Positions 1 through 47,721 of a stretch of DNA of 47,721 bases are shown here, piece by piece. Source of the stretch: an uncultured Gammaproteobacteria bacterium (lineage in GTDB: Bacteria > Patescibacteriota > Patescibacteriia > UBA1558 > S5-K13); assembly GCA_964634645.1 (NCBI GenBank), contig CAZWKI010000002.1, positions 266 through 47,986 of the forward strand, in the 5' to 3' direction. The position numbers were made by a program, and so were the translations under genes. The notes beneath the pieces were generated by a model. The model worked only from the letters and a program-made list of their open reading frames with translations. It was not told where the DNA came from and made no database searches. Position 1 is the first letter of the stretch, and each line of letters starts with the position of its first letter.

Positions 1-22
1 TGTGGATGGATCACCTCCTTTC
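1..22 (+). rRNA. rrs: 3' terminus of 16S rRNA (partial, continues upstream of window)
   Basis: GGATCACCTCCTT anti-Shine-Dalgarno tail at 8-20. Confidence 0.8.
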
Positions 23-226
23 TAAGGAGTAAAAAATTGATTCTCACGAATCAATTCATCGATCATCTGATTACATATCGGGTGAAGTTTCTACCACTAT
101 CTAGTTGTTAAACAAAAACAGTCTTTGTGACTCCATTGATTTTACAATAATTATGATGTATTATATTTATTGTTTAATGGGGTCGTTTTTTTTAAATATT
201 AGTTTCTAAATTTGTCTTTCAAAATT

Positions 227-247
227 ACCTGCTTGCCGGTAGGCAGG
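227..247. repeat. 21-nt GC-rich palindromic mini-element ACCTGCTTGCCGGTAGGCAGG flanked by AAAATT/AAAATT
   Basis: Palindrome with identical 6-nt flanks at 221-226 and 248-253. Similar copies lie at 12882-12898 and 37138-37158. Confidence 0.7.
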
Positions 248-286
248 AAAATTGAAAATTGAAAATAATAAATAGAAAATAGCTTA

Positions 287-541
287 GGGCGTGTAGCTCA
301 GTTGGTTAGAGCGCAACACTGACCCGCCTCCCGAAGTACAAACACAAATCAATTAAATTGAAAACTTTATTATCTATTGTTGGAGGGCGCATAGCTCAGT
401 TGGTTAGAGCGCAACACTGATAATGTTGAGGTCCCAAGTTCAACTCTTGGTGCGCCCACCAACAGTTGATAATACTGTTGTCCTTCGTACGGAGGGCAGG
501 TAATGTTGAGGTCCCAAGTTCGATCCTTGGCACGCCCACCA
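287..541 (+). tRNA. tRNA-Ile(GAU) interrupted between anticodon positions 35/36 by a 178-nt insert (323-500)
   Basis: Halves 287-322 and 501-541 join into a perfect 77-nt cloverleaf with encoded CCA. The ends of the insert are complementary to each other. Confidence 0.6.
385..461 (+). tRNA. tRNA-Ile(GAU), complete, lying inside the insert of the outer tRNA-Ile
   Basis: Hand-folded cloverleaf: GGGCGCA/TGCGCCC acceptor, anticodon loop CTGATAA, TTCAACT T-loop, CCA end. Confidence 0.9.
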
Positions 542-648
542 ATAGACACTTTAGAATAATGAATTTATAATGATGAATAAATTCAAGAATTTATTAATTA
601 ACTAATTTATTCAAAATTCAACATTAATAATTCAAAATTAAACTTCCG

Positions 649-723
649 CCGAAGTAGCTCAGCGGTAGAGCGAAGGACTGAAAATCCTTGCGTCGGCAGT
701 TCGACTCTGCCCTTCGGCACCAA
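649..723 (+). tRNA. tRNA-Phe(GAA)
   Basis: Cloverleaf: GCCGAAG/CTTCGGC acceptor, loop CTGAAAA, TTCGACT T-loop, CCA. Confidence 0.9.
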
Positions 724-826
724 AAACAATAATGAATTTTGAATTATGAATAATGAATTAAATTTTTAAATTCGATAATTAAATAATTTATTCAAAATTC
801 TAAATTTATAATTCAAAATTAGACTT

Positions 827-903
827 CGGGGTGTGGCGCAGTTGGCTAGCGCGCGTGCTTTGGGAGCATGAGGCCGTGGGTTCGAGTCCCACCACCCCGA
901 CCA
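827..903 (+). tRNA. tRNA-Pro(UGG)
   Basis: Cloverleaf with C1:G72, loop TTTGGGA, TTCGAGT T-loop, CCA. Confidence 0.9.
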
Positions 904-967
904 GTATAAACAGATAAGCTCTGTTTTTTATTTTTATATAATTTATATAATTAAGCTTACTTTAAAT

Positions 968-1032
968 GGTGGGACGATAAGTTTATCCCGCCGAAGCTTT
1001 AGTGAAGGCGGGAAGTCCCACCACCCCGACCA
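968..1032 (+). pseudogene. tRNA-Pro 3' fragment (T-arm, acceptor 3' strand and CCA) with a 28-nt GC hairpin (986-1013) inserted in the T-loop
   Basis: 1014-1032 AGTCCCACCACCCCGACCA is identical to the 3' end of tRNA-Pro(UGG). GGTGGGA at 968-974 pairs with TCCCACC. Confidence 0.7.
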
Positions 1033-1087
1033 TTCGACTCATCCCACTTTGTAGGATTCGCTCATGGTCTTCGACCAAAATTGAAAT

Positions 1088-1135
1088 ACAGATTAAATCT
1101 GTTTTTTTATTTACCAAAAAATTATAAAGTGATAA
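1088..1135 (+). repeat. 48-nt direct repeat (left copy) bracketing the TPR insert
   Basis: 44/48 identical to 3397-3444. Contains a weak ACAGA..TCTGT hairpin followed by a T-run. Confidence 0.8.
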
Positions 1136-1156
1136 TATTATATTAATTATATTAAT

Positions 1157-3109
1157 ATGAATAAAATGCGCCTAAATAATAATGAGTTTCATTTTGGAGA
1201 TCAACACAAATTTGAAATTCAATCGACCATAAATCAAAAACCCTTTGAAGATCCAGTCGTGAGATCTTTCTTTACTAGGTGGTGCGAAATTAACGACTCT
1301 ATTGATCCACAAGTTGTAACTAGAAAAGAATTTAACAATCGGGGGATGCAAGGAATTTTGGAAAAAAAACCAGGCGGCAAGCAAACATTGTTTATCCCAG
1401 AGGACCTACAACTTTGGGAAATGATTGGTGTCATGGAGATTATTGATAAAGACACTTTTGCCGCAAAACAGGAAAGAACGACTGAAATAAAAGAAAAAGT
1501 GCTTGCACTTGGGAAAATTTTTGAAAATGCCGGAGTATATATTGCCGAACGACTTGATGGAATTGAGGATGGCAAAGAAATAGCCGAAGCGTTAGCATTA
1601 GAATTTTACCAGTATGGACAATCTATTACTCACGGTAAAGCCCAAAAAACACCACAAATTGATAAAATCTCTTCAAAAAGTCTCACGCCTCAAGAGACCG
1701 AAGCGATAGATCAATTTTTGGCCGGAGACAATTTGTATAAATCTCGAAAGCAAAGAATTAAAAAATTAACTACCGAAGATATAGCTCAATTTTTTGGCGG
1801 AGACAATTTATATAGATCACAAAAACAAAGAAATGAAAAATTAAACTCTGAAGATCAAGTAAAAAATGATGAGTTGTATGAAAAAGAACGTCAAAAAACC
1901 CTAGTCCAATTTTTCGCGGTAGCCGAAAAAGCATTTGCGATTGAAAGTAAAAATCTTGATGGAGCACTAAGAGAAAGTCCCACGAAACTAAAACCTTGGC
2001 AAAGTGACACCCCTATTCACAGCGCTTTTTTGAAAAGAATTAATAGGGCACTGACAAAACAAATTGAAACTCCAAAACGAGAATTTCAGACCTCTATATT
2101 TAGGCGTGGCATGGAACTGCTACAGCGCAATATGCCTTTTGACAAACTCCCTAATTGGGTTAAATATAGTTATCTTCACTGGCGGAATGGTGAAACCACA
2201 CTCAGAGAGGCTCTTAAGATTGACGAAATGGCAGCAGAGTTAGATCAAATACGTAAAACGGGAAATACTACACAAATAGCAAAAAAAGAACAAAAAATTG
2301 CCGACAAAATTCAAGAAGCCGTTTCAAATTTTTCTTATCAAAATCAATCAAATAATCCGTCAGAGATGGTTGCCAGCCAATGTATCAACTGTGTTGGCGC
2401 TTCAATGCTTGGAGGTGCACTAATGAAAGAAGCCGGTCTGAACTATTTAGTTGGACAAATACCTGGTCACTCTATACTTTTACTTGTGATGAGTGATGAG
2501 CGGGTTGAGTGGCGCGATATGCTCCATACTTCATTCAATGAACACATAACTGATGAAATGATAAGTGGTCAAAGAAAAGATGGCAAGCCATTGACCGTCA
2601 ATGATATTGTCGAATTTAGTCAGAAGCCGGGCTCTGAATCGCTAATATTTGATAATAACCCAAAAAAGTTGCGCTATCAATTATATTGTTTTAATAAGGG
2701 GCACCAACGTATAAATATCTTTGAACCGGAATACGGACAACAAATTCAGGTATTGAATAATACAGGCTACACCCTTAATTCGCTCGGCCGCTATGAAGAA
2801 GCAATTGAAGCGTACCGACAAGCAATTGAAATTGATCCAAAATATGCAGATCCCTACTTTAATTTAGGTATCAATCTTCATCATCTCTATCGCTATGAAG
2901 AAGCAATTGAAGCGTACCGACAAGCAATTGAAATTGATCCAAAGTTTGCTTATGCCTACTTTAATTTAGGTATCGTTCTTAATTATTCGCTCGGCCGCCG
3001 TGAAGAAGCAATTGAAGCGTACCAAAAATTTATTGAATTAGCAGATAATAAAAACGACTATCCTTTAATAGTCAAAGCCAAACAGATGATTGCGGATTTA
3101 AAAAAATAA
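1157..3109 (+). CDS. TPR-repeat protein with a possible transglutaminase-like Cys/His/Asp core
   Basis: Three C-terminal 34-aa TPR units (EEAIEAYRQAIEIDPK). Candidate catalytic motif QCINCVGASML...GHSILL...WRD. Internal repeat GDNLY(K/R)S(R/Q)KQR appears twice. Confidence 0.75.
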   Translation: MNKMRLNNNEFHFGDQHKFEIQSTINQKPFEDPVVRSFFTRWCEINDSIDPQVVTRKEFNNRGMQGILEKKPGGKQTLFIPEDLQLWEMIGVMEIIDKDTFAAKQERTTEIKEKVLALGKIFENAGVYIAERLDGIEDGKEIAEALALEFYQYGQSITHGKAQKTPQIDKISSKSLTPQETEAIDQFLAGDNLYKSRKQRIKKLTTEDIAQFFGGDNLYRSQKQRNEKLNSEDQVKNDELYEKERQKTLVQFFAVAEKAFAIESKNLDGALRESPTKLKPWQSDTPIHSAFLKRINRALTKQIETPKREFQTSIFRRGMELLQRNMPFDKLPNWVKYSYLHWRNGETTLREALKIDEMAAELDQIRKTGNTTQIAKKEQKIADKIQEAVSNFSYQNQSNNPSEMVASQCINCVGASMLGGALMKEAGLNYLVGQIPGHSILLLVMSDERVEWRDMLHTSFNEHITDEMISGQRKDGKPLTVNDIVEFSQKPGSESLIFDNNPKKLRYQLYCFNKGHQRINIFEPEYGQQIQVLNNTGYTLNSLGRYEEAIEAYRQAIEIDPKYADPYFNLGINLHHLYRYEEAIEAYRQAIEIDPKFAYAYFNLGIVLNYSLGRREEAIEAYQKFIELADNKNDYPLIVKAKQMIADLKK

Positions 3110-3396
3110 AACGGCAACCAGTTTTGCTAGCACGTAATTATACGACGACAAAAACGAGAGCAAGACGTAGATTCCTTTTTCCTCCACCCACATCCTTCTC
3201 GTCCCGCTAAGCGGGATCGCCCCGACAATTCTTCGTTCCGTGAAGCGGAACTTCGAATGGCGCGCCACTCCTTTGAAACTTTAAGTGAAAAAGGAAGCTA
3301 TTCGACTTTTCGAAGAAGAAGAAAGAATGGTCCACCGAAGATTTCTTGTTTATCGTAACTTTAGTGGAGATAGAAGCGAAGGTGGACACGCAACAA

Positions 3397-3444
3397 ACAG
3401 ATAAACTCTGTTTTTTTGTTTACCAAAAAATTATAAAATGATAA
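3397..3444 (+). repeat. 48-nt direct repeat (right copy)
   Basis: See 1088-1135. A third partial copy lies at about 910-935. Confidence 0.8.
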
Positions 3445-3467
3445 AATCTATAAATAACATATATAAG

Positions 3468-3545
3468 CAGGGTGTAGCATAGCTGGTCCAGTGCGCAGGG
3501 CTGGGGGTCCTGAGATCGAGAGTTCAAATCTCTCCACCCTGACCA
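3468..3545 (+). tRNA. tRNA-Pro(GGG)
   Basis: CAGGGTG/CACCCTG acceptor (C1:G72), loop CTGGGGG, TTCAAAT T-loop, CCA. Confidence 0.85.
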
Positions 3546-3730
3546 TTTTCAAATAAATCGTTTTTATTGTGTCTAAAATATATAAATATTAATAACATTA
3601 TAAAATATTTTATATAATTAAAGTCCTATTATATGGAAAAAAATATTAATAAAAGCATCCCTCCAAATGATGTGCAAAAAATCGATTATTACACAACAAA
3701 AAAGAAAAAAACATTGATCTTTTTTTAGGT

Positions 3731-3973
3731 ATGTTAATAACAATCACTTGTTATGTTCTTTGGTTTTTTATAATCCCGAAATTTCTACTTTTAGGACCAT
3801 ATATTTTTATTGACTGCATAGCATTATTAATAATATTTTTTTTAAAAAGTAAAAGAGAATATATTAAAAAGGGTGTGATAATATTATTTACCTTAACTGC
3901 GGGGTCGGTTGTTATTTTTATGATAATTATGTTTATTTATATGTTAATAACCAAAACGTCTATTGTTGGCTAA
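3731..3973 (+). CDS. small hydrophobic membrane protein (hypothetical)
   Basis: 80-aa ORF with 2-3 predicted TM stretches. No homology recognised. Confidence 0.4.
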   Translation: MLITITCYVLWFFIIPKFLLLGPYIFIDCIALLIIFFLKSKREYIKKGVIILFTLTAGSVVIFMIIMFIYMLITKTSIVG

Positions 3974-4113
3974 TAAAATCTTGAAATTTCCTAGCAAATT
4001 TAAATAGACAAAAACCCTCATTTCACAAAACCCTCTATTTATCATATAATTTAAAAGTGCTATAATAAAAGTGCCTATAAACAAAGGGCAAACTAATCAT
4101 TAATTAAAATAAA

Positions 4114-4395
4114 ATGGCAAAGATGACAAAATCTCAGCTAATGACAATGTTGGCTGAAAAAACAGGTTTATCTAAAAAAGATGTAGTAAACTTCATGGAT
4201 GTGCTTGTTGACGTAGCATACAAAGAAGTAAAAAATGGTGGCGAATTCGTTTTACCAGGATTTGGTAAAATGGTAAAAGCAAGAAGAAAAGAAAGAATGG
4301 GAGTAAACCCAGCAACAGGAGAAAAAATTAAGATTGCAGCAAAAACTGTTGTAAAATTCAGATTGGCAAAAGCAGCAAAAGAGGCTGTATTATAA
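4114..4395 (+). CDS. hup: HU/IHF-family DNA-binding protein
   Basis: MTKSQL...FGKMVKARRKERMGVNPATGEKIKI beta-arm motif. Terminator follows. Confidence 0.9.
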   Translation: MAKMTKSQLMTMLAEKTGLSKKDVVNFMDVLVDVAYKEVKNGGEFVLPGFGKMVKARRKERMGVNPATGEKIKIAAKTVVKFRLAKAAKEAVL

Positions 4396-4416
4396 ATCAA
4401 AACTCTCGACACAAAA

Positions 4417-4443
4417 ACATCCCGTTTTGCGGGATGTTTTTTT
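4417..4443 (+). terminator. rho-independent terminator after hup
   Basis: ACATCCCG-TTTTG-CGGGATGT followed by a T-run. Confidence 0.8.
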
Positions 4444-4533
4444 ATTGCTAGATAATTGTTGTTCTGCTAAAATTATATAGAAATATAAATTATTGGCATT
4501 TTCTTATACATTGAATACTCTCAAAATCTGCCA

Positions 4534-4562
4534 TTGACACTATATTGATTTGCCCCTATAAT
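4534..4562 (+). promoter_or_regulatory. consensus sigma70-type promoter TTGACA-N17-TATAAT
   Basis: Exact hexamers at 4534-4539 and 4557-4562. Confidence 0.7.
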
Positions 4563-4592
4563 TTCTTTATAAAATTTAAAGAAAATAAGACT

Positions 4593-4955
4593 ATGAATAA
4601 AAAAACACTTAAACAAATTAAAGAAAATTTATTAAAGGAAAAAGAAGATTTAATAAAAGAATTAAATAGTTTCGCAAAAAAGAACACAAATGTTGAGAAT
4701 GAATATGATGCTAAATTTCCAGATTATGGAGATGACGAAGATGACAATGCATCTGAGGTAGCTGATTTTGAAAGCGATCTTTATTTAGAAAAGACTCTTG
4801 AAAAATCTCTTGAAAAGGTTGATGAGGCTCTAAAAATAATTGACAAAGGAACATATGGAAAATGCATTGTATGTGGAAAATCAATTCCAGAAGAAAGACT
4901 AGTAGCATTCCCTACTGCAAACAAATGCATGGACTGCAAAAAGAAAACTTTATAA
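4593..4955 (+). CDS. DksA/TraR-family C4 zinc-finger protein
   Basis: C-terminal CxxC-N17-CxxC (CIVCGKSIPEERLVAFPTANKCMDC). ATG at 4593 was chosen because the tracked TTG at 4545 lies inside the promoter. Confidence 0.8.
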   Translation: MNKKTLKQIKENLLKEKEDLIKELNSFAKKNTNVENEYDAKFPDYGDDEDDNASEVADFESDLYLEKTLEKSLEKVDEALKIIDKGTYGKCIVCGKSIPEERLVAFPTANKCMDCKKKTL

Positions 4956-4959
4956 AAAA

Positions 4960-5436
4960 ATGAAACAAAAAATTATCTCTATATCACTATTTTCTTTTTG
5001 TCTATTTATAATAGATAGAGCATCAAAATATTTAGCTTTAAATAAACTTCCATCTTATGGGGTTTATTTTTTTGAAAAAATAATTTATCTTAAATTAGAA
5101 AAAAACCTCGGCATTGCTTTTGGAATAGCTTTACCAAAAATATTTATAATTACTTTGACAATTATAATAATATTTTTATTGTTTTATTTTTTTATTAAGT
5201 ATTATAAGAAACAAAATAATCTTATTTGTTTATTGATTTTAATAGTTATAATCGGGGCAATAAGCAATCTCTTAGATAGGTTGTTTCATGGATATGTAAT
5301 TGATTTTATAAATATTTCAATTATTCCTGTCTTTAATTTGGCTGATTTTTATATATTTGTTTCTATGGTGATCTATATAATCTTGGAATTTAAACACAAA
5401 AAAACACCCCTCGAAGAATCAAAAGGTGTTTCTTAA
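4960..5436 (+). CDS. lspA: lipoprotein signal peptidase II
   Basis: Four-TM layout with NLGIAFG and NLLDRL...GYVIDFI...FNLAD motifs. Confidence 0.85.
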   Translation: MKQKIISISLFSFCLFIIDRASKYLALNKLPSYGVYFFEKIIYLKLEKNLGIAFGIALPKIFIITLTIIIIFLLFYFFIKYYKKQNNLICLLILIVIIGAISNLLDRLFHGYVIDFINISIIPVFNLADFYIFVSMVIYIILEFKHKKTPLEESKGVS

Positions 5437-5438
5437 AA

Positions 5439-6392
5439 TCATTTCTTCTTTGTAAATAGTAGGCTCAGTATAGAAACGATTACAACAACAGACAACAGGC
5501 CTATTCCTATAATTTTGTTTTTGTTTTTCTTATAAATTTCTTCAAAAATTCCGTTTCTGCTTTGTTTTTCGTTTTGTAAATCTTCTACCGATACTTCTTC
5601 TGTGACTATATTCTCAGCTTCTTTTGTTATTTCGCTATTCTTATTCACTTCTTCGCTTTTGCTTTTATCCACGACAAGCATATTTTCCTCAATTTTATTA
5701 ACACTTACACTAACATCATCTATTCCACTTTCTGAAACAACAACGCTTTTGTCATTGTCTTGCATACTAATTTTAATACCGCTGACTTTCTCTTCTTTTA
5801 TAGAACTTATGTCACTATTTTCTTCCGTTAAATTGCTTTCTGTGCTTGTTGTGGTGGCTTCTTTTTTTGTAGAGATTTCTTGGTTTATAGACTCACTTGA
5901 CCTAATTATGTTTTGCTCTTTTGTTTTTATTATAAATGTATTTTCTACAGAGACAAAGCTTCTTCCCCATTTATTCATGGTCCAAGATATGACAGACCAT
6001 TTATGAGAACCAATTTCAATGTTTTTATTAACTTTAAAATAAAAATTTGCTGTTCCGCTTGCATCTTCATTTACCACTGCTTCCCCCTCATAAACTCCAT
6101 CCACATAAATACTAATTCTAGTTTTATTTGGAGTAAGTCCAGTAAGATAAATATCTTCGCTTGAAAAATATTCATCATTTTCTGGTTTTCTTAGAGTTGG
6201 AATTGTAACCATACAGTGTTTGACGCTACATTCCTTTTTGTACTCTAAATTGTAATCAATTTCCTCCTCTTGTCCATACGCATTATAGGCAGAACAAAAT
6301 AAAAACAAAATCCCCAAAAAAAGCCCGAACAAAATTTTTCTTTGTTTCATAAGCTTTTTTATCCAGCTTAGCTGGATGCATTTAATTTTCAA
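5439..6392 (-). CDS. hypothetical secreted protein with a C-terminal membrane anchor
   Basis: Signal peptide (start may be the internal MKQRKILFG), Ser/Glu-rich linker, C-terminal TM segment. Confidence 0.6.
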   Translation of the reverse strand: MKIKCIQLSWIKKLMKQRKILFGLFLGILFLFCSAYNAYGQEEEIDYNLEYKKECSVKHCMVTIPTLRKPENDEYFSSEDIYLTGLTPNKTRISIYVDGVYEGEAVVNEDASGTANFYFKVNKNIEIGSHKWSVISWTMNKWGRSFVSVENTFIIKTKEQNIIRSSESINQEISTKKEATTTSTESNLTEENSDISSIKEEKVSGIKISMQDNDKSVVVSESGIDDVSVSVNKIEENMLVVDKSKSEEVNKNSEITKEAENIVTEEVSVEDLQNEKQSRNGIFEEIYKKNKNKIIGIGLLSVVVIVSILSLLFTKKK

Positions 6393-6478
6393 ATTACTAT
6401 GTTTTGTAGATATACTTTATTACATTGAAAATAAAAGTCAATATAGCCAAATAGTTATTTTTGTGGCATATAAAAATA

Positions 6479-6832
6479 CTAATATTCTAGTATTTTTATG
6501 CTTGCTTTTTTGCTTTTTAAATCAAGAAACACAAATACAAACAAAAGTTCGAAGTCGTTATCAACATCTCTATCCATTAAGTAATACAAAATTGATTTTT
6601 CAAGACGTTGTAATTTATAATATGAAATTGAGTCTTCCAAATCACCGTATTGAAAATTCGTTCTTGTTTTTACTTCTATAAAATATAATATTTTATCTTT
6701 TTCTGCCAAAACATCTATTTCGCCATAGCGAAAATAAATATTTCTATTCAAAATTTTATAACAGTGCTTTTCTAAATATCTTATAGCAATATCCTCCCCA
6801 AGTTTTCCTGTCTTTTGATTATATTTTTTCAT
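6479..6832 (-). CDS. yraN: YraN-family (UPF0102) endonuclease
   Basis: GKLGEDIAIRYLEK...GEIDVLAEKD..LYFIEVKTR motifs. Confidence 0.85.
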   Translation of the reverse strand: MKKYNQKTGKLGEDIAIRYLEKHCYKILNRNIYFRYGEIDVLAEKDKILYFIEVKTRTNFQYGDLEDSISYYKLQRLEKSILYYLMDRDVDNDFELLFVFVFLDLKSKKASIKILEY

Positions 6833-6876
6833 ATTGCTTATTATAAAATCTTGTTTTTTCTGTCACTCTAAACTTG

Positions 6877-6907
6877 CCTGCCCGCCGAAGCCTTGGCGAA
6901 GGCGGGA
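6877..6907. repeat. GC-rich hairpin element CCTGCCCGCCGAAGCCTTGGCGAAGGCGGGA
   Basis: Member of the recurrent TCCCGCC...GGCGGGA family. Intergenic. Confidence 0.7.
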
Positions 6908-6981
6908 AAATAAAAAGTCGCTCATTGCGACCCTTATCTTAAAACCCTAAAATCTAAAACCTAGACCCTAAACCCTAAACT

Positions 6982-7386
6982 CTAATCTATATATTTCTCA
7001 TACATTTTTCTCTTTGCATCTTCTTGCCTTAACTTTGGAACTTTTACAAGATAGTGCTGAATAGCTGTAATAAGCCAAGATAACATTATTATCCACCACA
7101 AAATAAGTACAAACCTCATCTGGAAATATGGAATTCTTACTTTTCTAAAAAATATCAAAAATAAATTTATTACACCAGTTGTTATAGCAATGTCTGATAT
7201 CTTTATAATAAGAGATTTCTGGTATCTATCAATTTTCTTTCTAAACCAGGATTTTTTTATTAAATACTCTTTTATTATAAGAGAGAAAACTAGTAAAAAA
7301 ATAGAGGTCGAAATAATAACAACAAAAGTGCTATTTTTTAAAATGGGTGGATAAGCGTCAAATAAATATTGAAAATATATGTCCAT
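6982..7386 (-). CDS. hypothetical integral membrane protein
   Basis: 134-aa ORF with several TM segments, abutting the methyltransferase gene. Confidence 0.6.
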   Translation of the reverse strand: MDIYFQYLFDAYPPILKNSTFVVIISTSIFLLVFSLIIKEYLIKKSWFRKKIDRYQKSLIIKISDIAITTGVINLFLIFFRKVRIPYFQMRFVLILWWIIMLSWLITAIQHYLVKVPKLRQEDAKRKMYEKYID

Positions 7387-7947
7387 TTATTTTTTCTTAA
7401 ATATTAATCCAAAATGATATTGACCGGCTTGAAACTCTTTTAAAAGACTTAGATTCAATGCGTCAGAAAGTCCCTTGATATAATTTGGGTCAACACGCTT
7501 GCTCCCTTGTGGTCCAAGTGGTGTTCCAATTCCCATCCAATCAATTATCAAAATTTTTCCTTCTTTTTTTATAAGTCTTGTAGCTTCCTTTAGTATATTT
7601 GGAATATTTGCTGACTGATAAAGCACATTTATAAGCATTACTAAATCAATTGAATTCTCTGGAATTTTTGTTGCTCCATATATCTCTAAATCACTCCAAA
7701 TTGTTTTAACATTATCAAATCCATTTGATTTGGCGTGACTCTCAACAGATGACAAAACTTCTTTTAGGACATCAACAGCATAAACAAGGCCTTTGTCTCC
7801 TACTATTCTTGCAGCCTGAAAAGAAAAATATGCCTTGGGTCCACATCCTAGTCCTGCTACGGTCTGACCATAACTCAATTCGGCAATTTTCTCCAAAATA
7901 TCTTTTGGATTTAATAATTGATTTCCACCCGCTTGTTTATCGTACAT
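7387..7947 (-). CDS. class I SAM-dependent methyltransferase
   Basis: Motif I VAGLGCGPK and a D-V acidic loop. Confidence 0.8.
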   Translation of the reverse strand: MYDKQAGGNQLLNPKDILEKIAELSYGQTVAGLGCGPKAYFSFQAARIVGDKGLVYAVDVLKEVLSSVESHAKSNGFDNVKTIWSDLEIYGATKIPENSIDLVMLINVLYQSANIPNILKEATRLIKKEGKILIIDWMGIGTPLGPQGSKRVDPNYIKGLSDALNLSLLKEFQAGQYHFGLIFKKK

Positions 7948-8123
7948 AAAATTGTATAATTAGATTATTAAAAATTTTATATTATGTCAAGCTAGCTATA
8001 GAGCCACATAGCTACGTAGATCATATATTTTTAATAATGAAAAACCAATACACCAACTTGCTAACTTGCTAATATCATTATATTATTTACTTATAAAAGA
8101 ATCAATCTAATTTATGAATTTTT

Positions 8124-8759
8124 ATGAATTTTAATTTAGGAATTTTGATTATTACAATTGCTTTTTTGGGATATTTTAGCAATTTTTTAAATGGAAAATA
8201 CTTAAATTTTTTTCCAATAAACTTATTGTACTATCTTGGATCTCTTATTCATGAAGGTTCTCATGCAATTGCCTGCATTATAACTAGGGCAAAAATAAAA
8301 AGAATATCAATATTTTCAACTCAACCACAAGTAACACACAATAAATCCAAAATTCCAATCATTGGACAAATGCTAATATCTCTTGCACCAATTGCGGGGG
8401 GTGTAATTTTTCTTTATTTTATAAATCATTTATTATTAAAAGATTATGTTCGTATAGAAAACGTGTCTTCTTTTATTGATGTTATAAAATCTCCTTTTTT
8501 AATTATTTCTCAAATAAATATATTGGAGTGGGAAGGCATAATGCTTATTTTATTGTGTCTCAATATTGGCTCTATGATTGGTCCGTCAATACAAGATTTG
8601 AAAAATATTTGGTTGATATTAATTGTAATGTTTTTTATCAAATGGGCACTCTTAACAAAAATATTCTTAATAATTATAACTCTAATAATAACAAACATAA
8701 TAATTCAACTTACGCTTATTGTTATAAAAAGTATTATGTCTCCAAGAAAAAAATACTAG
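8124..8759 (+). CDS. membrane protein with an HExxH motif (putative zinc metalloprotease)
   Basis: HEGSHAIAC within a polytopic protein. Confidence 0.55.
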   Translation: MNFNLGILIITIAFLGYFSNFLNGKYLNFFPINLLYYLGSLIHEGSHAIACIITRAKIKRISIFSTQPQVTHNKSKIPIIGQMLISLAPIAGGVIFLYFINHLLLKDYVRIENVSSFIDVIKSPFLIISQINILEWEGIMLILLCLNIGSMIGPSIQDLKNIWLILIVMFFIKWALLTKIFLIIITLIITNIIIQLTLIVIKSIMSPRKKY

Positions 8760-9031
8760 TCCAAGTGAATAATTATGGCTCCTTCACCTCCTTCGTTTAT
8801 CTTTGCGTTTGAAAACACGTATCCATTTTTGAGTAAAAAATCCTCAACGTGTTTTTTCAAAATTCCTATTCCATCTTTTGAATGAATTCCTCGCCCAGTA
8901 ATGATTTTTAATTTTTTGTAATTTTTTGATTTAGAATAAGACAAAAAATCTACAATTTCTATTGTGGCTTCTATTTTTGTTTTTCCGTGAAGATCAAGTT
9001 CGTCATCAATTGGTTTCAAGTATTTGTTCAT
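8756..9031 (-). CDS. Smr-domain protein
   Basis: LDLHGKT...ITGRGIHS motifs. Confidence 0.8.
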   Translation of the reverse strand: MNKYLKPIDDELDLHGKTKIEATIEIVDFLSYSKSKNYKKLKIITGRGIHSKDGIGILKKHVEDFLLKNGYVFSNAKINEGGEGAIIIHLD

Positions 9032-9038
9032 AGCAATA

Positions 9039-9067
9039 TTGACAAATATTTTTGAGTGTGCTATACT
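9039..9067 (+). promoter_or_regulatory. sigma70-type promoter TTGACA-N17-TATACT
   Basis: Hexamers at 9039-9044 and 9062-9067. Confidence 0.6.
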
Positions 9068-9073
9068 CCCTAG

Positions 9074-9221
9074 TTAAGTAAAAAACAAGGAAATCTCTAC
9101 ATTTCTGCATCCACGACAAGCATGGGAATTCCTCTTAAGATATTTTCCGGCGATTACCTAGTAATTCGCTTGAAAAGTTCTTAAAGTAATTTTCTTGGAT
9201 GCAGTAATATGGAGATTTTTA
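9074..9221 (+). ncRNA. candidate structured ncRNA: about 130-nt rod-like hairpin, identity unknown
   Basis: 9091-9097 pairs with 9212-9218, and 9105-9113 pairs with 9196-9204 (9 bp perfect). Inner helices lie at 9134-9146/9173-9186 and 9150-9157/9061-9069-type apical stem. Ends in a T-run. Confidence 0.4.
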
Positions 9222-9355
9222 TTGACTTATTATATAATTATGATATTATGTAATTAGGCTAGTATATTGTTATTATACTAGTTTTTTTAAAAATTAATAG
9301 TTATTATTAAATTAATTGGATAGCTAATAAACTAAATAGCTAACCCACTAACAAT

Positions 9356-10594
9356 ATGTTTGGAAACATAGAAGAAATAAAACAAGCAATACAAAATATT
9401 TGTGAAGAAAAAAACATCTCAATAGAATCCGTTATTGAAGGTATTGAAGCTGCTCTTGCGGCTGCTTTTAGAAAAGATTTTGGAGACAAAAATCAAAACT
9501 TAAAGGCAAAATTTAATATCGAAACTGGTGATGTTGAAATATATGACATTAAAACAGTTGTAGAAGATAGGGATGTAGAAAAAGAAAATGAAGAATACAT
9601 GAAAATAAAGGAATCTCTAAAAGAGGGCGAGGAAATGCCAGAAAACATAAAAAGGTTCAATCCAAAAACCGAAATTATGTTAAGCGATGCAAAAGAGCAT
9701 AATAAAAAATTAAAGCTTGGGGATGAATTAATAATAAAATTAGAAATTCCTGATGATTTTGGAAGAGTAGCGGCCCAAACAGCAAAACAAGTTATAATTC
9801 AAAAAATTAGAGAAGCAGAAAGAGAAACAATAATAAGCGAATTTCAAGGAAAAGAAGGCGAGGTTGTAAACACGACTGTTCAACGTAGAGAAGGACCAAA
9901 TATCATAGTTGATCTAAATAGAGCAACCGGCGTACTTCCACAAGAAGAGCAAGTAAGAACAGACAATTATTCAATTGGTTCAAGACTAAAAGTTATAATA
10001 TTAAAGACAGAAGACACTCCAAGAGGGCCAAGAATTGTTGTCTCACGTGCTCACCCTGAAATAATCAATAAAATATTTACAATTGAAGTTCCAGAAATTG
10101 CAAATGGAATTGTTGAAATAAAGGCAATATCAAGAGATCCTGGTTTTAGAACAAAAATTGCAGTATCAAGTAATCAAGAAAACATTGACCCCGTTGGGTC
10201 CTGTGTCGGACAAAAAGGATCAAGGGTTCAAACAATAATTGCTGAGCTTGGTGGAGAAAAAATAGATATAATAGAATGGAATAGTGACCCGCTTACATTC
10301 ATAAAAAATGCTCTTTCTCCTGCAAAAATATTAAACATTGAATTAAATAAAGACGAAAAAACAGCTATTGTAAAAGTAGAAGAAGATCAACTCTCTCTTG
10401 CAATTGGAAAAGAAGGTCAAAATGTAAAGCTTGCGGCTAAACTAACTGGATGGAAAATTGATATAGAGGGTGCTGAAAAATTTATAACACCAAACAAAGA
10501 TGAAAAAAATGAATCAGAAATACAAGTCGATGAAAAAGCCGATGTCGATGAAAAAGCCGAAAAAAAATCAAACAAAAAAAAGAAGAAGGAATAG
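9356..10594 (+). CDS. nusA: transcription termination/antitermination factor NusA
   Basis: N-terminal domain, S1 domain and two KH domains (GSCVGQKGSRVQ, AIGKEGQNVKLA). Confidence 0.9.
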   Translation: MFGNIEEIKQAIQNICEEKNISIESVIEGIEAALAAAFRKDFGDKNQNLKAKFNIETGDVEIYDIKTVVEDRDVEKENEEYMKIKESLKEGEEMPENIKRFNPKTEIMLSDAKEHNKKLKLGDELIIKLEIPDDFGRVAAQTAKQVIIQKIREAERETIISEFQGKEGEVVNTTVQRREGPNIIVDLNRATGVLPQEEQVRTDNYSIGSRLKVIILKTEDTPRGPRIVVSRAHPEIINKIFTIEVPEIANGIVEIKAISRDPGFRTKIAVSSNQENIDPVGSCVGQKGSRVQTIIAELGGEKIDIIEWNSDPLTFIKNALSPAKILNIELNKDEKTAIVKVEEDQLSLAIGKEGQNVKLAAKLTGWKIDIEGAEKFITPNKDEKNESEIQVDEKADVDEKAEKKSNKKKKKE

Positions 10595-10814
10595 TGGCCT
10601 ACATAAAAAATAAACTTTTAAAAAACATGGCATGTTTTATACCCATGTTTTTTGTTTGATTTTTACTATTTAATAACTATTTATTATGACAAATTTGAAA
10701 GCAAGAATCAAGTTGACATGAGCCCTATTAAGCCTTAAAATTATGTTAGTAATTGTCGAGCTTGACTCGACTTAGACACTAAATACTAATAACTAAACAC
10801 TAATAAATAATTCT

Positions 10815-11234
10815 ATGTTTAAAAAAGAAGATATGCATAACGTAAAAAATACCGAAACAATAATCGGCGAATCTGTTGTTGTAGAAGGAGATTTCAATGG
10901 TCACGGAAATGTTGTTATAGATGGCAAATTGATAGGTTCGTTTGTAACTGATGGTCACGTCTTAATAGGGGACAAGGCAGAAATAAATGCAAATATAGTG
11001 GCAAATAGTGCTTTTATTTCTGGTGCTGTAACTGGAAATGTTGATATAAATGAGGCGCTTGATATTGCTAGTAATGCAAAAATAAAGGGGGATATAAAAG
11101 CAAGCTCTATTGCAATTGAGGCCGGATGCGAAATAGATGGTCACGTTAATATCAACAAAAAACACCGCAAAGAAAATCCAAATCAAATTGAAATGGAAAT
11201 AAACACAAAAAACAAAAAAGAAGATTTAAAATAA
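10815..11234 (+). CDS. bactofilin-family polymer-forming protein
   Basis: Repetitive beta-helix pattern (G.V.G. units), typical of the CcmA/DUF583 family. Confidence 0.75.
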   Translation: MFKKEDMHNVKNTETIIGESVVVEGDFNGHGNVVIDGKLIGSFVTDGHVLIGDKAEINANIVANSAFISGAVTGNVDINEALDIASNAKIKGDIKASSIAIEAGCEIDGHVNINKKHRKENPNQIEMEINTKNKKEDLK

Positions 11235-11279
11235 TTTTCTACACCTTATATTTTTCAAAATCCATGACCAATTAAGCTT

Positions 11280-12020
11280 ATGTATTTATATATATATGAT
11301 TCTTGCCTAAAAGATAAAAAATACAAAAAGATTCTTAACAAAATTGAGAATTCAATTATTGATCTTGATATAAAAGGAAAAATATTTCAACTAAATCTTC
11401 TAAAAAATATATCTGAATTTATAAAAGATGAAATGAAGCGGGGCGCACACACCGTAGTAGCCGTTGGTAACGACAAAACATTTAGTCACACCCTAGAAAA
11501 TATTATATCCAAAAATATAGCAATAGGATATATTCCAATTGATTCAAAGAGCAGATTTGCGAATTTTTTTGGGATTCCTTGTGAAGAATTAGCGTGCAAT
11601 GTTGTAAGCGGAAGAATAATAAAACAGATAGACGTGGGTCAAATAAATCAAAAATTTTTTCTACACTCTGTTGTTTTAAACAGCACAAATAACATTGTAA
11701 TAAAAATAGATAAATTTAAAATTAAAGCAGAGTCTGGCGATAAAATTACAATAAAAAATATTGACCTAGAAAACGATGACGAGGTGTGTAAATCGAACCC
11801 AACAGATGAAACTCTTGAAATGCTAATAGAAAAACCCGGCAACATATTTTCAAAAAACTCTACTCACAGTTTGTTCAAAACAAAAAACATATCTATAATA
11901 TCTGAATCAGAATCTATTCCAATGATTTTTGATGAATATCAATCAATAAATACGCCAGTAAAAATTTCTGTTGCAAAGGAGAAGTTAAATATAATAGTTG
12001 GTAGTAATAGAAAATTTTAG
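11280..12020 (+). CDS. diacylglycerol/lipid kinase-like (YegS/BmrU family) protein, divergent
   Basis: VVAVGNDKTF and GYIPIDS resemble the DAGK catalytic-domain motifs. Confidence 0.55.
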   Translation: MYLYIYDSCLKDKKYKKILNKIENSIIDLDIKGKIFQLNLLKNISEFIKDEMKRGAHTVVAVGNDKTFSHTLENIISKNIAIGYIPIDSKSRFANFFGIPCEELACNVVSGRIIKQIDVGQINQKFFLHSVVLNSTNNIVIKIDKFKIKAESGDKITIKNIDLENDDEVCKSNPTDETLEMLIEKPGNIFSKNSTHSLFKTKNISIISESESIPMIFDEYQSINTPVKISVAKEKLNIIVGSNRKF

Positions 12021-12108
12021 TGTTTAGATTTTAAGATTTAGTATTTATTTAAAGAACACCTAAAAAAGGTGCTTTTGTTTTTATGTTTGAAATTCTAAAG
12101 CCTAAACT

Positions 12109-12858
12109 CTACTTCACATCAATTACTTCTGGTGCCTTAGTGTTTTTTTCCATATCTCTATTTACAATATATTGTTCTAATGCACCAAAAAGAGTCATAA
12201 CAAACCAATAAAGAGCGAGTCCGCCTGGAAGAGTTGCGCTAATTACAACTGTTATAATTGGCATTGTATACATCATTTGTTTATTCATTGTTTCCATCAT
12301 TCCTGGTTCTTTTTTCTCTTCATTAACTTTATGAATTTTCTTTTTTGACATCAAAAGTCTTGTTTGCCAAAATTGCGCTATACCAGCTAGAACACCTAAA
12401 AATATCTGTGGTTTTGAAAGATCAAGCCATGACAAACCAAACATTGTAGTATTTATTGTTCCTGGATTTGCAACAAAACTATATAATTCTTGAAAATCAT
12501 TTGTCCTAAGACCGCTTCTAAGAACCTGATATACGGCTATTATAATAGGAAACTGTATCAAAAGGGGAAGACACGATGAAAATGGACTAATTTTTTCTTT
12601 TTTATATAGCGCAAGAGTTTCTTGGGCTAATTTTTCTTTTTGATCTTTGTATTGTTCTTTAATTGCTTCTATTTTTGGCTGTAGTGTTTGAAGTGCTCTT
12701 TGAGATTTTGCTGATTTTCTTGATAGTGGGTGCAAAATAAGTTTTATGATAACTGAAATTATTATTATAGCAATTCCAATATCTGGAATTAAATTATAAA
12801 AAAATATCAATAGATTAAATATTGGTTGATAAAGTAGGTTGTGAAACAAAGTACCCAT
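12109..12858 (-). CDS. yidC: membrane protein insertase YidC
   Basis: Short Gram-positive-type YidC. Conserved rpmH-rnpA-yidD-yidC context. Confidence 0.85.
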   Translation of the reverse strand: MGTLFHNLLYQPIFNLLIFFYNLIPDIGIAIIIISVIIKLILHPLSRKSAKSQRALQTLQPKIEAIKEQYKDQKEKLAQETLALYKKEKISPFSSCLPLLIQFPIIIAVYQVLRSGLRTNDFQELYSFVANPGTINTTMFGLSWLDLSKPQIFLGVLAGIAQFWQTRLLMSKKKIHKVNEEKKEPGMMETMNKQMMYTMPIITVVISATLPGGLALYWFVMTLFGALEQYIVNRDMEKNTKAPEVIDVK

Positions 12859-12881
12859 ATTATTTTATTTATTATTTATCT

Positions 12882-12898
12882 ACCTACCGGTAGGCAGG
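12882..12898. repeat. 17-nt palindromic mini-element ACCTACCGGTAGGCAGG
   Basis: Flanked by TTATCT and TTATTT. Overlaps the yidD stop region. Confidence 0.6.
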
Positions 12899-13165
12899 TT
12901 ATTTTAAAGGATCGTAACCACCACGAGACAATGGATTACATTTGATAATTCTCTTTATTGATAAGTATGAACCTTTGAAAATTCCGTATTTATCAATCGC
13001 ATCATATGAATATTTTGAACAATTTGGATAATATCTACAGCAACCAGCCGGATATTTGTAAGAAAACCATCCGGAATCAGGAGAAAGCGTTTTTTGATAT
13101 AATTTTATTAGGTATAGTGCAAATTTTTTCAACCCGTTAAATATTATTTTTTTATATGGAATCAT
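12899..13165 (-). CDS. yidD: membrane protein insertion efficiency factor YidD
   Basis: CRYYPNCSKYSYDAI motif and gene context. Confidence 0.85.
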   Translation of the reverse strand: MIPYKKIIFNGLKKFALYLIKLYQKTLSPDSGWFSYKYPAGCCRYYPNCSKYSYDAIDKYGIFKGSYLSIKRIIKCNPLSRGGYDPLK

Positions 13166-13209
13166 AAAATCATGTTTTAGTCCGTTAAGTATAAATTATT
13201 TAACGGATT

Positions 13210-13551
13210 TCATTTGAATAATTTTGATCTTTTTATAATAAAAATTAATTCTTCTTGTATTTTTATGTAATCTAATTTCAAGACGCCCGATTTAGCAAAA
13301 AAAATAATGTTATAGCCCGATTTAATATTTGAAATATTTTTTCTTATTATTTCACTCATTCTTCTTTTTATCAAGTTTCTGTCTACCGCTTTCTTTGAAA
13401 CCTTTTTTGATATTACAAAAGCAAATTTACTATTCTCTTCATTGTTTTTAATATAACGCAAAATAAAATTTATGCTATAAAACTTATGTCTTGATTTGAA
13501 TATTGCATCAAAATCCTTCTTGAATCTTAATCTATATTGTTTTGCAAGCAT
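13210..13551 (-). CDS. rnpA: ribonuclease P protein component
   Basis: Basic 113-aa protein lying between rpmH and yidD. Confidence 0.8.
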   Translation of the reverse strand: MLAKQYRLRFKKDFDAIFKSRHKFYSINFILRYIKNNEENSKFAFVISKKVSKKAVDRNLIKRRMSEIIRKNISNIKSGYNIIFFAKSGVLKLDYIKIQEELIFIIKRSKLFK

Positions 13552-13559
13552 AATAAAAA

Positions 13560-13697
13560 TTAAGCGCTAAGTTTTTTTCTGCCCTTTGCTCTTCTTTTAC
13601 TTATTACTCTTTTTCCGCCCTTACTAGACATTCTTTTCATAAAACCATGTCTCCTTGCTCTTTTTTTCTTTTTTGGTTGATAGGTTCTTTTTGGCAT
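13560..13697 (-). CDS. rpmH: 50S ribosomal protein L34
   Basis: Hand translation gives [45 protein letters not shown] (45 aa, below the ORF-track cutoff). Confidence 0.9.
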
Positions 13698-13794
13698 ATT
13701 ATTTATAAATTATTTACTTATTAATTTTGTATTCTAATTACACTTCAATATAACAATAAAATCTACTTTGGTCAACATATAAACAAACGCGTCG

Positions 13795-14487
13795 CTAATA
13801 TGTTTTAAGGCTTTTAATGACGGAAATCAAATTTTCGAAATATCTATTTTCTTCCATTTTTGGGCTTTGCGCATTTAATATATATAAATCTTTATCAATA
13901 TTTAAATAATACTCTTTAATTTTTAACGTTTCATCTAATATTTCTTGCCACCAAAAAATAAAACCATCTATTTCTTCTTTATTCAATTTTTGTAGATCAT
14001 GATTTTTATTTAACCAATCATTGAATGTCTGTTTGACTAATTCTTGTTTCGAAATACTCAAATTCGTATCTTTGTTATCTTCATAATACAAATAAATTTC
14101 CTGTTTTTTGCTATCATAATTTTTTTTCATTATAGAATCGTAGCTAAACTCTATTTTCCATGGCTCGTGTTGATAGGAAACACTGTTAATTGTAGATGTG
14201 GCAAAGTTTATTCTATTTATTACTTCTTCAATTGCTTTTTTTTTGATTTCTTCTTCTTTTTGTAATTCACCTATGGTTTTGTTTTTTAGTTCGTCTATTT
14301 TGTTTCCAATTATATTTTTAATAGATACCCCTTTAAAACTATTCTCTAAGTCTTCTTTCACACTATAGATTTCTTCTCCCAATCCAAAATTTAATTTGTT
14401 TTTTTTAAAATTCAAAAAAAACCATAAAAACATTATTATTATAAAAAATAATAAAACAAAAAATACTAGTTGAAATTTATTTTTCAT
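13795..14487 (-). CDS. hypothetical membrane-anchored protein
   Basis: N-terminal TM segment. Overlaps the upstream gene by 4 nt. Confidence 0.6.
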   Translation of the reverse strand: MKNKFQLVFFVLLFFIIIMFLWFFLNFKKNKLNFGLGEEIYSVKEDLENSFKGVSIKNIIGNKIDELKNKTIGELQKEEEIKKKAIEEVINRINFATSTINSVSYQHEPWKIEFSYDSIMKKNYDSKKQEIYLYYEDNKDTNLSISKQELVKQTFNDWLNKNHDLQKLNKEEIDGFIFWWQEILDETLKIKEYYLNIDKDLYILNAQSPKMEENRYFENLISVIKSLKTY

Positions 14488-15125
14488 TTTTGCCTATTTA
14501 ATATAACCAATTTAAGCTCTTCACTTGAAAAATTGTCTTTACTTGCCTTAAATTCATCTATATTTTCTGGATTAAGACTTATTTTTTTTATAAAATTATC
14601 TACACCGTCTAAATCTATCTTAATTCCTGGAATCTTATAATGCATTGGTATTACAACCCTTGGTTCTATATCGCTTATTATTTCGCTTGCATTTTCTGCA
14701 TTTATTGTATATTTTCCTCCTATGGGAATAAGTAAAACATCGACATCATCAAGAAATTCAAGTTGTTCATCTGTAAGTTGTTTTTGGCCTAAATCACTTA
14801 GGTGTGCAACTTTTATATTATCTTCTTCTATAAGATACATTGTAATCATTCCTAGTTTCAAACCATTTTGATCATCGTGATAAGCTGTTTTTCCATAAAT
14901 AAAAACTCCTTTTTTTTCAAATTCTCCGGGACCATCAATTACGAGCGGATCCCCACTTATAGCCCTTAAATTATTATGATCTTCGTGTTTATGTGTTATA
15001 AGCACAACCTCAGATTTCATTTTCGGCAATTTTAATCCCGTTGAATCATCATATGGATCAATAATAATGTCCATTTCTTTGCATTTTAATTTGAAACAAG
15101 ATTGCCCGTACCAACTTATTTTCAT
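14484..15125 (-). CDS. metallo-beta-lactamase-fold hydrolase (UPF0173-like)
   Basis: THKHEDH motif. Confidence 0.8.
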   Translation of the reverse strand: MKISWYGQSCFKLKCKEMDIIIDPYDDSTGLKLPKMKSEVVLITHKHEDHNNLRAISGDPLVIDGPGEFEKKGVFIYGKTAYHDDQNGLKLGMITMYLIEEDNIKVAHLSDLGQKQLTDEQLEFLDDVDVLLIPIGGKYTINAENASEIISDIEPRVVIPMHYKIPGIKIDLDGVDNFIKKISLNPENIDEFKASKDNFSSEELKLVILNRQK

Positions 15126-15137
15126 ATTGTTTATTTA

Positions 15138-15163
15138 TCCCACCAAAGCTTGGCTCGGCGGGA
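15138..15163. repeat. GC-rich hairpin TCCCACCAAAGCTTGGCTCGGCGGGA
   Basis: Member of the hairpin family. Intergenic. Confidence 0.55.
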
Positions 15164-15225
15164 ATAATTAGTTATTAAAAAATAAATATTTAATATTTAC
15201 AATATAATACACAATGAATTAGAGA

Positions 15226-15537
15226 TTAGTCAAAAACATTTCGAAGATTAATTGGTTTTCTGATATTATTTTTTGAATTCAAAATTTCACTTATGTTTTT
15301 TATTTCACTAAAAAAATTTTGTAGCGTTGCCCCATCAGTATCACTAAGTTTATTTTCATTTTTTCTTTTGTCTATCAACAATTGTTCGTTTTCCATTAAA
15401 TCGTATACATTATTTTTTATGATTATTCCGATGTACACAAAGAAATAACTAAAAATCAAAAAAATTACAATATATAAATATATTTTTATTTTTTTTAAAG
15501 AAAATAATTTTTTAAATTTTTTATTATTTTTTTTCAT
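15226..15537 (-). CDS. small single-TM protein, last gene of the pilus operon
   Basis: Overlaps the pilO-like gene by 14 nt. Confidence 0.55.
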   Translation of the reverse strand: MKKNNKKFKKLFSLKKIKIYLYIVIFLIFSYFFVYIGIIIKNNVYDLMENEQLLIDKRKNENKLSDTDGATLQNFFSEIKNISEILNSKNNIRKPINLRNVFD

Positions 15538-16144
15538 ATTCTTTCAAATATACATCTAATAATATTGTTGTGTTTATATTTGTTTCTGTATTTAGGGTAT
15601 TGGTAATGAATTCAATATTGGAAATAGAATTTGAACCAGCGGCATTGGCTGATGATTTTATAAGCTCTATTGATCTAATATTAATATAATATTTCATTGA
15701 TTCTAATTCCGATATGTAGTTAATCGTATTTTTAAAATTTCCAGAAGAATTTAATTTTATAGATAATTTTTGATATTTATCAGTGCATATGTTGTCATAG
15801 TTTATATTGGATTTTTGATCAATCTTATTTCTAATTGCAAGATCTTCTAAATCTTTTATAAAATCAACTAATCCTTGGTCTTTTTTTATAAAAAATCTGT
15901 CTATCATTGAAAGTTCATTTTCTATAGAATCAAGATCTTTTTCTAACTTTTTTTCCATATTCATATTTTCAAAATACTGGTCTGTTGCAATCCTTTGATC
16001 AATTATTGAAATGCTCGTTTTTTTTATGTAATCTATTGATGGAATTATAACAAAATATATCAAAACTATAGTTACAACAATGTAAAATAATATCGAAAAG
16101 ATAATTGCATTATTTGTGTTAGTTTTTTTTGTATCTTTTTTCAT
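15524..16144 (-). CDS. pilO: PilO-like pilus assembly protein
   Basis: N-terminal TM plus coiled coil. Position after pilM-pilN. Confidence 0.6.
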   Translation of the reverse strand: MKKDTKKTNTNNAIIFSILFYIVVTIVLIYFVIIPSIDYIKKTSISIIDQRIATDQYFENMNMEKKLEKDLDSIENELSMIDRFFIKKDQGLVDFIKDLEDLAIRNKIDQKSNINYDNICTDKYQKLSIKLNSSGNFKNTINYISELESMKYYINIRSIELIKSSANAAGSNSISNIEFITNTLNTETNINTTILLDVYLKEYEKK

Positions 16145-16662
16145 AAGAATTTAATATTCATTTTCGCATCAAAATTTATATTTTCTCTATCTGATAAATT
16201 TTTAATTGGAAAATTCAAATTAGAAAAATCCTGAGATTCTTCTAATAATTTTTTGAAATCCAATAAATCTTGCCTTGTTTTGGCAATTCCCTTTAGTGTT
16301 AATTCGTTGCTGTCTTTATTTAATTGCATTGAAGACAAAGAAATATTTGGATTAATACTTGAAATAATATTTTCTAAATTTTTTGTCCAATTCACTTGAT
16401 CGGCTTGTATTTGTTTTACTTGTTCAACTTCAGTTAAAATATCTTTGAGTTCTCCTGAAGAAGTTTGTGTTTTTTGTATTGATAAATTATTACTTGTCGC
16501 ATTTGCTTGTAATTCTAGTATGATTCTAGATAAAAAAATAATGGCCGACAAAATTATTGTAAGAAAAAATAGCAAAGAGCTTATCCTTTGTATAAATTTA
16601 TATAATTTTATACGCTTCAGGCTGTTTTTTAATTCTTGTGGTAATATATTTATATTTAACAT
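16141..16662 (-). CDS. pilN: PilN-like pilus assembly protein
   Basis: INILP N-terminal motif plus TM segment. Follows pilM. Confidence 0.7.
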   Translation of the reverse strand: MLNINILPQELKNSLKRIKLYKFIQRISSLLFFLTIILSAIIFLSRIILELQANATSNNLSIQKTQTSSGELKDILTEVEQVKQIQADQVNWTKNLENIISSINPNISLSSMQLNKDSNELTLKGIAKTRQDLLDFKKLLEESQDFSNLNFPIKNLSDRENINFDAKMNIKFL

Positions 16663-16663
16663 A

Positions 16664-17797
16664 TTATTCTATAAATAAATTTCTAAGCGCAAGGCCAATT
16701 GCTGTTGTATAATTTACACTTGTATTTTTTGGTATCAAAACTACTTCTTTAGGATTATCAGCTCCCAAATCAATGCTAAGCCTATATCTTTCCAAAAATT
16801 TGTCAGGTAATTGTTTCTTTGGGTCGTGTATATGAATAAACGGATCGGCAACAACAACTGGAATTCCTATATTTTTTTCCAAAATATCATTTATATTTCT
16901 TATGTTTGCTCCACCTCCTGACAAAAATATTTTATTAATATCTCCAAATTCTTCAAAGCGACTCTCCTGAAAAGCAATAATTTCTTTTGTTCCTTCTGAA
17001 ATCTTTTCTATCATTTGAGATAGGCTTTTTTTGACAATACCCTTTGCAAAACTCGCATCAAGACCCATTGTAATTTTTGCTAGTTCTGCTTGATCTCTGT
17101 CTAGATTTAATTCCTTAGATATATTTAAGGTTATTTCATCTCCTGATAAAGGAATGCTGATGTCAAATAATATTGCATTTTTTGAATAAGCGAAAACACT
17201 TGTGCGACTTGCACCAATATCTATTATTACATAATTATTTTTCTCTTTGTGCTCATGAAATGGATTCTCATCCATCAAAATTGCTCTACTTATTGCCATG
17301 GATTCTAATTCCGTAGCAATTACGGATATTTTTGCAAATCTCAAAATCTCTATGTAACCATCTATAATATCTTTTGGACAGGCTGCAACCAAAATATAAA
17401 AAACATTATTTTCTTCAAAAATAATCTGATAATCATAGTATGTGTCATCGAGCGACATTGGGAAACATTTTGAAATTTCTTCTGTTACACCATCTTCTAA
17501 ATTATCTTTGGAATTTTCTACTTTAATAAGTTTTATAAATGACTGTTCTTCTGGTAGACAAATCACCGCTTCGTTTGATAATGCTTTTCCAAAAATTGGC
17601 TTGTCAATCATTTTCTTCAAAGAACTTATAAACTCCTCTGGTTTTTTTATTTCTCCGTCTTTTATAATACCTTTTTCGAGATCTATTTTTGAAAATCCCT
17701 GCATCAAAATTTTATCCCTTGATTTGCCCAATTGAACAAATTTTAGAGATAAATCAGAAATATCTAATCCTATTGGATATTTGGATTTGTTTATCAT
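16664..17797 (-). CDS. pilM: type IV pilus assembly ATPase-fold protein PilM
   Basis: Actin-like fold motifs (GLDISD..., IDIGASRTS, LSGGGA). Confidence 0.85.
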   Translation of the reverse strand: MINKSKYPIGLDISDLSLKFVQLGKSRDKILMQGFSKIDLEKGIIKDGEIKKPEEFISSLKKMIDKPIFGKALSNEAVICLPEEQSFIKLIKVENSKDNLEDGVTEEISKCFPMSLDDTYYDYQIIFEENNVFYILVAACPKDIIDGYIEILRFAKISVIATELESMAISRAILMDENPFHEHKEKNNYVIIDIGASRTSVFAYSKNAILFDISIPLSGDEITLNISKELNLDRDQAELAKITMGLDASFAKGIVKKSLSQMIEKISEGTKEIIAFQESRFEEFGDINKIFLSGGGANIRNINDILEKNIGIPVVVADPFIHIHDPKKQLPDKFLERYRLSIDLGADNPKEVVLIPKNTSVNYTTAIGLALRNLFIE

Positions 17798-17853
17798 AAA
17801 AAATATACGTTAACTCTAGAATAAATTATAACACGTATTTGCTGAATTTTGAA

Positions 17854-19344
17854 TTATTGTTCTTTCCAAGAAACAATTCTGTACTCACCTGTTGTTGGAA
17901 AATTTGGTGGTGGACCAAATATTTGAAAGCTTTCATCATAAATCAAATATATGCTTTGAAAACCAGAACCAGTGTCTGGAAATGACAAGCCGTATTCTCC
18001 ATAACTAGCCATTGATCCTAATATTTTTATACTATTCTTTTGATAATCAGGACCACACCCGCTTGGATAATTTATTCTTCCTATTCTTCCTGTCTTCGCT
18101 ATAATTCCCGAAGCAATCTCAATATCATTATTACAACCATAACCAATATTAATATTGCCTTGAGCTATAAGACCAATTCCCCTGTCTCCAATAATTTCAG
18201 AATCTTTATAGGTAAAATTATCATTAATTGTTATGTCTGCTAATTGACCGGCCAATGGTTCTTTGAATGCTAATAATGTAACCTTTGGATCGTGCTCTGA
18301 TCCGGGGTTTTTTCTTTCTACCCAAATATTATCTTGAACAAATATTATTCCTGCTTCTGGAATTGGTTTATTGTTTAAACCTATTTGATTTTTCTTTTTT
18401 ACCGTGTATTTTTCATAAGAATCATCACCAACAATACATGGTGTTTCTAGCTCTGTTATAATATATACAGTATATGTATTTGGCATAAGCTCAAAATAAT
18501 AACCCTTGGCATTTAAATTATAATCGGTAGATGGTCCATAAAAAGTGTATTGGCCATTACTTGGATCGTGTTCCCCTTCGGCCAATACAAACATTTCTTG
18601 CACATAATCACCCAATTCATGACCAAAATTAATTTTTGGCACAGGGGAAAATTTTCCGTTAAAGAAAACTAAATTTCTATTATTTGGTTCAGAGGCTCCT
18701 GGATGTGCTATGTCCGGATATTCAGTGCTTGTGACGTGTGTATGAATACTAAAATCAACTAAACTATTTAAATCATAGGGGTCTTCATCGCTTTGATCAA
18801 AATAACTTGGTACTCCAGAAGAAAAAGAACTGCTTGCACTCGCTACTCCGTCAAATCTTATACCGCCATTTGAATGAATGTTTCCACTAATAGTTGTATT
18901 TGCTGTAATTCTCAAATCTGAATTTGAAATAAGCAAATAATCTGACCAAGAAATTGGTGCTAATTCTACTTCTATGGTTCTTTTTAAATTTGGATACGCG
19001 TCAACGCGACCAACAGACTTAACTATGAAGCCACTAGATGAAGTTGGCGTAACTGTTAATTCATAAGATCCTGATATTTTTCCATCTGGGTCAGAATAAT
19101 TGTAATTAAATACACATGGTGGTGTTGTGCTACAATGATTACTATCATGATAAAGAATCCATCTATAATAGTCTATTCCTGCTTCGGCAATATTAAAAGC
19201 CTGAGTACTTGCAATTTTCATTTTATTAAATTTTTGCTTTATCAATCCATAAGAAATTGCCGATGAAAAAATTACAAAAAATACTCCGGTTGCCACAAGC
19301 ACCAAAACCATAGATGATCCATTTTTGTTTTTTTTAATTTTCAT
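17854..19344 (-). CDS. PilX-like / large minor-pilin-like protein
   Basis: N-terminal hydrophobic helix GSSMVLVLVATGVFFV. Operon context. Confidence 0.6.
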   Translation of the reverse strand: MKIKKNKNGSSMVLVLVATGVFFVIFSSAISYGLIKQKFNKMKIASTQAFNIAEAGIDYYRWILYHDSNHCSTTPPCVFNYNYSDPDGKISGSYELTVTPTSSSGFIVKSVGRVDAYPNLKRTIEVELAPISWSDYLLISNSDLRITANTTISGNIHSNGGIRFDGVASASSSFSSGVPSYFDQSDEDPYDLNSLVDFSIHTHVTSTEYPDIAHPGASEPNNRNLVFFNGKFSPVPKINFGHELGDYVQEMFVLAEGEHDPSNGQYTFYGPSTDYNLNAKGYYFELMPNTYTVYIITELETPCIVGDDSYEKYTVKKKNQIGLNNKPIPEAGIIFVQDNIWVERKNPGSEHDPKVTLLAFKEPLAGQLADITINDNFTYKDSEIIGDRGIGLIAQGNINIGYGCNNDIEIASGIIAKTGRIGRINYPSGCGPDYQKNSIKILGSMASYGEYGLSFPDTGSGFQSIYLIYDESFQIFGPPPNFPTTGEYRIVSWKEQ

Positions 19345-19347
19345 AGA

Positions 19348-19905
19348 TTAGTTGTTTTTTAAATTTCTTATCTGAACATCTGATTGAATATCATACGTCC
19401 TTGGAGATTGTTCTGGATTTACATCAATTTTTAATAAAATATTTATAAGTGTTATGCTGTTTATATCCGTGGTTGTGACACCATTTGAATCATAATACTT
19501 GAAAACTGGTTCTGTATAATTATTTAGATAGCTGGCAAGAACAGCCGTGGTTGTTGGGCTGGAGGAATAAGGTGGTCTTACAAAATCCCTTTTCAAATCT
19601 GTGCCACCTATATAATACTTCACCCTTTCAATAACCCCATCTTTATCTATATCACTATAAAAGATAAGGGTACTTGTTGAAATTTGCAAAATTGGATTTC
19701 CTTGCTGTAGACTATTCATTCCACGAATTTCAATTGTCATTGTCTCCATTGCTTTTCTGGCATTTTCTACTGCATCTTCTAGCTCCTGGTTAAAAGAAGC
19801 GGATCTAAATCCTGTTATCAAAAAATTATTAACAACCAAAACAATAATAACCGTTATAGCCATTGCAACCAATATTTCTATTAATGTAAATCCTTTTTTT
19901 TGCAT
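19348..19905 (-). CDS. prepilin-type N-terminal cleavage/methylation domain protein (pseudopilin)
   Basis: MQKKG/FTLIEILVAMAI class III signal. Confidence 0.85.
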   Translation of the reverse strand: MQKKGFTLIEILVAMAITVIIVLVVNNFLITGFRSASFNQELEDAVENARKAMETMTIEIRGMNSLQQGNPILQISTSTLIFYSDIDKDGVIERVKYYIGGTDLKRDFVRPPYSSSPTTTAVLASYLNNYTEPVFKYYDSNGVTTTDINSITLINILLKIDVNPEQSPRTYDIQSDVQIRNLKNN

Positions 19906-19909
19906 TATA

Positions 19910-22045
19910 TTACTCTAAATAAAAAATGATTTCTTGACTATCTCCAGCAAGAAGCTTGACAGTATTAGATGGTTGTAGTTCTATCATTTCTATGGTTCTG
20001 CCGGGTATTGTAATAACATATCCAATTGAATCCCATTCTAGATCCAAATTAATCTCTCCTAGAGAATTAGATGTTGATGTGCCACTATAATTATATACTG
20101 GTCCATTATTATCATAACCTATTCTCTTTGAGCTATGAATATTTACTGAAACATTGTTCAAGGGATTGGGAATATTTATCTGACGGACTTCTCCAAAATA
20201 AATATTTTTTGTGTCATCCCAAGAAGCAATAAATTTATCGTTATTTTCATCAAATGCTAAATCAGAGCTTTTGTGGTCTAATCCTGTTGAATCTATATTT
20301 ACTCTAGAATCGTGACTCCAAAAAGTACCACTTATCTTTTGAGAATATATATCTTCGTTTCCGTTTCTCTTATCTGTCCATGTTATATACACATTACTTC
20401 CATTGCCGTATATACTTGAAAGAGATTGACTATAATTATAATCTACACTTGCATGTCCTTCTGATTGATTTAGAGACCCATTTGATGAGTCTAGTATCTT
20501 AAAATATATATTTGAAATTCCATTTCTCTCATCTGTCCAGGCTATATACAAAAAATCATTATCATCGTCTAAATAAATAGCTGGATGATATTGCCTATAT
20601 GTATTATCAATATTTACCTTTTTGGTCCAAGATAGAATTCCATTTTCATTTACTTTTTGAATATGTATATCTAAATCATAGTCTGGTATAGAAGAATCGT
20701 ACTGGGTCCAAACAACATAAGAATTATTATTACTGTCAACAACAATGTCTGGACTAACCTGTTCAAATGAATTATCTGTTAATAGTACCTCTGAAGACCG
20801 ATTACCAAATGCGTCGAATTTTCTCCAATAAACATCATAATCATTTCCATTGTGGACCTGAAAAACAGTAAATAAATCTGTGCTTGTAGGGGAGGCAAAA
20901 ATTTTTGCATTTGTAGAACTTGAAGATGAGTTAATCTTATATTCCCAAATAGAAGCTCCATTTTCGTTTCTTTTGTTTAAATAACAATCACCCACAGAAT
21001 CGCACCAACTTACATAAAAAGCATTATTAGAAAAACAAATATCTGGAGATTGTCCATCTGATGAAATTGTCACATCGTTAGCCCAATTATTACCCATAGA
21101 ATCTGATTTTTGAGCATATATGCCCCCCGCTGTTTCTTGCCAAACTATATAAATATTGCCAGAAGCATCAATTGATAATTTGGAGTTTCCTCCATCACCC
21201 GATAACCCTTCATTTATTTTATAATTTTCTGGTAAGCTCGTAGAAACTGTTTTTATTTTTAAATGACCAAGTCTATCTATTACAAACTTTCGAGATGCTT
21301 TTCCATTTTCAATAACCTCTATTGGTTCAAATTCTGCGTTGGGTTCAAATCCTGTCGTCGTAGATGCTTGATAGGTTTGAAAAGTACTAGTCCCAGATCC
21401 GTTTGTAATTTCTATTTGATAATTTTCATCTGGTAGTACGGCTAAAGTATATTGACCATTTTCATCGCTTTGATATGTCACATAAAATTCCGGAAAATTG
21501 GGGTTTGTAAAATTTATATCTGCTCCCGCAACTGGAACGTAATTAGAATTAGTAACATTAATCTCAATAAGACCATATCCCTCTGATGCTTCTTCTGTGG
21601 GTGGTGCAATCTTAGAAGAGAGAAAAAAGTGTTTTTCTCCTCTTTTTGTATTCCAACTCACTTTTATTGTAACGTTTTTGTAATCTGTAAAAATATTATC
21701 TGTTGTGCTTGCCAAACCATCAAATGGATCATCCACAAATTGAATATCTGTTTGAATATTATAAGTACCATTTGTTATAATGGTTTCCTCTGCTAAGATA
21801 GTACCAGTAGGGCTTCCACTTATTGTTCCAATATCTTTATAGGGAAGATTTCTAATTTGTTCTATTTTCTGATTTGCTATAGCGTTTGCTTCTACATAAT
21901 GTTTATTTTCATTTGAAATTTCTAGCGTAAAATTAATCAAAGCATATATACCACTCATTACAATAGAAATTATAAACAAAGCAACAATAGTCTCTATCAA
22001 TGTAAAGCCTTTGCTTTGGTTTTTTTTGATAAATAAAATTTTCAT
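19910..22045 (-). CDS. giant pseudopilin (711 aa): prepilin N-terminus, Ig-like domain, repeated propeller-like units
   Basis: The MKILFIKKNQSKG/FTLIETIV start at 22045 sits next to the pilC stop. Repeats of the type YI.W.D.RNG..(D/N)IY. Confidence 0.8.
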   Translation of the reverse strand: MKILFIKKNQSKGFTLIETIVALFIISIVMSGIYALINFTLEISNENKHYVEANAIANQKIEQIRNLPYKDIGTISGSPTGTILAEETIITNGTYNIQTDIQFVDDPFDGLASTTDNIFTDYKNVTIKVSWNTKRGEKHFFLSSKIAPPTEEASEGYGLIEINVTNSNYVPVAGADINFTNPNFPEFYVTYQSDENGQYTLAVLPDENYQIEITNGSGTSTFQTYQASTTTGFEPNAEFEPIEVIENGKASRKFVIDRLGHLKIKTVSTSLPENYKINEGLSGDGGNSKLSIDASGNIYIVWQETAGGIYAQKSDSMGNNWANDVTISSDGQSPDICFSNNAFYVSWCDSVGDCYLNKRNENGASIWEYKINSSSSSTNAKIFASPTSTDLFTVFQVHNGNDYDVYWRKFDAFGNRSSEVLLTDNSFEQVSPDIVVDSNNNSYVVWTQYDSSIPDYDLDIHIQKVNENGILSWTKKVNIDNTYRQYHPAIYLDDDNDFLYIAWTDERNGISNIYFKILDSSNGSLNQSEGHASVDYNYSQSLSSIYGNGSNVYITWTDKRNGNEDIYSQKISGTFWSHDSRVNIDSTGLDHKSSDLAFDENNDKFIASWDDTKNIYFGEVRQINIPNPLNNVSVNIHSSKRIGYDNNGPVYNYSGTSTSNSLGEINLDLEWDSIGYVITIPGRTIEMIELQPSNTVKLLAGDSQEIIFYLE

Positions 22046-22046
22046 A

Positions 22047-23297
22047 TTAAAATGCTGATGACATTGAATACATTGGCAGTAGAATAGAAAGCGCCATTCC
22101 ACCAACTGCAATTCCTAATACCAAAATCAATATTGGCTCTATTAAAGATGGCAAGTCTGTCATTATTTGATCTACTTCGCCCTCATAAAACTCTGCTAAT
22201 TCCAACAAAATATTATCTAGATCTCCTGTTTCCTCACCTATATTTATCATTTGAACTATTGTTGGGGGAAACAATATTGGATATTTTTCAATCGTATTTG
22301 TCAAAGTATCTCCCTTTTTCAAAGTAACGCTCATTTCAAATACTGCTTTTTTGTAATGAGAATTATTCAAAACATCCGAAGTAATTTCAAAAGCTCGCAC
22401 TATCATTATATCTGTTTTTAACAATAAATTTATATTTCTTGAAAATTTAGCTAAATTAATTTTTTTTGTAATTGGTCCAATTATAGGCGCCTTCAATAAT
22501 ATTTTGTCAAAAAAACTTTTTCCCTTTGGGGTTCTGTGAATTTTTATTAAAATAAAAATAAATATACATAAAACAATTGTAACAATTATCGCGTTGTGTC
22601 TTATCAAATCGCTTACAAATATAAGAATTCTTGTTGGGAGCGGCAATGTCATATTCATTTCTATAAAGTTTTGGGTTATCTTTGGAACAATTGCCACAAC
22701 CATAAATGTTCCTATTCCGAGCATTGCAACAAGTATTACAAGAGGATATGTAAGAGCGCCTTTTACCTTGCTAATAAGTGCGTGCTCTTTTTTCATTTGA
22801 ATATAAAGCTCTTTCAAAACATTTTCTAGTTTTCCTGACAATTCTCCAGACTCTATTGTGTTTATAAAAAGCTCTCCAAAAATATTTTTATATTCTCCCA
22901 GGGACTCAGAAAATGTCCTACCGTTTTCAACGCTATAAGCTATTTTTATCAAAACATATTTGAAATATTTGTTTTGTGCCTGTATTGCAAGGGTTTTAAG
23001 GGCTTTTGAAATAGATATTCCAACCCTTAGCATCAAAGATAAATTTTGCACAAAAAATAATTTTTCTTTTAGTGGTACCCTGGATAATTTCAAAAGAAAA
23101 AAATTGGCTTTTGCCATAAAAGAATCTCCAGAAAATTTTTCCAAAAACTCTGAAAGCTCTATATCGTTTACACTTCTTATTGCTGATTTCTTTTTTGGTT
23201 GCAAACTAATAATCTTTTTTGTTTCTTTTATGTCTTTTTTTAAATCGATGGGAATTGAATCTTTTGTTATGGTTTTTGTTTTTTGTATATCTAACAT
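22047..23297 (-). CDS. pilC: type IV pilus platform protein PilC (GspF family)
   Basis: Duplicated GspF domains, 3 TM segments, follows pilB. Confidence 0.85.
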   Translation of the reverse strand: MLDIQKTKTITKDSIPIDLKKDIKETKKIISLQPKKKSAIRSVNDIELSEFLEKFSGDSFMAKANFFLLKLSRVPLKEKLFFVQNLSLMLRVGISISKALKTLAIQAQNKYFKYVLIKIAYSVENGRTFSESLGEYKNIFGELFINTIESGELSGKLENVLKELYIQMKKEHALISKVKGALTYPLVILVAMLGIGTFMVVAIVPKITQNFIEMNMTLPLPTRILIFVSDLIRHNAIIVTIVLCIFIFILIKIHRTPKGKSFFDKILLKAPIIGPITKKINLAKFSRNINLLLKTDIMIVRAFEITSDVLNNSHYKKAVFEMSVTLKKGDTLTNTIEKYPILFPPTIVQMINIGEETGDLDNILLELAEFYEGEVDQIMTDLPSLIEPILILVLGIAVGGMALSILLPMYSMSSAF

Positions 23298-23337
23298 ATT
23301 AATTTATATAATATTTCTTTAAATATAAAATTATTAT

Positions 23338-25065
23338 TTATTTTTTTGTAACCCTTAAAACTTCTTCTATTGTTGTAATTCCTCTTTGGGCTTTAATGAA
23401 TCCATCTTCCATAATATTAAGCATTCCACTATTTGTGGCTGCTTCTCTTAATTTTTCAGCGCCCGTATTTTTCAAAATTAGATCTTCAATTTCTTGATTA
23501 TTTTCAAGCACTTCATAAATTCCTATTCTTCCTTTATATCCTGTATTTCCACATTTATCACAACCCTTTCCCCTATAAAAAAGCCAGTCCTTGATATTGC
23601 TCCTAACCTGTGATCCTGGACTTTTTTTGCTTATTGCGGCAAAAAGATTCTCAACATTAATTTGTTTTTCAAGTTCTTTTATGGCTGCGTCGTCTAAGTT
23701 GTAACTATGTATACAATTTTGGCATATTTTTCGTACCAATCTTTGTGCAACAATAATATTGAGCGTAGATGCCAACAAGAATGCTGGAACCCCCATTTGA
23801 GTTAACCTTGGAATAGTTGTTGGCGCATCATTTGTGTGAAGTGTTGATAATACCAAGTGCCCAGTCATAGCAGAATGAATTGCAATTTCAGCCGTTTCTT
23901 GATCTCTTATTTCTCCAACCATTATAATGTCTGGATCTTGACGAAGAAGCGACCTAAGCCCCTTTGCAAATGTAAATCCCAATTTCTGATTTGTTTGAGA
24001 TTGATTAATATTTTTCATTCTATATTCAATTGGATCTTCTATGGTTGTAATATTAACTTCTGGGGTATTTAAAATATTTAAAATAGTATAAAGAGTTGTT
24101 GTTTTTCCACTTCCGGTTGGACCAGTTACAAGAATCATTCCATGTGGTTTTGAAATATTTCTTTTAACAACTTCCGGAATCTCTGTTTGAAAACCAAGTT
24201 GCTCTAATGTGAGAATTTGTGCTTTTTCATTCAAAATTCTAATTACTATTTTTTCACCATCAAAAGTTGGTATTATAGATACTCTAAAAGAAACTTTATA
24301 TTTTTCAGAATAAATTTTAAATCTTCCATCTTGTGGTAATCTATGTTCATCAACTTTTAAGTTTGTCAATATTTTTATTCTGCTTATAATTCCCGCTTGA
24401 GCTTCTTTTGGTAAAGTCATCGCGGTTTGTAAAACTCCATCTATTCTATATCTCACTAAAACATCTTTTTCTTCTGGTTCTATATGAATATCTGAGGCAC
24501 CATCAATTATTGCATGCTCAAGTAGCGCATCAACAACTTTTGCAATAGGCAGGTCTTTCAATCCAGTCTTTGTTGTTTTAATTGTTAACTCTGGCGTCTC
24601 ATCTTCTTGGGAAAGATATTTAAATTCTGCCTCAAGACTTTTTGTGTATTTTTTCAAACCCTCTTTTATACAATCCGGGGTTGTAACATAAATTTTCAAT
24701 TCCATTTCCATTTTCTTTTTTATAAATTCAAGAACTTCTAAATTTTCTGGATCTGTTGTAGCTACTCCTATAGAATTAGAATCTCCCTCAAAGGCAATAA
24801 TATTATTTGCAATTGCAACCTTTTCTGGTATTAATTCAAGAATATCTTCTCTTATACTTATGTTTTTCAAATTAATAAATGGCAATTTAAAATACTTAGC
24901 CATATTTTCATAAAAAATATCTAGGGTAAGCACTTTTTTTGAAATCAAATAATCTAAAATATTTTTTTCAGACTTCATTGCTTCTTTTTTGTACTTATCA
25001 AATTCTGAAGAAGACAAAATATTTGTTTTTTCTAATATTTTCTTAATTTGTTTATCATTTGTCAT
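23338..25065 (-). CDS. pilB: type IV pilus assembly ATPase PilB (GspE family)
   Basis: Walker A GPTGSGKTTT, Asp/His boxes, tetracysteine CQNC...CDKCGNTG. Confidence 0.9.
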   Translation of the reverse strand: MTNDKQIKKILEKTNILSSSEFDKYKKEAMKSEKNILDYLISKKVLTLDIFYENMAKYFKLPFINLKNISIREDILELIPEKVAIANNIIAFEGDSNSIGVATTDPENLEVLEFIKKKMEMELKIYVTTPDCIKEGLKKYTKSLEAEFKYLSQEDETPELTIKTTKTGLKDLPIAKVVDALLEHAIIDGASDIHIEPEEKDVLVRYRIDGVLQTAMTLPKEAQAGIISRIKILTNLKVDEHRLPQDGRFKIYSEKYKVSFRVSIIPTFDGEKIVIRILNEKAQILTLEQLGFQTEIPEVVKRNISKPHGMILVTGPTGSGKTTTLYTILNILNTPEVNITTIEDPIEYRMKNINQSQTNQKLGFTFAKGLRSLLRQDPDIIMVGEIRDQETAEIAIHSAMTGHLVLSTLHTNDAPTTIPRLTQMGVPAFLLASTLNIIVAQRLVRKICQNCIHSYNLDDAAIKELEKQINVENLFAAISKKSPGSQVRSNIKDWLFYRGKGCDKCGNTGYKGRIGIYEVLENNQEIEDLILKNTGAEKLREAATNSGMLNIMEDGFIKAQRGITTIEEVLRVTKK

Positions 25066-25243
25066 TTTATTTTATATTAAAAAGAATTAAAAAATATGTA
25101 TTTTCCACATTATAATTTTAACACAATAAATGAAAACATAAAATACGTATCGCTACCCATAAATCGAAAGCGAATAATTTAAAATCTATGGCTTTTTTAT
25201 TTTTTTTCTGTTAAAATTATTTATATAAAAATTAAACAACTTT

Positions 25244-25483
25244 ATGCAAAATATTATTATTGGCTTGATAATTATATTTGCTGGATTCATGCTAACATGG
25301 AAAGCAAATTGGATTGTGGAAAATTTCGGAACAGATGAATGGGCTGAAACAAAATTAAGCGGAGGAACACGTTCAATGTATAGATTCATTGGAGTTATAA
25401 TAATATTTTTTGGAATACTACTTACAACCGGACTCTTAAAAACTTTTTTAAATAGTGTCTTTGGTGGCATTATTAGAAATTAG
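25244..25483 (+). CDS. small two-TM membrane protein (hypothetical)
   Basis: 79-aa ORF with hydrophobic ends. The opposite-strand ORF looks like a shadow. Confidence 0.5.
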   Translation: MQNIIIGLIIIFAGFMLTWKANWIVENFGTDEWAETKLSGGTRSMYRFIGVIIIFFGILLTTGLLKTFLNSVFGGIIRN

Positions 25484-25611
25484 ACTATTATTTTTTTAAA
25501 AAAAGTATTATAATAAACACGTACGAGAACAAACTCGTAATAAAATAAAAAATGAATTAAAAAAATTTATCTCGAGATTAGTCGAGAGGTAAATAGAAAG
25601 GAATAAATAAA

Positions 25612-25746
25612 ATGGCAGCAAAGAAAAAGGCCAAGAAAGCAAAAAAAGTTGCAAAGAAACCTGTAAAGAAAGCAAAAAAAGTTGCAAAGAAACCTGTAAA
25701 GAGGGTAGCAAAGAAAACAAAAAAGACAAAGAAATCAAAGAAATAA
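25612..25746 (+). CDS. 44-aa lysine/alanine-rich histone-H1-like basic protein
   Basis: Hand translation gives MAAKKKAKKAKKVAKKPVKKAKKVAKKPVKRVAKKTKKTKKSKK. GAAAGGA lies upstream. Contains a perfect 33-nt tandem repeat (25635-25700). Confidence 0.65.
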   Translation: MAAKKKAKKAKKVAKKPVKKAKKVAKKPVKRVAKKTKKTKKSKK

Positions 25747-25771
25747 TGATTTCTGTTGCGTGAAAAAAATT

Positions 25772-25822
25772 GCGCAAAACAAAAATCCCTAAACTTGTCG
25801 TGGAGGGATTTTTGTTTTGCGC
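25772..25822. terminator. bidirectional terminator: 19-bp perfect inverted repeat
   Basis: GCGCAAAACAAAAATCCCT ... AGGGATTTTTGTTTTGCGC, between convergent genes. Confidence 0.75.
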
Positions 25823-25878
25823 ACATGCTTATATATTTTTTAAAAAATATTTTATTAATATTAACCTTTAAAAATGGG

Positions 25879-27153
25879 CTAAAATAAACTTTGTTGCTCT
25901 GCTTTAAAATTCTTTATTTCGCCTTCAGAAAAAATATTTATTTTTCCATACTGCCCATCAAATCCTGGAATTAAATTTATTTTATTTTCTCTTACGCGTC
26001 TTATTGCTTCACAAATTCTGATATCAAAATTTTTTAAATCATTTAGATCTGTATTTAATAATATATTAAATTCATTTTTAAATTTTTTTATCATTTCAAA
26101 ATAAAAATTATCCACTCGCTTGCTAGTCTTGCCAACTCCGTATGACTCTGCAATTATTTTTTTTAGTCCAATAAGATTTTTATATGGAATAAATTTATTT
26201 TGTTTTTCTAATTTTGAAATTTCTTCATCATTTCTATCGCTTAATTCACTTACCCTATGCAAAACCCCGAGGGTCAATTCTTTTCTACAAACAGGACAAA
26301 TATTTTTGCTCTTCAATGATTCTTTTGGATTAAAATTTATTTTGCATTTTCTATGTCCATCGTTGTGATACATTCCTTCTTCTGGATAAAACTCTATTGT
26401 GTATAAAAATTTTTCCTTGTCCTTATTTTTTATAATATTATATATCTCATCATATGAAAATTTTTCTAAGGAAATCACATTTGCCTCTCTTCCTAAATTT
26501 TCTAAACTATGTGCATCTGAATTTGAAACAAGCAAATAGTTATCAAGTGATAAAACTTGCCAATTCATTCTTGGGTCAGATGATAATCCTGTCTCTAGCG
26601 CAAAAACATATCTTGAATAATCATCAAAACACTCTTCAATAAAATTAAATCCCGACTTTGAACCAAGTATTGCAAACCATGGAGTCCAAATATGTGCGGG
26701 GATTACTAAGCTTTTATCATTTACACTAAGTGCGATTTGTAAAATATCAATTGCATCCATTCCAAGAATTGGGCGACCATCTGATTTAAGATTTTTTCCT
26801 CTGTTTGTTAATTCTTTGTTAAATTTTTTCACTGACTCTAAATTTGGCATTAAAATACAAATGTGAATTCTTCTTACTTTGTCATTTTTTTTATAAATAC
26901 ATGAAACCTCTGTAGAAAGAATAAAATGAACGTCATTATACTCATCATTTTTCAATTGATACAAACCATTCCCATTATCCCGCATCTCTTCTTCAAACTC
27001 TTTTATCCATTGTGGGTGAGTGAAATCTCCGCTTCCTATAATATCAATGCCTTTTATATGTGCCCATTTTGCAATATTTGAAAAATTCAGCTCTTTTGAA
27101 CAAGCCCTTGAAAAACGAGAGTGAATATGGAAATCAAGTATTGCTTTTTGCAT
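25879..27153 (-). CDS. endonuclease Q (EndoQ)-like PHP-domain nuclease
   Basis: DFHIHSRFSRA, NSDAHS, the zinc finger CPVCRKELTLGVLHRV, and C-terminal PGFDGQYGKI. Confidence 0.8.
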   Translation of the reverse strand: MQKAILDFHIHSRFSRACSKELNFSNIAKWAHIKGIDIIGSGDFTHPQWIKEFEEEMRDNGNGLYQLKNDEYNDVHFILSTEVSCIYKKNDKVRRIHICILMPNLESVKKFNKELTNRGKNLKSDGRPILGMDAIDILQIALSVNDKSLVIPAHIWTPWFAILGSKSGFNFIEECFDDYSRYVFALETGLSSDPRMNWQVLSLDNYLLVSNSDAHSLENLGREANVISLEKFSYDEIYNIIKNKDKEKFLYTIEFYPEEGMYHNDGHRKCKINFNPKESLKSKNICPVCRKELTLGVLHRVSELSDRNDEEISKLEKQNKFIPYKNLIGLKKIIAESYGVGKTSKRVDNFYFEMIKKFKNEFNILLNTDLNDLKNFDIRICEAIRRVRENKINLIPGFDGQYGKINIFSEGEIKNFKAEQQSLF

Positions 27154-27236
27154 AAAATATTATAATTATTTCTCTTTAATACAATCATTATATTACTAAA
27201 AATAATGTTTGACAAAAAGAAAAAAATTTCTTTCTG

Positions 27237-27265
27237 TTGACATTATTGTCTTGATATGATATAAT
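27237..27265 (+). promoter_or_regulatory. consensus promoter TTGACA-N17-TATAAT
   Basis: Exact hexamers at 27237-27242 and 27260-27265. Confidence 0.7.
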
Positions 27266-27284
27266 ATAACTATAATCTAAAAAT

Positions 27285-27482
27285 ATGGAAAATTTGTGTT
27301 CAAAATGTCATATAGATCCTATTTTTCTAGATGGGCTTTGTGAAGATTGCTACAGCGAACAATTTGAAGATGAAAAAAACGATAAAATTCATGAAAAAAT
27401 GCTTGTTCATGGAGCTTCTTTAAAAGACCCTTCTATATTAAATAGAGATATTGATAAATTAAACAAATTAAAACGAAAATAA
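27285..27482 (+). CDS. small Cys-rich (CxxC...CxxC) protein
   Basis: 65-aa ORF directly downstream of a consensus promoter. Confidence 0.55.
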   Translation: MENLCSKCHIDPIFLDGLCEDCYSEQFEDEKNDKIHEKMLVHGASLKDPSILNRDIDKLNKLKRK

Positions 27483-27483
27483 T

Positions 27484-27681
27484 ATGACTTCACCTGAAAA
27501 AATATCTCTTCCTTGCGATTGCGGAGAGTGTAATGAGTGTGTAGCAAGAAAACTGGGTCTTGATATAAATCCAGAAACGCACGAAAAAATACCTGGTCAC
27601 CCACATAAACAATATGGAGAAATCCTAAAAACAAAACCAAAATCAGAATCTGAGCGAATTGATAAAACAAATCTAATATAA
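27484..27681 (+). CDS. small Cys-rich (CxCxxCxxC) protein
   Basis: Starts 2 nt after the previous stop. Terminator lies at about 27693-27725. Confidence 0.55.
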   Translation: MTSPEKISLPCDCGECNECVARKLGLDINPETHEKIPGHPHKQYGEILKTKPKSESERIDKTNLI

Positions 27682-27803
27682 ATTATCTATATAAAATCCC
27701 CCATCGCACATGATGGGGGATTTTGTTACAAAAATTAATACTTGGCATTTAATAAAAATATGCTAAAATAGAAATACTTATAATTTATAATTAAACGAAC
27801 TTT

Positions 27804-29051
27804 ATGGCTACAATCAAAGCATTTAAAGCACTACGTCCAAAACAAACACTGGTAAAAGACGTTGCTTGTGTTCCATATGATGTTATAAACTCAGAAGAAG
27901 CAAAAAAGCTGGTTGAGGGTAATCCTAATAGCTTTTTGCATGTTACAAAAGCAGAAGTTGATTTAGAAGTGGGTATTGATACTCATAGTGAAATTGTTTA
28001 TCAAAAAGGAAAAGAAAATTTTGAAAAAATGATAAGTGATGGAATTTTTTCTCAAGAAGAAAAACCCGTTTTTTATATTTATAAATTAGTAATGGGGGCT
28101 GTCACAGAAATTGGTATTGTCGCTGGTGCAAGTGTAGAAGATTATGAAAACAATATTATAAAAAAACATGAAAAAACAAGAATTGATAAAGAAGAAGATA
28201 GAATAAAACATATTGAAACTTGCAATGCTCACACAGAGCCGGTTTTTCTAACATATCGCGCAAGAGAAGATATGGATATCATTGTAAATGATTTTATAAA
28301 AAACAATGAACCGCTATATGATTTTGTAGCTGATGATGGAATAACACATGCTTTGTGGAAAATTGATGATGATAATTTAATTTCAAAAATAGAAAATATA
28401 TTTTCAAGTATTGATTATCTATATATTGCTGATGGTCATCACAGAAGCGCTGCTGGTGCAATACTAGGAAAAAGGAAAAAAGAGAGAAATCCAAATCATA
28501 CGGGAGATGAAGAATATAATTTTATAATGTCAGTAATATTTCCCCACAATCAATTATTTATTATGGATTACAATAGAATTGTAAAAGACTTAAACAACCT
28601 TTCAAAAAGTGAATTCCTGAAAAAGGTAGAAGAAAAATTTGAAATACAAGAATATTCTAGTGACAAGGCCTTCAAACCAGAACATGCTCATGAATTTGGA
28701 ATGTATTTGAGTGATATGTGGTACAAAATAACTGCAAAGCCAGGAACTTTTGATGAAAACGACGTTATAAAATCTCTTGATGTTTCTATTTTGCAAGACA
28801 ACTTGCTTAATCCAATACTTGGAATAGAAGATCCTAGAAAAGACAAAAGAATTGACTTTGTTGGTGGAATAAGAAGATTAGATGAGCTGAAGAAAAGAGT
28901 TGATAATGGTGAAGCGGTTGCTTTTTCAATGTTTGCAACCTCAATTGAAGAACTTATGAATATCGCTGATGCAGGTGAAATAATGCCACCAAAATCAACT
29001 TGGTTTGAACCAAAATTACGTTCTGGATTATTCGTACACATGCTAGACTAA
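27804..29051 (+). CDS. DUF1015-family protein
   Basis: N-terminal IKAFKALRP and ADGHHR motifs typical of DUF1015. Confidence 0.8.
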   Translation: MATIKAFKALRPKQTLVKDVACVPYDVINSEEAKKLVEGNPNSFLHVTKAEVDLEVGIDTHSEIVYQKGKENFEKMISDGIFSQEEKPVFYIYKLVMGAVTEIGIVAGASVEDYENNIIKKHEKTRIDKEEDRIKHIETCNAHTEPVFLTYRAREDMDIIVNDFIKNNEPLYDFVADDGITHALWKIDDDNLISKIENIFSSIDYLYIADGHHRSAAGAILGKRKKERNPNHTGDEEYNFIMSVIFPHNQLFIMDYNRIVKDLNNLSKSEFLKKVEEKFEIQEYSSDKAFKPEHAHEFGMYLSDMWYKITAKPGTFDENDVIKSLDVSILQDNLLNPILGIEDPRKDKRIDFVGGIRRLDELKKRVDNGEAVAFSMFATSIEELMNIADAGEIMPPKSTWFEPKLRSGLFVHMLD

Positions 29052-29061
29052 TTTTTATATT

Positions 29062-29092
29062 AAAAAAAGACGGATTTTTCCGTCTTTTTTTT
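29062..29092. terminator. bidirectional terminator
   Basis: A-run, GACGGA-TTTT-TCCGTC, T-run. Confidence 0.75.
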
Positions 29093-29093
29093 A

Positions 29094-29642
29094 TTATAAT
29101 ATTTGTTCTATTTTTTTAAAAGCAAAACCAATAAGACTAACATCATCATCAAACATTTCGTTAAAAATAGTATCATGAATTCTACATTGATATTGTCCTT
29201 TTTCTTTTAAAAATCTCATAAAAATCCTAGATCCAAAATATTGGGCAATCTGATACCAAAGAGTAACAATTGTATCTGTCGCATCTAAAATCGCAGCCTC
29301 TCTTGTAATTGATTTATTTACCAATGTTTCGTATTTGCTTACAATTCTATATTGCCACTTAGTATCAATTAATTGTTTTAAATAAATAACTATTCCGTTT
29401 CTATCAAATACGAGCTCCTCTTCTGATTCTAGTATTTTATCAATGAACTTGTGGACGCACTTATATGCCTTTTTACAGGTTGGTATGTTTTCAAAAATTT
29501 TTACATCTTGTATGGGTTCAATATTGTATGATTTTGAAGTCAAAAAAACATTATGACCATTGCCATTTATTTCGTATTCAATTCGGATTTCATATCCTCT
29601 ATATATCTGTGTGTGTCTATTTTTTTTCACTATTTCCTCCAA
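29094..29642 (-). CDS. hypothetical protein
   Basis: 182-aa ORF. No family recognised. Confidence 0.55.
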   Translation of the reverse strand: MEEIVKKNRHTQIYRGYEIRIEYEINGNGHNVFLTSKSYNIEPIQDVKIFENIPTCKKAYKCVHKFIDKILESEEELVFDRNGIVIYLKQLIDTKWQYRIVSKYETLVNKSITREAAILDATDTIVTLWYQIAQYFGSRIFMRFLKEKGQYQCRIHDTIFNEMFDDDVSLIGFAFKKIEQIL

Positions 29643-29756
29643 ATATATAAATTATTTAATTTATAAAATTACTACACAAGAAAATAAAAGTCAATATTAG
29701 CTAAATAACAAAAATCCGATGATAAAATCAGCAGATTTTTGTTATAAAAAATAAAT

Positions 29757-29882
29757 TTACTTTCTATTCTTTTTCTTTTTTGCTTTTATCTCAAGCATGA
29801 CTTTTTTTGCTTCTAGTCTTTTTTTTGTTTTGTGGGAATGAGATTTTTTTCTTTTCCCAATTCCAGTTGCTCTTTTTGCCAT
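29757..29882 (-). CDS. 41-aa highly basic small protein (possibly ribosome-associated; identity not recognised)
   Basis: Hand translation gives MAKRATGIGKRKKSHSHKTKKRLEAKKVMLEIKAKKKKNRK. Confidence 0.45.
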   Translation of the reverse strand: MAKRATGIGKRKKSHSHKTKKRLEAKKVMLEIKAKKKKNRK

Positions 29883-29952
29883 ATTTTTCTTGTCCCGTTG
29901 AATGGCGGGATATAAATATTAAATAGTTTTTTAACCTAATCCTGCAAAGGAA

Positions 29953-30537
29953 TTATTTCTTTGCTGTTTTCTTTTTTGATTTCTTTGCTTCGACAACTTT
30001 TTTCTTTGCGCTTGGTTTGGCAACAACTTTCTTTTCTGTGGTTGCGTTCTTAGCGGATGTCGGTGTTGAAAAATTTTTCAAAATTTTATCTAATTTTTCA
30101 TTTATCACTTGAAACTGTTCTTGAAATTGGGAATTATTATTAGAACTATTACCTCTGTCTTTGCTTCCACCTTGTTTATCAAAACATACTGAGCAAAGAA
30201 CTGGTTTGTCTCCGCTTGGTCTAAATGGTACTTCGCAGGCATTTCCACACTCTGCGCAAGTTGCCTTAAAATATTCTCTTTCACGAGAGCCAGATCTTGA
30301 AAAATTTCTATTGCCCGACCTATTTTCAGAACTATTTGAGTCGGATCTATTTTTTTCTCTGAAACAATCATCACAAAATATTGGTTTGTCGCTACTTGGC
30401 TTAAAAGGTACTTCACAATTTTTTCCACACTTATCACAAACTGCTCTGTGCATTTCTGATCTTTCTCGATTTTCATCTCTTCTATTAAAACTACCCCTTC
30501 TGTCTCTAGATCCGTTGTTTCTATTGAAATTTCTCAT
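29953..30537 (-). CDS. duplicated CxxC-N17-CxxC zinc-ribbon protein with RG/S-rich linkers and a Lys-rich tail
   Basis: Two copies of C(D/A)(K/E)CG..CEVPF(K/R)PS.DKP..C..CF. Confidence 0.75.
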   Translation of the reverse strand: MRNFNRNNGSRDRRGSFNRRDENRERSEMHRAVCDKCGKNCEVPFKPSSDKPIFCDDCFREKNRSDSNSSENRSGNRNFSRSGSREREYFKATCAECGNACEVPFRPSGDKPVLCSVCFDKQGGSKDRGNSSNNNSQFQEQFQVINEKLDKILKNFSTPTSAKNATTEKKVVAKPSAKKKVVEAKKSKKKTAKK

Positions 30538-30686
30538 AATTATTTATGTTTAGTTAATATACTTAAAGTCTAGCTGTTTAACTTATAAAAAGCAAGGTTC
30601 GGTCAAAATTTATATTTTTAAAATAAAAACATCTCCGAAAGAGACATGGTTATTGTAACTAACAAAAAATTTCACCTCAACAAATA

Positions 30687-30721
30687 TGGTATCCCGGCTA
30701 GGAATCGAACCTAGATCCACA
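30687..30721 (-). pseudogene. tRNA-Arg(UCU) 3' fragment (positions 41-76)
   Basis: 35 nt identical to 30788-30822. Confidence 0.8.
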
Positions 30722-30787
30722 ATATATAATTTTAAAAGATTAATAAATTTTATAAATCCAAATGTTTCTTTATTTTTCTCTTACTTA

Positions 30788-30862
30788 TGGTATCCCGGCT
30801 AGGAATCGAACCTAGATCCACAGCTTAGAAGGCTGTTGTTCTATCCGTTGAACTACCAGGAC
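30788..30862 (-). tRNA. tRNA-Arg(UCU)
   Basis: Reverse complement folds as GTCCTGG...loop CTTCTAA...TTCGATT...CCGGGAT-A-CCA. Confidence 0.9.
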
Positions 30863-31042
30863 AACATAAATAAGAGAAAAATTATCAAAGCTTATCCCGC
30901 AAATGTCTACGAGCATTAGCGAGTAGCAACATTTGCGAGGACCCCGCGAAAGTTGAATATAATATTAGTTTTCTTGCGGGACCCCAAAAATAATATTCGC
31001 TTCATTCCGCAGAGCGAAATTTCGCTCATTTATTTTGTGGGG

Positions 31043-31077
31043 GAAGGCTGTTGTTCTATCCGTTGAACTACCAGGAC
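31043..31077 (-). pseudogene. tRNA-Arg(UCU) 5' fragment (positions 1-35)
   Basis: 35 nt identical to the 5' part of the complete copy. Breaks after anticodon position 35. Confidence 0.8.
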
Positions 31078-31215
31078 ATAAACATCTTTAAAAACTTTTA
31101 TAAATATAAACAAAAATCTACAAAAAGTCAATTATTTCGAGTATAATTAAACTTGATTAAATCATTTGATGATGTTAAAATTCAAATACAAAAATTTAAA
31201 AATAACCATAAAAAT

Positions 31216-31587
31216 ATGCTAAAAAAGGTGCTATTATTAGTAATTATACTTTTTTCGCTTACTGCCTGCTCATTGAAACAAGACATTCAAAACAACACAG
31301 AAGCATTGAAAGAAGACCCTAGTGCAATGATTCTTTATTATAGTGAGACTTGTCCTCATTGCAAAATAGTTGATAAATATATTGAAGAAAATAATATTGA
31401 CTCTAGATTAAAAATTACAAAAAAAGAAGTTTCAGAAAGCATAGAAAATTCTTCAGAACTTGCTGAGAAAACTTATTCTTGTGGTTTGGATACAAAAAAT
31501 CTTGGCATTCCATTTCTATATTACAAATCAAAGTGTTATATGGGGGATCAAGATATAATAAAATTACTTGAAAATGAAATAAAATGA
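31216..31587 (+). CDS. thioredoxin-fold lipoprotein (CPHC active site)
   Basis: Lipobox LTAC after the MLKKVLLLVIILFS signal peptide. CPHC motif. Confidence 0.7.
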   Translation: MLKKVLLLVIILFSLTACSLKQDIQNNTEALKEDPSAMILYYSETCPHCKIVDKYIEENNIDSRLKITKKEVSESIENSSELAEKTYSCGLDTKNLGIPFLYYKSKCYMGDQDIIKLLENEIK

Positions 31588-31648
31588 AATCCGTTAAATA
31601 ATAAACTCTAACAAAATAGTGTTTTATAAAAAAAATAAAAAAATTTGT

Positions 31649-32182
31649 ATGGCTTATAAATTTAAAAATGAAACATCTAACGGATTGAAAAAATATTTAA
31701 TTCCATCATTATTAATAGGTTTGTTTTCATTCAAAATCACAAGCGCTTTTTGCCCAGTATGCACAATCGCTGTGGGAGCCGGAATTGGTCTTACAAAATA
31801 TCTTGGAATAGATGATACTATCACGGGACTTTGGATTGGCGCATTGATTGTATCTTTGTCTGGATGGACAGTTAATTGGCTAAACAAGAAAAACAAAAAA
31901 TCTGTTACAGTAAAAATACTCACTTATATATTTTATATTGCTATAATAATTATTCCACTATTTTTTATGAAATCTGTTTTTCATCCATTTAATGCTTTGT
32001 GGGGAATAAATAAATTAATTTTAGGAATAGTAATTGGAGCAATAATTTTTTATATTGATGGTGTTTGGTATGCAAAAATGAAACTCAAAAACGGAAAAGC
32101 GCATTTCCCATTTGAAAGAGTTGTAATTCCGGTTGTGTCTCTAGCAATATTAAGTTTTGCATTTTATTTAATAACAAAATAA
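31649..32182 (+). CDS. polytopic membrane protein with a CPVC motif in the first TM segment
   Basis: FCPVCTIAVGAG. Four to five TM segments. Confidence 0.6.
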   Translation: MAYKFKNETSNGLKKYLIPSLLIGLFSFKITSAFCPVCTIAVGAGIGLTKYLGIDDTITGLWIGALIVSLSGWTVNWLNKKNKKSVTVKILTYIFYIAIIIIPLFFMKSVFHPFNALWGINKLILGIVIGAIIFYIDGVWYAKMKLKNGKAHFPFERVVIPVVSLAILSFAFYLITK

Positions 32183-32194
32183 ACATATAAGTAT

Positions 32195-32743
32195 ATGGCA
32201 GATACAAACAATTCCGAAGATTTATCAAAAAAAATAAACGAATTCGTAGAAAAAGTTGATCACATGAAAAAACAAGAAAAAATGGATCTTTCATCTGATC
32301 AAGATTTGAGCATCGCAATAATGAATCTTATAAGCATTGAAGAGCATTTCTTTTTTTCTGGCGCAAAGACAAGAAACAATGATTATTACGACCTGATAAA
32401 AGATGTTCGCGAAATGAGAAAGGAATTATTAAAAAAAATAATAAAAGAATATGAGGGAGAAGTTTGGTGCATCTCAAAACATCTACTTGCTGCATCAATG
32501 CGACTTATGGAAGTTGGCACAAAACAACTTGGAATGGATAAAAAAGAAGAGGCTTATGAATTATTTGAAAAAGCATACAATCTATATTCTTTGTTCTGGG
32601 GAATAAACATGAAATTATTAAACGTTGGGGACATAAAAAAAATAGATGACGAATCTCTAAATAAAAAAGACACTGAAAAAAAAGGGTTTTTTGGAAAACT
32701 CGGCGCACTTGTAAAAAAAGCCATAGATTGCTGTATTGAATAA
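32195..32743 (+). CDS. hypothetical protein
   Basis: 182-aa ORF. Terminator lies at 32764-32798. Confidence 0.6.
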   Translation: MADTNNSEDLSKKINEFVEKVDHMKKQEKMDLSSDQDLSIAIMNLISIEEHFFFSGAKTRNNDYYDLIKDVREMRKELLKKIIKEYEGEVWCISKHLLAASMRLMEVGTKQLGMDKKEEAYELFEKAYNLYSLFWGINMKLLNVGDIKKIDDESLNKKDTEKKGFFGKLGALVKKAIDCCIE

Positions 32744-32796
32744 ATTAAAATATACAAAAAGTAAAAATCCCCGAATATTACTTCGGGGAATTTGTT

Positions 32797-33108
32797 TTAT
32801 TGAACCCCCAAGGCTTTCTTAACCCTGGGTTTGTGCAGATCTGGGGTTTTTATTTGAAAACCCTCACTTTTCCAATTTAAAATTTTACCTGATCGCATGG
32901 CTCCAGCACCAAATATTCCAGTAACATCGTTCATTTGGGACATAACTATGTTAAGAAGTTTGGCGTGAGTTGAAACACTAGAAGAACAAGTTACAAGCAC
33001 ATCTTTACTTTTTAATTGAAGACACAAAAATTTGTGAACCTTATCAAGGTGTTCTTCTGCTGAATAATTCATGATTTCGGACTCTGAGTCCAAGAAATAC
33101 ACTTCCAT
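32797..33108 (-). CDS. hypothetical protein
   Basis: 103-aa ORF preceded by AAAGGAGGA. Confidence 0.55.
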   Translation of the reverse strand: MEVYFLDSESEIMNYSAEEHLDKVHKFLCLQLKSKDVLVTCSSSVSTHAKLLNIVMSQMNDVTGIFGAGAMRSGKILNWKSEGFQIKTPDLHKPRVKKALGVQ

Positions 33109-33195
33109 GTGGATCCTCCTTTTATAATAAATAAATTACTACTTGTTATAAAATTTGTCAACATAAAAACACTGCTTTAAACAGTGTGCTTTTAA

Positions 33196-33272
33196 TGGTG
33201 GGTCCTATAGGATTCGAACCTATGGCCTTCTCGGTGTAAACGAGACGCTCTAACCAACTGAGCCAAGGACCC
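33196..33272 (-). tRNA. tRNA-Val(UAC)
   Basis: Reverse complement folds as GGGTCCT..., loop TTTACAC, TTCGAAT, CCA. Confidence 0.9.
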
Positions 33273-33310
33273 AAAAGATTTTTAATTTACAATTTACTAT
33301 TTTCAAATAA

Positions 33311-33378
33311 TGGGTCCAACTGTCGTAGTTAAACGGAGATCCCGCATAAGTGAAACGCTTGCGGGAAGCCAAGGACCC
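33311..33378 (-). pseudogene. tRNA-Val 5' fragment with a GC hairpin (33340-33366) inserted after position 12
   Basis: 33367-33378 equals tRNA positions 1-12, and the same upstream spacer is present. CAGTTGG follows after the insert. Confidence 0.7.
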
Positions 33379-33387
33379 AAAATATTT

Positions 33388-33648
33388 TTAATTTATTATT
33401 TTCAATTTACAATTTATCAAATTTTCTTTTTCAATTCTTGATAATTTTTTAATTTGCCTCTCCCTTTTCATTGCATCTATTTTATTTTCAAATTTTTCAT
33501 AATATACAATCTTAACGGGCTTTCTATATTTTGTATATTTTGCACCGCCTCCGGTATTGTGTTTATTTTCTCTTGATTTCAAATCTTTACAATATCCAGT
33601 ATATAATGTTTTGTCACTACAAAGGGCTATATATACATAAAATATCAT
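33388..33648 (-). CDS. GIY-YIG nuclease-domain protein (single domain, 86 aa)
   Basis: FYVYIALCSDKTLYTGYCKDLKSRENKHN ... RERQIKK. Confidence 0.85.
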   Translation of the reverse strand: MIFYVYIALCSDKTLYTGYCKDLKSRENKHNTGGGAKYTKYRKPVKIVYYEKFENKIDAMKRERQIKKLSRIEKENLINCKLKIIN

Positions 33649-33683
33649 AAATAATTTTATTTTATAATATCTAAATAGAATAA

Positions 33684-33705
33684 ATGGTGGACTTGGTGGG
33701 AAACC
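33684..33705 (-). pseudogene. tRNA-Ala(UGC) 3' fragment
   Basis: ATGGTGGACTTGGTGGGA is identical to the 3' end of the complete gene at 34519. It is followed by AACC after a 4-nt gap. Confidence 0.7.
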
Positions 33706-33823
33706 ATTGGAGATATATTATCATGGAATTAAAGCTTTGGCAAGAATTAAAATTAATAAATTGAATAATAAAAAACGATGATATTTCTAAAAACATCATC
33801 GCCTAATTTTGCCATTCCTTGTT

Positions 33824-34027
33824 TTACCATTTCATACGACTCATAAGATCGGCTATAATATCGGCTGGTGTTATACGTTGAAGTCCTTTTTCAGTCATAA
33901 CATAAACTTCTTTGTTTAGACAGCTAATATCATATTTTGTTTCTTTCGGTTGCCCCCGTGTTGAGTCGTCTATTGGTTTTTGCTCTGAATCACCTTGTAA
34001 TTTTTCATGATTACTTTCTGTAACCAT
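33824..34027 (-). CDS. hypothetical 67-aa protein
   Basis: GGAGGAG Shine-Dalgarno sequence. Terminator lies downstream at about 33775-33810. Confidence 0.55.
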   Translation of the reverse strand: MVTESNHEKLQGDSEQKPIDDSTRGQPKETKYDISCLNKEVYVMTEKGLQRITPADIIADLMSRMKW

Positions 34028-34109
34028 ATCTCCTCCTAAAACTTTCTAGACTTAATTATTATTTATCCTATCACTTATCTTAATTTTGTAAATAGACAAA
34101 CAAAAAACA

Positions 34110-34352
34110 CTAAATTAATCTTTTTTTCATAAACGCTATTCCTGAGCCACTCTTCAAATATTTTTCAAATCCTACGGCTTTTAATTTATCTTCAAACACA
34201 GCATAAAAAATTATTTTTAGTGGTTTTATATTGCGCGTTGAACCTACCTTACCAGAATTATGATAGAATATTCTTTTTTTCAAATTCGTAGTAAAACCCT
34301 TATAAATTCTATTGTTATATTTTTTACTTCTTAAAATATAGACGTAATACAT
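34110..34352 (-). CDS. GIY-YIG nuclease-domain protein (single domain, about 80 aa)
   Basis: MYYVYILRSKKYNNRIYKGFTTNLKKRIFYHN. Confidence 0.85.
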   Translation of the reverse strand: MYYVYILRSKKYNNRIYKGFTTNLKKRIFYHNSGKVGSTRNIKPLKIIFYAVFEDKLKAVGFEKYLKSGSGIAFMKKRLI

Positions 34353-34518
34353 AAAAATAAAAATCACTTATAAAATAAGCGACCCTTTGATTAATTTTAA
34401 ACTCCTGTGATTCACTACTTGGGTACACCATCCGAAACTCAAAATTAATATGTATATATAAAATCAGATTGATGTCCTTCGCTAAAGCTGCGGACATCAT
34501 CTTCACTAAAGTGAAGGA

Positions 34519-34595
34519 TGGTGGACTTGGTGGGATTCGAACCCACGACCCTCTGCTTGCAAAGCAGATGCTCTAACCAACTGAGCCACAAGCCC
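34519..34595 (-). tRNA. tRNA-Ala(UGC)
   Basis: G3:U70 pair, loop TTTGCAA, TTCGAAT, CCA. Confidence 0.9.
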
Positions 34596-34669
34596 ATAGT
34601 TTAATTTAAAATTAAATATTTCAAATTACAAAATAAATTTTAATATTCTTGACTCTGACGAAGTTAGTT

Positions 34670-34720
34670 TAACCAACTGCCTGTCCGCCATAGCGTAGCG
34701 AAGGCGGAAGCCACAAGCCC
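34670..34720 (-). pseudogene. tRNA-Ala 5' fragment (positions 1-22) with a 29-nt hairpin insert (34680-34708) after position 12
   Basis: AGCCACAAGCCC and TAACCAACTG match the real gene on either side of CCTGTCCGCCATAGCGTAGCGAAGGCGGA. Confidence 0.75.
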
Positions 34721-34765
34721 TTAATATTTTTATATTAATTTACTAATTTTAAATATTACTAAATT

Positions 34766-34850
34766 TGGTGCCCGGAAGAGGACTCGAACCTCCAAGCCAC
34801 AAAGGCACATGCACCTCAAGCATGCGCGTATACCATTCCGCCATCCGGGC
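34766..34850 (-). tRNA. tRNA-Leu(GAG)
   Basis: 85 nt, long variable arm, loop TTGAGGT. Confidence 0.9.
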
Positions 34851-34865
34851 TTGGATTTTCAAAAA

Positions 34866-35195
34866 TTAAATAGAAATTTTTTTAAGTCTTTTCTTGTAAT
34901 TTCTAAGATAATATAGCTTTGATTTATTGGATTTTATCTTGCTTTTTATTTCAATTTTCTCTACTAATGGAGAATTAATTGGATATATTTTTTCAACACC
35001 AACTCCATTTGAAACTTTTCGAACTGTAATTGTTGCTCCAAATTCTTTTCCGTGTTTTCTTGCAATTACAATGCCTTCAAAAATCTGTATTCTTTGTTTT
35101 TCTTCTCCCTTTGCATTTTTCTCTTTAATTTTTTCATGAACCCTTACAACCATACCTGGTTTTATATCAAGTTCTTGCTGTTTTTCTTTTGTCAT
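34866..35195 (-). CDS. rplS: 50S ribosomal protein L19
   Basis: [15 protein letters not shown]....TITVRK...[11 protein letters not shown]. Confidence 0.9.
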
Positions 35196-35256
35196 AAATT
35201 TAAAAATAAATATTATACTTTACAAATATTAAAGGAAAATGGGAATTATGTCAAGA

Positions 35257-36015
35257 TTATTTAATATTATTATATATATTTTTTGCTATTTCTAGTTCTT
35301 CCTGTGTATTTACGCCTATCATTTCAAGATTGTTTGAAACAATCAAATTGTTTAATTTTATCCCCTGTTTATGTGAAAGCTCAACAAGCTCTGTAATATA
35401 ATACTCTTTTTGATTATTGTTGTTATTTATATAATCTAAATTATCCCAAAGCCAAGAATCTTTAATACAATAAATAGAAGGATTCACTTCTTTGATGTTT
35501 TTTTCTTCTTCGCTAGCATCTTTGAATTCTTGTAATTTAACAATTTCTTCTTTTTCATCTCTTATTATTCGTCCAAAGTTGTAATAATTTTTATTTATAT
35601 TTTCAAAATCATTTAATTTTAGTGTTGCCATTGTAAAAATAGAATTATCTTTATCGTGAATTTCTAAAATTTTATTTATCGTTTCAATCGATACAAAAGG
35701 CAAATCACCACACAAAATTAAATAATTATCATATTTTCCTTTTAAAATTTCTTTGCACTGTTTTATGGCGTGTCCCGTTCCAAGCTGTTCTTTTTGCAAA
35801 ATATAATTGTATTCATTGCCAAGTTTGTCTATAACATCTTCACCCTTAAAACCAATTACTATGTAAACATCCTTTGGTTTTTTTATTTTCTTAATAGTGT
35901 TTAATAAATTTTCGATTAAAGAAATTCCATTGAGCTTTGTCAAAACCTTTGGAATATCTTGGTTCATCCTCTTTCCTTTTCCAGCGGCTAAAATTATCAA
36001 AGCAGTCTTTTGCAT
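35257..36015 (-). CDS. sugar-phosphate nucleotidyltransferase (GlmU N-terminal-like)
   Basis: ILAAGKGKRM ... LGTGHA motifs. Confidence 0.8.
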   Translation of the reverse strand: MQKTALIILAAGKGKRMNQDIPKVLTKLNGISLIENLLNTIKKIKKPKDVYIVIGFKGEDVIDKLGNEYNYILQKEQLGTGHAIKQCKEILKGKYDNYLILCGDLPFVSIETINKILEIHDKDNSIFTMATLKLNDFENINKNYYNFGRIIRDEKEEIVKLQEFKDASEEEKNIKEVNPSIYCIKDSWLWDNLDYINNNNNQKEYYITELVELSHKQGIKLNNLIVSNNLEMIGVNTQEELEIAKNIYNNIK

Positions 36016-36046
36016 AATTTGATTTTATTTTTTATATGTAAAGAAA

Positions 36047-37078
36047 TTAATCTTCAAGTAAAAACATTCTTGCTGTCTCTTCCGTTATTAACTCATTTTC
36101 ATAAAGTTCTTTGATTGATTGTTTCATTGTAACCATTCCTCTATCTGCGCTTGTTTGCAATACCGTTTTTATTTGTGGGATTTTGTTTTCTCTTATTATA
36201 TTAGAAACAGCTGGTGTATTTATCAAAATTTCTCTTGCCGCAATCATTCCTCCGCCAATCTTTGGCAATAACAATTGAGCAATAACACCCGTTAAAACCA
36301 TTGAAAATTGAAGTCTTACCTGATCTTGCTGATGAGATGGAAAAACGTCAACAATTCTATCTATAACCTGTGCTGCGTCGGGAGTATGAAGTGTTGCCAA
36401 AACCAAATGTCCTGTTTCAGCAAGTGTAAGTGTTGAAGCAATTGTTTCAAGGTCTCTCATCTCTCCAACCATGATAACATTTGGGTCTTGTCTTAAAACA
36501 CGTTTCAAACCTTCTGCGAAACTAAGCATATCAGAACCAAGCTCTCTTTGAACTATAAGACTCTTTGATTTTGGAAATAAATATTCTATTGGATCTTCAA
36601 GTGTAATGATTGAGCATGCCTTGTTGTTATTTATATAATTTATCATCGCGGCAAGACTAGTAGACTTTCCACATCCAGTTGGACCTGTTACCAAAATAAG
36701 TCCCTGCTTTTGCATTATCATTTTTTTTATAATCTCATCTCCTAAACCAAGGCTGTCTAATTCTGGAATATCTTTTATAATTATTCTTGCAACCAAACTT
36801 GCATTATCTTTTTCCCAAAATAAATTTATTCTAAATCTTCCTAACTTGTTTATCTCATAAGAAATATCTAATTCTTTTTTTTCTTGAAATTCTTTTTTCT
36901 GACCAATAGTTAAAATACTATCAATCATTTTTTTATTTTCTGTAGAGGAAATTTCCTCACAGTCTTCTATTCTTACTAATTCTCCGTCAACTCTTATAAT
37001 TGGTTTGTGTCCTACTATAAGATGTAAGTCAGATGCTTTTTGTTCAACAGAAATTTTTAACAGTGAATTTAATTCCAT
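36047..37078 (-). CDS. pilT: twitching-motility/retraction ATPase PilT
   Basis: ASDLHL, Walker A GPTGCGKST, VGEMRD, ATLHT. Confidence 0.9.
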   Translation of the reverse strand: MELNSLLKISVEQKASDLHLIVGHKPIIRVDGELVRIEDCEEISSTENKKMIDSILTIGQKKEFQEKKELDISYEINKLGRFRINLFWEKDNASLVARIIIKDIPELDSLGLGDEIIKKMIMQKQGLILVTGPTGCGKSTSLAAMINYINNNKACSIITLEDPIEYLFPKSKSLIVQRELGSDMLSFAEGLKRVLRQDPNVIMVGEMRDLETIASTLTLAETGHLVLATLHTPDAAQVIDRIVDVFPSHQQDQVRLQFSMVLTGVIAQLLLPKIGGGMIAAREILINTPAVSNIIRENKIPQIKTVLQTSADRGMVTMKQSIKELYENELITEETARMFLLED

Positions 37079-37137
37079 TTTTTTATTTTTAATTATTTTA
37101 ATTATTTAAAAAACCTATTAACAACATACTGAAATCT

Positions 37138-37158
37138 ACCTACCTGCCGGCAGGCAGG
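37138..37158. repeat. 21-nt palindromic mini-element ACCTACCTGCCGGCAGGCAGG flanked by AAATCT/AAATCT
   Basis: Perfect 6-nt direct repeats at 37132-37137 and 37159-37164. Confidence 0.7.
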
Positions 37159-37311
37159 AAATCTGAAAACTAAGCTACTAAGATTATTGTATCATTTTTT
37201 TGTAAAAAAAGTAATCGCATTTTAATTTTAAAAAATAAAAAACATTATTTCTTAAAAAGTCTGTGTTTTACCAAAAATTATTTTAACCTGTTTTTAATTT
37301 CAATAAAAGAC

Positions 37312-37416
37312 TTATCAACATGTTAAATTTTTATTAAAGACATCAAAAACGAATAAAATAAGCGTTCTATAATAGTTATCCACAGAATAAACAACATATG
37401 CACAGGGTTATCCACA
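37312..37416 (+). promoter_or_regulatory. DnaA-box cluster (candidate oriC or DnaA-regulated region)
   Basis: TTATCCACA at 37376-37384 and 37408-37416, TTATCAACA at 37312-37320, ATATGCACA at 37396-37404. All share one orientation. An AT-rich tract follows. Confidence 0.5.
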
Positions 37417-38005
37417 GATATACTTGACTATATGATTATATTATGTTTTAATATATTTACATTATAAATCAATTTTTTATTTATTTTAAGCCAAAAAATA
37501 AGAACTATTAGCACTATTGACCCCGTTGATAAAAAGTGCTATAATTATTATATATAGAAAAATATTGCAAATTATCCTTCTTGTCGAAAAACAAAAACAA
37601 AAACATAAAAAGTTTATTTCCTGCCAAAAAGGTGAGAATAGACAAAATATCGAAAAAGAAAGACAATTTGCATGGAGAATGCTTCTCGCCTAAGAATGAA
37701 ATTGGTAATTATTAAGCTAAAAAGCTTGATAATAGGCCTAAAGTTGGGGAGTGCAACTCCCTAGAAAAAAACCTTCTGGGGAGTTTTTGTTTTGATACTA
37801 TAATTACCAAACATCAAAAAGTCTAAAAATAAAGCGCTTTTAAATAAAAACGTAAATATACAGACATGAAAAAACAACACTTCGGGGCGAGATTATAAAC
37901 TTTAAAATCTAAATATTAGTTTATTTAAGCCAAAATATAACAAAATTTTCATGACCACCATGACTCTTCGCTAAATTTGACAATAACTATTCAAAAATGA
38001 TCAAT

Positions 38006-38021
38006 TGTTCCACGTGGAACA
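38006..38021. promoter_or_regulatory. 16-bp perfect palindrome TGTTCCACGTGGAACA (operator-like)
   Basis: An identical copy lies at 38635-38650. Confidence 0.6.
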
Positions 38022-38095
38022 TTTTAAAAAATTCAAACAAAGCGAATAAAACATTTTAAAAAATAAAAGGATCTATTATATTACAAATAAATCCT

Positions 38096-38527
38096 CTATC
38101 TTACCTTGAATTTTTTTCTCAAAAAATCCATTATGATTCCATATGGATAACCAACAAATGCATTTCCCAATATTACAACTCCCAAAGCTTTTGCTGCTTG
38201 ATTTGCATTAACCCCTGATACGTATAAAACTATTAAATATAAAGATCCTCCTATAAAAACTGAACTTAGCGTATTCAAAGCCCAATACTTAAAGTTTTCG
38301 CCTTTTTTATATTTAAATAATTGCAAAACCACGTCTCTTATCATACCGTATGGTCTAGATGTTATAAGCCTAACAAGTAAAGCCAGAAATCTGGAGCTCA
38401 ATATTTGCTCAAATGACATTTGTGCTACAAACATTTCATTAAATATTCCTCCTGATATTGAAATAAAAACCCCGGGAAGAGTATCTGACAAATATATCTT
38501 AGCATTGTAAATTAATTTACTATTCAC
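38096..38527 (-). CDS. alaE: L-alanine exporter AlaE-family membrane protein
   Basis: MSFEQ..SSRF...RPYG..RD pattern resembling E. coli AlaE. GTG start preceded by TAGGAGGA. Confidence 0.7.
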   Translation of the reverse strand: MNSKLIYNAKIYLSDTLPGVFISISGGIFNEMFVAQMSFEQILSSRFLALLVRLITSRPYGMIRDVVLQLFKYKKGENFKYWALNTLSSVFIGGSLYLIVLYVSGVNANQAAKALGVVILGNAFVGYPYGIIMDFLRKKFKVR

Positions 38528-38634
38528 TTAATCCTCCTAAATATTTTTATTTGACACATATTAACATATTGATAACGATAAAACAATACATTAAAAACCT
38601 TAATTGTTCCACCTGCCTCGCCAATGCCACAAAA

Positions 38635-38650
38635 TGTTCCACGTGGAACA
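38635..38650. promoter_or_regulatory. 16-bp palindrome TGTTCCACGTGGAACA in the alaE upstream region
   Basis: Half-sites AATTGTTCCAC (38602-38612) and GTGGAACAATT (38706-38716) are also present. Confidence 0.6.
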
Positions 38651-38759
38651 TTTCTATTATATAAATAAAACTATATAAAATTTCTGTGGCTTAGTCATTA
38701 CGGGCGTGGAACAATTGTATTTAATTTAAGTAAAAAATATTTGGGCTATTTTTAAAAAT

Positions 38760-39011
38760 TTATTTTTTACCTTTTATTCTTTTTGAAATCTTTGCAATTG
38801 TACGAGAACTAATATTTATTTGTTTTTGTATTTTGATATAAGAAATATTTTGTTTTAATAATTTTGAAACATAAAATCGATTTGCAAATTCGTTTATTTC
38901 ATTTTGTGAAAAAAATTTATCAAAAAATTGCCTCAGGTCTTTTTTATTTTTAAATTTTAGAAAATTTTTATAAAAATTATTTATTTCTATTTTTTTATTA
39001 TTCTTTTGCAT
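38760..39011 (-). CDS. TrpR/YerC-like small helix-turn-helix regulator
   Basis: EINEFANRFYVSKLL..NISYIKIQKQINISSRTIAKISK. Confidence 0.65.
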   Translation of the reverse strand: MQKNNKKIEINNFYKNFLKFKNKKDLRQFFDKFFSQNEINEFANRFYVSKLLKQNISYIKIQKQINISSRTIAKISKRIKGKK

Positions 39012-39124
39012 ATTTGTATCACTTTACCTAAGTAAAGTATAGCATATTAAAACAAAAACTAGAATATTTCTTTATATTATGTTAATTTTAAATTATATTT
39101 ACACTAATAAATTAATTTAAAAAT

Positions 39125-39994
39125 ATGAAATCTTTTGAAACAAATGATCTGAATTTTAAAAAATCTTCTCAAAAAGAAATTCACATAAAGGCAAGAATAG
39201 AGTATCCATCAATATATCCAAAAAGATTTGAAGTACCTGATGAAAAAGTAGCTTGGGAAATAAATTACCCTGAATATAATCCAGAATATTTTGTAGCTCC
39301 AAAAGTTTTGGAAAATGATTATAGCAAAAAAGAAAACGGCTGGGCAGAACCAGAAGAAATTCCAAAAAACAAAATATCAGAATGGATTAATAAAAAAATA
39401 AATATTGATTCAAATGGTAGACCACTAAACCCATATGGAAGAACTGGTATTTGTGGAAGAGGATTGCTGGGTAGGTGGGGAGAAAACCCAGCAGCAGACC
39501 CAATAATTACAAGAATAAATCCCGATAATAAGGAACTTGAATTATTGGTCATCCAAAGAAAAGACAGTAAAGAAATAGCTCTTCCTGGCGGAATGGTAGA
39601 TAGAGAAGAAGATGTTATAGAAACCCTTCATAGAGAATTGTGGGAAGAAACGGGAATAGATTTAAAAAAAGAAAATATAAGCTTTAAGGATGGTGATCTT
39701 ATATATGATGGCTATGTTGATGATAGAAGAAACACTGATAACGCTTGGATGAAAACCACGGCAGTTCATTTACACATACCAAATGAAATAATAAGTAAAA
39801 TTATTCCAGTGGCTGGTGATGATGCTCAAGAAGCATTTTGGCTATCTTTAAAAAAAGAGTCAGTAGATAATTTTTATGCTAGTCACAGTGAATTAATAAT
39901 TAAAACATTGGAAAAATTTTATAATGATAAAAAAGATCCTTTAAGCGATAATATAAAAAAACAAATTGAGAAAATTTTAGAAGAAGCCAAATAA
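39125..39994 (+). CDS. NUDT9-like Nudix hydrolase (ADP-ribose pyrophosphatase type)
   Basis: GRTGICGRGLLGRWGENPAADP and the Nudix box GGMVDREEDVIETLHRELWEETG. Confidence 0.8.
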   Translation: MKSFETNDLNFKKSSQKEIHIKARIEYPSIYPKRFEVPDEKVAWEINYPEYNPEYFVAPKVLENDYSKKENGWAEPEEIPKNKISEWINKKINIDSNGRPLNPYGRTGICGRGLLGRWGENPAADPIITRINPDNKELELLVIQRKDSKEIALPGGMVDREEDVIETLHRELWEETGIDLKKENISFKDGDLIYDGYVDDRRNTDNAWMKTTAVHLHIPNEIISKIIPVAGDDAQEAFWLSLKKESVDNFYASHSELIIKTLEKFYNDKKDPLSDNIKKQIEKILEEAK

Positions 39995-40145
39995 AAATCA
40001 AAACTTAATAAATCTATTTAAATAAAGCCCCATTAAGCAGGGGATTTTATTTATAAACAGGGCACACTAAAAGAGTTGGAACATGACTTGACTAAAATAT
40101 TTTTTTGTTATATGGTTTCATATTAAAAATCAAAAGGAGGATATC

Positions 40146-40526
40146 ATGAAACTTACATCTGAAAAAGTTGAAAACGTTTTTAATGATTGTCTTTTTAGGG
40201 AAGACGAGAACACAAGTAACCACATCAAGGCTGAGGGTATAATGCAAAGTGTCGGATTTCATCCCGACAGATTAAATAGTCACAAAGAAGAAATTATTGA
40301 ACTGCTCAATGAACTTCCGGAAGAATTTAAAAGATCTCGCGGTGGAGGTTGGTCTTTCTTGCAGGCATGTGTCGATAGAAATGGAAACCAATGGACAGAT
40401 CTACACTTAAGAATGGAGCAACTTTTCTTGCTTGGAATAGCGATTGGAATGGTTGTGTGCCAAACGCCTCGTTCAATATGGAAGGTTATGCCAGGTGGCA
40501 TGCCCCACTATGTTATTGAAAATTAA
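40146..40526 (+). CDS. hypothetical protein
   Basis: AAAGGAGGA Shine-Dalgarno sequence. Terminator at about 40538-40568. Confidence 0.6.
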   Translation: MKLTSEKVENVFNDCLFREDENTSNHIKAEGIMQSVGFHPDRLNSHKEEIIELLNELPEEFKRSRGGGWSFLQACVDRNGNQWTDLHLRMEQLFLLGIAIGMVVCQTPRSIWKVMPGGMPHYVIEN

Positions 40527-40630
40527 TTAAAACAATCTACCGCTAGTCTAAGGGCTAGTGGTTTTTTATAAAAAATTATTTTATATAAGATTCTAAATTT
40601 TAAAGTAAAAAATTATACATTGAAAATACT

Positions 40631-40705
40631 TGGTACCCTCGCTAGGAATTGAACCCAGATTTTATCCTTAGGACGGATCTGTTCTATCCGTTGAACTACG
40701 AGGGC
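40631..40705 (-). tRNA. tRNA-Arg(CCU)
   Basis: Reverse complement folds as a cloverleaf with loop GTCCTAA and TTCAATT. G1:U72 wobble. Confidence 0.8.
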
Positions 40706-40740
40706 ATATTGGTTTCAAATTTAAAAGGTCAAATGTAAAG

Positions 40741-40809
40741 TGTTCTATAAACAAACTTCTCGTCCCGCCGAAATTTTAATGAAGGCGGGATCCGTTGAAC
40801 TACGAGGGC
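40741..40809 (-). pseudogene. tRNA-Arg(CCU) 5' fragment (positions 1-27) with a 42-nt insert in the D-loop containing hairpin 40763-40790
   Basis: TCCGTTGAACTACGAGGGC and TGTTCTAT match the real gene on either side of the insert. Confidence 0.75.
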
Positions 40810-40914
40810 AATGTTAATTTCAAGTATTGAATTTTGAAATTTGAATTAATTGTACAATAAACTAATTATAAATTTAAATTCATCATTCGAAATTCATATT
40901 TCAAAATTGTTTAA

Positions 40915-40991
<77 letters not shown>

Positions 40992-41068
40992 ATAATGAAT
41001 TATCTAATTTAAAATTTTGAATTTTGAATTAAGTTCATCATTCGAAATTCATATTTCAAAATTATTTA

Positions 41069-41144
41069 ATGGTGGACTTGAGGGGACTCGAACCCCTGAC
41101 CCCCTGCATGCCATGCAGATGCGCTACCAACTGCGCCACAAGCC
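41069..41144 (-). tRNA. tRNA-Ala(GGC)
   Basis: G3:U70 pair, loop ATGGCAT, TTCGAGT, CCA. Confidence 0.85.
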
Positions 41145-41411
41145 CAAAATGTTTACTATTTTCTATTTTATAATTTTCAATTTCATAATACTAATATACA
41201 TTATATCATTTTCAAATCTATATCAATACTAAAAATTTGACTCTATTTGTAGAAGAGTTATAATTACGGGTGATGTTTTTCTTCTCGTTGAATGATTCAC
41301 CCAAAAACGTGAATCTGAGTTGAAAGGTGTCGCTATAAAGTCTTCTCTCACTTGCCTCCAGAAAAATTAATTCATTTAATTTTTCAAATAGGTGAGCGGG
41401 GGAAGATTTTT

Positions 41412-44333
41412 TTACTTTATATTTACTTTGTTCTTTATAAATGTAAAAAATTTTGTTAATTTAGAAAAAAGAGAAGAGAATGTTTTTTCTAAAACAAGAA
41501 ATGTATTATTTTTTTTGGATTGATTAAGCTTGACTGAAGATGTGCTGGATAATTCTTGTATACCAAGAACTTGTTGCTTAACAATGTCATTATTATTTCT
41601 TGGAATTAAAATAAGTTGTTCGTTGTATTTTTCCAAAACACCATAAACAAAAATGCTATCTTCTAAATTAATATTATCTAGATTAATCTTACTATTATAA
41701 ATTTTGATCCTAAAAACAATATCATCTATTTTTAAATCAAAGCTTTTCTTATTTTTTTTCTTTACAACACCAGAAACTCCCAAAACATTTCCTAGCAAAT
41801 CATCATTTACATCATCAATATCTAAAACTTCAATTTCTGATAAACTATATTTTTCCAAAACCAAAACATCTTCTTTATTTTTTATTTTCACTTTATTAAT
41901 GTTTTTTGTGATATAAATATTTCCATAAATTTGAACAATTGATCCATAATCTATTTTTGGAAATTCTTTCGAATAAACATAAACACAATTTTCATAATTT
42001 GTACTTTTTGAAAATATATCAAAATCGCAAACAAGAATCATATTTTTATAAAGCTCATCTTGTAGTGCTGTGACAATTCCTGTTACAAAAACTGTTTGAT
42101 TTTTATCAGCACTTTTTATTAAAGATATGTCTGTAACCTGTGCTTCGTCCAATTCTTTTTGTAGTTTATCCTCTAAATTTTCTTCATAAGTATTTTCTTC
42201 TCCGGGACTTATTTCATTTGTCCAAAAATAATTCTTATTACTTGTCTCATATGAATAAGACTTATCTTCAAAACTTTTGTCATAAAATATTTTCCATATC
42301 AAATTTCCCGCGCAATCAAATAATTTAACCTCTTCATTTGAATTATTAAGAGAAATTTTTGAAATATTTTTTTCTATTACTAAATATTCCCCTGTTTTTA
42401 AAACACCGCCCAATTTATAAAAAGTTTTGCTTGTATCATTCAGTTTCCAATTTGTAATATCAATATCGCTGGAATTTGGATTGTATATTTCTATAAACTC
42501 CCCGTCATCTTTGCCTTTTGGATTTGGAAAAATCTCTGAAATAATAATTTTGCCCTCTGTGCTAGTTGAAAAACAATAATCCCCTGATTCTGAACTAGTA
42601 CTTGCTGTATCTTTTTTGATTTCAATGCTTTTTATTTCTTCATCTTCTAGACCTTCTGTATTTATTACAACGAGCTTGATTTGTTTTGTTTCTGCTTTAT
42701 TGAAAGTTGAGCTAAATTCTTCAGTTCTTGCTTTTAGAGAATTTCCTATATACCATTTGTATTCAAGATCATATCCGTTTGAATCATATGAATTTGAAGC
42801 AGAAAATAATATTTCTTTATTTACAATCAAATCCCCACTTATATCAATTATTGCTTCTGGTTTTAAAATAATTTCTCTAATATTTTCTGTGCTTGGTGTT
42901 ATTGTTTTTGTCCATTGCCAAGAATTTTCAAATCTTGCGAAAGATTGTGACTCTGGGGCATTTAGATAAAAAGTTTCATCAACTTTATTTCCAGAGCCAT
43001 CAAATAAAAATATTTTTTCACTTGAGTTGTTTAAGGTTATTTTTGAAATAGAGTATTCAACTGTTATAAATTGATCTTCTAATAAAATTAAACTATCAAA
43101 ATTATTTTTTGAAAAAATATATTTTTTGCCAGACTCGTCTTGCAAATACCAATTTTCCAAATTTACACTCATATCCCCTATATTTTTTATTTCAATCCAT
43201 TCTGAATCATCAGATCCTTTTGGATTTGGAAAAATTTCATTCAATACTACTTTTGTGTTATTTGTAATATTTATATTTTTGCTCCAGGTAGAATTATCTA
43301 TTCCATCTCCAACAATTAATTGTACATTGTAATTTCCAATATCAGAATAAACATGGTTCACATTACAATCTGTGGAGCTTGTGTTGTCAGCGAAATCCCA
43401 ATAAAAGTTTAGGCCATCATCTTCTGCATCGCTAGAACTACAAGCATTGAAATTTATAATATCATTTATATTATAAAAATCTTCTACCAAATCAACGTGG
43501 ACGTTTGGAACTGTATTGTAATCTCTTCTTACAACTTCCACAATAAGTGAATCTGTGCTTGATGAAGCTCCATCTGAAACAACAAGATAAACATTGTATA
43601 TTCCTTCTTCATAAAATTCATAAAAGAATGTTTTTTCTGTAGAAATAAGTTCATTTTCTATAAACCAAGAAAAATTCAAAAAATCTCCATCTAAATCACT
43701 GGATAAACTTGCATCAAAAACAATGCTATTTCCTAAAAAAATATTTACATCACTTCCTGCAACGGCTGTTGGTGGATTATTTGGCAAAGGTGTACTTGGA
43801 ACTTCTCCTGGAGTTCCTCCATTTACATAAGACTCTCTCCATGTATTTTCTTCAACGCTAAAATCTTCTCTTTCTATACTTTTGTCGTTGTCGTTTCCAC
43901 CAAGCGTAGAATTATAAGATTGCTCTGTGATTAAATTTGTTCCTTGTAAAAATTTTAATATGCCCGAAGTATTGTTAAGACTGAAAGATGATTCAAATAA
44001 TTGTTTATTGTAATCTGGGTATTTGTTTAAAAAATTATTTTTATTTGAACTTATTACAAAAAAAGTTTCTGCTAATATTTCTCCAGAATTTCCAGAAAAA
44101 TTTATCAAATGATTACTACCATCATTGAATCTCCATGTGGAGTCTATAATTATGCTCGAAGTAGAATTGTTAAAAATTTCAAACCACTCATTTCCTGTGT
44201 CAGTTCCTTGAGGATTATACATTATCTCAGAAAAAATTAATCCTTGCGCTTTGCTCTTATTTATAAAAATTAAAAATATTAAAAAAACAGAAATCAAAAA
44301 AATAAAATAAACCTTATAAATCGCTTTTTTCAT
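41412..44333 (-). CDS. secreted multidomain protein: three lamin-tail domains, PKD-like repeats and a C-terminal OB-fold-like region
   Basis: Signal peptide. (I/L)SEI(M/F)(Y/P)NP.G.D..(E)(W/F)IEI.N appears three times. PKD-like PPTAVAG...FDAS.S.D.DGD. Confidence 0.8.
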   Translation of the reverse strand: MKKAIYKVYFIFLISVFLIFLIFINKSKAQGLIFSEIMYNPQGTDTGNEWFEIFNNSTSSIIIDSTWRFNDGSNHLINFSGNSGEILAETFFVISSNKNNFLNKYPDYNKQLFESSFSLNNTSGILKFLQGTNLITEQSYNSTLGGNDNDKSIEREDFSVEENTWRESYVNGGTPGEVPSTPLPNNPPTAVAGSDVNIFLGNSIVFDASLSSDLDGDFLNFSWFIENELISTEKTFFYEFYEEGIYNVYLVVSDGASSSTDSLIVEVVRRDYNTVPNVHVDLVEDFYNINDIINFNACSSSDAEDDGLNFYWDFADNTSSTDCNVNHVYSDIGNYNVQLIVGDGIDNSTWSKNINITNNTKVVLNEIFPNPKGSDDSEWIEIKNIGDMSVNLENWYLQDESGKKYIFSKNNFDSLILLEDQFITVEYSISKITLNNSSEKIFLFDGSGNKVDETFYLNAPESQSFARFENSWQWTKTITPSTENIREIILKPEAIIDISGDLIVNKEILFSASNSYDSNGYDLEYKWYIGNSLKARTEEFSSTFNKAETKQIKLVVINTEGLEDEEIKSIEIKKDTASTSSESGDYCFSTSTEGKIIISEIFPNPKGKDDGEFIEIYNPNSSDIDITNWKLNDTSKTFYKLGGVLKTGEYLVIEKNISKISLNNSNEEVKLFDCAGNLIWKIFYDKSFEDKSYSYETSNKNYFWTNEISPGEENTYEENLEDKLQKELDEAQVTDISLIKSADKNQTVFVTGIVTALQDELYKNMILVCDFDIFSKSTNYENCVYVYSKEFPKIDYGSIVQIYGNIYITKNINKVKIKNKEDVLVLEKYSLSEIEVLDIDDVNDDLLGNVLGVSGVVKKKNKKSFDLKIDDIVFRIKIYNSKINLDNINLEDSIFVYGVLEKYNEQLILIPRNNNDIVKQQVLGIQELSSTSSVKLNQSKKNNTFLVLEKTFSSLFSKLTKFFTFIKNKVNIK

Positions 44334-44436
44334 ATTTTTTTATTTAATTCTAAATTAAATGTTTATTTTTTAAGTGGGGCGTTTTTCTCCTCATGGGTCG
44401 CGTATGATTTAAAAAATGCCCCAAATAAAAACAGCT

Positions 44437-44823
44437 CTAGTCTTCTACTACAATTTCTTCTACTGCTACTTCTTTCATACTTTCTTCTGCCTTCTTTCCA
44501 CCAAGCATTACAAGGCTTGAAACAATAATATCTGTTTTATAATGTAACTGCTTACTTTTATCTTCCCATTTTTTTGTTCTAATTCTTCCTTCAATGTAAA
44601 CTCTGTCTCCTTTTTTTAAATATTTTGTTACAACAGAAACGAGATGACCACAAAAAAATAAGTTATGAAATTCCGGAATCTTGTTTAATTTTTTTGTCTT
44701 TAGGTCCTTCCAAACATAGTTTGTCGCAATTCCACAGGAGACAATTTCTGTTCCCATCTTTGTTTTCTTACTAATTGGATCATTTGTAAGACGTCCAATC
44801 AAAATCGCTTTGTTTACATCCAT
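44437..44823 (-). CDS. ssb: single-stranded DNA-binding protein
   Basis: VNKAILIGRLT.DP ... GDRVYIEGRIRT..W OB-fold motifs. Acidic tail lacks the canonical D-I-P-F ending. Confidence 0.85.
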   Translation of the reverse strand: MDVNKAILIGRLTNDPISKKTKMGTEIVSCGIATNYVWKDLKTKKLNKIPEFHNLFFCGHLVSVVTKYLKKGDRVYIEGRIRTKKWEDKSKQLHYKTDIIVSSLVMLGGKKAEESMKEVAVEEIVVED

Positions 44824-44912
44824 TTTTTTCTTGTTTAATTATTAAATATAGTCGAAGCGGGCCTCATTTTTATTCTATTGACACAGGAAAATCAATATTA
44901 TAAAATACAAAT

Positions 44913-44988
44913 GAGGCCAATCTCGCTTCAAACGAGACTACGCTTCATAAATCGCTTTTCGCCACGAATCCCGCTTGCGGGATTTTTG
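44913..44988 (+). ncRNA. candidate about 75-nt sRNA
   Basis: TTGACA-N17-TAAAAT promoter (44878-44906). Hairpin TCTCG-CTTCAAA-CGAGA. Terminator ATCCCG-CTTG-CGGGAT followed by TTTTT. Confidence 0.3.
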
Positions 44989-45190
44989 GTTACAATTTAT
45001 TTTTATAACAATTACTTTTTAAAATCAACCAATTAATAAACAACCTTAAAGGCGTCATTTTTAAATGGCGTCATTTTTATAAAATGCTTTTAATAAGTAA
45101 AAAATAATTTATTAGATTTTATAAGACGGCATATTTTGAAACAAAAATAAAAGGGCGCTGAATAATCAGTGCCCCAAAAGTATTAAATAA

Positions 45191-45421
45191 TTAAACAAGC
45201 CCCTCCTTATTCACCATCGCATAACCACGGGGATTTGTTTTTTGCAGCTGAACCATTCTGATGTCAAAAAGCTCAGCGTCAACACTTGGGTCTTCTCTCA
45301 TCCTTTTGATTGTTTCTACACATTCAACCGGTGAAAGAATTGGAAACGGATTGTCAAAAACGTTCGAGCAGCCTTGATTTTGTTCTGATTGAGCTGACTG
45401 AGTTTCGTTTCCTTGTGTCAT
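45191..45421 (-). CDS. hypothetical 76-aa protein
   Basis: AAGGAGGA Shine-Dalgarno sequence. Confidence 0.55.
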   Translation of the reverse strand: MTQGNETQSAQSEQNQGCSNVFDNPFPILSPVECVETIKRMREDPSVDAELFDIRMVQLQKTNPRGYAMVNKEGLV

Positions 45422-45508
45422 TGTTCCTCCTTAATATATTTGACATAAAAAAATATTAACAATCATATTAAGAATTGTCAATACACCTATGTTAATAACT
45501 AACAGCTA

Positions 45509-45919
45509 TTAAAATTTTGATATTTCAAAATTTACAATATTTACACCACCAGAATAATCTACCTCAAATTTTATCTTTGCTTTAAAAGCAATATGACCAT
45601 CTTCATAATCAACTATCAAATTATTATTATCTACAAACTGAATATCTGTAATATAAAATTTTCCACCAAGAACTTCTTTCTCTGGCGATAGTTGTGAAAT
45701 ATTATCTTTTAAATAATCTCTTATTGTTTCTTTGTCGTTTTCTGTAAGAATTTTTGAAACTGGAATGTTATTTTGTTCTAAATCGTTAATGGTTTGGCTT
45801 GTATTTTTTGATGTAAAAAAATAATTTAATAAAACCTGTATTAAAATTAATATAGTTGCTAACAATAAAATTTTGATTATTGTTTCTAGTATTTTACTTT
45901 GTAATTTTTTTTCTTCCAT
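45509..45919 (-). CDS. hypothetical membrane-anchored protein
   Basis: N-terminal TM segment. Confidence 0.55.
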   Translation of the reverse strand: MEEKKLQSKILETIIKILLLATILILIQVLLNYFFTSKNTSQTINDLEQNNIPVSKILTENDKETIRDYLKDNISQLSPEKEVLGGKFYITDIQFVDNNNLIVDYEDGHIAFKAKIKFEVDYSGGVNIVNFEISKF

Positions 45920-46012
45920 ATATTTATAATTTATTTAAAATGTTATAATAAATTTATACTATTAATTATATCATCAAGAACTAAATAACAAAACTACTAA
46001 TAAGCTAACAAT

Positions 46013-46279
46013 ATGGAAAAACAACATTTAGCAACCATTACAATACTTGTCACCAACAGGCAAGTAAATTCTGAAAAGGTGAACAGACTCTTATCAGAAA
46101 ATGGGCATCTAATAATTACAAGACTAGGATTAAACGTAGAGCCTCGATGCGTTTCAAATTGTACGGGACTTATTACAATAATAACAAAAGGAAGTTTGAA
46201 GCAAATAAATGACCTTACAAAAAAACTAAACATTCTCTATGGAATTGTTGCAAAAAATACAATCATAACAAAAAAGTAA
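46013..46279 (+). CDS. TM1266-like ACT-type small regulator (the family annotated as iron-only hydrogenase system regulator)
   Basis: ILV.NR..NSEKVN.LLSE.GHLIITRLG... pattern. Terminator follows. Confidence 0.5.
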   Translation: MEKQHLATITILVTNRQVNSEKVNRLLSENGHLIITRLGLNVEPRCVSNCTGLITIITKGSLKQINDLTKKLNILYGIVAKNTIITKK

Positions 46280-46406
46280 TAAGTATAAAAAATAGAGCGC
46301 GTTTGTATAGCTCTATTTTTTATTATACGAGATATTTAAATTATGGATTGACAAAAATTGCTTAATGGGCTAAATTTGTATGAAAATTAAAAAATAGGAG
46401 GAAATA

Positions 46407-47129
46407 ATGATAAAAAAAATGATAAAAAAATTGTCTTCATGGCTATCTGTGCTTTGGACAGATCTACCAGGAGTGCTTTCAGAAAAGAACATAGCCATAC
46501 TAGACTCTTTTATGAACAATGGTGAACATCTAAAACCAGTATCAAAAAGAAGTCCTGATTTTAATACATTACTCGAAAGAATTTGGGAAAACGGTGCGAT
46601 ACAAGATGCTGTAAAAAAAATACTCACGATGCTCTTACCACTATTAAACCCCAAAAATAATTTCGGGACGGACTTATTTAATGTTATGTCTCCTTACTGG
46701 TGGACACCAGCAATAGAGGGCGTTGCTATCAGAAAACACCCAAAAACAAAAAAGCTCCAGGTGTTTCTTGCGCGCCGTGCTGCTGATGAATCAGCATATC
46801 CAAATAAGTTGCACTGTCCTGGGACAGGATTACGATCTGCAGATGCTTTTAAACTAGCGCCTGAAACTCAATTCGACAGATTAAGGAAAATCGAGGGCTT
46901 TAATGCTAGTGACTACAAATTTATTGGATTAAAATACACGCCAGAAGAAGAAAGGGGGCCATACGTATCTCTTGTATATCTCGTTGATCCTAGTGGATTA
47001 CAAGAAATTGCTGAATCAAGGTGGTATGACTGGGAAACAATAAAAAATGATCCCACGTTAGTGTGTCATCACAGAGATTCAATTATTCCAATGGCAATAG
47101 AAGTATTTCTAAAAGAAGAAAAAATATAA
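46407..47129 (+). CDS. hypothetical protein (possibly a degenerate Nudix-like fold)
   Basis: TAGGAGGA Shine-Dalgarno sequence. No intact Nudix box. Confidence 0.6.
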   Translation: MIKKMIKKLSSWLSVLWTDLPGVLSEKNIAILDSFMNNGEHLKPVSKRSPDFNTLLERIWENGAIQDAVKKILTMLLPLLNPKNNFGTDLFNVMSPYWWTPAIEGVAIRKHPKTKKLQVFLARRAADESAYPNKLHCPGTGLRSADAFKLAPETQFDRLRKIEGFNASDYKFIGLKYTPEEERGPYVSLVYLVDPSGLQEIAESRWYDWETIKNDPTLVCHHRDSIIPMAIEVFLKEEKI

Positions 47130-47176
47130 ATAATAAACCAGCTAGTTAATTAGCTGGTTTTTATAATCAATAAGAA

Positions 47177-47692
47177 CTATTTATTGTTTTTCTTTTTTCT
47201 TTTGGGCGGTTCTGCCGGCTCTGGATTTTTCTTCACTGAAACCAAATGGCTTTTTTGATAAATACTATGCTTTGTTTTTGATACATTTCCATTCTGATCA
47301 TAAAAAATACCAGAAATCCCATTATCAAAAAAATATAGTGCTTGACCTTGGCTTGTTGCTTTAATTCTTGCAACTATTTTTTCACCTTCCCTACCAAGGT
47401 TAACAAAAAGAATATACCAAAACCACTCTGCATTTTCATTTTTTTCATTATTTACAATAGACCCATAATCGTCTTCTAACATAAATTTCTCGTTTTGCTT
47501 TGCCTGTTTTTCACTAATAGGAATGTATTCCTCCTTTGTAGAATCAAAATCGATTTCCTCTGAAAAATCCTCTACTGCTGTGCTACCTATTGCCTTGTTT
47601 TGTTCTTCTTTTTCAAAGATATCTCTTTGGTCATCATCTTTTTTCACTTTTCCTCCTTGTAATTCTGTTGGATTTTCGTTAAAATTACTCAT
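47177..47692 (-). CDS. hypothetical protein with an acidic N-terminal half
   Basis: 171-aa ORF. Confidence 0.55.
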   Translation of the reverse strand: MSNFNENPTELQGGKVKKDDDQRDIFEKEEQNKAIGSTAVEDFSEEIDFDSTKEEYIPISEKQAKQNEKFMLEDDYGSIVNNEKNENAEWFWYILFVNLGREGEKIVARIKATSQGQALYFFDNGISGIFYDQNGNVSKTKHSIYQKSHLVSVKKNPEPAEPPKRKKKNNK

Positions 47693-47721
47693 AACTATAT
47701 ATTAAAATTATTAAATTGTAA

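Follow-up and report, generated by a model that had tools for sequence, protein, structure and literature searches.

The tRNA-Ile(GAU) gene downstream of the 16S rRNA gene of this ultra-small patescibacterial (CPR) bacterium is best explained as a native gene that was recently and precisely opened by insertion at the DNA level, so that the inner tRNA gene works, the outer halves are a relic, and the arrangement is not a device for RNA processing; we put the probability of this reading at roughly 0.78. A 178-bp insertion would have opened the native gene exactly between anticodon positions 35 and 36, and it would have consisted of a tRNA-Ile minigene from another patescibacterial lineage, bracketed by two 28-nt GC-rich arms. 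Transcription of the inner gene probably starts at the native promoter or reads through from the 16S rRNA gene, and RNase P together with 3' processing would release the inner tRNA, with the outer halves discarded as leader and trailer. In this genome and its relatives the Ile event is one instance of a recurrent process, in which small GC-rich palindromic inserts hit tRNA genes at fixed cloverleaf positions and intact copies lie inside or beside the broken ones. Our preferred account of the insert, which we hold tentatively and at somewhat less than even odds, is that it represents a self-complementing, tRNA-gene-specific mobile mini-element of an undescribed class. Such mini-elements would insert precisely without target duplication, and GIY-YIG nucleases encoded next to tRNA genes may mobilise them. 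The alternative to a mobile mini-element is that foreign DNA was captured during break repair.

The window, by which we mean the whole 47,721-nt (47.7-kb) stretch of DNA analysed, begins at the 3' end of the 16S rRNA gene, and the nested tRNA-Ile locus is located in the spacer that follows (Table 1). A preliminary description of the locus had proposed that 36 and 41 nt on either side of an insert join to a 77-nt cloverleaf, that the break lies within the anticodon (GA|T), that a second tRNA-Ile is contained in the insert, and that the two copies covary. Each of these proposals holds. ARAGORN calls the joined outer halves tRNA-Ile(gat), and the inner gene is recognised by both ARAGORN and the Rfam tRNA model (74.4 bits). 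The insert comprises positions 323-500, of which 101 nt are non-tRNA, divided into arms of 62 and 39 nt as described. The copies differ at 7 of 77 positions, namely two compensatory acceptor pairs and three T-loop bases; the outer 5' half is identical to the inner gene at 34 of 36 positions and the 3' half at 36 of 41, with exact blocks of 29 and 21 nt. The joined outer sequence matches the intact gene of relatives at 76 of 77 positions. Because of this high identity to both the inner gene and the relatives' intact gene, the outer halves are not chance matches. No base was lost or duplicated at the borders (...CTGA|CCC...AGG|TAAT...). A promoter-like motif immediately precedes the outer 5' half and is probably responsible for transcription of the entire nested unit; the motif is also found before the tRNA-Val relic and before tRNA-Ala(GGC).

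Table 1. Features of the nested tRNA-Ile locus and of the sister cases in the window
Feature	Coordinates	Strand	Description or basis
16S rRNA gene, 3' end	1..22	+	GGATCACCTCCTTTCT aligns with the 16S ends of L090, L092, L017 and L033
Promoter-like AT-rich motif	249..280	+	TTGAAA-17-GAAAAT; promoter scan
Outer native-type tRNA-Ile, tRNA positions 1-35	287..322	+	Identity to relatives; ARAGORN on joined halves
5' GC-rich arm of insert	323..350	+	CCCGCCTCCCGAAG...; imperfect inverted repeat of 473-500
Inner tRNA leader, donor type	351..384	+	366-384 aligns with the L092 tRNA-Ile upstream flank; 351-365 (AATTAAATTGAAAAC) matches the L004 upstream flank
Inner tRNA-Ile(GAU), intact, foreign allele type	385..461	+	ARAGORN; Rfam; identity to L090 and L092
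Inner tRNA trailer, donor type	462..472	+	Alignment of 366-472 to L092; part of the anticodon-arm look-alike
3' GC-rich arm of insert	473..500	+	...CTTCGTACGGAGGGCAGG; fold, blastn-short, inverted-repeat statistics
Outer native-type tRNA-Ile, positions 36-76 and CCA	501..541	+	Runs on into the native downstream spacer
tRNA-Pro(UGG) 3' relic	969..1032	+	T-stem GTGGG, hairpin TCCCGCC...GGCGGGA in the T loop, then positions 59-77
tRNA-Arg(UCU) sister case	30687..31077	-	Old positions 1-35 at 31077-31043; intact copy 30862-30788; old positions 41-75 at 30721-30687
GIY-YIG ORF, tRNA-Val relic and intact tRNA-Val	33196..33648	-	ORF 33648-33388; relic 33378-33311; intact tRNA 33272-33196
tRNA-Ala(UGC) sister case	33685..34720	-	Old positions 1-12, 29-nt hairpin and old positions 13-22 at 34670-34720; old positions 61-77 at 33701-33685
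tRNA-Arg(CCU) relic and intact tRNA	40631..40809	-	Positions 1-20, hairpin TCCCGCC...GGCGGGA, then ATAGAACA; intact tRNA 40705-40631

Judged by sequence comparison, the outer allele is the native one of this lineage. The empty site that had been suggested as a test was found in two relatives, L033 (Ca. Komeilibacteria S5_K13) and L017 (a second MAG), both of which carry the outer allele uninterrupted and share with the window the spacer sequence and the gene order 16S-Ile-Phe-Pro. Window positions 542-647 are 92% identical to the DNA 3' of the intact tRNA-Ile of L017. The outer halves contain no disabling change, and their single difference from the relatives is found in functional tRNA-Ile genes elsewhere. 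The compensatory differences between the inner and outer copies are those of two functional orthologues that diverged before the insertion, and they carry no proof that the function of the outer gene has been kept since. We infer that the outer gene is a young relic that still lacks accumulated damage.

The inner tRNA-Ile has a canonical cloverleaf, the anticodon GAU and an encoded CCA, and is presumed to be the working gene. It is 100% identical (77/77) to the tRNA-Ile of L090, a member of another patescibacterial lineage in which this gene is the only tRNA-Ile at the corresponding locus of the genome, and it matches that of L092 at 75 of 77 positions. Window positions 366-472, flanks included, are 93.5% identical to positions 4001-4107 of L092, and the inner tRNA is accompanied by donor-type DNA, about 19-34 nt on its 5' side and 11 nt on its 3' side. 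These alignments mark the inner gene and its immediate flanks as being of foreign type. Among 102 genome hits, all patescibacterial tRNA-Ile genes were intact. One of the two interpretations offered in the preliminary description, an insertion that targets a tRNA gene and supplies the replacement tRNA itself, fits a native outer allele that surrounds a foreign-type inner allele with its flanks. A purely internal duplication of the genome's own tRNA-Ile, followed by divergence or conversion without horizontal transfer, is very unlikely at this locus: the seven differences are the states of two extant lineages (L033 and L017 for the outer copy, L090 and L092 for the inner), and the inner flanks match L092 and L004, not the native spacer. 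A same-genome source is possible for the tRNA-Arg(UCU) sister case described below, in which the inner and outer sequences are 100% identical.

Alleles of two lineages side by side on a metagenome-assembled contig, with Ile junctions known from one assembly, could also arise if an assembly or amplification chimera had merged the tRNA-Ile loci of two strains. We consider this the least probable of the explanations weighed here. A graph chimera would switch within shared k-mers and not at the anticodon, the exact repeats between the copies (29 and 21 nt) are shorter than the usual assembly k-mers, and the 28-nt arms match neither lineage. Moreover, analogous relics elsewhere on the contig are reproduced in independent assemblies, and L017, an unrelated assembly, contains a nested tRNA-Phe. 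Searches for neighbouring genes on other contigs found the neighbouring TPR protein on one contig only; the Logan contigs that encode the HU protein start inside the TPR gene, and the contigs with HU homologues of relatives do not reach a tRNA-Ile. The antisense ORFs across the Ile junction were absent from the protein collection, where their homologues are ordinary Ile-Ala tandems.

The preliminary description also held that the insert termini pair and could bring the exon ends together. They are indeed paired in the minimum-free-energy fold, but their complementarity exceeds chance only modestly: the inverted-repeat score of the 28-nt ends is 19, compared with 10.8 +/- 2.4 in shuffles, and 34 of 5000 shuffles and 1.5% of random window positions score at least as high. 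Folding the arms alone gives z = -1.4. Only the GC ends of the insert resemble other hairpins in the window (227-246 and 37143-37158), and no second copy of either arm was found in the window or the 131 loci (blastn-short) or in IMG/VR, where scans with either arm gave 0 hits. Positions 323-500 contain no ORF, no transposase, integrase or reverse transcriptase is encoded within the window, and a search of phage sequences in GenBank with positions 287-541 returned generic tRNA similarity only. The missing mobility genes, the want of a second copy and the weak inverted repeat count against the insertion reading. The insert has neither the target-site duplication nor the multiple copies of a MITE or IS-derived element, and ends of the IS200/IS605 type were rejected given the lack of subterminal hairpins and of a common target tetranucleotide.

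The anticodon-arm look-alike pointed out earlier, CAACAGTTGATAATACTGTTG, is present at 460-480; in the full fold, however, it pairs with the leader of the inner tRNA, and the initial portion of the look-alike shares homology with the native trailer of L092. The anticodon or T loop of a tRNA gene is a common integration site for tyrosine integrases, and the look-alike resembles an anticodon-arm att core. Together with ordinary att-type 3' duplications at other loci (L021 and L103-L105), these points would suit the remnant of an integrase-mediated island or prophage that had entered the anticodon loop and was later almost wholly deleted. Such an origin is nevertheless very improbable. Integration predicts a hybrid intact tRNA and a 3' direct repeat, not native halves around a complete foreign tRNA; the borders carry no direct repeat, the native halves occur once each, and the look-alike is uninterrupted and shares part of its sequence with the donor-type trailer. 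Recombination at the look-alike as an att site was likewise discarded, as the look-alike is intact and the predicted hybrid sites are absent.

The other interpretation in the preliminary description, a new kind of tRNA intron or a permuted arrangement, finds no support: there is no group I signature and no bulge-helix-bulge, the relatives are uninterrupted, and the sister genes are broken. Group I introns require a U at the last exon position, which forms a U-G pair in P1, and a G at the 3' end of the intron, and they share a conserved catalytic core (P3-P9) that is captured by the Rfam model Intron_gpI. The insert does end in G, but the 5' exon ends in A (...CTGA) and the boundaries cannot be shifted. 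With cmscan, positions 150-1150 yielded only tRNAs and noise and no intron family, whether the gathering threshold or E<=10 was applied. A bulge-helix-bulge consists of two 3-nt bulges on opposite strands with a 4-bp helix between them and a splice site in each bulge. We found none by folding or by hand; the junction bases pair directly opposite one another (A-U, C-G, C-G) beside a 3x2 internal loop, and the registers that a bulge-helix-bulge at 35/36 would need give mismatches when checked by hand. Pfam scans of 39 of the ORFs in the window detected the RNase P protein and neither an EndA-type endonuclease nor an RNA ligase. The suggested run of ARAGORN with intron models (0-400 nt) did not report the interrupted gene, since its break lies elsewhere than at 37/38. 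The locus does not match split or permuted tRNAs of the Nanoarchaeum or Caldivirga type, whose separately transcribed halves are joined in trans through complementary leaders that form a bulge-helix-bulge: here the halves lie in cis, 178 nt apart and in normal order, with GC-rich complementary arms that form no bulge-helix-bulge. Excision of the RNase III type was also dismissed, since without ligation it leaves the tRNA nicked in the anticodon.

In a much less likely reading, the outer copy would be a true interrupted tRNA gene, intron-containing or cis-split, whose insert is excised and whose halves are ligated by an undescribed bacterial pathway, for example an endonuclease and RtcB; one transcript would then give two tRNA-Ile species. 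The exons join exactly and bear no damaging mutation, the insert termini pair beside the anticodon stem, the nested fold of positions 287-541 (-91.6 kcal/mol) is far more stable than those of shuffled sequences (z = -5.3), and the layout resembles that of Nanoarchaeum split-tRNA halves with their GC-rich complementary leaders. Undamaged outer halves, an exact junction and pairing insert ends are what an intron would also show, and to that extent they speak against the reading as an insertion. We nonetheless regard splicing of the outer gene as very improbable. The junctions lie directly opposite each other, without the 4-bp stagger and 3-nt bulges of a bulge-helix-bulge, the last base of the 5' exon is wrong for a group I intron, the closest relatives lack the insert, the sister structures are demonstrably broken genes, and the inner gene already provides the same anticodon. 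No other tRNA-Ile gene split at 35/36 was present in the genomes or metagenomes scanned; a scan of JGI metagenomes for a 5' half of tRNA-Ile with CCC directly after it returned 8 hits, all of them random and non-tRNA. Virtual removal of all GC hairpins in the window, followed by ARAGORN, uncovered no tRNA that exists solely in interrupted form. Equally small is the chance that the inserts at fixed cloverleaf positions in general are spliced from transcripts and that the outer tRNA-Ile is still expressed. In our literature search we met no report of nested tRNA genes or of tRNA introns in CPR bacteria.

Several further tRNA genes in the window have undergone comparable events. In tRNA-Arg(UCU), a 148-nt cluster of GC hairpins (31042-30895) sits at 35/36, the same position as the break in tRNA-Ile, and is followed by TAAGCT at 30894-30889, probably the old positions 36-41; a second insert then holds the intact tRNA with a 26-nt leader and a 66-nt trailer. 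The tRNA-Ala(UGC) gene has lost its old positions 23-60, and its insert contains, besides the intact copy at 34595-34519, a GIY-YIG ORF (34367-34110) and a 67-aa ORF (34027-33824). The tRNA-Val relic runs from positions 1-12 through a hairpin element to positions 13-19 and 68-74, and the tRNA-Pro(UGG) relic lies downstream of an intact tRNA-Pro at 827-903. The Ala, Val, Arg(CCU) and Pro relics cannot be spliced into tRNAs because parts of the tRNA are missing. The GC-rich palindromic mini-inserts at the breakpoints occupy fixed cloverleaf positions in different tRNAs and genomes. Val, Phe and Ala relics of three genomes carry homologous elements after position 12, and the elements in the Val relic of the window and the Phe relic of L017 are identical at 26 of 27 positions. 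Besides the nested tRNA-Phe in L017, arrays of relics are present in L033, L121 and L122. Logan contig L114 contains the tRNA-Ala(UGC) arrangement at 100% identity, Logan assemblies from two other runs (SRR8925802 and SRR8925769) contain the Ala/Val relic region at 100%, and an ENA assembly contains its Val part at 99.5%. Because it is reproduced in independent Logan and ENA assemblies, this class of relics is not an assembly artefact.

Stand-alone genes that abut the 5' ends of tRNAs were confirmed to encode GIY-YIG domains. Homologous ORFs end 4-10 nt before a tRNA or relic, or run into it, in L117-L121, L033, L017, L082, L093 and L090, and in L117 a homologue of the GIY-YIG ORF of the window directly abuts an intact tRNA-Val. 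The proteins are catalytic domains of 80-90 aa with no recognisable DNA-binding domain. A nuclease gene in or beside the mobile segment, a feature of homing endonucleases, is present in the tRNA-Ala insert and in relatives and absent from the Ile insert; the link between the GIY-YIG genes and the ORF-less Ile insert is one of association only.

That mobile DNA lands in tRNA genes and repairs them with its own sequence is already well known. We could not find a description of a complete foreign tRNA set precisely in a resident anticodon, or of palindromic inserts at the same cloverleaf positions across tRNAs and genomes. If the pattern holds, tRNA genes in Patescibacteria would be subject to constant turnover and to replacement by horizontal transfer, and the many stand-alone GIY-YIG genes next to tRNAs would gain a role. 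Short insertions in the rRNA genes of CPR bacteria still await an explanation, and the inserts may be their equivalent in tRNA genes. In metagenome-assembled genomes, such relics lead tRNA counts and intron predictions astray. If splicing did occur, Bacteria would gain at this locus their first example of a protein- or host-spliced tRNA intron, with a second tRNA as its cargo.

Bacterial group I introns interrupt the anticodon loops of tRNA-Leu, fMet, Ile and Arg genes of cyanobacteria and proteobacteria. The Ile insert shares with them its anticodon-loop position, its bacterial host and a terminal G, but it differs in having no ribozyme core or Rfam match, an A instead of a U at the end of the 5' exon, only 101 nt of non-tRNA sequence and a tRNA gene as content. 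Prophages and islands that target tRNA genes use the same landing site, restore a functional tRNA from the incoming DNA and leave a relic. These integrative elements, however, encode an integrase, exchange only the 3' part of the gene through a site-specific crossover and leave a direct repeat behind, whereas the Ile insert places a whole foreign tRNA between native halves with no border repeat and no integrase, in 178 bp.

Mitochondrial GIY-YIG ORFs bring with them a duplicate of the gene end that they displace. Free-standing homing-endonuclease cassettes resemble the window in their linkage of GIY-YIG genes to tRNAs, in the foreign-type alleles beside resident relics and in the GIY-YIG ORF inside the tRNA-Ala insert; the Ile insert, in contrast, is ORF-less, and the small GIY-YIG proteins found here are putative nucleases. 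Intronless homing is exemplified by the Seg proteins of phage T4, including SegB in the T4 tRNA cluster (PMC2330249). In archaea, bulge-helix-bulge introns, split and tri-split tRNAs and the transposing tRNA introns of Thermoproteales have been described (PMC10714607). Non-canonical cloverleaf positions, GC-rich complementary flanks at the breaks and related inserts in different tRNAs are common to these systems and the window; the window differs in that it has no bulge-helix-bulge, belongs to a bacterium with CCA-encoding tRNA genes, and contains interrupted copies that are mostly incomplete. The rRNA genes of CPR bacteria carry short uncharacterised insertions, and GIY-YIG ORFs occur in insertions other than group I or II introns (PMC11270868). 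No RAYT or transposase was identified with the inserts of the window. Like REP/REPIN sequences, MITEs and the CPR rRNA insertions, the inserts described here are small GC-rich hairpin sequences in an AT-rich genome and recur in structural-RNA genes of CPR bacteria; unlike them, they target tRNA genes at fixed cloverleaf positions, produce no target-site duplication and, in one case, enclose a complete tRNA gene.

The window begins with the last ~22 bases of the 16S rRNA gene, followed by an AT-rich spacer and the split tRNA-Ile, and what the preliminary description had stated of the sequence at 287-541 proved correct throughout. Joined end to end, the outer halves (287-322 and 501-541) give 77 nt, for which ARAGORN returns a canonical tRNA-Ile(GAU) fold; CCA is encoded, and the break falls between anticodon positions 35 and 36 (GA/T). 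The 178-nt insert (323-500) carries a complete tRNA-Ile(GAU) at 385-461 (ARAGORN; Rfam 74.4 bits), which differs from the outer gene at 7 of 77 positions: three bases of the T loop and two acceptor-stem pairs with compensatory changes. The two ends of the insert are indeed complementary, though only modestly, with an inverted-repeat score equalled in 34 of 5000 shuffles and at 1.5% of random positions; the insert arms folded alone give z = -1.4. The transcript of 287-541 folds into nested cloverleaves (-91.6 kcal/mol, z = -5.3 versus shuffles). In this full fold the anticodon-arm look-alike at 460-480, which overlaps the donor-type trailer of the inner tRNA-Ile, pairs with the inner tRNA leader.

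The tRNA genes of the window encode CCA. Genes for NusA, YidC, the RNase P protein and type IV pili are among its contents, and at the 90% identity level its proteins are singletons. A genome scan with a T-arm/acceptor pattern as query returned 102 loci, among which L033 (Ca. Komeilibacteria S5_K13) and L017 have the spacers closest to the window's. The order 16S, tRNA-Ile, tRNA-Phe, tRNA-Pro(UGG) is common to these two and to L090 and L092, and in L016 the identical order is seen from the tRNA-Ile 3' end onwards. Across this group and the window (1-903), the conserved tRNAs after 16S are followed by protein genes, with no tRNA-Ala or 23S in the region, so the rRNA genes are unlinked.

These relatives provided the empty site that the preliminary description had proposed to look for. 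The tRNA-Ile genes of L033 and L017 are uninterrupted and 76/77 identical to the joined outer gene; the sole difference, T-loop GATC versus GATT, is found in intact tRNA-Ile of other Patescibacteria. In the 106-nt stretch that follows the outer 3' half, the first 77 nt match L017 at 92%. Because the relatives' gene is intact and the downstream spacer matches, the outer allele lies in its native context and the relatives represent the empty site. The inner tRNA-Ile is identical to that of L090 (77/77) and nearly so to that of L092 (75/77), which belong to a lineage further removed, whose spacer differs. Identity to L092 is 93.5% over window 366-472, a segment that takes in 19 nt upstream and 11 nt downstream of the inner gene, and 351-365 matches the tRNA-Ile upstream flank in L004; the insert is therefore a piece of a foreign tRNA-Ile locus, and only the outermost 28 nt at either end (323-350 and 473-500) are without a source match. 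The covariation between inner and outer genes dates from before the insertion, when the two were diverging as functional orthologues, and is no sign of selection on the outer gene after that event.

A new kind of tRNA intron or permuted arrangement, one of the two readings initially offered, is not supported. At the Ile locus no Rfam family other than tRNA matched, even at E<=10. The P1 helix of group I introns requires U at the 5' exon end; here the 5' exon ends in A and the non-tRNA part is only 101 nt, and no group I signature is present. A bulge-helix-bulge consists of two 3-nt bulges 4 bp apart. The predicted fold places the two junctions face to face, not staggered, at the foot of one helix and adjoining a 3x2 internal loop; this geometry is wrong for such an intron and is that of a palindrome inserted into a site. 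Among the genome-scan matches all patescibacterial tRNA-Ile genes are intact, a metagenome scan for a tRNA-Ile 5' half with CCC behind it yielded only 8 matches, none of them a tRNA, and a proxy protein search with an antisense ORF across the junction returned ordinary Ile-Ala tandems only. The other reading, a tRNA-targeting insertion bringing a replacement tRNA, is supported by the native outer allele, the foreign-type inner gene with its flanks and the empty site in relatives.

Further partial copies emerged when the window's 11 tRNAs were compared by BLAST with the window itself (see the table). The tRNA-Ala(UGC) relic lacks old positions 23-60, and beside intact copies of tRNA-Val, tRNA-Arg(CCU) and tRNA-Pro(UGG) stand truncated relics whose D arm or T loop contains hairpins. 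None of the relics of Ala, Val, Arg(CCU) and Pro can yield a tRNA by splicing. Logan assemblies of two further sequencing runs contain the Ala/Val region at 100% identity, and an ENA assembly has its Val part at 99.5%, so structures of this class are real. The 67-aa ORF inside the tRNA-Ala insert (33824-34027, minus strand), between two GIY-YIG genes, has no Pfam match and is a gene call in three independent assemblies (L114-L116).

Coordinates and order of tRNA relics, GIY-YIG ORFs and repeated elements ("old", surviving pieces of a broken tRNA copy)
Feature	Location	Strand	Remarks
tRNA-Arg(UCU) old 1-35	31077-31043	minus	BLAST of window tRNAs
tRNA-Arg(UCU), 148-nt GC-hairpin cluster		minus	after old 1-35; inserted at 35/36 as in tRNA-Ile
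tRNA-Arg(UCU), probable old 36-41		minus	TAAGCT, after hairpin cluster
tRNA-Arg(UCU), second insert		minus	after TAAGCT; intact tRNA with 26-nt leader and 66-nt trailer
tRNA-Arg(UCU) old 41-75	30721-30687	minus	after second insert
tRNA-Ala(UGC) relic, first part			old 1-12, 29-nt hairpin, old 13-22
tRNA-Ala(UGC) relic, after old 22			intact gene, GIY-YIG ORF, 67-aa ORF; old 61-77 800 nt further on
Stand-alone GIY-YIG ORFs	window 33388-33648, 34110-34367	minus	abut tRNA gene/relic 5' ends
GIY-YIG ORFs in relatives	L117 10001-10255; L120 6001-6252; L121 6001-6240		also L082, L093, L090, L033, L017
TTCGACT trailer	window 1032-1077; L017 ~2190-2267; L033 after tRNA-Pro; L090 326-365
TTCGACT trailer, further sites	L084 ~5345-5395 and ~5550-5600; L022 ~4950-5055
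ACAGAT hairpin/promoter module	window 1088-1135, 3397-3444; L017 1903-1949

The same process is seen in relatives. A nested tRNA-Phe occurs in L017 (old 1-12, hairpin, 13-17, new gene, old T arm and 3' end), and a hairpin sits in the T loop of that old T arm. In both L033 and L017, tRNA-Pro 5' fragments (1-17) precede a hairpin, a GIY-YIG ORF and the intact gene, and in L082 (labelled Doudnabacteria) and L093 (labelled Saccharibacteria) tRNA-Ala 1-20, a hairpin and 21-26 stand ahead of a GIY-YIG ORF that extends into the intact tRNA. L121 and L122 share synteny with the Leu-Ala-Val region of the window and carry arrays of two or three relic units upstream of tRNA-Ala; L121 also has a single unit upstream of tRNA-Val. 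The element after position 12 can be aligned across Val, Phe and Ala relics of three genomes (26/27 identical between the window Val and L017 Phe relics), and the L122 Ala relic, orthologous to the window's, has extra 17/18 hairpins of the type seen in the L033 tRNA-Pro. These shared elements and extra hairpins indicate that small GC-rich palindromes are mobile. They hit fixed cloverleaf positions (12/13, 17/18, 19-21, 35/36 and the T loop) regardless of the tRNA, in dead copies too. The insertions are precise, and no target duplication was seen save a possible one-base overlap in the Arg relics. Two small hairpins in AT-rich intergenic DNA of the window (CCTGCTTGCCGGTAGGCAGG, 227-246, and CCTGCCGGCAGGCAGG, 37143-37158) have GC ends resembling the Ile insert termini, with CC(C/T)GCC...GG(C/G)(A/G)GG common to all three. 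In L016, a different patescibacterial MAG, another tRNA 3' duplication was observed: a 14-nt tRNA-Gly(UCC) 3' fragment that follows a very GC-rich stretch ~190 nt downstream of the intact gene (6783-6796 and 6982-7053).

The GIY-YIG ORFs are 80-90-aa catalytic domains (PF01541), and most loci examined have such an ORF, or a homologue, ending 4-10 nt short of the 5' end of a tRNA or relic or overlapping it. The window's second ORF has a homologue in L117 that adjoins an intact tRNA-Val; the equivalent position in the window holds a relic, with an intact duplicate 37 nt downstream. The association with tRNAs is strikingly tight across distant Patescibacteria. SegB of phage T4 is a GIY-YIG homing endonuclease that acts in a tRNA gene cluster (PMC2330249), and CPR rRNA genes contain many short uncharacterised insertions, with GIY-YIG ORFs in non-group I/II insertions (PMC11270868).

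Several other elements lie near these tRNAs. A trailer, TTCGACT followed after 25-30 nt by GCTCATGGTCTTCGACCA, is conserved after the tRNA CCA end in several patescibacterial lineages and has no Rfam match; in the window it stands behind a tRNA-Pro 3' relic rather than an intact gene. A repeated module combines a terminator-like hairpin (ACAGAT..ATCTGTTTTTTT) with a promoter-like TTTACC-17-TATAAA; its two window copies (92% identical over 48 nt) precede the TPR gene and tRNA-Pro(GGG). The TPR gene (1157-3109), between tRNA-Pro and the HU gene, encodes a 650-aa protein with C-terminal TPR repeats that is recorded on one contig only; Logan assemblies break within it, and L017 has no counterpart here, with HU ~2 kb after tRNA-Pro. 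Between the TPR gene and tRNA-Pro(GGG) lies a GC-richer, hairpin-dense non-coding stretch (3140-3395; TCCCGCTAAGCGGGA at 3202-3216, GTCCACC..GGTGGAC at about 3330-3388), which has no Rfam match and is 100% reproduced in Logan contigs L123 and L124.

Collectively, our results show that a native tRNA-Ile received a precise 178-bp insertion of foreign-type DNA at 35/36, recently relative to the split from L033 and L017, in a genome whose tRNA genes have been interrupted and replaced repeatedly. The inner tRNA-Ile is probably the functional gene; its transcription would start at a promoter-like motif at 249-280 or continue from the 16S gene, RNase P and 3' processing would free it, and the outer halves would serve as leader and trailer. 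Two models of the insertion event remain. The insert may be a self-complementing mobile mini-element that carries a tRNA between GC-rich inverted-repeat ends; in favor of this model, tRNA-Arg likewise has a precise insertion at 35/36, and the ends are shared with the two intergenic hairpins. Alternatively, an anticodon-loop break, for which the GIY-YIG nucleases are candidates by association only, may have been repaired with capture of foreign DNA. The window contains no transposase, integrase or reverse transcriptase.

In the literature on CPR bacteria we found no nested tRNA genes or tRNA introns described. The Ile locus is the cleanest example of a wider turnover of tRNA genes in Patescibacteria, of which we found no published description. 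Alphaproteobacterial tRNA-Val 3' halves preceded by unrelated sequence, in one genome (L021, ~4880-4935, minus strand) and three IMG/VR contigs (L103, ~13040-13098; L104; L105), are ordinary prophage att-site duplications, in contrast to the nested tRNA-Ile structure. The Ile locus is a variant of a known theme, in which mobile DNA targets tRNA genes and compensates for the damage.

What the first reader, a model, noticed from the sequence alone, without database searches (positions are those of the whole stretch)
827..1032. tRNA-Pro(UGG) followed by a 3' self-fragment with the hairpin element sitting in the T-loop
1014-1032 repeats the last 19 nt of tRNA-Pro, including the CCA. GGTGGGA at 968-974 can still pair with TCCCACC as an extended T-stem.

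The T-loop has been replaced by about 40 nt ending in TCCCGCCGAAGCTTTAGTGAAGGCGGGA (986-1013).

Taken together with the D-loop cases (Val, Ala, Arg-CCU) and the anticodon-loop cases (Ile, Arg-UCU), every insertion of this element family into tRNA-derived sequence falls in a loop.
Basis: seen in the sequence. Interest (0 to 1): 0.6.

Follow-up and report, generated by a model that had tools for sequence, protein, structure and literature searches.

The report
Miniature tRNA-linked repeat behind tRNA-Pro
The "broken tRNA-Pro tail with a hairpin in its T-loop" is a complete miniature copy of the tRNA-linked repeats (RtT/TLR elements) known, with no known function, behind E. coli tRNA genes since 1978, and the same small module turns out to sit behind tRNA genes in many bacterial phyla.

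Summary
Window 1014-1032 repeats the last 19 nt of tRNA-Pro(UGG), GGTGGGA (968-974) pairs with TCCCACC, and a GC hairpin lies at 986-1013.

The interpretation needs revision. This is not a dead tRNA copy whose T-loop caught a mobile hairpin. It is one self-contained unit:
- a 5' arm that is a Watson-Crick reverse complement of the tail from position 59;
- a conserved unpaired core GA(G/T/A)AAGTTTA;
- a hairpin;
- an unpaired A58;
- the tRNA tail.

In 68 units from many genomes the 5' arm complements the 3' strand and does not copy the tRNA's own T-stem (position 54': 66 to 0). The tail is copied from gene DNA: it lacks CCA wherever the gene does. In 17 of 53 loci the trailer is duplicated as well.

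E. coli tRNA-linked repeats (Rfam RtT) share the outer stem, the GAGAAG core and the tail starting at A58. My model built from CPR units finds the E. coli repeats in register.

Units are low-copy and patchy, occur across phyla, and have no linked enzyme. The mechanism and function remain inferred. The scan met this module before on other DNA.

The parts
827..903 (+). Intact tRNA-Pro(UGG) gene with encoded CCA. Its T-loop is TTCGAGT, and positions 885-903 (A58 to CCA) are the first copy of the tail.
   Evidence: ARAGORN; Rfam tRNA 67.2 bits
910..929 (+). Terminator-like hairpin 1: ACAGA-taagc-TCTGT followed by a T run, part of the spacer between the tRNA and the unit.
   Evidence: Read from the sequence. 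Not called by the scanner, which needs at least 3 G-C pairs. Resembles hairpin 2.
967..975 (+). IR-L, the 5' arm of outer stem P1 (TGGTGGGAC). It is the exact reverse complement of tail positions 59-67 (1015-1023).
   Evidence: Folds; comparison with the tRNA's own 48-54, CGTGGGT; rule confirmed on 68 units
976..985 (+). Unpaired conserved core GATAAGTTTA. The family consensus is GAGAAGTTTA; E. coli RtT has GAGAAGCTTC.
   Evidence: Alignment A2; cross-phylum pattern scan; Rfam RtT consensus
986..1013 (+). Inner hairpin P2: TCCCGCC-GAAGCTTTAGTGAA-GGCGGGA.
   Evidence: P2 covaries: 4 of 7 pairs have changes on both sides
1014..1032 (+). Tail: the second copy of tRNA-Pro positions A58 to CCA. A1014 (= A58) is unpaired, and 1015-1023 form the 3' arm of P1.
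1033..1077 (+). Post-CCA element TTCGACTC...CTCATGGTCTTCGACCA. It is a separate repeated element that also follows the Leu(TAG) tail on contig C32 and follows intact tRNAs in relatives. It ends with the same CGACCA as the tRNA.
1088..1108 (+). Terminator-like hairpin 2: ACAGA-ttaaa-TCTGT followed by a T run. It is the probable duplicate of hairpin 1, so the unit sits between two terminator-like hairpins.
   Evidence: local alignment of the two trailers; the S1/S2 similarity is only marginal (z = 2.6)

Best explanation
Window 967-1032 is one complete miniature tRNA-linked repeat (TLR; the E. coli RtT/tyrT-repeat type).

Shown: the unit is [IR-L = Watson-Crick reverse complement of the tail from position 59] + [unpaired core GA(G)AAGTTTA] + [GC hairpin] + [unpaired A58] + [copy of the tRNA gene from A58 to its 3' end]. 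It lies a few tens of bases behind the intact tRNA. The tail is copied from the gene DNA, not from mature tRNA. In recent cases the gene's trailer is duplicated too. So the unit arises by a DNA-level event that places a module of about 35-60 nt between two direct copies of the segment that starts at A58 and ends at a variable point beyond the tRNA. Modules resemble each other by genome or clade, not by tRNA type, while IR-L and the tail always match the local tRNA. So the arm is made anew from each target.

Inferred: a nick opposite TTCG|A in the T-loop-coding DNA primes copying of a module template. A short snap-back onto the primer strand creates IR-L. A second nick downstream then yields the long, variable target duplication. 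Unequal recombination expands the units into arrays.

Inferred: the unit is transcribed by read-through from tRNA-Pro. It folds as P1/bulge/P2 and ends in a tRNA-like single-stranded 3' tail that the tRNA 3'-end processing machinery can trim. It is non-autonomous, and its cellular role, if any, is unknown, as for the E. coli TLRs.
For: Architecture in G000: Pro and an exact twin behind tRNA-Leu(TAG) on contig C32. My covariance model R1 finds just these two units plus a decayed one behind tRNA-Tyr.

A first set of 13 units in relatives, on Gln, Leu, Asn and Asp tRNAs, follows the same rules. P1 has compensatory changes at 6 of 8 pairs, no one-sided changes, and 0 of 500 shuffles reach the observed covariation.

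In an independent test set of 16 new hits, the base before GAGAAG is T when the tRNA has A59 and C when it has G59. IR-L is perfect up to 10 nt, and G042 has a tandem pair of units.

Across 68 units, IR-L complements the 3' strand 95 times and copies the 5' strand 3 times at informative positions 49-54.

The tail lacks CCA in all 42 loci whose gene lacks CCA, and it often runs on into the gene's trailer. The whole spacer is duplicated in 17 of 53 loci, 8 of them at 100% identity. The G001 tRNA-Asp locus shows the fresh state, with 58/60 trailer identity.

E. coli link: the tyrT/V repeats carry GGGGAAGGAT (the reverse complement of A59-C68), then GAGAAGCTT, then a tail starting at A58. The Rfam RtT consensus has the same outer stem and unpaired GAGAA. 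R1 ranks the three full RtT repeats top, in register, at E about 0.003. The proK, serX and arg TLRs also carry IR-L, and proK and serX carry GAGAAS.

TLRs are defined by 18-19 bp identical to the 3' end of the upstream tRNA or rRNA gene and have no known function (PMC8144298).

The pattern scan found at least 120 stretches across Patescibacteria, Bacteroidota (including cultured isolates), Firmicutes, Cyanobacteria, Acidobacteriota and Gammaproteobacteria.
Against: Rfam RF00391 does not score the CPR units. The reciprocal hit of R1 on E. coli is weak (16.9 bits, with rough E-values). The large conserved inner domain of E. coli TLRs is absent. So common descent with E. coli TLRs is likely but not proven.

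For the Pro locus itself the two trailers are only marginally similar (z = 2.6), so the duplication of the trailer is inferred from other loci. In 26 of 53 loci the two trailers show no similarity.

No enzyme is linked to the units. Reverse transcriptase is missing from 8-9 of the 20 unit-bearing genomes of the order. The link with HUH/Y1 transposases disappears once the unit-free family f5 is set aside. So the priming and snap-back mechanism has no identified catalyst.

Both G000 units deviate from GAGAAG at the third base.
Confidence: 0.6

Rival explanations
1. First reader's model. A once-complete second tRNA-Pro copy lost its 5' part, and a mobile GC hairpin inserted into its T-loop because loops of tRNA-like structures are the preferred targets. 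GGTGGGA is the surviving T-stem.
For: The hairpin is related to hairpins inside other tRNA fragments of this genome. Genuine clean insertions into complete tRNA copies exist nearby: Ile-GAT at 35|36, with an uninterrupted 'empty site' in G003, and Thr-GGT at 21|22.
Against: The arm differs from the tRNA's 48-54 exactly where the tRNA is unpaired or wobble-paired, and instead complements positions 59-67. There is no tRNA homology upstream of position 967. The identical architecture recurs behind many tRNA types in many phyla, with the trailer duplicated as well.
Confidence: 0.07
2. The unit is primarily a functional small RNA gene (a TLR sRNA). It is maintained because it borrows the tRNA's 3'-end processing signal, and the conserved GAGAAG bulge is a binding site for a universal host factor. 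The DNA duplications are only how new copies arise.
For: An unpaired core is conserved from CPR to E. coli while the flanking helices covary. E. coli RtT RNA is processed from the tyrT transcript, and the rrn-linked TLRs are transcribed, processed and bind Hfq and CsrA in vitro (PMC8144298). The orthologous Leu(TAG) unit is retained in two genera, G000 and G007. The unit lies between two terminator-like hairpins, as the rrn TLRs do.
Against: Distribution is patchy (20 of 86 genomes; none in family f5), with 1-3 copies on varying tRNAs, decayed copies, and perfectly identical recent arrays. P1 never uses G.U pairs, which an RNA constraint would allow. No function is known for the tRNA-linked TLRs even in E. 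coli.
Confidence: 0.25
3. Scar of a GIY-YIG homing-type cassette (like phage T4 SegB in tRNA clusters). The nuclease cut the tRNA gene, and repair left a duplicated tail plus hairpin. The nuclease gene has since been lost at the Pro locus.
For: All four small GIY-YIG genes of G000 lie next to tRNA genes, and one directly follows the twin Leu(TAG) unit. SegB is a known precedent (PMC2330249).
Against: In about 80 cross-phylum loci no GIY-YIG or any other protein family recurs near the units. The orthologous G007 Leu(TAG) unit has no such gene directly behind it. The Pro unit is followed by a terminator-like hairpin and a TPR gene.
Confidence: 0.08
4. attL/attR remnant of an integrase-mediated element that used the T-loop of tRNA-Pro as its crossover site, with nearly all of the element later deleted.
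For: Tails starting in the T-loop are classic for tRNA att sites (general knowledge: the sublocation classes described by Williams, 2002). One XerC/D-like recombinase frame is present in the genome.
Against: Only about 110 nt lie between the repeats. The same conserved module and templated arm occur at dozens of loci without integrases. Tandem arrays have periods as short as 55 nt. The trailer duplications start exactly at A58.
Confidence: 0.03
5. Assembly artefact of a metagenome-assembled genome.
For: G000 is a 55-contig MAG. No reads could be examined, and no independent assembly of the same locus was found.
Against: The same architecture occurs in complete chromosomes and cultured isolates, including E. 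coli K-12. An orthologous unit exists in another genus. The rules (covariation with N59 and N60) cannot arise from misassembly.
Confidence: 0.01

Closest known systems
tRNA-linked repeats (TLRs) of E. coli, including the tyrT/tyrV 178-bp repeats and RtT RNA (Rfam RF00391; Egan & Landy 1978 and Rudd 1999 as cited in PMC8144298)
   Same: Both lie directly behind a tRNA gene. Both end with 18-19 nt identical to the tRNA's 3' end, starting at A58. Both have an outer stem formed by an upstream segment complementary to the tail from position 59, an unpaired GAGAAG/GAGAAC core right after that segment, tandem arrays, and no known function.
   Different: The CPR/Bacteroidota units are 55-100 nt, against about 130-180 nt in E. 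coli. They replace the conserved inner domain (GCAACGGCCCGAAGGGCGAG...GCGAGT) with a simple hairpin. They are not detected by RF00391. They occur on many tRNA types and in many phyla.
REP/REPIN elements mobilised by RAYT (HUH Y1) transposases, and IS200/IS605 ends
   Same: Both are short, non-coding GC hairpins with a conserved flanking motif, non-autonomous, and in intergenic positions. G000 encodes one Y1 transposase.
   Different: REPs do not carry a copy of the neighbouring gene's 3' end, have no target-matched arm, and reach high copy numbers. Units here number 1-3 per genome. The phyletic link to Y1 transposases is weak.
Target-primed insertion of non-LTR retroelements (fixed first nick, variable second nick, variable-length target duplication)
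   Same: One junction is fixed (TTCG|A), the other is variable, and the direct duplication of the target is long and variable.
   Different: No reverse transcriptase is linked or consistently present. The module is only about 35-60 nt. The templated inverted arm has no counterpart in those elements.
Free-standing GIY-YIG homing endonuclease SegB in the phage T4 tRNA cluster (PMC2330249)
   Same: A small GIY-YIG gene sits among tRNA genes, next to the twin Leu(TAG) unit of this genome.
   Different: No nuclease is at the Pro unit or near units in other phyla. Homing does not explain the templated arm.

Membership tests
tRNA-linked repeats (TLR) as defined in PMC8144298 | Located in a tRNA or rRNA operon immediately downstream of the stable-RNA gene | tested here: met
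   The unit starts 63 nt after tRNA-Pro, on the same strand.
tRNA-linked repeats (TLR) as defined in PMC8144298 | 18-19 bp at its 3' end identical to the 3' end of the upstream gene | tested here: met
   19/19 identity, 1014-1032 against 885-903.
tRNA-linked repeats (TLR) as defined in PMC8144298 | Transcribed with the operon and processed to a discrete RNA | not testable with these tools
Rfam RtT (RF00391) | Covariance-model score at or above the gathering threshold (45 bits) | tested here: not met
   No hit at E <= 10 at the locus or anywhere in the genome. No hit in 16 diverse loci.
Rfam RtT (RF00391) | Outer stem between an upstream segment and the tRNA-tail copy, unpaired GAGAA after the stem, single-stranded acceptor/CCA tail | tested here: met
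   Rfam consensus compared with the Pro fold. R1 aligns the E. coli RtT repeats in register.
Rfam RtT (RF00391) | Conserved inner domain (GCAACGGCCCGAAGGGCGAG...GCGAGT) | tested here: not met
   Replaced by the 28-nt hairpin at 986-1013.
Integrase att site in a tRNA gene | Direct repeats of the tRNA 3' part flanking an integrated element that encodes, or once encoded, an integrase | tested here: not met
   About 110 nt of non-coding DNA lie between the repeats. There is no integrase nearby, and none near units elsewhere.
REP/REPIN (RAYT-mobilised) | Many copies per genome of a hairpin with a conserved flanking tetranucleotide, co-occurring with a RAYT gene | tested here: inconclusive
   Only 2-3 units per genome. 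A Y1 transposase is present. Co-occurrence is 16/20 against 26/66, but it is confounded by family f5.
GIY-YIG homing cassette (SegB-like) | Nuclease gene adjacent to the duplicated or disrupted target | tested here: not met
   None at the Pro locus. Present only at the Leu(TAG) twin. Not recurrent across phyla.

The most novel reading that the evidence does not exclude
tRNA-linked repeats are a pan-bacterial family of tiny non-autonomous elements. They propagate by a nick at the universal TTCG|A of T-loop-coding DNA. At each new site they copy the host tRNA gene's own 3' end and build a matching inverted arm from it. This would be a previously unrecognised insertion mechanism, and it would explain the E. 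coli tyrT/RtT repeats, unexplained since 1978.
Probability: 0.3. Interest if true: 0.8.

Novelty: new variant of a known kind. Interest (0 to 1): 0.6.

Why it matters
TLRs have been known in E. coli for nearly fifty years, yet the recent literature I could read states that they have no known function, and the copied tRNA tail has no explanation (PMC8144298). This finding makes two questions testable.

- It gives a much smaller version of the element (down to 55 nt) with explicit rules: the junction at A58, an arm templated on positions 59 onward, and a GAGAAG core.
- It shows the module in many phyla, including cultured Bacteroidota and a Lactobacillus relative.

That provides minimal constructs for finding the factor that reads the core. 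It also provides many independent insertion events for working out how the duplication is made.

For genome annotation, it explains a class of apparent tRNA pseudogene fragments and "att-like" scars behind tRNA genes.

Tried and rejected
1. Archaeal-type split or BHB-intron tRNAs. Rejected: the organism is a bacterium (NusA, type IV pilus genes).
2. A small ribozyme or other known RNA. A permissive Rfam scan of 900-1130 gave only chance hits.
3. RF00391 on the own genome and on 16 diverse loci: no hits.
4. The first pattern scan (CGAWAAGTTTATCC with one mismatch) was nearly as frequent as its control. Only the recurrent variants were followed up.
5. Trailer duplication at the Pro locus itself: only marginal (z = 2.6).
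6. Recurrent neighbouring proteins across about 80 loci: none.
7. Phyletic profiles within the order. Reverse transcriptase is present in 11-12 of 20 unit-bearing genomes and about 43% of the others. Y1 transposase is present in 16 of 20 against 26 of 66, but the contrast is carried by the unit-free family f5. Both are inconclusive.
8. Promoter and terminator scan: no calls in the spacer. The two weak hairpins are below the scanner's G-C rule.
10. Independent assemblies: no exact match to the Pro unit in metagenome contigs. There were two other Pro-tail units of different types.
11. 16S-based placement with RF00177 failed, because only the 3' end of the gene is on the contig.

Full report
**1. 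Context**

The window is contig C2:266-47986 of a 949-kb, 55-contig, 29% G+C genome. NusA and type IV pilus genes show it is bacterial. Its relatives and the named hits place it among Patescibacteria/CPR. The window opens with the 3' end of a 16S rRNA gene, followed by tRNA-Ile, tRNA-Phe and tRNA-Pro. This order is conserved in relatives.

**2. The observation**

- tRNA-Pro(UGG) is at 827-903.
- Its last 19 nt recur exactly at 1014-1032, with none expected by chance.
- Region 966-1032 folds into a 9-bp outer stem (967-975 with 1015-1023), a 10-nt bulge (976-985) and the hairpin. The z-score is -4.0 as DNA and -4.6 as RNA.

**3. A twin in the same genome**

tRNA-Leu(TAG) on contig C32 is followed, after a terminator and an A/T spacer, by GAGGA|CGAAAAGTTTA|hairpin|AGTCCTCTTCCCGGTACCA. 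After that come the same post-CCA element as at Pro and a small GIY-YIG gene. The module and the post-CCA element align between the two loci, while the tRNA-derived parts follow the local tRNA.

**4. The rule for the 5' arm**

Thirteen units were collected from relatives on Gln, Leu, Asn and Asp tRNAs. In each, the segment before the core is a perfect Watson-Crick reverse complement of the tail.

- The base before GAGAAG pairs with N59.
- The next base pairs with N60: A for T60, G for C60. The tRNA itself has T54 at the corresponding place.
- G.T wobbles of the host T-stem appear as A-T.
- Pair counting gives 6 of 8 P1 pairs with compensatory changes, no one-sided changes, and 0 of 500 shuffles as high.

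Sixteen further units were found with a covariance model (R1) and had not been used to build it. They confirm the rule and add the T:A59 / C:G59 covariation, arms perfect to 10 nt, and a tandem pair.

Over 68 distinct units from all sources, the arm complements the 3' strand 95 times and copies the tRNA's 5' strand 3 times at informative positions 49-54. At position 54' the count is 66 to 0. The arm is therefore templated on the tail. It is not a relic T-stem.

**5. The tail is gene DNA, and the trailer can be duplicated**

The hits include:
- several Patescibacteria lineages;
- many Bacteroidota, including cultured Salinimicrobium, Arenibacter and Christiangramia;
- Levilactobacillus lindianensis and Oscillospiraceae;
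- a Synechococcus MAG, Acidobacteriota, Armatimonadetes and Gammaproteobacteria MAGs.

Of the 80 loci held, 53 have a tRNA within 130 nt upstream and a tail copy. In 42 of these the gene lacks CCA and so does the tail, and the tail often continues identically into the gene's trailer. All host T-loops read TTCGAG (40) or TTCGAA (19). The pattern used here restricts N59 to a purine, so the census does not test N59. The requirement for TTCGA is the informative part (about 61% of this genome's own tRNAs have TTCGA).

In 17 of 53 loci the whole spacer is repeated after the tail, 8 of them at 100% identity and including single-unit loci. G001 tRNA-Asp shows the fresh state: tRNA(1-57), then [A58..CCA plus about 60-nt trailer], then [arm + core + hairpin], then [A58..CCA plus the same trailer], with 58/60 trailer identity.

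Arrays reach 7 x 114 nt, and the shortest period is 55 nt. At the Pro locus the two terminator-like hairpins resemble each other. The second trailer also carries an extra 45-nt post-CCA element that ends in the same CGACCA as the tRNA. The trailer similarity at Pro is marginal (z = 2.6).

**6. Link to a known class**

Earlier notes of this scan likened the G001-type duplication to the E. coli tyrT repeats. I tested this directly.

- Each 178-bp tyrT/V repeat carries GGGGAAGGAT, the reverse complement of tail A59-C68. It is followed by GAGAAGCTT, a structured domain, and the tail AATCC...CCA.
- Rfam's RtT consensus has this outer stem and an unpaired GAGAA.
- R1, built only from CPR units, ranks the three full RtT repeats first in 24.6 kb, in exact register, at E about 0.003.
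- RF00391 finds 16 units in K-12. The proK, serX and arg units also have arms of 6-8 nt, and proK and serX have GAGAAC/GAGAAG.

The literature names these tRNA-linked repeats. There are 22 at ten loci in K-12, each with 18-19 bp identical to the 3' end of the upstream tRNA or rRNA gene, and with 'no known function'. The early stringent-response claim was retracted. Three rrn-linked members lie between dual terminators and bind Hfq and CsrA in vitro (PMC8144298). In the searchable library TLRs are discussed only for enterobacteria.

The CPR units fail RF00391 and lack its inner domain. I therefore file them as a new, miniature variant rather than as members of that Rfam family.

**7. Distribution and autonomy**

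- In the order, 20 of 86 genomes carry 1-3 units. One family of 39 genomes has none.
- G000 has two intact units and one decayed unit.
- Hairpin types cluster by genome or clade, not by tRNA type. For example, G000 Pro resembles G000 Leu(TAG) more than the latter resembles its G007 ortholog, and the f2 genomes share TCCCGAGC..GTCGAGGGA on Gln, Leu and Asn. So modules move or convert between loci, while the arm and tail are local.
- No protein family recurs next to units.
- Phyletic profiles for reverse transcriptase and Y1 transposase are inconclusive.

**8. Mechanism (inferred)**

The geometry is one fixed junction at TTCG|A, one variable junction, a long direct duplication, and a short inverted copy of the flank at the module's far end. 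It fits the following sequence of events:
- priming from a nick in the bottom strand opposite G57|A58;
- copying of a module template;
- a brief snap-back on the primer strand;
- a second nick downstream;
- later unequal recombination that builds arrays.

The catalyst is unknown. An RNA-level role is a non-exclusive alternative: a read-through transcript folded as P1/bulge/P2 with a tRNA-like 3' tail.

**9. The 'loops' generalisation**

Junctions of hairpin-bearing tRNA fragments in G000 lie at:
- 12|13 (Val, Ala, Thr), 14|15 (Ser), 19|20 (Arg-CCU) and 21|22 (two Thr);
- 35|36 (Ile-GAT, Ile-TAT, Arg-UCU);
- 57|58 (Pro, Leu).

3' fragments also start at 40|41, two of them with an adjacent hairpin. 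Most GC palindromes are unrelated to tRNA sequence. The 12|13 and 40|41 junctions are inside stems. The pattern is therefore real but not strict. For the T-loop class it reflects a conserved DNA site rather than loop accessibility.

**10. Limits**

- No independent assembly of the Pro unit was found.
- E-values from R1 are rough.
- Kin are not independent.

Noticed in passing
window 287-541 (C2:552-806): A complete second tRNA-Ile(GAT), with compensatory acceptor-stem changes, is split at 35|36 by a 178-nt insert. GC-rich inverted arms in the insert enclose the intact tRNA-Ile. Relative G003 has the outer-type gene uninterrupted (an empty site), and the inner gene is 100% identical to G009's.
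   Followed up: partly
G000 C6:2498-2687 (-) and C28:10784-11040 (+), outside the window: Two more nested cases. tRNA-Thr(GGT) is split at 21|22 by CCTGCCCGCC..[intact tRNA-Thr]..GGCAGGCGGGG. tRNA-Ile(TAT) is split at 35|36 by arms enclosing an intact tRNA-Ile(UAU), which is a rare anticodon for bacteria.
   Followed up: no
window 1033-1077; C32 about 4102-4146 (-); L006 326-370; L047: A conserved post-CCA element (TTCGAYTC..hairpin..CTCATGGT..CGACCA) sits directly after tRNA 3' ends or tail copies. At Pro it ends in the same 6 nt as the tRNA. The E. coli RtT inner domain contains the similar string CTTCGACCAAGGTTCGACTCGAG.
   Followed up: partly
window 40741-40809 (-): The Arg(CCU) D-loop insert reads hairpin + GGCGGGA|C|GAGAAGTTTG. 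This is the same arm-plus-core as the TLR-type unit, but without the inner hairpin and tail. It may be a fragment of such a unit lodged in a tRNA 5' fragment.
   Followed up: partly
G000 C32:3815-4036 (-): The small GIY-YIG frame behind the Leu(TAG) unit has one in-frame TGA at the position of a conserved Trp (..IKG*TRIKK..). This is either a recent nonsense mutation or local recoding.
   Followed up: no
G000 C6:2235-2297 (-): A decayed unit lies behind tRNA-Tyr (GAGAATCTTTA + TCCCGCT..AGCGGGA + ..CCCACCA; 18 bits with R1). tRNA-Tyr is also the host of the classic E. coli repeats.
   Followed up: partly
L078 (G016:C27:1286-1348): A 20-nt palindrome, CCTGCCTGCCGGCAGGCAGG, is inserted inside the tail of a TLR-type unit. 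The same palindrome is scattered through G000 and sits in the D-loop of a tRNA-Thr(CGT) fragment (C30:2893-2912).
   Followed up: no
L136 (OY782766.1, Prolixibacteraceae chromosome): Seven identical units with a 114-nt period lie behind tRNA-Arg(TCT). L168 (Paceibacterota) has two units with a 55-nt period and no spacer at all.
   Followed up: partly
G000 C14:4810-4949 (-): Two tandem 3' halves (positions 41-75, 97% identical to tRNA-Arg-CCU) lie downstream of tRNA-Arg(GCG), which is a different isoacceptor. Each is preceded by a GC hairpin.
   Followed up: no
G000 C15:8194-8895 and C25:15193-15828: Two reverse-transcriptase genes, each within about 1-1.5 kb of a GC-rich perfect hairpin (C15:9806, C25:16107). 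These are possibly diversity-generating retroelements or retrons.
   Followed up: no

Follow-up and report, generated by a model that had tools for sequence, protein, structure and literature searches.

The DNA stretch analysed here, referred to as the window, comprises 47,721 nt. Its source organism is bacterial as judged by NusA, YidC and LspA. Over 31119-39044 the window is matched with 100% identity by an independent assembly, Logan SRR8925802, and the hairpin loci described below are not an assembly artefact; one Logan contig of the source organism breaks within tRNA-Ala. An insert between, for instance, tRNA positions 35 and 36 is written as 35/36, and loci used for comparison are given by L numbers. 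The following features were considered:

287-322 (+): 5′ half (positions 1-35) of an outer split tRNA-Ile(GAT), downstream of the 16S 3′ end
323-500 (+): 178-nt insert at the anticodon-loop position 35/36, with the ends CCCGCCTCCCGAAGTAC... and ...GTACGGAGGGCAGG
501-541 (+): 3′ half (positions 36-77) of the outer tRNA-Ile
968-1032 (+): pseudo-tRNA-Pro T-arm with hairpin module 986-1013 (z -4.6)
1033-1075 (+): truncated structured element (TTCGACTCAT...), located in relatives after a tRNA CCA end
3202-3216 (+): short form TCCCGC-TAA-GCGGGA with left context CTCG, a weak family member
3329-3388 (+): long hairpin GGTCCACC-GAAG...GCGAA-GGTGGAC
6877-6907 (+): originally flagged copy, hairpin CCCGCC-GAAGCCTTGGCGAA-GGCGGG at 6881-6906, preceded by CTTGCCTG
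15138-15163 (-): looser copy TCCCGCC-GAGCCAAGCTTT-GGTGGGA, with a G.T pair on the - strand only
29893-29910 (+): short copy CTTG-TCCCG...CGGGA, a weak member
30687-31077 (-): nested tRNA-Arg(tct)
33312-33378 (-): pseudo-tRNA-Val, consisting of the first 12 nt of tRNA-Val (GGGTCCTTGGCT), hairpin 33340-33366 and a decayed remainder
33388-33648 (-): GIY-YIG nuclease gene of the UPF0213 type, catalytic domain only, directly upstream of pseudo-tRNA-Val
33685-33701 (-): isolated second copy of the final 17 nt of tRNA-Ala(tgc) (TCCCACCAAGTCCACCA)
34110-34367 (-): second GIY-YIG nuclease gene, downstream of tRNA-Ala and the hairpin pair
34470-34518 (-): hairpin pair immediately 3′ of tRNA-Ala(tgc)
34650-34720 (-): pseudo-tRNA-Ala, GGGCTTGTGGCT-(TCCGCC..GGCGGA-CAGG)-CAGTTGGTTAAAC...
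40750-40809 (-): pseudo-tRNA-Arg(cct), consisting of the first 19-20 nt of the tRNA, hairpin 40763-40790 at 19/20, and CGAG...

The split arms 323-339 and 487-500 of the 178-nt insert, a 148-nt insert at 30895-31042 and the hairpin 3329-3388 had not been listed in the first-pass annotation.

The hairpin family and its structure

All nine hairpin sites of the first-pass annotation are present in the window. The shared sequences it had described were also found, namely the left contexts TTATCCC (986 and 15138) and CTCGTCCC (3202 and 40763), the start CCTG(C/T)CCGCC (6877 and 34680) and a common loop GAAGC-YTTR-GYGAA among copies, and the proposed conservation of loop and stem was borne out, with compensatory changes in the inner helix. 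The description of the copies as scattered was inaccurate, since the majority of them cluster at tRNA loci. The strict pattern CCCGCC-N8-24-GGCGGG has three matches in the window (986, 6877 and 40763) and had none in 100 trials with dinucleotide shuffles, so that 0 are expected.

Each module is a short palindrome, rich in GC and about 27-50 nt long. In the consensus a GC stem of 6-7 bp encloses a GAA/GAA internal loop, beyond which follow a covarying helix of 2 bp and a small loop; the sequence reads C(Y)TG, TCCCGCC, GAA, a covarying 2-3 bp helix with the small loop, GAA and GGCGGGA. Predicted stabilities range from -13 to -19 kcal/mol with z-scores of -1.6 to -3.8. The structure is supported by covariation above that of shuffles (21 double-change cells versus 4.9 +/- 2.8, with 0 of 500 shuffles as high) and is under selection. 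Kink-turn, hammerhead and bulge-helix-bulge readings of the hairpin loop did not fit on inspection, and in an Rfam scan of the window and 23 related loci no family covered the hairpins.

A covariance model was built from a seed of 26 hairpins. On the + strand it scored 986, 40763, 6877 and 34680 with 33-45 bits (E <= 3e-6) and on the - strand one arm of the 34470-34518 pair with 27 bits; these five strong window copies are all seed members and thus match by construction, and no extra strong copy was found beyond them in the window. The hairpins at 3202, 33340, 15138 and 29893 obtained only 8.7-12.6 bits (E 0.5-6); they have a TCCCGC-type stem in common and are devoid of the family loop. The hairpin at 3329-3388 shows the family GAAG/CGAA junction with an expanded loop, and the second hairpin of the 34470-34518 pair, GATGTCC-GCAGCTTTAGCGAA-GGACATC, has the family loop on a different stem. 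The family is therefore heterogeneous, and no two window copies are identical.

The copy at 6877 has the terminator of the gene 6982-7386 (-) on one side and, on the other, a promoter-like site belonging to the YraN/UPF0102 gene 6479-6832 (-). Read on the - strand, CAGG-CAAGTTTAGAGTGAC comes after the hairpin and has a weak likeness to a tRNA D-arm (CAGTTGGTTAGAGC), and this downstream segment may, tentatively, represent an old pseudo-tRNA remnant. In three genomes the yraN-upstream spacer carries a hairpin of diverged sequence at the equivalent place. The segment TCGCCCCGACA after 3202-3216 is possibly a remnant of a tRNA-Pro 3′ end. The copies at 15138-15163 and 29893-29910, at both of which no tRNA fragment was detected, lie 12 nt upstream of the ATG of the gene 14484-15125 (-) and 10 nt upstream of a basic 42-codon ORF on the - strand, respectively.

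Interrupted and nested tRNA copies

The hairpins at 986, 33340, 34680 and 40763 are each contained in an incomplete copy of a neighbouring tRNA gene (Pro, Val, Ala and Arg, respectively), and exact tRNA duplicates adjoin them (Pro 19 nt, Val 12 nt, Ala 12 nt, Arg-cct 20 nt). That copies lie inside tRNA fragments, as proposed earlier, holds for most of them, although the fixed positions and the intact isoacceptor alongside had gone unnoticed: the hairpin-carrying tRNA copies are disabled and decaying, and beside each of them there is an intact gene for the same tRNA. The pseudo-tRNA-Pro at 968-1032 has the layout GGTGGGAC-GATAAGTTTA-(hairpin)-A-GTCCCACCACCCCGACCA with the insert in the T-loop at 58/59, and its final 19 nt are an exact duplicate of the 3′ end of tRNA-Pro(tgg) (827-903). 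The element 1033-1075 marks its old resident downstream flank; in L052 and L049 an element of this type is found downstream of tRNA-Val and ahead of a GIY-YIG gene. In the pseudo-tRNA-Val, 39 nt upstream of the intact tRNA-Val (33196-33272), the hairpin lies at 12/13, as does the hairpin 34684-34708 of the pseudo-tRNA-Ala, beyond which the tRNA sequence resumes and then decays. The isolated duplicate at 33685-33701 is an old tRNA-Ala 3′ end remaining downstream of the GIY-YIG/orf67 block.

In two cases a complete tRNA gene is enclosed. The 178-nt insert in the outer tRNA-Ile holds a second, intact tRNA-Ile at 385-461, and its ends pair together like a split hairpin. The two tRNAs differ in the acceptor stem, with GGGCGCA in the inner and GGGCGUG in the outer one. 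Joined together, the outer halves form a valid tRNA-Ile with 76/77 identity to its unsplit orthologue in L128. The inner tRNA-Ile is 74/77 identical to the gene in L126, which keeps a decayed left arm of the insert, so that L128, the window and L126 form a series of empty, filled and decayed states. The nested tRNA-Arg(tct) on the - strand consists of a pseudo 5′ part (positions 1-35, 31077 to 31043), the hairpin-rich 148-nt insert at 35/36 (31042 to 30895, with the end ...GCGGGA), pseudo positions 36-41 (TAAGCT), a cassette with the intact tRNA (30862 to 30788) and a pseudo 3′ part (positions 41-75, 30721 to 30687); its halves are 100% identical.

Inserts were found in the D-arm (8/9, 12/13, 17/18 and 19/20), the anticodon loop (35/36) and the T-arm (56-59 and 65/66), positions that correspond to cloverleaf loops or arm junctions. 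The GGCGGGA end mostly points toward the nearest tRNA terminus, on either strand, with L116 and L025 as exceptions; D-arm and T-arm sites have opposite orientation, the canonical strand being antisense to the tRNA at the former. This polarity argues for a single-strand, polarity-dependent reaction. A replication-strand bias was considered, as almost every window copy has its canonical reading on the + strand, but L126 and L128 are reversed for + strand tRNAs, and orientation thus follows tRNA polarity and not the replichore. The direct repeats (8, 12, 15 and 19-20 nt) all start from tRNA position +1, and no target-site duplication of constant length was seen among the inserts. A simple 8-bp duplication fits two L049 inserts and was rejected, since elsewhere 12-20 nt from +1 are repeated and the right ends differ. 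The nucleotides before the inserts (CTGA, CTTC, GGCT, AGTT, CGA, TTC) contain no shared target tetranucleotide. A 9-mer test of tRNA similarity in the hairpin flanks had a background of 18%, too high for use.

Related genomes and other phyla

Sites are filled in some relatives and empty in others. The Val site is empty in L052 and contains a 132-nt insert in L049, and the ancestral spacer is associated with the pseudo copy (34/44 identical, versus an alignment score of -5 for the flank of the intact copy). The Ala site of L049 is filled with a 98-nt insert, the first 36 nt of which are common with the Val insert; here the ancestral flank is ambiguous. At the Arg-cct site 19/20 the window and L052 carry the insert, and L049 has an empty site. 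By comparison of these sequences, the broken copy is shown to retain the ancestral flank and the intact copy to bring new flanking DNA, and the hairpin to mark the non-homologous junction or, in the nested tRNA-Ile, both junctions. Moreover, the same two-hairpin insert interrupts CAGTT/GGYTA (17/18) in the pseudo-Pro copies of L126 and L128 (two each) and in the pseudo-Ala copies of L047 (two), to which the window pseudo-tRNA-Ala is homologous; within one metagenome sample, the pseudo-Pro and pseudo-Ala inserts match at 47/49 nt (manual count). At GCT/CAG (12/13) a hairpin is present in pseudo-Ala, pseudo-Val and pseudo-Phe. The insertion-like behaviour suggested in the first-pass annotation is consequently borne out by filled and empty sites in related genomes and by one insert at one position in different tRNA-derived sequences. 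The 5′ fragments of pseudo copies are identical to the intact neighbour even where genomes differ (3/19 nt between the window and L052), an identity that needs gene conversion or functional constraint.

In other phyla, the exact motif was located within 130 nt of an intact tRNA at 10 of 40 distinct low-GC loci, compared with 0 of 60 high-GC loci and with a chance level of about 2%, the latter being a rough estimate from tRNA density rather than a computed value. Duplicated tRNA ends adjoin the hairpin in L045, L039, L075, L082, L077, L116 and L041, and comparison of L041 with L003 identified the tRNA fragment as the old resident end. A 38-nt module, GAKAAGTTTA plus hairpin at T-loop position 58/59, is found in the Patescibacteria window and in Bacteroidales MAGs, with the qualification that the search pattern used partly dictates the agreement of stems between phyla. 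Matches in high-GC genomes and metagenomes were within coding sequence, none of them near a tRNA, and were treated as chance; plasmid and phage collections gave only chance matches in coding regions of GC-rich organisms, and viral contigs contained no match to the motif. A full-text literature search retrieved no bacterial description of a tiny hairpin-ended non-coding insert that keeps to fixed cloverleaf positions and is paired with a replacement tRNA.

Origin of the hairpins

On balance, the hairpins are probably short palindromic insertion modules, or the ends of tRNA-replacement cassettes, that target the loops of tRNA genes and are specific for tRNA-gene DNA. Small non-coding cassettes would enter a tRNA gene and at the same time supply a replacement copy of it; the modules would be the conserved cassette ends, and bare hairpins would be miniature, MITE-like derivatives of such cassettes. 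Mobilisation would take place in trans, by a mechanism directed by the structure of folded tRNA DNA, and insertions would survive only where a second tRNA copy exists. Several findings count against insertion: the absence of identical copies from the window gives no sign of recent bursts, 15138 and 29893 are without a tRNA remnant and 6877 has only a weak one, some positions hint at an RNA role (immediately after the CCA end of tRNA-Ile and of tRNA-Ala, and in the groES-groEL spacer of L016), and G.T pairs favour the transcribed strand in several copies.

A bolder version, rather doubtful in our estimation, is that of selfish tRNA-replacement cassettes distributed from Patescibacteria to Bacteroidota. 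The homing sites of such a cassette would be loop-coding positions in an essential tRNA gene, and the host would be spared by the cassette's own functional tRNA copy or missing end and not by splicing. The TCCCGCC-GAA...GAA-GGCGGGA hairpin would serve as recognition and joining end, and movement would depend on a structure-specific nuclease, for example a Slx1-like UPF0213 GIY-YIG protein, acting on cloverleaf-folded single-stranded tRNA DNA. If real, small hairpin-ended inserts paired with a replacement tRNA would account for the debris of pseudo-tRNAs and the duplicate tRNA ends of streamlined genomes in Patescibacteria, provide a bacterial parallel to the archaeal split or intron-bearing tRNA genes in which the same problem is solved differently, and point to a new structure-directed DNA insertion activity. 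They would also be relevant to tRNA annotation and to binning and assembly at tRNA loci.

The REP/MITE-like nature proposed in the first-pass annotation was retained with regard to insertion behaviour, but not with regard to a dispersed, high-copy and near-identical family, as no two window copies are identical and no constant duplication occurs. As in REP/REPIN elements (RAYT/HUH) and IS200/IS605 PATEs, the window hairpins are short, imperfect, extragenic GC-rich palindromes, non-coding and without target-site duplication, for which trans mobilisation via folded single strands is plausible and a role as RNA structure possible. Within the window they differ in that they target specific positions in tRNA-gene sequence, lack a GTAG-type flanking tetranucleotide and inverted doublets, in some members hold a whole tRNA gene between the arms, and are few and diverged where REP sequences number hundreds of near-identical copies (in the window, 5 strong hits per 47.7 kb, all from the seed). 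With regard to IS200/IS605 elements, hairpins are present, a duplication is missing and the nucleotides before the inserts are variable. The arms form inverted repeats as in DDE-type MITEs, but the direct repeats vary in length and start at +1, and the right ends differ. Neither a HUH/RAYT, TnpB, other transposase or integrase was detected among the 20 window ORFs scanned with Pfam, which include no TnpA.

Alternatively, the hairpins could be RNA structures of tRNA operons evolving in place, as 5′-leader or 3′-trailer structures, exonuclease blocks, processing guides or protein binding sites, the link with pseudo-tRNAs arising from tRNA loci that duplicate and decay around them. Covarying inner helices and stems and the conserved loop GAAGCUUUAGCGAA are in line with this, as are the family-loop hairpins that directly follow the tRNA-Ile CCA in L126 and L128 (compensatory stem changes, GCC/GGC versus GAC/GTC) or tRNA-Ala in the window and L047, the G.T pairs on the tRNA-sense strand (986, L049), the L016 copy between groES and groEL, the co-variation of pseudo 5′ fragments with the neighbouring tRNA and the diverged yraN-upstream hairpins. 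However, structures evolving in place do not agree with a near-identical 49-nt insert at an equal tRNA position in pseudo-Pro and pseudo-Ala, with the alternation of filled and empty sites in close relatives, with the opposite orientation at D-arm and T-arm sites, or with a homologous module in both Bacteroidales and Patescibacteria, and we regard this origin as unlikely while granting it appreciable weight. An RNA function is at the same time compatible with mobility, REP elements being both mobile and functional. Ordinary Rho-independent terminators have next to no probability. The copies are indeed GC-rich stem-loops in intergenic regions of an AT-rich genome, but the statement that they are not generic terminators proved correct: no T-run follows any of them, which refutes this reading, and the 36 terminator-like sites called (1-20000 and 27800-47721) include none of the nine hairpins. 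The true terminators of the window have other stems, the loop of the hairpins is conserved, and several copies are upstream of genes or within tRNA-derived sequence.

tRNA genes are classic landing sites of large integrative elements; integration into them is classically recognised by a second copy of the tRNA 3′ segment downstream of the intact tRNA, and sublocations in the anticodon loop and T-loop are typical of tRNA-targeting integrases. The hairpins might accordingly be attL/attR scars of tyrosine-integrase elements that were later nearly wholly deleted, the hairpin being element sequence adjoining the attachment core. Duplicated 3′ segments (window 986, L045, L075 and L082), an old tRNA end left as direct repeat, disruption compensated by element-borne tRNA sequence, and the anticodon-loop and T-loop sites are shared with phages, ICEs and islands of this kind. 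Nevertheless, this origin is quite improbable. In the window, 3′ repeats at 986 and 33685 are accompanied by 5′ repeats and nested genes, and no integrase was found in the window ORFs scanned or beside the examples. Fragments of the 5′ end from +1 are as frequent as 3′ fragments, and inserts of merely 60-190 nt at many independent loci (30-190 nt overall), as well as bare inserts of 27-50 nt with tRNA sequence on either side and a conserved hairpin at the junction, are unlike integrated elements. Conservative site-specific recombination would not keep both halves around a complete tRNA as in the nested Ile and Arg genes, and in L041 the crossover lay outside the T-loop, because the incoming tRNA differs in both T-stem strands.

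Small hairpin inserts at many non-canonical tRNA positions have been described for Thermoproteales (Fujishima et al. 2010, as cited in PMC10714607). The inserts could be bacterial tRNA introns resembling the archaeal mobile bulge-helix-bulge introns, excised at the RNA level, with carriers such as the outer tRNA-Ile being functional. They recur across tRNAs as do archaeal introns, the GC-rich complementary sequences that flank the two tRNA-Ile halves resemble the leaders of split tRNAs (Thermoproteales, Nanoarchaeum), the halves are complete, mutually compensatory and nearly identical to the intact gene of a relative, and the whole tRNA-Ile unit folds as a nested structure. Against this, the host is bacterial, carriers other than the outer tRNA-Ile are all truncated or decayed, an adjacent intact copy is found in every case, a tRNA is enclosed in the presumed intron, and removal of a single insert would be insufficient for the outer tRNA-Arg(tct), which is interrupted twice. 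The junctions have no bulge-helix-bulge geometry (by eye and in the predicted tRNA-Ile fold), and the inserts of 27-178 nt gave no match to a group I intron or ribozyme at the Rfam gathering threshold or at E up to 5. Introns are therefore considered very improbable.

As regards an enzyme for the insertion modules, the UPF0213/Slx1-like GIY-YIG neighbours are a weak candidate. The two window genes (about 36% identity by tblastn) encode proteins of 80-100 aa with PF01541 only, which belong to the UPF0213/Slx1 cluster. GIY-YIG genes among tRNAs and local non-reciprocal replacement of tRNA-region DNA recall SegB of phage T4, a free-standing GIY-YIG homing endonuclease in a tRNA cluster (PMC2330249). 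Unlike Seg-type endonucleases, the window proteins are predicted catalytic domains without a DNA-binding domain (PMC1564403), and instead of being sporadic, the gene flanked by tRNA-Val and tRNA-Ala keeps this position in L052, L049 and L131. A dedicated mobilising role is weakened by this synteny and by UPF0213 homologues in a Clostridium sp. MAG, a Sulfurimonas genome and a Bathyarchaeia MAG that have no tRNA within 2 kb. A general partnership was rejected after tblastn of the hairpin loci, in which GIY-YIG genes occurred near the hairpin only in Patescibacteria-like loci. In L126/L128 a GIY-YIG copy is located between the pseudo-Pro repeats, which is suggestive only.

Structure and scoring of the hairpin family

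The window has a G+C content of about 29%, carries the 3′ end of a 16S rRNA gene at its start and codes for NusA, YidC, LspA, DksA and type IV pilus proteins. For L19 and DksA, the nearest homologues belong to Patescibacteria MAGs, and 11 tRNA genes were identified with ARAGORN and Rfam. The hairpin family is real: all nine sites of the first-pass annotation, named here by their start coordinates, are present in the window. The pattern CCCGCC-N8-24-GGCGGG has three matches in the window and none in 100 shuffles, and the predicted folding energies of the hairpins range from −13 to −19 kcal/mol.

A structural alignment of 26 hairpins taken from the window, its relatives and other phyla supported a stem of 7 bp, then a symmetric GAA/GAA internal loop, an inner helix of 2 bp and a loop of 3-6 nt, with pairing in 94% of cells; the constancy of the outer stem is partly due to the search pattern used to gather the copies from other phyla. 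Double changes at five pairs were counted in 21 cells, compared to 4.9 ± 2.8 in shuffles (0 of 500 as high), and the innermost pair occurs as C-G (9), U-A (9), G-C (2), U-G (2) and A-U (1). With a covariance model, 986, 40763, 6877 and 34680 on the + strand and 34471-34498 on the − strand scored 27-45 bits. All five belong to the seed of the model, and its search of the window returned no further strong copy. The sites 3202, 33340, 15138 and 29893 reached 8.7-12.6 bits, and the window therefore comprises a tight core family and looser relatives. No Rfam family covers the hairpin sites. The earlier view that the hairpins are not terminators was upheld, as none of the sites is terminator-like; their proposed REP/MITE-like nature holds insofar as they are insertion-like, while the specific REP/RAYT analogy was not established.

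Hairpins inside broken tRNA gene copies

The position of the hairpins is the decisive point. Short-word BLAST of each tRNA against the window, combined with direct reading, revealed that exact partial copies of the neighbouring tRNA gene abut the hairpins; such a broken copy beside an intact gene for the same tRNA is here called a pseudo-tRNA, and n|m denotes an insertion between tRNA positions n and m.

Hairpin-bearing tRNA gene copies in the window
986: layout GGTGGGAC-GATAAGTTTA-[hairpin]-A-GTCCCACCACCCCGACCA, T-loop insert at 58|59
34680: on the tRNA strand, preceded by the first 12 nt of tRNA-Ala(tgc)
33340: on the tRNA strand, preceded by the first 12 nt of tRNA-Val
40763: on the tRNA strand, preceded by the first 19-20 nt of tRNA-Arg(cct)
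30687-31077: − strand, nested tRNA-Arg(tct)

The hairpins most likely represent a palindromic insertion module specific to tRNA genes and linked to cassettes that disrupt a tRNA while replacing it; a literature search found no description of such a module with replacement cassettes. The last 19 nt of the 986 unit duplicate the tRNA-Pro(tgg) 3′ end located 83 nt upstream, and at 34680, 33340 and 40763 the intact gene lies 58-68 nt further downstream on the tRNA strand. In the pseudo-Ala, the tRNA sequence picks up again behind the insert (…GGCT[hairpin-CAGG]CAGTTGGTTA…) before decaying. The pseudo 3′ end of tRNA-Pro is followed by a TTCGACTCAT… element, which trails tRNA CCA ends in relatives, and the intact gene has a terminator in place of this element; the pseudo copy is therefore the old one.

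Two tRNA genes of the window are nested. The segments 287-322 and 501-541 are the halves of one tRNA-Ile(GAT) in the spacer that follows the 16S gene; they are kept apart at 35|36 by an insert of 178 nt, the ends of which (CCCGCCTCCCGAAGTAC… and …GTACGGAGGGCAGG) pair together. Inside this insert lies another tRNA-Ile, which is intact and has an acceptor stem that differs from the outer one and is internally compensated, and a nested fold is predicted for the unit 287-541 (z −5.3). The rRNA-spacer tRNA-Ile of the relative L128 is unsplit and 76/77 identical to the joined outer halves, and the relative L126 has an inner-type gene (74/77) with a decayed left-arm remnant ahead of it; empty, filled and decayed states of this site all exist. 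The tRNA-Arg(tct) has copies of its positions 1-35 and 41-75 on its two sides, both 100% identical to the gene itself. At 35|36, the outer tRNA carries a 148-nt hairpin-rich insert (31042-30895) with several TCCCGC-type hairpins, which ends in GCGGGA and has no match in Rfam, and six nt past it a 167-nt cassette with the intact gene.

Loci of relatives, retrieved via L19 and DksA homologues, turn the window observations into putative insertion events. In L052, a 44-nt spacer separates tRNA-Leu from tRNA-Val, and in L049 an L052-type spacer (34/44 identical) is followed by GGGTCCTT and a 132-nt insert, with a hairpin at its start and a new upstream region plus an intact tRNA-Val at its end. Since the L052-type spacer adjoins the broken L049 tRNA-Val, the ancestral flank has stayed with the broken copy, and it is the intact one that arrived later. 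A 98-nt insert fills the tRNA-Ala site of L049, and its first 36 nt are also those of the Val insert; the identity of the ancestral flank is ambiguous here. At position 19|20, tRNA-Arg(cct) has an insert in the window and in L052 and an empty site in L049. A two-hairpin insert (TCCGCC-NNN-GGCGGA plus CCAGCC…GGCTGG) at CAGTT|GGYTA (17|18) is carried by pseudo-Pro (two copies each in L126 and L128) and pseudo-Ala (two copies in L047); by our count, 2 of 49 nt differ between the inserts of pseudo-Pro in L126 and pseudo-Ala in L047, which come from one sample. Single hairpins at GCT|CAG (12|13) occur in pseudo-Ala (window, L047), in pseudo-Phe (L126) and, by direct reading, in the pseudo-Val of the window. 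Two inserts in one pseudo copy, as in L047 (12|13 and 17|18) and L039 (58|59 and 65|66), fit accumulation in dead copies.

The strand reading C(Y)TG-TCCCGCC-GAAG…CGAA-GGCGGGA was taken as canonical. In T-arm inserts it coincides with the tRNA-sense strand and in D-arm inserts with the antisense strand, so that the GGCGGGA end faces the nearest tRNA terminus and the CYTG end the gene centre. The strandedness was confirmed by covariance scores (e.g. 44.6 vs 14.9 bits for 986); L116 and L025 are exceptions. The arrangement is symmetric about the acceptor-stem dyad, as would be expected if either tRNA-gene strand could fold and a given strand of the module were inserted into loops of the folded strand's 3′ half.

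The window and L052 differ at 3 positions of the 19-nt pseudo-Arg(cct) 5′ fragment (window 40750-40809, L052 4990-5045), yet within each of them the fragment matches the intact gene next to it exactly. Such a pattern calls for gene conversion (concerted evolution) or functional constraint.

Occurrence in other phyla and candidate enzymes

The exact motif TCCCGCCGAA-N6-10-GAAGGCGGGA was found at 44 loci in species-representative genomes and 71 metagenome loci. After duplicate removal, the 60 high-GC matches lie in coding-like sequence, none near a tRNA, and 10 of 40 low-GC matches lie within 130 nt of an intact tRNA, whereas on a rough estimate from tRNA density about 2% might be expected by chance. 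Several matches in other phyla show the same anatomy as the window loci.

Matches with tRNA-associated anatomy
L045 and L039 (Bacteroidales): tRNA-Gln followed by GAGAAGTTTA-hairpin-A and a tRNA duplicate that starts at position 59
L082: tRNA-Ser with GGGTTCA[CTTG-hairpin]AATCCCAC…
L075: tRNA-Glu, two hairpins, 3′ end duplicated
L077 and L116: 12- and 15-nt 5′ fragments, then hairpins, then intact tRNA
L041 vs L003: old T-arm, interrupted at 56|57 by a two-hairpin insert of 30 nt and running on into the shared downstream flank; intact tRNA-Ala with a different T-stem

Bacteroidales and this Patescibacteria genome have the GAKAAGTTTA-plus-hairpin module at 58|59 in common, which is difficult to account for without horizontal spread.

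Pfam scans of 20 window ORFs detected no transposase, HUH protein or integrase. Two 85-aa UPF0213-type GIY-YIG genes are located among the Ala and Val pseudo-tRNAs of the window; the closest solved structures to their products are 1zg2 and 1ywl. In a phylogenomic study of the GIY-YIG superfamily, the Slx1 cluster takes in prokaryotic members (PMC1564403), and in our own reading the UPF0213 type belongs to it. In L126 and L128 a third paralogue sits between two pseudo-Pro repeats. A dedicated role is disfavoured, since the gene located between tRNA-Val and tRNA-Ala keeps its syntenic place in L049, L052 and L131, and no tRNA lies within 2 kb of the UPF0213 homologues of a Clostridium sp. MAG, a Sulfurimonas genome and a Bathyarchaeia MAG; GIY-YIG is therefore a weak candidate only.

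Further low-GC matches form a separate double-hairpin element (L011 and L033, labelled Omnitrophota, and the metagenome contigs L066, L069, L078, L079, L081, L095 and L110), in which TCCCGC…GCGGGA is directly followed by TCCCGCC-GAAGTRATAACGAA-GGCGGGA-AATTCGC. With conserved flanks and no tRNA nearby, it may be a separate repeat or RNA family. In L010, L026 and L094 (~7559-7587; Woesebacteria-type contig), the hairpin lies within a longer perfect hairpin, CCCCCCTCC-GAAG-[hairpin]-CGAA-GGAGGGGGG, forming a rod with periodic GAA/GAA internal loops.

Copies outside clear tRNA remnants and further repeats

No tRNA remnant was found at 15138 and 29893, and only a weak one at 6877. On the − strand, the latter hairpin is followed by CAGG-CAAGTTTAGAG, resembling hairpin-CAGG-CAGTTGGTTAGAG of the pseudo-Ala, and L128 has hairpin-…CAGTTG in the same yraN-upstream spacer. 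Family-loop hairpins directly 3′ of tRNA-Ile and tRNA-Ala, together with a family hairpin in the groES-groEL intercistronic spacer of L016 (3922-3948), anti-canonical on the mRNA strand, suggest an additional RNA-level role, and the latter copy suggests a REP-like role within mRNA.

The spacer upstream of the YraN/UPF0102 nuclease gene has a hairpin in 3 of 3 genomes (window 6825-6990, L128 15316-15640, L126 16288-16480); these differ in sequence (TCCCGC/GCGGGA vs TCCTGAA/TTCAGGA) and could reflect a conserved structure or repeated insertion. Telomere-like CCCTAAA/CCTAAA-type units (TTTAGGG on the − strand) at 6935-6990 overlap the stop region of the gene 6982-7386(−), and L128 has a similar TAGGGTTAGG stretch in this place. 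A very basic 42-codon ORF (MAKRATGIGKRKKSHSHKTKKRLEAKK…; 29755-29880, − strand) starts 10 nt past hairpin 29893, has no obvious Shine-Dalgarno sequence and is missing at this position in L049 and L052.

A conserved structured element of ~100-190 nt (window 1033-1075, L052 10632-10800, L049 10828-11070 and 11628-11720, L128 7587-7690) begins right after the tRNA CCA and displays long-range pairing (TTCGACTCAT…ATGAGTCGAA) and internal hairpins with family-like TGAG…CGAA loops; in L052 and L049 its copy downstream of tRNA-Val precedes a GIY-YIG gene. Besides the TCCCGCC hairpins, a second and distinct family of GC-rich palindromes, CCTGCC(N)GGCAGGCAGG, recurs in this genome (228-248, 37143-37158) and in relatives (L049 10448-10463, L126 13894-13913). 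Finally, a near-duplicate segment at 1085-1140 and 3395-3445, ahead of a TPR-protein gene and ahead of tRNA-Pro(ggg), consists of the terminator ACAGA..TCTGT-T7 plus TTTACCAAAAAATTATAAARTGATAA.

Follow-up and report, generated by a model that had tools for sequence, protein, structure and literature searches.

We found that an intact tRNA-Arg(UCU) gene lies between two partial copies of itself, the upstream one of which is interrupted in its anticodon loop by a cluster of three hairpins. The locus is on the minus strand of the patescibacterial DNA analysed (the window, i.e., the whole stretch of 47,721 nt, on the scale of which all coordinates are given). It is probably a scar of duplication and insertion at the DNA level, formed at a tRNA hotspot, inherited and now decaying, rather than an RNA device. 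Taken alone, the locus would be a pseudogene scar that reveals no new RNA or intron.

In the direction of transcription, a promoter-like site (TTGACT-17-TATATT, 31103-31131, 10 of 12 matches in a consensus scan) precedes the outer 5' pseudo-copy (31043-31077). This copy comprises tRNA positions 1-35, is 100% identical to 30828-30862 of the intact gene (repeat D16, blastn) and ends with C35, the second anticodon base, where an earlier note on this DNA had placed the junction. The note had also counted five nucleotides (36-40) as missing and the insert as 321 nt, inner tRNA included. Both claims had to be abandoned: the true insert is a 148-nt hairpin cluster (31042-30895) located exactly between C35 and T36, after which the outer copy resumes as TAAGCTtTG, equivalent to tRNA positions 36-44 (30886-30894, 8 of 9 bases matching). 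A match at this level was reached by 2% of arm shuffles, and exact TAAGCTG was found in three relatives. Only the hairpin cluster was inserted at 35/36, and the inner tRNA is not part of that insert. The outer 5' copy thus spans approximately positions 1-44, shares about 4 nt with the 3' fragment (41-75), and is joined to the spacer and the intact gene at about position 42-44.

The cluster folds into H1 (61 nt, 30982-31042; CCCCA-C-AAAATAA ... TTATTTT-TGGGG, with an inner small GC hairpin, GAGCGAAATTTCGCTC / ATTTCGC-TCT-GCGGAAT), H2 (40 nt, 30942-30981; TCCCGC ... GCGGGG, with an AT-rich loop), and H3 (47 nt, 30895-30941; TCC-T-CGCAAATGT ... ACATTTGCG-GGA). The run of C residues previously noticed at the start of the insert is there (CCCCA), but it is merely the 5' strand of H1, pairing with TGGGG. 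An AT-rich spacer of 23 nt (30863-30885) leads to the intact tRNA-Arg(UCU) of 75 nt (30788-30862), which was confirmed by ARAGORN and Rfam (RF00005, 67.1 bits) and is presumably functional. Part of the spacer, TTTTTCTCTTATTTAT, pairs with ATAAGTAAGAGAAAAA of the trailer (30785-30770) as an inverted-repeat match, and an 18-bp leader-trailer helix is present in the whole-locus fold. Downstream of the intact gene, a 66-nt AT-rich stretch (30722-30787, 12% GC), in which no ORF, GIY-YIG remnant or hairpin was found, separates it from the outer 3' fragment (30687-30721). The fragment is 100% identical to 30788-30822 (D15, blastn), so the reported identity of both outer fragments holds; its extent is positions 41-75, since the tRNA has 75 nt and not 76. 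The repeat extends to 30685, which makes D15 a 37-nt direct repeat (positions 41-75 plus TA) flanking an insert of 64-66 nt. A simple tandem duplication of the 3' side was rejected, as the 66-nt stretch does not recur past the 3' fragment.

The 180 nt between the outer 5' fragment and the intact gene (the arm) had been described as much more GC-rich than the genome. The enrichment is real but only moderate: GC content is 39% in the arm and 43% in the 148-nt insert, compared to 29.7% in the window, and is concentrated in the stems. The helices named in the earlier note are present. Folded as RNA, the 180 nt reach -54.7 kcal/mol (z = -5.07 vs shuffles); the 148 nt folded as DNA give z = -5.47 vs shuffles. 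The 148-nt insert contains no ORF and matches no Rfam family. At Rfam gathering thresholds, tRNAs alone were detected in the whole window, and a cmscan search of 30500-31300 under permissive filtering, up to E = 10, returned only the tRNA plus chance-level matches; the scan proposed for group I/II introns, HEARO/omega RNA and retrons was therefore negative. A six-frame hmmsearch for GIY-YIG domains at the Arg(UCU) locus gave a best E of 0.57 and no ORF. Among the window proteins scanned, no transposase, integrase or other tyrosine or serine recombinase, reverse transcriptase, IscB/TnpB or IS110 recombinase was found; GIY-YIG genes were the only nuclease or mobility genes. The lack of any nuclease or mobility gene at the Arg locus itself counts against the scar reading.

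Homologous Arg loci were found via a conserved neighbouring protein. Related arms, the absence of which would have spoken against the earlier note, were detected in three relatives (L167, L181, and L178), each with a homologous pseudo-copy interrupted at 35|36 and an exact TAAGCTG resumption. L178 carries two tandem pseudo-copy units, both with this resumption; copy A contains H1+H2 and copy B H1+H3. Arm identity to the window is 78% in L167 and 83% in L181, and lower in the shorter, module-lacking copies A and B. A more distant relative (L165) has a plain gene, and its tRNA is 100% identical to that of the window, as are those of L167 and L178 and the 55 nt reached by the L181 contig. The TTGACT...TATAT(A/T) block, a putative promoter judging by its sequence, is retained ahead of the outermost copy in L167, L181, and L178 and also precedes the plain gene in L165, i.e., it is found in 5/5 genomes including the window. 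According to the alignment, the outer 5' pseudo-copy occupies the ancestral gene start, directly 3' of this conserved block. The 3' fragment is specific to the window, being absent downstream of the tRNA in L167 and L178, and the 66-nt AT-rich stretch is also absent from both. The existence of relatives with the 5' pseudo-copy and without the 3' fragment indicates that the two flanks have separate origins.

In L167 the pseudo-copy has degenerated, and in L181 and L178 copy B it contains substitutions. All three relatives (L167, L181, and L178) carry at position 12|13 of the pseudo-copy a 31-nt hairpin that the window lacks. The four Arg(UCU) loci have inherited a single junction and therefore represent one old event, giving no evidence of ongoing targeting. 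Searches beyond these loci were negative: blastn and nhmmer detected no whole-arm homolog in the L19-centred relatives (1.16 Mb), viral contigs gave 0 matches to exact patterns of the arm, the tRNA half and the H1 core, and a metagenome scan for the broken 35|V junction also gave 0 matches. The Trx-like homologs P0006, P0007, P0002, and P0008 are not syntenic with the tRNA.

Comparison of the arms provided little evidence for a conserved RNA structure. H1 is homologous in L167, L181, and both copies of L178 by alignment, and it shows one real compensatory change (C-G to T-A, in L178A) and one compensated indel; this weak covariation was matched by 46/500 shuffles. In H2, the stem is invariant and the loop hypervariable across four homologs. 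H3 is 93% identical across four homologs, with 0 compensatory changes and 6 pair-breaking cells. Covariation support for the arm, on which the earlier note had set store, is thus nil in H3 and weak in H1, and the uncompensated, pair-breaking changes in H3 lend no support to a structured RNA gene or intron. The arm is about 80% identical across a divergence at which the adjacent AT-rich spacers hardly align. This identity, together with the invariant stem and hypervariable loop of H2, counts against a mere scar and could mean a constraint on the hairpins, as DNA or as RNA.

Hairpins of this type are strongly overrepresented in the window. The CCCGC-N(3-33)-GCGGG family has 6 matches vs 0.06 expected (about 100-fold over) and CCGCC...GGCGG has 4 vs 0.03 expected; tRNA-fragment breakpoints adjoin 4/6 members of the former. 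H2 matches this family, and both H2 and H3 are built from its stem words; those of H3 are shared with a hairpin in a pseudo-Val copy at 33341-33365. H1 was confined to Arg(UCU) loci and is not a dispersed repeat, a single-locus occurrence that also counts against the scar reading. Related hairpin modules occur at many loci, including unrelated tRNA pseudo-copies and intergenic sites. The 31-nt element (TCCGCC...GAC(A/G)GG) was found in pseudo-copies of Arg (12|13), Val and Ala (7|8), and Ala (16|17), and a 30-nt hairpin present in L082 is missing in the otherwise orthologous L078. This difference and the reuse of the 31-nt element indicate that the hairpins are independent insertions. Insertions in tRNA copies are seamless and without duplication; some intergenic copies have short flanking repeats. 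No transposase for the GC hairpins was identified, and IS200/IS605-type targeting was rejected, as no common target word 5' of the insertions and no TnpA were found.

Short GC palindromes that are multi-copy, vary in presence and absence, and form composite clusters are known from yeast mitochondria (GC clusters, e.g., GC42; PMC4478555). The hairpins described here are likewise palindromes in a genome of about 30% GC, multi-copy, presence/absence polymorphic, and composite (H1-H3). Unlike the mitochondrial clusters, they reside in a bacterial host, are associated with tRNA fragments and loops, show no clear target-site duplication, and include a single-locus member (H1).

A survey of 253 tRNAs in 1.48 Mb of Patescibacteria revealed that tRNA self-fragments follow a regular arrangement. 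Eighteen 5'-anchored fragments lie upstream and 15 3'-anchored fragments downstream of their tRNA, with two on the wrong side and none on the opposite strand (p = 4e-8). Breakpoints fall in tRNA loops in 24/33 cases (p about 1e-4), and a GC hairpin starts at most 12 nt from the break in 23/37 cases vs 82/3000 controls (2.7%; p = 8e-26). In L19-centred loci and the window, nearly all fragments lie less than 600 nt from their tRNA, and no kb-sized islands were observed; the lone exception is at about 0.9 kb, with only a GIY-YIG gene between. The earlier note had proposed recognition of a single site, 35/36 of the anticodon loop, from two tRNAs hit at the same position. Insertions directly after position 35 were indeed confirmed for both tRNA-Ile and tRNA-Arg(UCU), but breaks were also found at 7|8, 12|13, 16|17, 17|18, 20-22, 33|34, 34|35, 37|38, and 56-61, the one at 17|18 being seen five times with one hairpin module. 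There is thus no sole 35/36 site; some loop-directed process is likely, given that breaks are mostly in tRNA loops. Single-copy tRNA genes in reduced AT-rich genomes appear to be hotspots for self-fragments, loop-lodged GC hairpins and small GIY-YIG genes, with one intact gene always left. No description of this combined pattern was found in the literature searched. In practice, these fragments are a source of error in tRNA annotation and of breaks in the short-read assembly of candidate-phylum genomes.

Two GIY-YIG ORFs were identified in the window (33388-33648 and 34110-34367; PF01541, E = 9e-17 and 4e-14), and one cassette there consists of tRNA-Ala, GIY-YIG, ORF67, and a 3' fragment (61-77). 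GIY-YIG cassettes were also found in equivalent inserts at four other loci (L058, L085, L071, and L040), and L058 contains 294-bp units in tandem, made up of a tRNA fragment, hairpins and a GIY-YIG ORF. Such genes are tRNA-adjacent in 10/14 independent ORFs vs 19% of all ORFs (p = 3.5e-5). The products are single-domain UPF0213 proteins of 80-100 aa that match structures 1zg2 and 1ywl. To our knowledge, the solved structures of UPF0213 proteins have been accompanied by no known role and no known sequence specificity. In an unbiased metagenome sample, 9/80 nuclease relatives adjoin a tRNA, with fragments in 0/9; the nuclease-tRNA association is limited to the Patescibacteria subgroup. The link between nuclease and duplication is one of statistical association.

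Among the closest known parallels is SegB, a GIY-YIG endonuclease of the T4 tRNA cluster. It recognises the conserved T-psi-C loop motif, cuts inside tRNA genes and spreads within the cluster by homing (PMC2330249). SegB has been shown to drive recombination-dependent tandem amplification of tRNA+segB units (PMC13096335). As in the SegB phage clusters (T4/T6), a GIY-YIG gene lies among same-strand tRNA genes here, and the tandem 294-bp units of L058 and the GIY-YIG ORFs located between a tRNA and its own fragment resemble SegB-type amplification. The UPF0213 proteins differ in being chromosomal (Patescibacteria) and in lacking a SegB-like C-terminal DNA-binding domain, and they are known here from sequence. 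Unlike SegB cassettes, the Arg(UCU) locus contains no nuclease gene, and SegB is not characterised by GC hairpins at break points. If the nuclease link is true, it would provide a function for UPF0213 proteins and extend SegB-like homing and amplification of tRNA genes from phages to bacterial chromosomes. Phage matches listed by tblastn were short proteins annotated as 'GIY-YIG nuclease family protein' or unannotated records; no T4-like phage was among the organisms in the matches listed, and the one phage nuclease context examined had no annotated tRNA nearby.

The main rivals at the RNA level treat the arm as a working structure. The pseudo-copy and arm, lying between the conserved promoter block and the tRNA, must be transcribed as a tRNA leader, and a functional structured 5' leader or small RNA (for processing, stability, transcription control, or as a 5'-half decoy) is conceivable. 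It would fit the retention of the arm in at least four genomes, the strong predicted fold (z about -5), the invariant stem of H2, the single compensatory pair change and compensated indel of H1, and the identity of the window 5' fragment to the tRNA. We nevertheless regard it as a minor possibility, because L165 does without the arm with an identical tRNA, H2 or H3 is dispensable in L178, the changes in H3 are all pair-breaking, the pseudo-copy is degenerate or substituted in the relatives, no Rfam family matches, and similar hairpins occur in many unrelated tRNA pseudo-copies and intergenic sites. Very improbable is a true intron (small group I or archaeal-type bulge-helix-bulge) or a split tRNA with its outer halves joined as RNA. 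Bacterial group I tRNA introns also lie in the anticodon loop, and a structured, GC-richer sequence breaks that loop here, as in group I and archaeal tRNA introns. In the tRNA-Ile case, moreover, the outer gene is complete and the insert ends base-pair into a helix that stacks on the anticodon stem. However, no group I/II match was obtained at E up to 10, and the P3-P9 core (Rfam Intron_gpI) is lacking; inspection of the Ile outer-precursor fold, in which the two junctions face each other at the base of a helix, showed no 3-4-3 bulge-helix-bulge. The Arg outer copy ends at about position 44, offering only 36-44 after the insert and no 3' junction; the relatives have no 3' exon, H3 shows no covariation, and the complete tRNA that follows makes splicing unnecessary. 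Neither a splicing endonuclease (EndA) nor an RNA ligase was among the ORFs scanned in the 47.7-kb window. The RNA-level recognition suggested in the earlier note therefore found no support: there was no match to an Rfam intron, HEARO/omega RNA or retron, no bulge-helix-bulge, and no compensatory change in H3.

At the DNA level, a mobile element could have carried its own complete replacement tRNA into position 35/36 of the resident tRNA-Arg, leaving the outer halves as the old gene. Evidence for such an element comes largely from tRNA-Ile, in which the outer halves (287-322 and 501-541) join at 35|36 into a perfect tRNA, the acceptor stems differ compensatorily (outer GGGCGTG/CACGCCC vs inner GGGCGCA/TGCGCCC), and the two insert ends base-pair. 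L178 also has a truncated tRNA-His copy upstream of a different intact tRNA-His allele, and the window Arg fragments bracket the inner gene. A replacement copy brought in by an element suits these Ile and His cases better than Arg. It is unlikely for Arg, where the outer copy resumes at 36 directly after the 148-nt cluster and leaves the inner tRNA outside the 35/36 insert, the 5' pseudo-copy occurs in relatives that lack the 3' fragment, and the identity of inner and outer copies shows no foreign allele; even for Ile, it is the inner copy rather than the outer that resembles the plain gene found in a relative (L085). We consider it quite unlikely that integrase-mediated elements (phage, ICE, or cis-mobilisable), now almost wholly deleted, left the fragments as attL/attR-type scars. 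As Williams is said to have reported in 2002, the anticodon arm and the T-loop are integrase sublocations in tRNA genes, and the 3' fragments here begin in the anticodon arm or T-loop. As in integrase att duplications, the intact tRNA is kept and a terminal segment repeated beyond the inserted DNA, a classic signature that the 37-nt repeat of the window fits; integrating elements commonly leave partial tRNA genes (PMC9897764). In contrast to att duplications, the inserts measure 60-800 nt, the window contains no integrase, no kb-sized islands were observed in the L19-centred loci and the window, 5' fragments occur upstream as often as 3' fragments do downstream (18 vs 15), which is unusual for integrases, and fragments are interrupted in loops by hairpins exactly at the breaks. 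An artefact of assembly or binning from repeats is hardly credible. The sequence is a metagenome assembly and short-read contigs break near the locus; exact-protein lookups of the neighbours yielded no contigs except those matching the window at 100%, which end at or close to the repeats. However, the same architecture is present in four independent assemblies from different samples, and the repeats (35-37 nt) are shorter than typical assembler k-mers and reads. The Logan SRR8925769 k=31 assembly (locus L001) is 100% identical to the window and ends at 30714. The end falls after exactly 30 nt of the 37-nt downstream repeat, just where a de Bruijn unitig is expected to break; the repeat is therefore present in independent read data.

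Based on these comparisons, we propose that the DNA-level scar arose in steps. A Komeilibacteria-like ancestor would have gained a partial upstream duplicate of tRNA-Arg(UCU), covering positions 1 to about 42-44 and placed between the native promoter and the complete copy. Either tandem duplication or a Campbell-type insertion ending inside the tRNA gene would leave one intact gene, preceded by a 5' fragment or followed by a 3' fragment. The H1, H2, and H3 palindromes may then have colonised the anticodon loop of the disabled copy at 35|36, or the hairpins may have preceded the duplication. A second event, in the window only, would have placed the AT-rich insert of 64-66 nt between the tRNA and a duplicated 3' segment (41-75). 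Later evolution would be that of non-functional repeat DNA, with modules lost and gained, the unit re-duplicated in one relative, and stems accumulating pair-breaking changes. A long precursor would yield the working tRNA from its inner copy, through the usual RNase P cleavage and 3' processing. The trigger may have been breaks at hairpin-prone loops of tRNA genes, made or exploited by UPF0213-type GIY-YIG nucleases and GC-hairpin repeats, whose action would parallel the homing and segmental amplification driven by SegB at phage tRNA genes. We infer nuclease- or hairpin-induced breaks as the driver because GIY-YIG genes and hairpins fill exactly such inserts elsewhere in the window and in relatives. 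As a tentative extension, the patescibacterial UPF0213 GIY-YIG nucleases and GC-hairpin modules could together form an undescribed selfish system that breaks tRNA genes in the D, anticodon or T loop and spreads through a repair process in which one intact tRNA is always restored, piling up nested and tandem self-copies; the Arg(UCU) arm would then be an old ORF-less relic.

Gene conversion from the functional gene may occasionally overwrite the pseudo-copy, which would account for the perfect 35/35 identity of the window fragment and for its missing 31-nt hairpin at 12|13. Fragments do evolve with their genes at another locus, Arg(CCU), where the insertion is absent in L008. In L005, the Arg(CCU) 5' fragment follows three lineage-specific substitutions of its tRNA across a spacer that is about 50% diverged, and the fragment has undergone concerted evolution with its own tRNA.

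The tRNA-Arg(UCU) locus on the minus strand (30687-31077) comprises an outer 5' fragment of the tRNA (positions 1-35, 31077-31043), an intact gene (30862-30788) and an outer 3' fragment (positions 41-75, 30721-30687). The earlier note described this arrangement essentially correctly: both fragments are identical in sequence to the intact gene, and the 180 nt between the 5' fragment and the intact tRNA fold far more stably than shuffled sequences (z about -5). Its claim that five nucleotides (36-40) are missing did not hold. Past the last hairpin the broken copy picks up again with TAAGCTtTG, positions 36-44, so the true insert is 148 nt (31042-30895) and lies precisely between C35 and T36, with no nucleotides lost at that junction. 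The insert (the arm) consists of three adjoining hairpins, H1 (31042-30982), H2 (30981-30942) and H3 (30941-30895), and has a GC content of 43% vs 30% for the window. No ORF or remnant of a GIY-YIG nuclease gene was detected at the locus, and no integrase, transposase or reverse transcriptase was found among the window proteins scanned. The intact tRNA is bracketed by a 16-nt leader-trailer inverted repeat (30865-30880/30770-30785). Complementary leaders and trailers, lengthening the acceptor stem by 11-18 bp across the three cases, were also observed at 366-383/459-476 and 620-640/725-750; tRNA precursors in this organism may generally form a processing stem of this kind.

Eleven tRNA genes lie in the window, whose GC content is about 30% and whose first feature is a 16S rRNA gene 3' end. 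The L19 protein of the window shares 84% identity with its counterpart in a Candidatus Komeilibacteria MAG. Of the 80 best L19 neighbourhoods, every one belonged to a Patescibacteria MAG or to one titled no more precisely than 'uncultured bacterium' or 'uncultured Gammaproteobacteria'. Independent Logan contigs of SRR8925769 and SRR8925802 were 100% identical to the window; one of them stops at 30714, the exact point at which a 31-mer graph would have to branch within a real 37-nt repeat.

Searches with the arm sequence itself found no homologues, and orthologous Arg(UCU) loci in related genomes were reached through conserved neighbouring proteins. In L165, the most distant relative (85% identity in the neighbour protein), tRNA-Arg(UCU) is a plain gene with neither fragments nor arm, and the tRNA is 100% identical to that of the window. 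L167 (neighbour protein 97%) and L181 (90%) carry the same broken 5' pseudo-copy with a homologous H1-H2-H3 arm at 35|36 (78 and 83% identical to the window arm, respectively); TAAGCTG then follows without mismatch, and a short spacer separates it from the intact gene. In L178 (94%) the intact gene is preceded by a tandem pair of pseudo-copy units, of which one contains H1+H2 and the other H1+H3. All three relatives with pseudo-copies have a 31-nt hairpin (TCCGCC...GACGGG) at 12|13, which the window lacks, and none has the downstream 3' fragment. A promoter-like block (TTGACT-17-TATAT) is conserved upstream of the outermost copy in 5/5 genomes, which indicates that the outer fragment is the original gene start and that the intact copy is read within a long precursor. 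We infer a gene conversion step from the functional gene, which would have left the window fragment perfect (35/35) and without the 12|13 hairpin. A two-hairpin module, TCCGCCAGAGGCGGA-TCAGCCTTTGGCTGA, was observed 14 nt upstream of the plain gene in L165 (3490-3520, minus strand) and at the equivalent spot upstream of pseudo-copy B in L178 (1845-1875, minus strand), which identifies copy B as the former functional gene. At 1405-1114 (minus strand), L178 also has an intact tRNA-His preceded by a truncated copy (approximately positions 1-63) of another allele. The truncated copy matches the intact tRNA-His of L165 and L167 exactly, as if one allele had been replaced by another and a 5' fragment had stayed behind.

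The earlier note described a structured arm next to a complete replacement tRNA and suggested site-specific recognition of the anticodon loop, at the DNA or the RNA level. The coincidence behind this suggestion is real, since tRNA-Ile and tRNA-Arg(UCU) are both broken at 35|36, and the folding of the arm is strong. An Rfam scan of the locus, including the intron, HEARO/omega-RNA and retron families, matched only tRNA even with E-values up to 10. Covariation was judged on four or five homologs. H3 showed six pair-breaking cells and no compensatory changes; in H1 a single genuine double change (C-G to T-A) and one compensated indel were seen, a result equalled by 46/500 shuffles; the H2 stem is invariant and its loop hypervariable. 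Either H2 or H3 can be absent, each being missing from one of the L178 units. The sequences thus argue that the arm behaves as repeat DNA with some hairpin maintenance, and not as an intron, a guide RNA or a ribozyme under conservation.

An element that brought in the replacement tRNA is not supported at the Arg locus, because the broken copy resumes at position 36 directly after the hairpin cluster. Judged from these comparisons, the arm is neither a structured RNA element nor an intron but consists of clustered GC-hairpin repeats, lying within a partial gene copy that is dead and inherited. H1 is confined to Arg(UCU) loci; the stem words of H2 and H3 are common to a CCCGC...GCGGG family with six window matches vs 0.06 expected, and 4/6 of these members abut break points of tRNA fragments.

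The replacement idea may still apply to the tRNA-Ile(GAU) nest (287-541, plus strand), where the outer halves (287-322 and 501-541), joined at 35|36, give a complete, perfect tRNA around an inner gene (385-461). Outer and inner copies differ compensatorily in the acceptor stem and T arm (GGGCGTG/CACGCCC vs GGGCGCA/TGCGCCC), and the plain tRNA-Ile of L085 matches the inner copy in both. The ends of the insert pair with each other (CCCGCCTCCCGAAG / CTTCGTACGGAGGGCAGG).

Besides Ile and Arg(UCU), self-fragments were found for the window tRNAs Pro(UGG), Arg(CCU), Ala(UGC) and Val(UAC). An Arg(CCU) 5' fragment (1-20) with a CCCGCC..GGCGGG hairpin lies upstream of its gene in the window (40706-40810, minus strand) and in L005 (4960-5065), and is absent from syntenic L008 (5904-5966). 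The spacer has diverged by about 50%, whereas in both genomes the fragment has the three lineage-specific substitutions of its own genome's tRNA, a pattern of concerted evolution. The Ala(UGC) locus (33685-34595, minus strand) contains, after the tRNA, GC hairpins, a GIY-YIG ORF (34110-34367), a 67-aa ORF (33824-34027) and lastly a 17-nt copy of tRNA positions 61-77 (33701-33685); a second GIY-YIG ORF (33388-33648, minus strand) lies beyond it. tRNA-Ala and tRNA-Val each have a degenerate pseudo-copy upstream (positions 1-12; 34660-34720 and 33320-33383, minus strand), broken at 12|13 by a GC hairpin (Ala, TCCGCC..GGCGGA-CAGG; Val, TCCCGCA..TGCGGGA), and the Val copy includes 39 nt of duplicated upstream leader (repeat D12). 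In a comparison of window 33196-34850 with L004, L005, L008-L010 and L013, the order after tRNA-Leu flips among close relatives from Leu-Ala-Val to Leu-Val-Ala or the reverse; a 19-nt identical D-arm common to tRNA-Val and tRNA-Ala could serve as a substrate for recombination.

A survey covering 1.48 Mb of Patescibacteria sequence and 253 tRNAs, with fragments counted from 12 nt, revealed 18 upstream 5'-anchored and 15 downstream 3'-anchored fragments, two on the wrong side and none on the opposite strand (p = 4e-8). This polarity requires no special mechanism, since it results whenever a tandem duplication or a Campbell-type insertion has one of its ends in the gene; the frequency, loop bias and hairpins do require explaining. 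Breaks fell in or at tRNA loops in 24/33 cases (p = 1.4e-4), and a perfect GC-rich hairpin began no more than 12 nt from the break in 23/37, mostly at offset 0 (2.7% of control 60-mers; p = 8e-26). The tRNA sequence frequently picks up again beyond the hairpin, as in a two-hairpin module (1-17, TCCGCC-N3-GGCGGA, CCAGCC..GGCTGG, 18-23) found in tRNA-Val (L058), tRNA-Pro (L085, L072) and tRNA-Ala (L019, L076), versions of which differ compensatorily in their stems. One 31-nt element recurs at differing positions in Arg, Val and Ala pseudo-copies, and comparison of L082 with L078 indicates that the hairpins are independent insertions.

Like the Ala(UGC) insert, several tRNA-fragment inserts hold a GIY-YIG ORF of 80-100 aa on the tRNA strand (in relatives, L058, L085, L071 and L040). 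In L058 (7250-7912, plus strand) two tandem 294-bp units, each comprising tRNA-Val 1-17, the two-hairpin module, GGCTA and the ORF, precede an intact tRNA-Val; the units are identical wherever compared, suggesting recent duplication. Independent GIY-YIG ORFs lie within 500 nt of a tRNA in 10/14 cases, vs 19% of all ORFs. In an unbiased metagenome sample only 9/80 nuclease relatives adjoin a tRNA, including all five closest, which do so without fragments. By association and analogy, the likeliest mechanism would be that hairpin-prone tRNA loops break, with GIY-YIG nucleases, the palindromes or both promoting the breaks, and that repair would duplicate part of the gene while one copy stays intact. 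Phage SegB, a GIY-YIG enzyme whose gene also lies among tRNA genes, offers the closest precedent: it recognises the tRNA T-psi-C motif and homes in the T4 tRNA cluster (PMC2330249), and it brings about tandem amplification of tRNA+segB units by a recombination-dependent route (PMC13096335). The nucleases here are of UPF0213 type and have neither a DNA-binding domain nor similarity to SegB, so that their membership of the SegB family is not established.

Further elements were observed. The 20-nt palindrome CCTGCCTGCCGGCAGGCAGG recurs almost unchanged in the window (228-247, 12879-12898 and 37139-37158), in L071 (5512-5531), where it lies within a tRNA-Lys pseudo-copy (D-loop, 21|22) adjoining a GIY-YIG ORF, and in L050 (7614-7633), where it lies within a tRNA-Ile pseudo-copy (T-loop, 56|57). 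At window 6479-6910 a UPF0102 (YraN-like nuclease) gene adjoins a free-standing member of the hairpin family, CCCGCC-GAAGCNTTNGYGAA-GGCGGG (6881-6906). A GC-rich structured element, …ATTCGACTC…hairpin…TTCGCTCATGGTCTTCGACC…, with long-range pairing CATTCGACTC/GAGTCGAATG, directly follows tRNA CCA ends in the window (968-1077, plus strand), L004 (3418-3640), L005 (10599-10750), L084 (2358-2600 and 2764-2980) and L085 (1123-1240). It is kept across distant Patescibacteria, and in the window it follows a 19-nt tRNA-Pro 3' fragment (1014-1032).

Follow-up and report, generated by a model that had tools for sequence, protein, structure and literature searches.

This study identifies, in the window (the whole 47,721-nt stretch of DNA that was analysed), a tRNA operon holding a compact cassette of hairpins and a minimal nuclease gene, and cassettes of this kind behind tRNA genes are apparently widespread and undescribed; the literature searched yielded no description of a hairpin-nuclease-tRNA association. 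The cassette has a fixed layout, in which the 3′ end of a tRNA gene is followed by a hairpin, a 30-60-nt spacer, an inverted copy of that hairpin and the ATG of an 80-aa GIY-YIG nuclease, here called GIY2. The linkage of such nucleases to tRNA genes, suspected in the initial annotation of the locus, is borne out for the GIY2 family, as in 41 of 69 metagenomic GIY2 loci a tRNA gene on the same strand ends no more than 300 nt upstream, whereas control positions in these loci give 1.5%, and an opposite-strand tRNA in that interval occurs in 0 of the 69. As for the interpretation first given to the locus, its tRNA link, empty sites and flanking repeats stand, while the comparison of the nucleases with I-TevI, the 0.8-kb unit and a general tRNA association of the second nuclease, GIY1, do not.

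A tRNA operon with two minimal GIY-YIG genes

The locus is a tRNA operon that reads on the minus strand, beginning downstream of rplS (34866-35195; Pfam Ribosomal_L19) with tRNA-Leu(GAG) (34766-34850), continuing with an intact tRNA-Ala(UGC) (34519-34595) and reaching an intact tRNA-Val(UAC) (33196-33272) followed by a terminator (33169-33187), and it holds two minimal GIY-YIG genes; these tRNA genes were called by both ARAGORN and Rfam. In another sequencing run, one contig ends within tRNA-Ala. The Val/Ala order is the reverse of that in three relatives. All nine features listed in the initial annotation were recovered in place or a few bases off, and an assembly artefact is argued against because an independent assembly (L001) is 100% identical across 1801 nt.

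Both nuclease genes lie on the minus strand, GIY1 at 33388-33648 (86 aa) and GIY2 at 34110-34352 (80 aa), and both encode the catalytic domain alone, without an auxiliary domain. They match the Pfam GIY-YIG family PF01541 (cut-off 22.6 bits) with E 9e-17 and 61.5 bits for GIY1 and E 3e-14 and 53.4 bits for GIY2, and they share 35% identity. Both families keep the catalytic Tyr, Tyr, Arg, His and Glu: Y6, Y16, G18, R26, H30 and E63 are invariant in the GIY1 alignment (A1), and Y17, G19, R27, H31 and E63 are invariant in that of GIY2 (A2), wherein Y5 is nearly so. Profile searches of the PDB placed the UPF0213 structures BH0048 and EF2693 on top and the structure-specific nuclease SLX1 second, with E 5e-30 for BH0048, the best match of GIY1, and E 1e-13 (UPF0213) and 5e-8 (SLX1) for GIY2, while I-TevI reached only E 0.11. 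Therefore, of the two kinds named earlier, I-TevI-like homing endonucleases and stand-alone UPF0213/YhbQ proteins, the former was given up, and both proteins are predicted to be minimal nucleases of the UPF0213/SLX1 type, closer to it than to UvrC or I-TevI. NCBIfam and PHROGs gave no match for GIY1, GIY2, the candidate ORF67 described below or a 103-aa ORF.

The two genes differ in how they relate to tRNA genes. The UPF0213-type GIY1 has syntenic orthologues in the relatives L086, L087 and L168, its stop codon lies 9 nt ahead of the next tRNA 5′ end, and the tRNA immediately downstream of it is repeatedly the broken one. Mapping its neighbourhoods in CPR relatives, as had been proposed, placed it between tRNA genes in five different tRNA contexts; among its Firmicutes and archaeal orthologues, a tRNA association was found in about 0 of 75 loci, and the Firmicutes neighbourhoods hold no conserved tRNA-related context. 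The association of GIY1 with tRNA genes thus holds in its CPR relatives and fails in Firmicutes and Archaea, and in this clade GIY1 is best read as an older, syntenic operon resident between two tRNA genes.

The GIY2 cassette in the window and in other genomes

In the window, the left end of the cassette (34470-34517, minus strand) begins 2 nt past the 3′ end of tRNA-Ala and consists of two hairpins, a degenerate one, CTTCACTTTAGTGAAG, and then a canonical family hairpin, TGATGTCC-GCAGCTTTAGCGAA-GGACATCA (34470-34499; 40.3 bits to the covariance model). The hairpins behind tRNA-Ala fold with -21.3 kcal/mol (z = -5.1), and L168 carries the same pair. The right junction, TAGTGTTTTTTGTTTGT (34096-34112, minus strand), overlaps the GIY2 stop codon and, when aligned with L086, L087 and L168, equals the 3′ half of the ancestral tRNA-Ala terminator. 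An empty site, the search for which the initial annotation had proposed, was found in L086 and L087, wherein tRNA-Ala is followed directly by its terminator, and the site is occupied in L168 and the window; these are different species-level genomes, not alleles within one population. The window and L168 have a cassette of about 0.4 kb in common, which runs into the 3′ half of the ancestral terminator with no repeat at the right junction. From this alignment, the cassette appears to have entered behind tRNA-Ala in the common ancestor of the window genome and L168, and its entry to have replaced the 5′ half of the tRNA-Ala terminator.

Between GIY2 and GIY1, the minus strand carries a candidate 67-aa ORF with an AGGAGG ribosome-binding site (ORF67, 33824-34027), a terminator-like hairpin after it (33773-33804) and a tRNA-Ala 3′ fragment (33684-33701). 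ORF67 has one homologue among 1.84 billion representatives, has no Pfam, NCBIfam or PHROG match and is absent in L168; as an orphan, it is therefore not counted as part of the cassette. The tRNA-Ala 3′ fragment, found by repeat search and BLAST, is an exact 18-nt direct repeat of 34518-34535 and possibly extends to GGTT with a 4-nt deletion in the T-loop. The earlier proposal that the 0.8-kb block (834 bp) between the intact tRNA-Ala and this fragment is one inserted element was dropped because the alignment with L086, L087 and L168 rules out a single insertion: the cassette covers about 0.4 kb, and ORF67 and the tRNA-Ala 3′ fragment are extra. The companion claim that no integrase is present is supported, as none lies between the repeats or among the 36 scanned window ORFs of at least 120 aa (42 are listed); these hold no transposase either, and the window has no match to the HUH transposase family Y1_Tnp.

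Beyond the window, the GIY2 family is spread over many phyla, with at least 14 tRNA identities as partners and host G+C contents from 30% to 69%. About 40% of the GIY2 loci have no tRNA within 300 nt, some of their contigs being truncated. Repeats of the 3′ part of the tRNA flank the cassette in L147 (16 nt), L159 (19 nt), L110 (17 nt) and L103 (49 nt), and no integrase was found within any of the 0.35-0.8-kb cassettes, so that the pattern first noticed in the window, tRNA 3′ repeats with no integrase between them, recurs in other genomes. A nested arrangement occurs in L151, arrays of a solo hairpin plus repeat occur in L130 and L151, and tRNA fragments were detected in only 12 of 87 loci. 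The G+C content of GIY2 genes is on average 6% below that of their flanks and is the lower of the two in 52 of 55 loci. No GIY2 homologue was found in a phage collection at E <= 1e-3 and no match in a plasmid collection; therefore, no horizontal vector is evident.

The idea that GIY2 genes are always bracketed by terminal inverted repeats was dropped after a negative test. When the last 80 nt ahead of the start of GIY2-type genes were compared with the first 80 nt beyond the stop, the mean inverted-repeat score was 7.1 against 6.5 in shuffles, L122 being the sole locus that clearly scored. This outcome arises partly because the right-hand motif often lies inside a C-terminal extension of the ORF (L147, L159, L110); an inverted motif copy within 60 nt past the conserved domain was seen in only about eight loci.

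tRNA scars and the hairpin family

Scars are no speciality of the Val/Ala locus: fragments, most of them abutting a hairpin, accompany 6 of the window's 11 tRNA genes, and 4 of these 6 have no nuclease gene nearby. The breakpoints fall at tRNA nt 12/13, 20-22, 35-37 and 56-60, with clusters at 12/13, 35-37 and 56-60. In the operon itself, a decayed 5′ copy of tRNA-Ala (34650-34720, minus strand) consists of nt 1-12, a family hairpin at nt 12/13 (34682-34710; model E 8e-5) and CAGTTGGTTA (nt 13-22), and L168 has a homologue of this fragment. A dead tandem copy of tRNA-Val (33311-33378, minus strand) comprises nt 1-12, an insert, nt 13-19, an internal deletion and ACCCA; by fold and sequence, the insert at nt 12/13 is 44 nt long with two hairpins, and the copy belongs to a 51-nt repeat at 84% identity that includes 39 nt of upstream flank. 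In both 5′ fragments, only the first 12 nt match their own tRNA, a match that is weak when taken alone (BLAST E 0.15), and both are broken at the same place, GGCT | hairpin | CAGTTGG. L087 and L168 hold homologous 5′ fragments that carry this insert, and at nt 12/13 it is found in Val and Ala copies of three genomes as well as in a Glu copy from L110.

Elsewhere in the window, a split outer tRNA-Ile (287-541, plus strand; 287-322 plus 501-541, acceptor GGGCGTG/CACGCCC, break at nt 35/36) encloses an intact tRNA-Ile (385-461, plus strand). A foreign replacement-tRNA cassette was considered here because the outer halves carry compensatory acceptor bases, and a duplication with compensatory change in the surviving copy is an equally good account of the nest. 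On the plus strand, a family hairpin (985-1014, 33.6 bits) adjoins a tRNA-Pro 3′ fragment (1014-1032), the pair spanning 985-1032. On the minus strand, a tRNA-Arg(UCU) nest (30687-31077) consists of a 5′ half (31043-31077), three hairpins (30895-31042), nt 36-41, the intact gene (30788-30862) and a 3′ half (30687-30721), and a further element (40762-40809) joins nt 1-20 of tRNA-Arg(CCU) (40790-40809) to a family hairpin (40762-40791) upstream of the intact tRNA-Arg(CCU) gene (40631-40705, minus strand). Duplicated, interrupted tRNA copies are the best reading of the Ala, Val, Ile, Pro and Arg fragments.

The hairpin that recurs in these scars and between tRNA and GIY2-type genes has a variable stem of about 7 bp and the loop GAA-GC-YTTR-GC-GAA, in which GAA/GAA forms a conserved internal loop and GC-YTTR-GC an inner stem. 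Its link to GIY2 is supported statistically. GIY2 loci (289 kb) contain the loop motif 72 times, in 44 cases with a stem of at least 5 bp, and control loci (582 kb) contain it 3 times, always without a stem; 57 of 78 strict hairpins lie within the 250 nt upstream of a GIY2 gene, which make up 7% of the sequence; and hairpins accompany 23 of 44 GIY2-adjacent tRNAs versus 3 of 28 other tRNAs. The stems show 78 double-sided changes versus 22 in shuffles, the stems having been partly chosen for pairing. A covariance model gave 135 matches in the loci, with a recurrent inverted (-,+) pair, and Rfam reported no non-tRNA family at E <= 1 in the window region and 12 hairpin-rich loci. Within the window, the CTTCRCTAAAG core by which the hairpin family was first defined is barely beyond chance on its own (5 matches versus 1.65 expected), whereas the covariance model finds five matches with E <= 1e-4. 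Four of these five strong hairpins abut a tRNA or tRNA fragment, and the best-scoring one (6879-6908, plus strand) lies 47 nt upstream of a YraN/UPF0102 nuclease gene (6479-6832, minus strand). Both orientations of the hairpin relative to the gene occur; therefore, a DNA-level rather than an RNA-level role is favoured. The family hairpin appears also to spread as solo mini-elements.

Competing explanations and known systems

Based on these patterns, we propose, with somewhat better than even confidence, that the GIY-YIG genes could be selfish cassettes built on a minimal SLX1/UPF0213-type nuclease, with solo hairpin mini-elements, that target tRNA genes, and we infer the role of the nuclease in mobility from sequence patterns. 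The nuclease would be transcribed through read-through from the tRNA promoter and would cut structured DNA, be it the family hairpin or the stem-loops that tRNA genes extrude; when the host repaired the break, the cassette or hairpin could be copied into it, with duplication of tRNA segments, and only genomes retaining one intact tRNA copy would survive, which would be why an intact gene is seen beside broken copies. It counts against selfish cassettes that the 80-aa GIY-YIG domain lacks a DNA-binding module and is incapable of strand transfer, and so do the GIY2 loci with no tRNA within 300 nt, the small number of loci with tRNA fragments, the negative inverted-repeat test, the GIY1 orthologues beyond CPR that have no tRNA link, and the searches of phage and plasmid collections that gave no homologue. 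Possible, though less likely than not, is the wider reading that they form an unrecognised class of mobile elements, with an autonomous unit of about 0.35-0.45 kb (polar palindromic hairpins plus the 80-aa SLX1-like nuclease gene) and solo-hairpin derivatives, which would recognise tRNA genes by the shape of their stem-loops (D-arm, anticodon loop, T-loop) and not by sequence, leave long target or partial tRNA duplications and ride tRNA promoters.

A cellular, tRNA-related function seems unlikely to us: a housekeeping GIY-YIG protein co-transcribed with tRNAs could act in their processing or quality control, the hairpin being a regulatory, terminator or processing element and the scars unrelated recombination. 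In its favour are the strictly same-strand genes and their tight packing into tRNA operons, with a GIY1 stop codon just 1-9 nt away from the following tRNA, the synteny of GIY1 among relatives and the T-runs behind some hairpins (L103, L170). The fusion or adjacency of Slx1-like prokaryotic GIY-YIG genes with TrmH-like and COG4123 methyltransferases (PMC1564403) fits this function equally well. However, the hairpins in both orientations relative to the gene and inside dead tRNA copies, the tRNA 3′ repeats flanking the cassette, the empty and occupied sites, the partners of at least 14 identities and the gene G+C below that of the flanks speak against it. Mini-islands made by an integrase acting in trans or since lost, with the tRNA 3′ repeats as attL/attR, GIY2 as cargo and the fragments as integration or excision relics, are given little credence. 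Like classical tRNA att sites, the repeats reach the tRNA 3′ end from within the T-loop or anticodon loop, and an integrase island lies at the neighbouring tRNA-Thr in L003. Yet integrases were found neither among the 36 scanned ORFs of the window nor inside the 0.35-0.8-kb cassettes, and to place a single cargo family at 14 or more tRNA species, many attP sites with their matching integrases would be required. Breaks at nt 12/13 in 5′ fragments, filled by inserts from one family, do not have the form of att sites, and the window/L168 insertion has no right-junction repeat.

Rather improbable, too, are hairpins that are REP/MITE-like elements moved by an unseen RAYT/IS200-type HUH enzyme or YraN-type nuclease, the GIY-YIG genes being bystanders with the same preference for tRNA flanks. 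Their REP-like size, inverted pairs and tandem arrays (L157), the best window hairpin upstream of a YraN/UPF0102 gene instead of a GIY gene, and the scars at tRNAs with no GIY gene in cis would suit such an enzyme, but the concentration of hairpins upstream of GIY2 genes (57/78 in 250 nt, 7% of the sequence), their near-absence from control loci and the failure to find any HUH or other transposase among the 36 scanned ORFs of the window would not. Chance matches in an AT-rich genome or mis-joined repeats are hardly credible as the source of the pattern; the 12-nt matches alone are not significant (E 0.15) and the contig of another run breaks within tRNA-Ala, but the independent assembly reproduces 1.8 kb at 100% identity, the repeats of 18 and 35 nt match exactly and come with flank duplications, and homologous fragments exist in L087 and L168.

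Stand-alone UPF0213/Slx1-like GIY-YIG proteins are among the commonest bacterial small proteins with no known function, and the reproducible tie of GIY-YIG genes to tRNA 3′ ends and a hairpin makes function directly testable. If the nuclease drives the insertions, the cassette would be a minimal selfish element employing a nuclease class not known to mobilise bacterial DNA beyond introns and phage homing genes, it could give rise to duplicated tRNA genes, pseudogenes and rearranged operons in reduced CPR genomes, and the mobile-element reading would provide the first biological role for the large UPF0213/Slx1-like prokaryotic family. The scars and hairpins may also account for breaks in assemblies and for spurious calls of partial tRNAs in metagenome-assembled genomes.

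Compared with known systems, the closest proteins are the stand-alone Slx1-like/UPF0213 subfamily (BH0048, EF2693; COG2827, YhbQ/YazA type), which, like GIY1 and GIY2, consist of a single 80-100-aa domain; the literature searched describes no function, tRNA-gene adjacency, hairpin partner or mobility for them, and the members in Firmicutes and archaea lack the tRNA link of the GIY2 family. Homing endonucleases lie in or next to their targets with empty and occupied sites, as GIY2 does across species-level genomes; however, those of the I-TevI/Seg kind have a separate DNA-binding or recognition module, absent from GIY1 and GIY2. Phage T4 SegB is a GIY-YIG homing endonuclease whose free-standing gene lies among the clustered tRNA genes of T4; it cuts DNA of the tRNA region and favours its own locus in inheritance, and a 2026 paper reports that it promotes segmental amplification of anti-defence loci (PMC2330249; PMC13096335). 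SegB resembles the present case as a GIY-YIG gene among tRNA genes, the segmental amplification being an analogue of the tandem tRNA duplications here, and differs in being phage-borne, whereas GIY2 has no phage homologue at E <= 1e-3. SegB is also larger, with DNA-binding modules, and we know of no hairpin partner or regenerated target reported for it.

The REP/REPIN-RAYT systems likewise combine a nuclease-type gene with flanking short G+C-rich palindromes, in inverted pairs or arrays, and dispersed non-autonomous copies (PMC3116915, PMC3337134). However, RAYTs are HUH tyrosine transposases capable of strand transfer, whereas GIY-YIG nucleases are hydrolytic; REP/REPIN targets are generic intergenic DNA, whereas those of the GIY2 cassette and hairpin are tRNA genes; and the family hairpin has its conserved GAA/GAA internal loop and inner GC-YTTR-GC stem. 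In fungal mitochondria, for example at Allomyces atp6, mobile endonuclease ORFs duplicate the 3′ end of their host gene, and the likeness extends to an endonuclease in the 3′ part of a gene, a regenerated gene and a displaced 3′ fragment downstream, although the host gene there is protein-coding, the setting organellar and the endonucleases multi-domain. Finally, tyrosine-integrase islands share the order of an intact tRNA, an insert and a directly repeated tRNA 3′ segment that begins in the T-loop or anticodon loop, and such a repeat is found here too (18 nt in the window; L147, L159, L103 and L110). Unlike these islands, which have an integrase, the present inserts have none, measure 0.35-0.8 kb, use many tRNA species for one cargo family and are accompanied by tRNA 5′ fragments with internal inserts.

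Organisation of the Val/Ala tRNA locus

On the minus strand, rplS (34866-35195) is followed by tRNA-Leu(GAG) (34766-34850), a hairpin-interrupted tRNA-Ala 5′ piece (34709-34720), tRNA-Ala(UGC) (34519-34595) with two hairpins behind it, the 80-aa GIY-YIG ORF GIY2 (34110-34352), the 67-aa ORF67 (33824-34027) and, behind it, a terminator-like hairpin (33773-33804), 18 nt that repeat the tRNA-Ala 3′ end exactly (33684-33701), the 86-aa GIY-YIG ORF GIY1 (33388-33648), a tRNA-Val 5′ piece into which a hairpin is inserted (33311-33378), and tRNA-Val(UAC) (33196-33272) with its own terminator, an order that recovers the one described in the initial annotation. Both GIY1 and GIY2 pass the Pfam GIY-YIG model, and they share 35% identity. 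The Ala and Val 5′ pieces each match their tRNA over just 12 nt, a weak match if taken by itself, and both are interrupted at one and the same point (GGCT / insert / CAGTTGG). For the Val piece there is a 51-nt, 84% repeat (D3), 39 nt of which are upstream flank; the piece terminates in ACCCA and is therefore a dead tandem copy of tRNA-Val that bears an insertion and has lost an internal stretch. An independent assembly (L001; L-numbers denote loci or contigs from genome and metagenome scans) is identical to the locus across 1801 nt, and therefore the structure is no assembly artefact. Another contig (L002, run SRR8925769) ends inside tRNA-Ala, probably an assembly break from the repeated tRNA pieces.

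A promoter-like site (33715-33743, minus strand; TTGCCA, 17-nt spacer, TAATAT, with TG) immediately precedes the Ala 3′ fragment and GIY1, and therefore GIY1 and tRNA-Val may form a separate transcription unit after the ORF67 terminator. A sub-threshold Rfam match to the rimP leader (32713-32826, minus strand; 32.7 bits vs a gathering score of 47) spans the terminator-like hairpin after a 103-aa ORF and is probably just that terminator.

Looking up GIY1 and GIY2 homologues as exact proteins yielded syntenic loci. L086 (GIY1 73% identical) reads rplS, tRNA-Leu, tRNA-Val, GIY1, tRNA-Ala and terminator, without hairpins or fragments; L087 (GIY1 74%) keeps this order and adds insert-bearing 5′ fragments, one of Val and two of Ala; L168 (GIY1 and GIY2 both 78%) reads Leu, a 132-aa ORF, Val, GIY1, two Ala fragments, Ala, the window's two hairpins and GIY2; and L083 (GIY1 82%) has GIY1 and tRNA-Val in a different left-hand context. 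When the junctions are aligned, the window, L086, L087 and L168 are all identical through ...CCACCATC, beyond which L086 and L087 run on into the terminator (AAAAATACACTGTTAAAAGCAGTGTTTTTT), whereas L168 and the window have ~0.4 kb of hairpins and GIY2, rejoining at (C)AGTGTTTTTTGTT. The alignment thus sets an empty site, the tRNA-Ala-terminator junction of L086 and L087, against an occupied one in the window and L168, which hold a ~0.4-kb cassette, namely hairpin(s) and a GIY2-type gene directly 3′ of a tRNA. The 0.8-kb block first taken for a single insertion is therefore composite: an insertion of hairpins and GIY2 behind tRNA-Ala stands, but at ~0.4 kb, with the 18-nt Ala fragment and ORF67, an orphan absent from L168, outside the cassette. 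The Val/Ala order in the window is swapped relative to L086, L087 and L168.

tRNA scars and the hairpin family

Comparing each of the 11 window tRNAs with the whole window and reading the flanks yielded four further scar cases. An outer tRNA-Ile gene split at nt 35/36 (287-322 and 501-541), its acceptor strands GGGCGTG/CACGCCC mutually complementary, encloses an intact tRNA-Ile (385-461). tRNA-Arg(UCU) is arranged as 5′ half, three hairpins, nt 36-41, intact gene and 3′ half, both halves being 100% identical to the intact gene; nt 1-20 of tRNA-Arg(CCU), then a hairpin, precede its intact gene; and an 18-19-nt 3′ fragment of tRNA-Pro(UGG), abutted by a hairpin, lies downstream of its gene. Thus 6/11 tRNA genes are scarred, four of them without a nuclease gene nearby, and the scars are not peculiar to the Ala/Val locus.

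The window begins (1-903) with a 16S rRNA 3′ end (..GGATCACCTCCTTTCT), then the split and nested tRNA-Ile, tRNA-Phe and tRNA-Pro; no 23S rRNA gene occurs in the remaining 47 kb, and therefore the rRNA genes are unlinked. Another motif that recurs, TTCGACTC...GCTCA, stands behind tRNA 3′ ends or fragments (window 1033-1140 and 3390-3450; L087 4971-4990; L147 2887-2940), and a terminator with flank, ~60 nt, has two almost identical copies in the window (about 1085-1140 and 3395-3450).

The hairpins upstream of GIY2-type genes combine a variable stem of ~7 bp with a conserved 14-nt loop, GAAGCYTTRGCGAA or its complement, which can be parsed into a 3x3 internal loop of GAA/GAA, an inner GC stem whose third pair covaries (T-A or C-G), and a small loop. 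Across 37 distinct copies, which had been selected for a stem of >=5 bp, 98% of cells are paired, with 78 two-sided changes vs 22 in shuffles. In 289 kb of GIY2 loci there are 72 occurrences of the loop motif, 44 of them with a stem of >=5 bp, vs three, all stemless, in 582 kb of GIY1-type control loci. Within 250 nt upstream of the gene lie 57/78 strict hairpins of the GIY2 loci, and a hairpin is found <=60 nt from the 3′ end of 23/44 GIY-adjacent tRNAs vs 3/28 other tRNAs. The hairpin covariance model (R1) gives 135 matches in the loci, with a recurrent layout of tRNA 3′ end, hairpin, 30-60 nt, oppositely oriented hairpin, 5-35 nt and ATG; since the sense strand carries the hairpin in either orientation, it would more likely act at the DNA level than at the RNA level. 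No Rfam family matches the hairpin.

The window holds five R1 matches at E <= 1e-4, four of which abut a tRNA or tRNA fragment (after tRNA-Ala, and at the Ala 5′, Pro 3′ and Arg 5′ pieces). The fifth and best scoring (6879-6908, 43.6 bits) stands 47 nt in front of a YraN/UPF0102 (+NERD) nuclease gene on the minus strand (6479-6832), and therefore a second small nuclease family may use the GIY2-type hairpin; a short run of CCCTAAA-like, telomere-repeat-like heptamers (6940-6990) follows directly. Elsewhere, six tandem copies of the hairpin motif TTCGCCAAGGC with a 31-nt period, upstream of a GIY2-type gene (L157 468-700), resemble a REP/BIME-like array.

GIY-YIG genes and tRNA genes across genomes

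A metagenome scan with the GIY2 family alignment gave 80 loci (G+C 30-69%), 46 of them with a tRNA <=300 nt from the gene. Among the 69 loci with >=300 nt of upstream sequence, a same-strand tRNA ends <=300 nt upstream of GIY2 in 41 and an opposite-strand one in none, vs 1.5% at control positions in the same loci, which bears out for this family the enrichment beside tRNA genes that was to be tested. At least 14 tRNA identities are involved, Ser being the commonest. A 3-Mb contig (L170) reads tRNA-Ser, hairpin and GIY2-type gene. The G+C of GIY2-type genes is on average 6% below that of their flanks, and lower in 52/55 loci. Two different GIY-YIG genes repeatedly lie close together, either in tandem or on both sides of one tRNA, and might act as a pair; this is so in the window and L168 and also in L103 (3001-3490), L110 (619-1352), L147 (2116-2829) and L092 (203-2784).

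For GIY1 the enrichment holds only in part. The genome scan gave 80 loci, mostly Firmicutes and Bathyarchaeia, and no tRNA adjacency was found at the loci of these two groups. However, the single Parcubacteria locus (L003) reads tRNA-Tyr, GIY1, a tRNA-Thr 5′ half overlapping the gene end, 115 nt and intact tRNA-Thr, and L171 (GIY1 62% identical) reads tRNA-Lys, GIY1 and tRNA-Val(GAC), with 1 nt between stop codon and tRNA; therefore, GIY1-type genes are wedged between tRNAs in CPR only. In L003 (3891-6745), tRNA-Thr is followed by a putative tyrosine-integrase-type ORF (about 4501-5393) and a putative DNA methyltransferase ORF, both judged by eye, which looks like a classical island adjoining the nuclease gene.

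Several loci carry repeats of their own tRNA around the cassette. L147 reads tRNA-Lys, hairpin, GIY2, inverted motif, hairpin and a 16-nt tRNA 3′-end copy, and L159 has this layout with tRNA-Glu and a 19-nt copy. L110 has a 17-nt repeat around the cassette, a tRNA-Glu 5′ piece broken by a hairpin at nt 12/13, and a second GIY gene upstream; L103 has tRNA-Ser, hairpin, two GIY genes and a 49-nt copy (anticodon loop to 3′ end). In L151, an old tRNA-Val contains a hairpin at 21/22 and, at 57/58, GIY2, a new tRNA-Val and solo hairpin units, each closing with a 3′ copy; L130 has two 3′ copies of tRNA-Leu in succession. tRNA fragments occur in 12/87 loci. Breakpoints cluster at nt 12/13, 20-22, 35-37 and 56-60, in or at the edge of the three tRNA arms, whatever the tRNA sequence. 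The nt 12/13 inserts (Val and Ala copies, three genomes) fall into two families with conserved ends.

In profile searches against the PDB, GIY1 matches the UPF0213 proteins BH0048 (E 5e-30) and EF2693 (E 6e-26), and GIY2 is nearest to BH0048 (1e-13), then to the structure-specific endonuclease SLX1 (5e-8); I-TevI is marginal for GIY2 (E 0.11). The catalytic residues of both families are conserved. No phage or plasmid homologues were found at E <= 1e-3, and Pfam detects no integrase, recombinase or transposase among 36/42 window ORFs >=120 aa, in which the stated lack of an integrase holds.

A proposed model of cassette spreading and a precedent

Based on these findings, a tRNA 3′ end, polar hairpin(s) and a minimal GIY-YIG gene form a conserved three-part association across many phyla, the site is polymorphic among relatives, target-derived repeats surround the cassette in several genomes, and hairpin inserts sit inside dead tRNA copies. 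We propose that read-through from the tRNA promoter could express the nuclease, which could cut structured DNA at tRNA genes or at the hairpin, and that host repair would then spread cassette and hairpin, duplicating tRNA segments, with only those lineages surviving that keep one intact tRNA copy.

The main rival is that the GIY-YIG proteins may serve the cell in a tRNA-related capacity and that the hairpin may be regulatory. Prokaryotic Slx1-like proteins, the minimal GIY-YIG form, are encoded fused or adjacent to TrmH-like and COG4123 methyltransferases, and a role in RNA metabolism has been suggested (Dunin-Horkawicz et al., 2006, PMC1564403); such fusions fit a cellular function, as does the strict co-orientation with the tRNA. 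However, this rival accounts neither for the repeats and the polymorphic site nor for the hairpin's two orientations and the inserts in tRNA pseudogenes.

No description of the tRNA/hairpin/GIY-YIG association was found in the literature searched or in Rfam, and we know of no insertion-sequence family with a GIY-YIG enzyme. We take the cassette as a variant of free-standing homing-type nuclease genes and of REP-like elements with a dedicated enzyme; that it forms a class of its own is a real possibility. The T4 homing endonuclease SegB is encoded in a tRNA cluster (PMC2330249) and, according to a 2026 paper (PMC13096335), promotes the segmental amplification of anti-defence loci; duplication driven by a nuclease in a tRNA region thus has a precedent.
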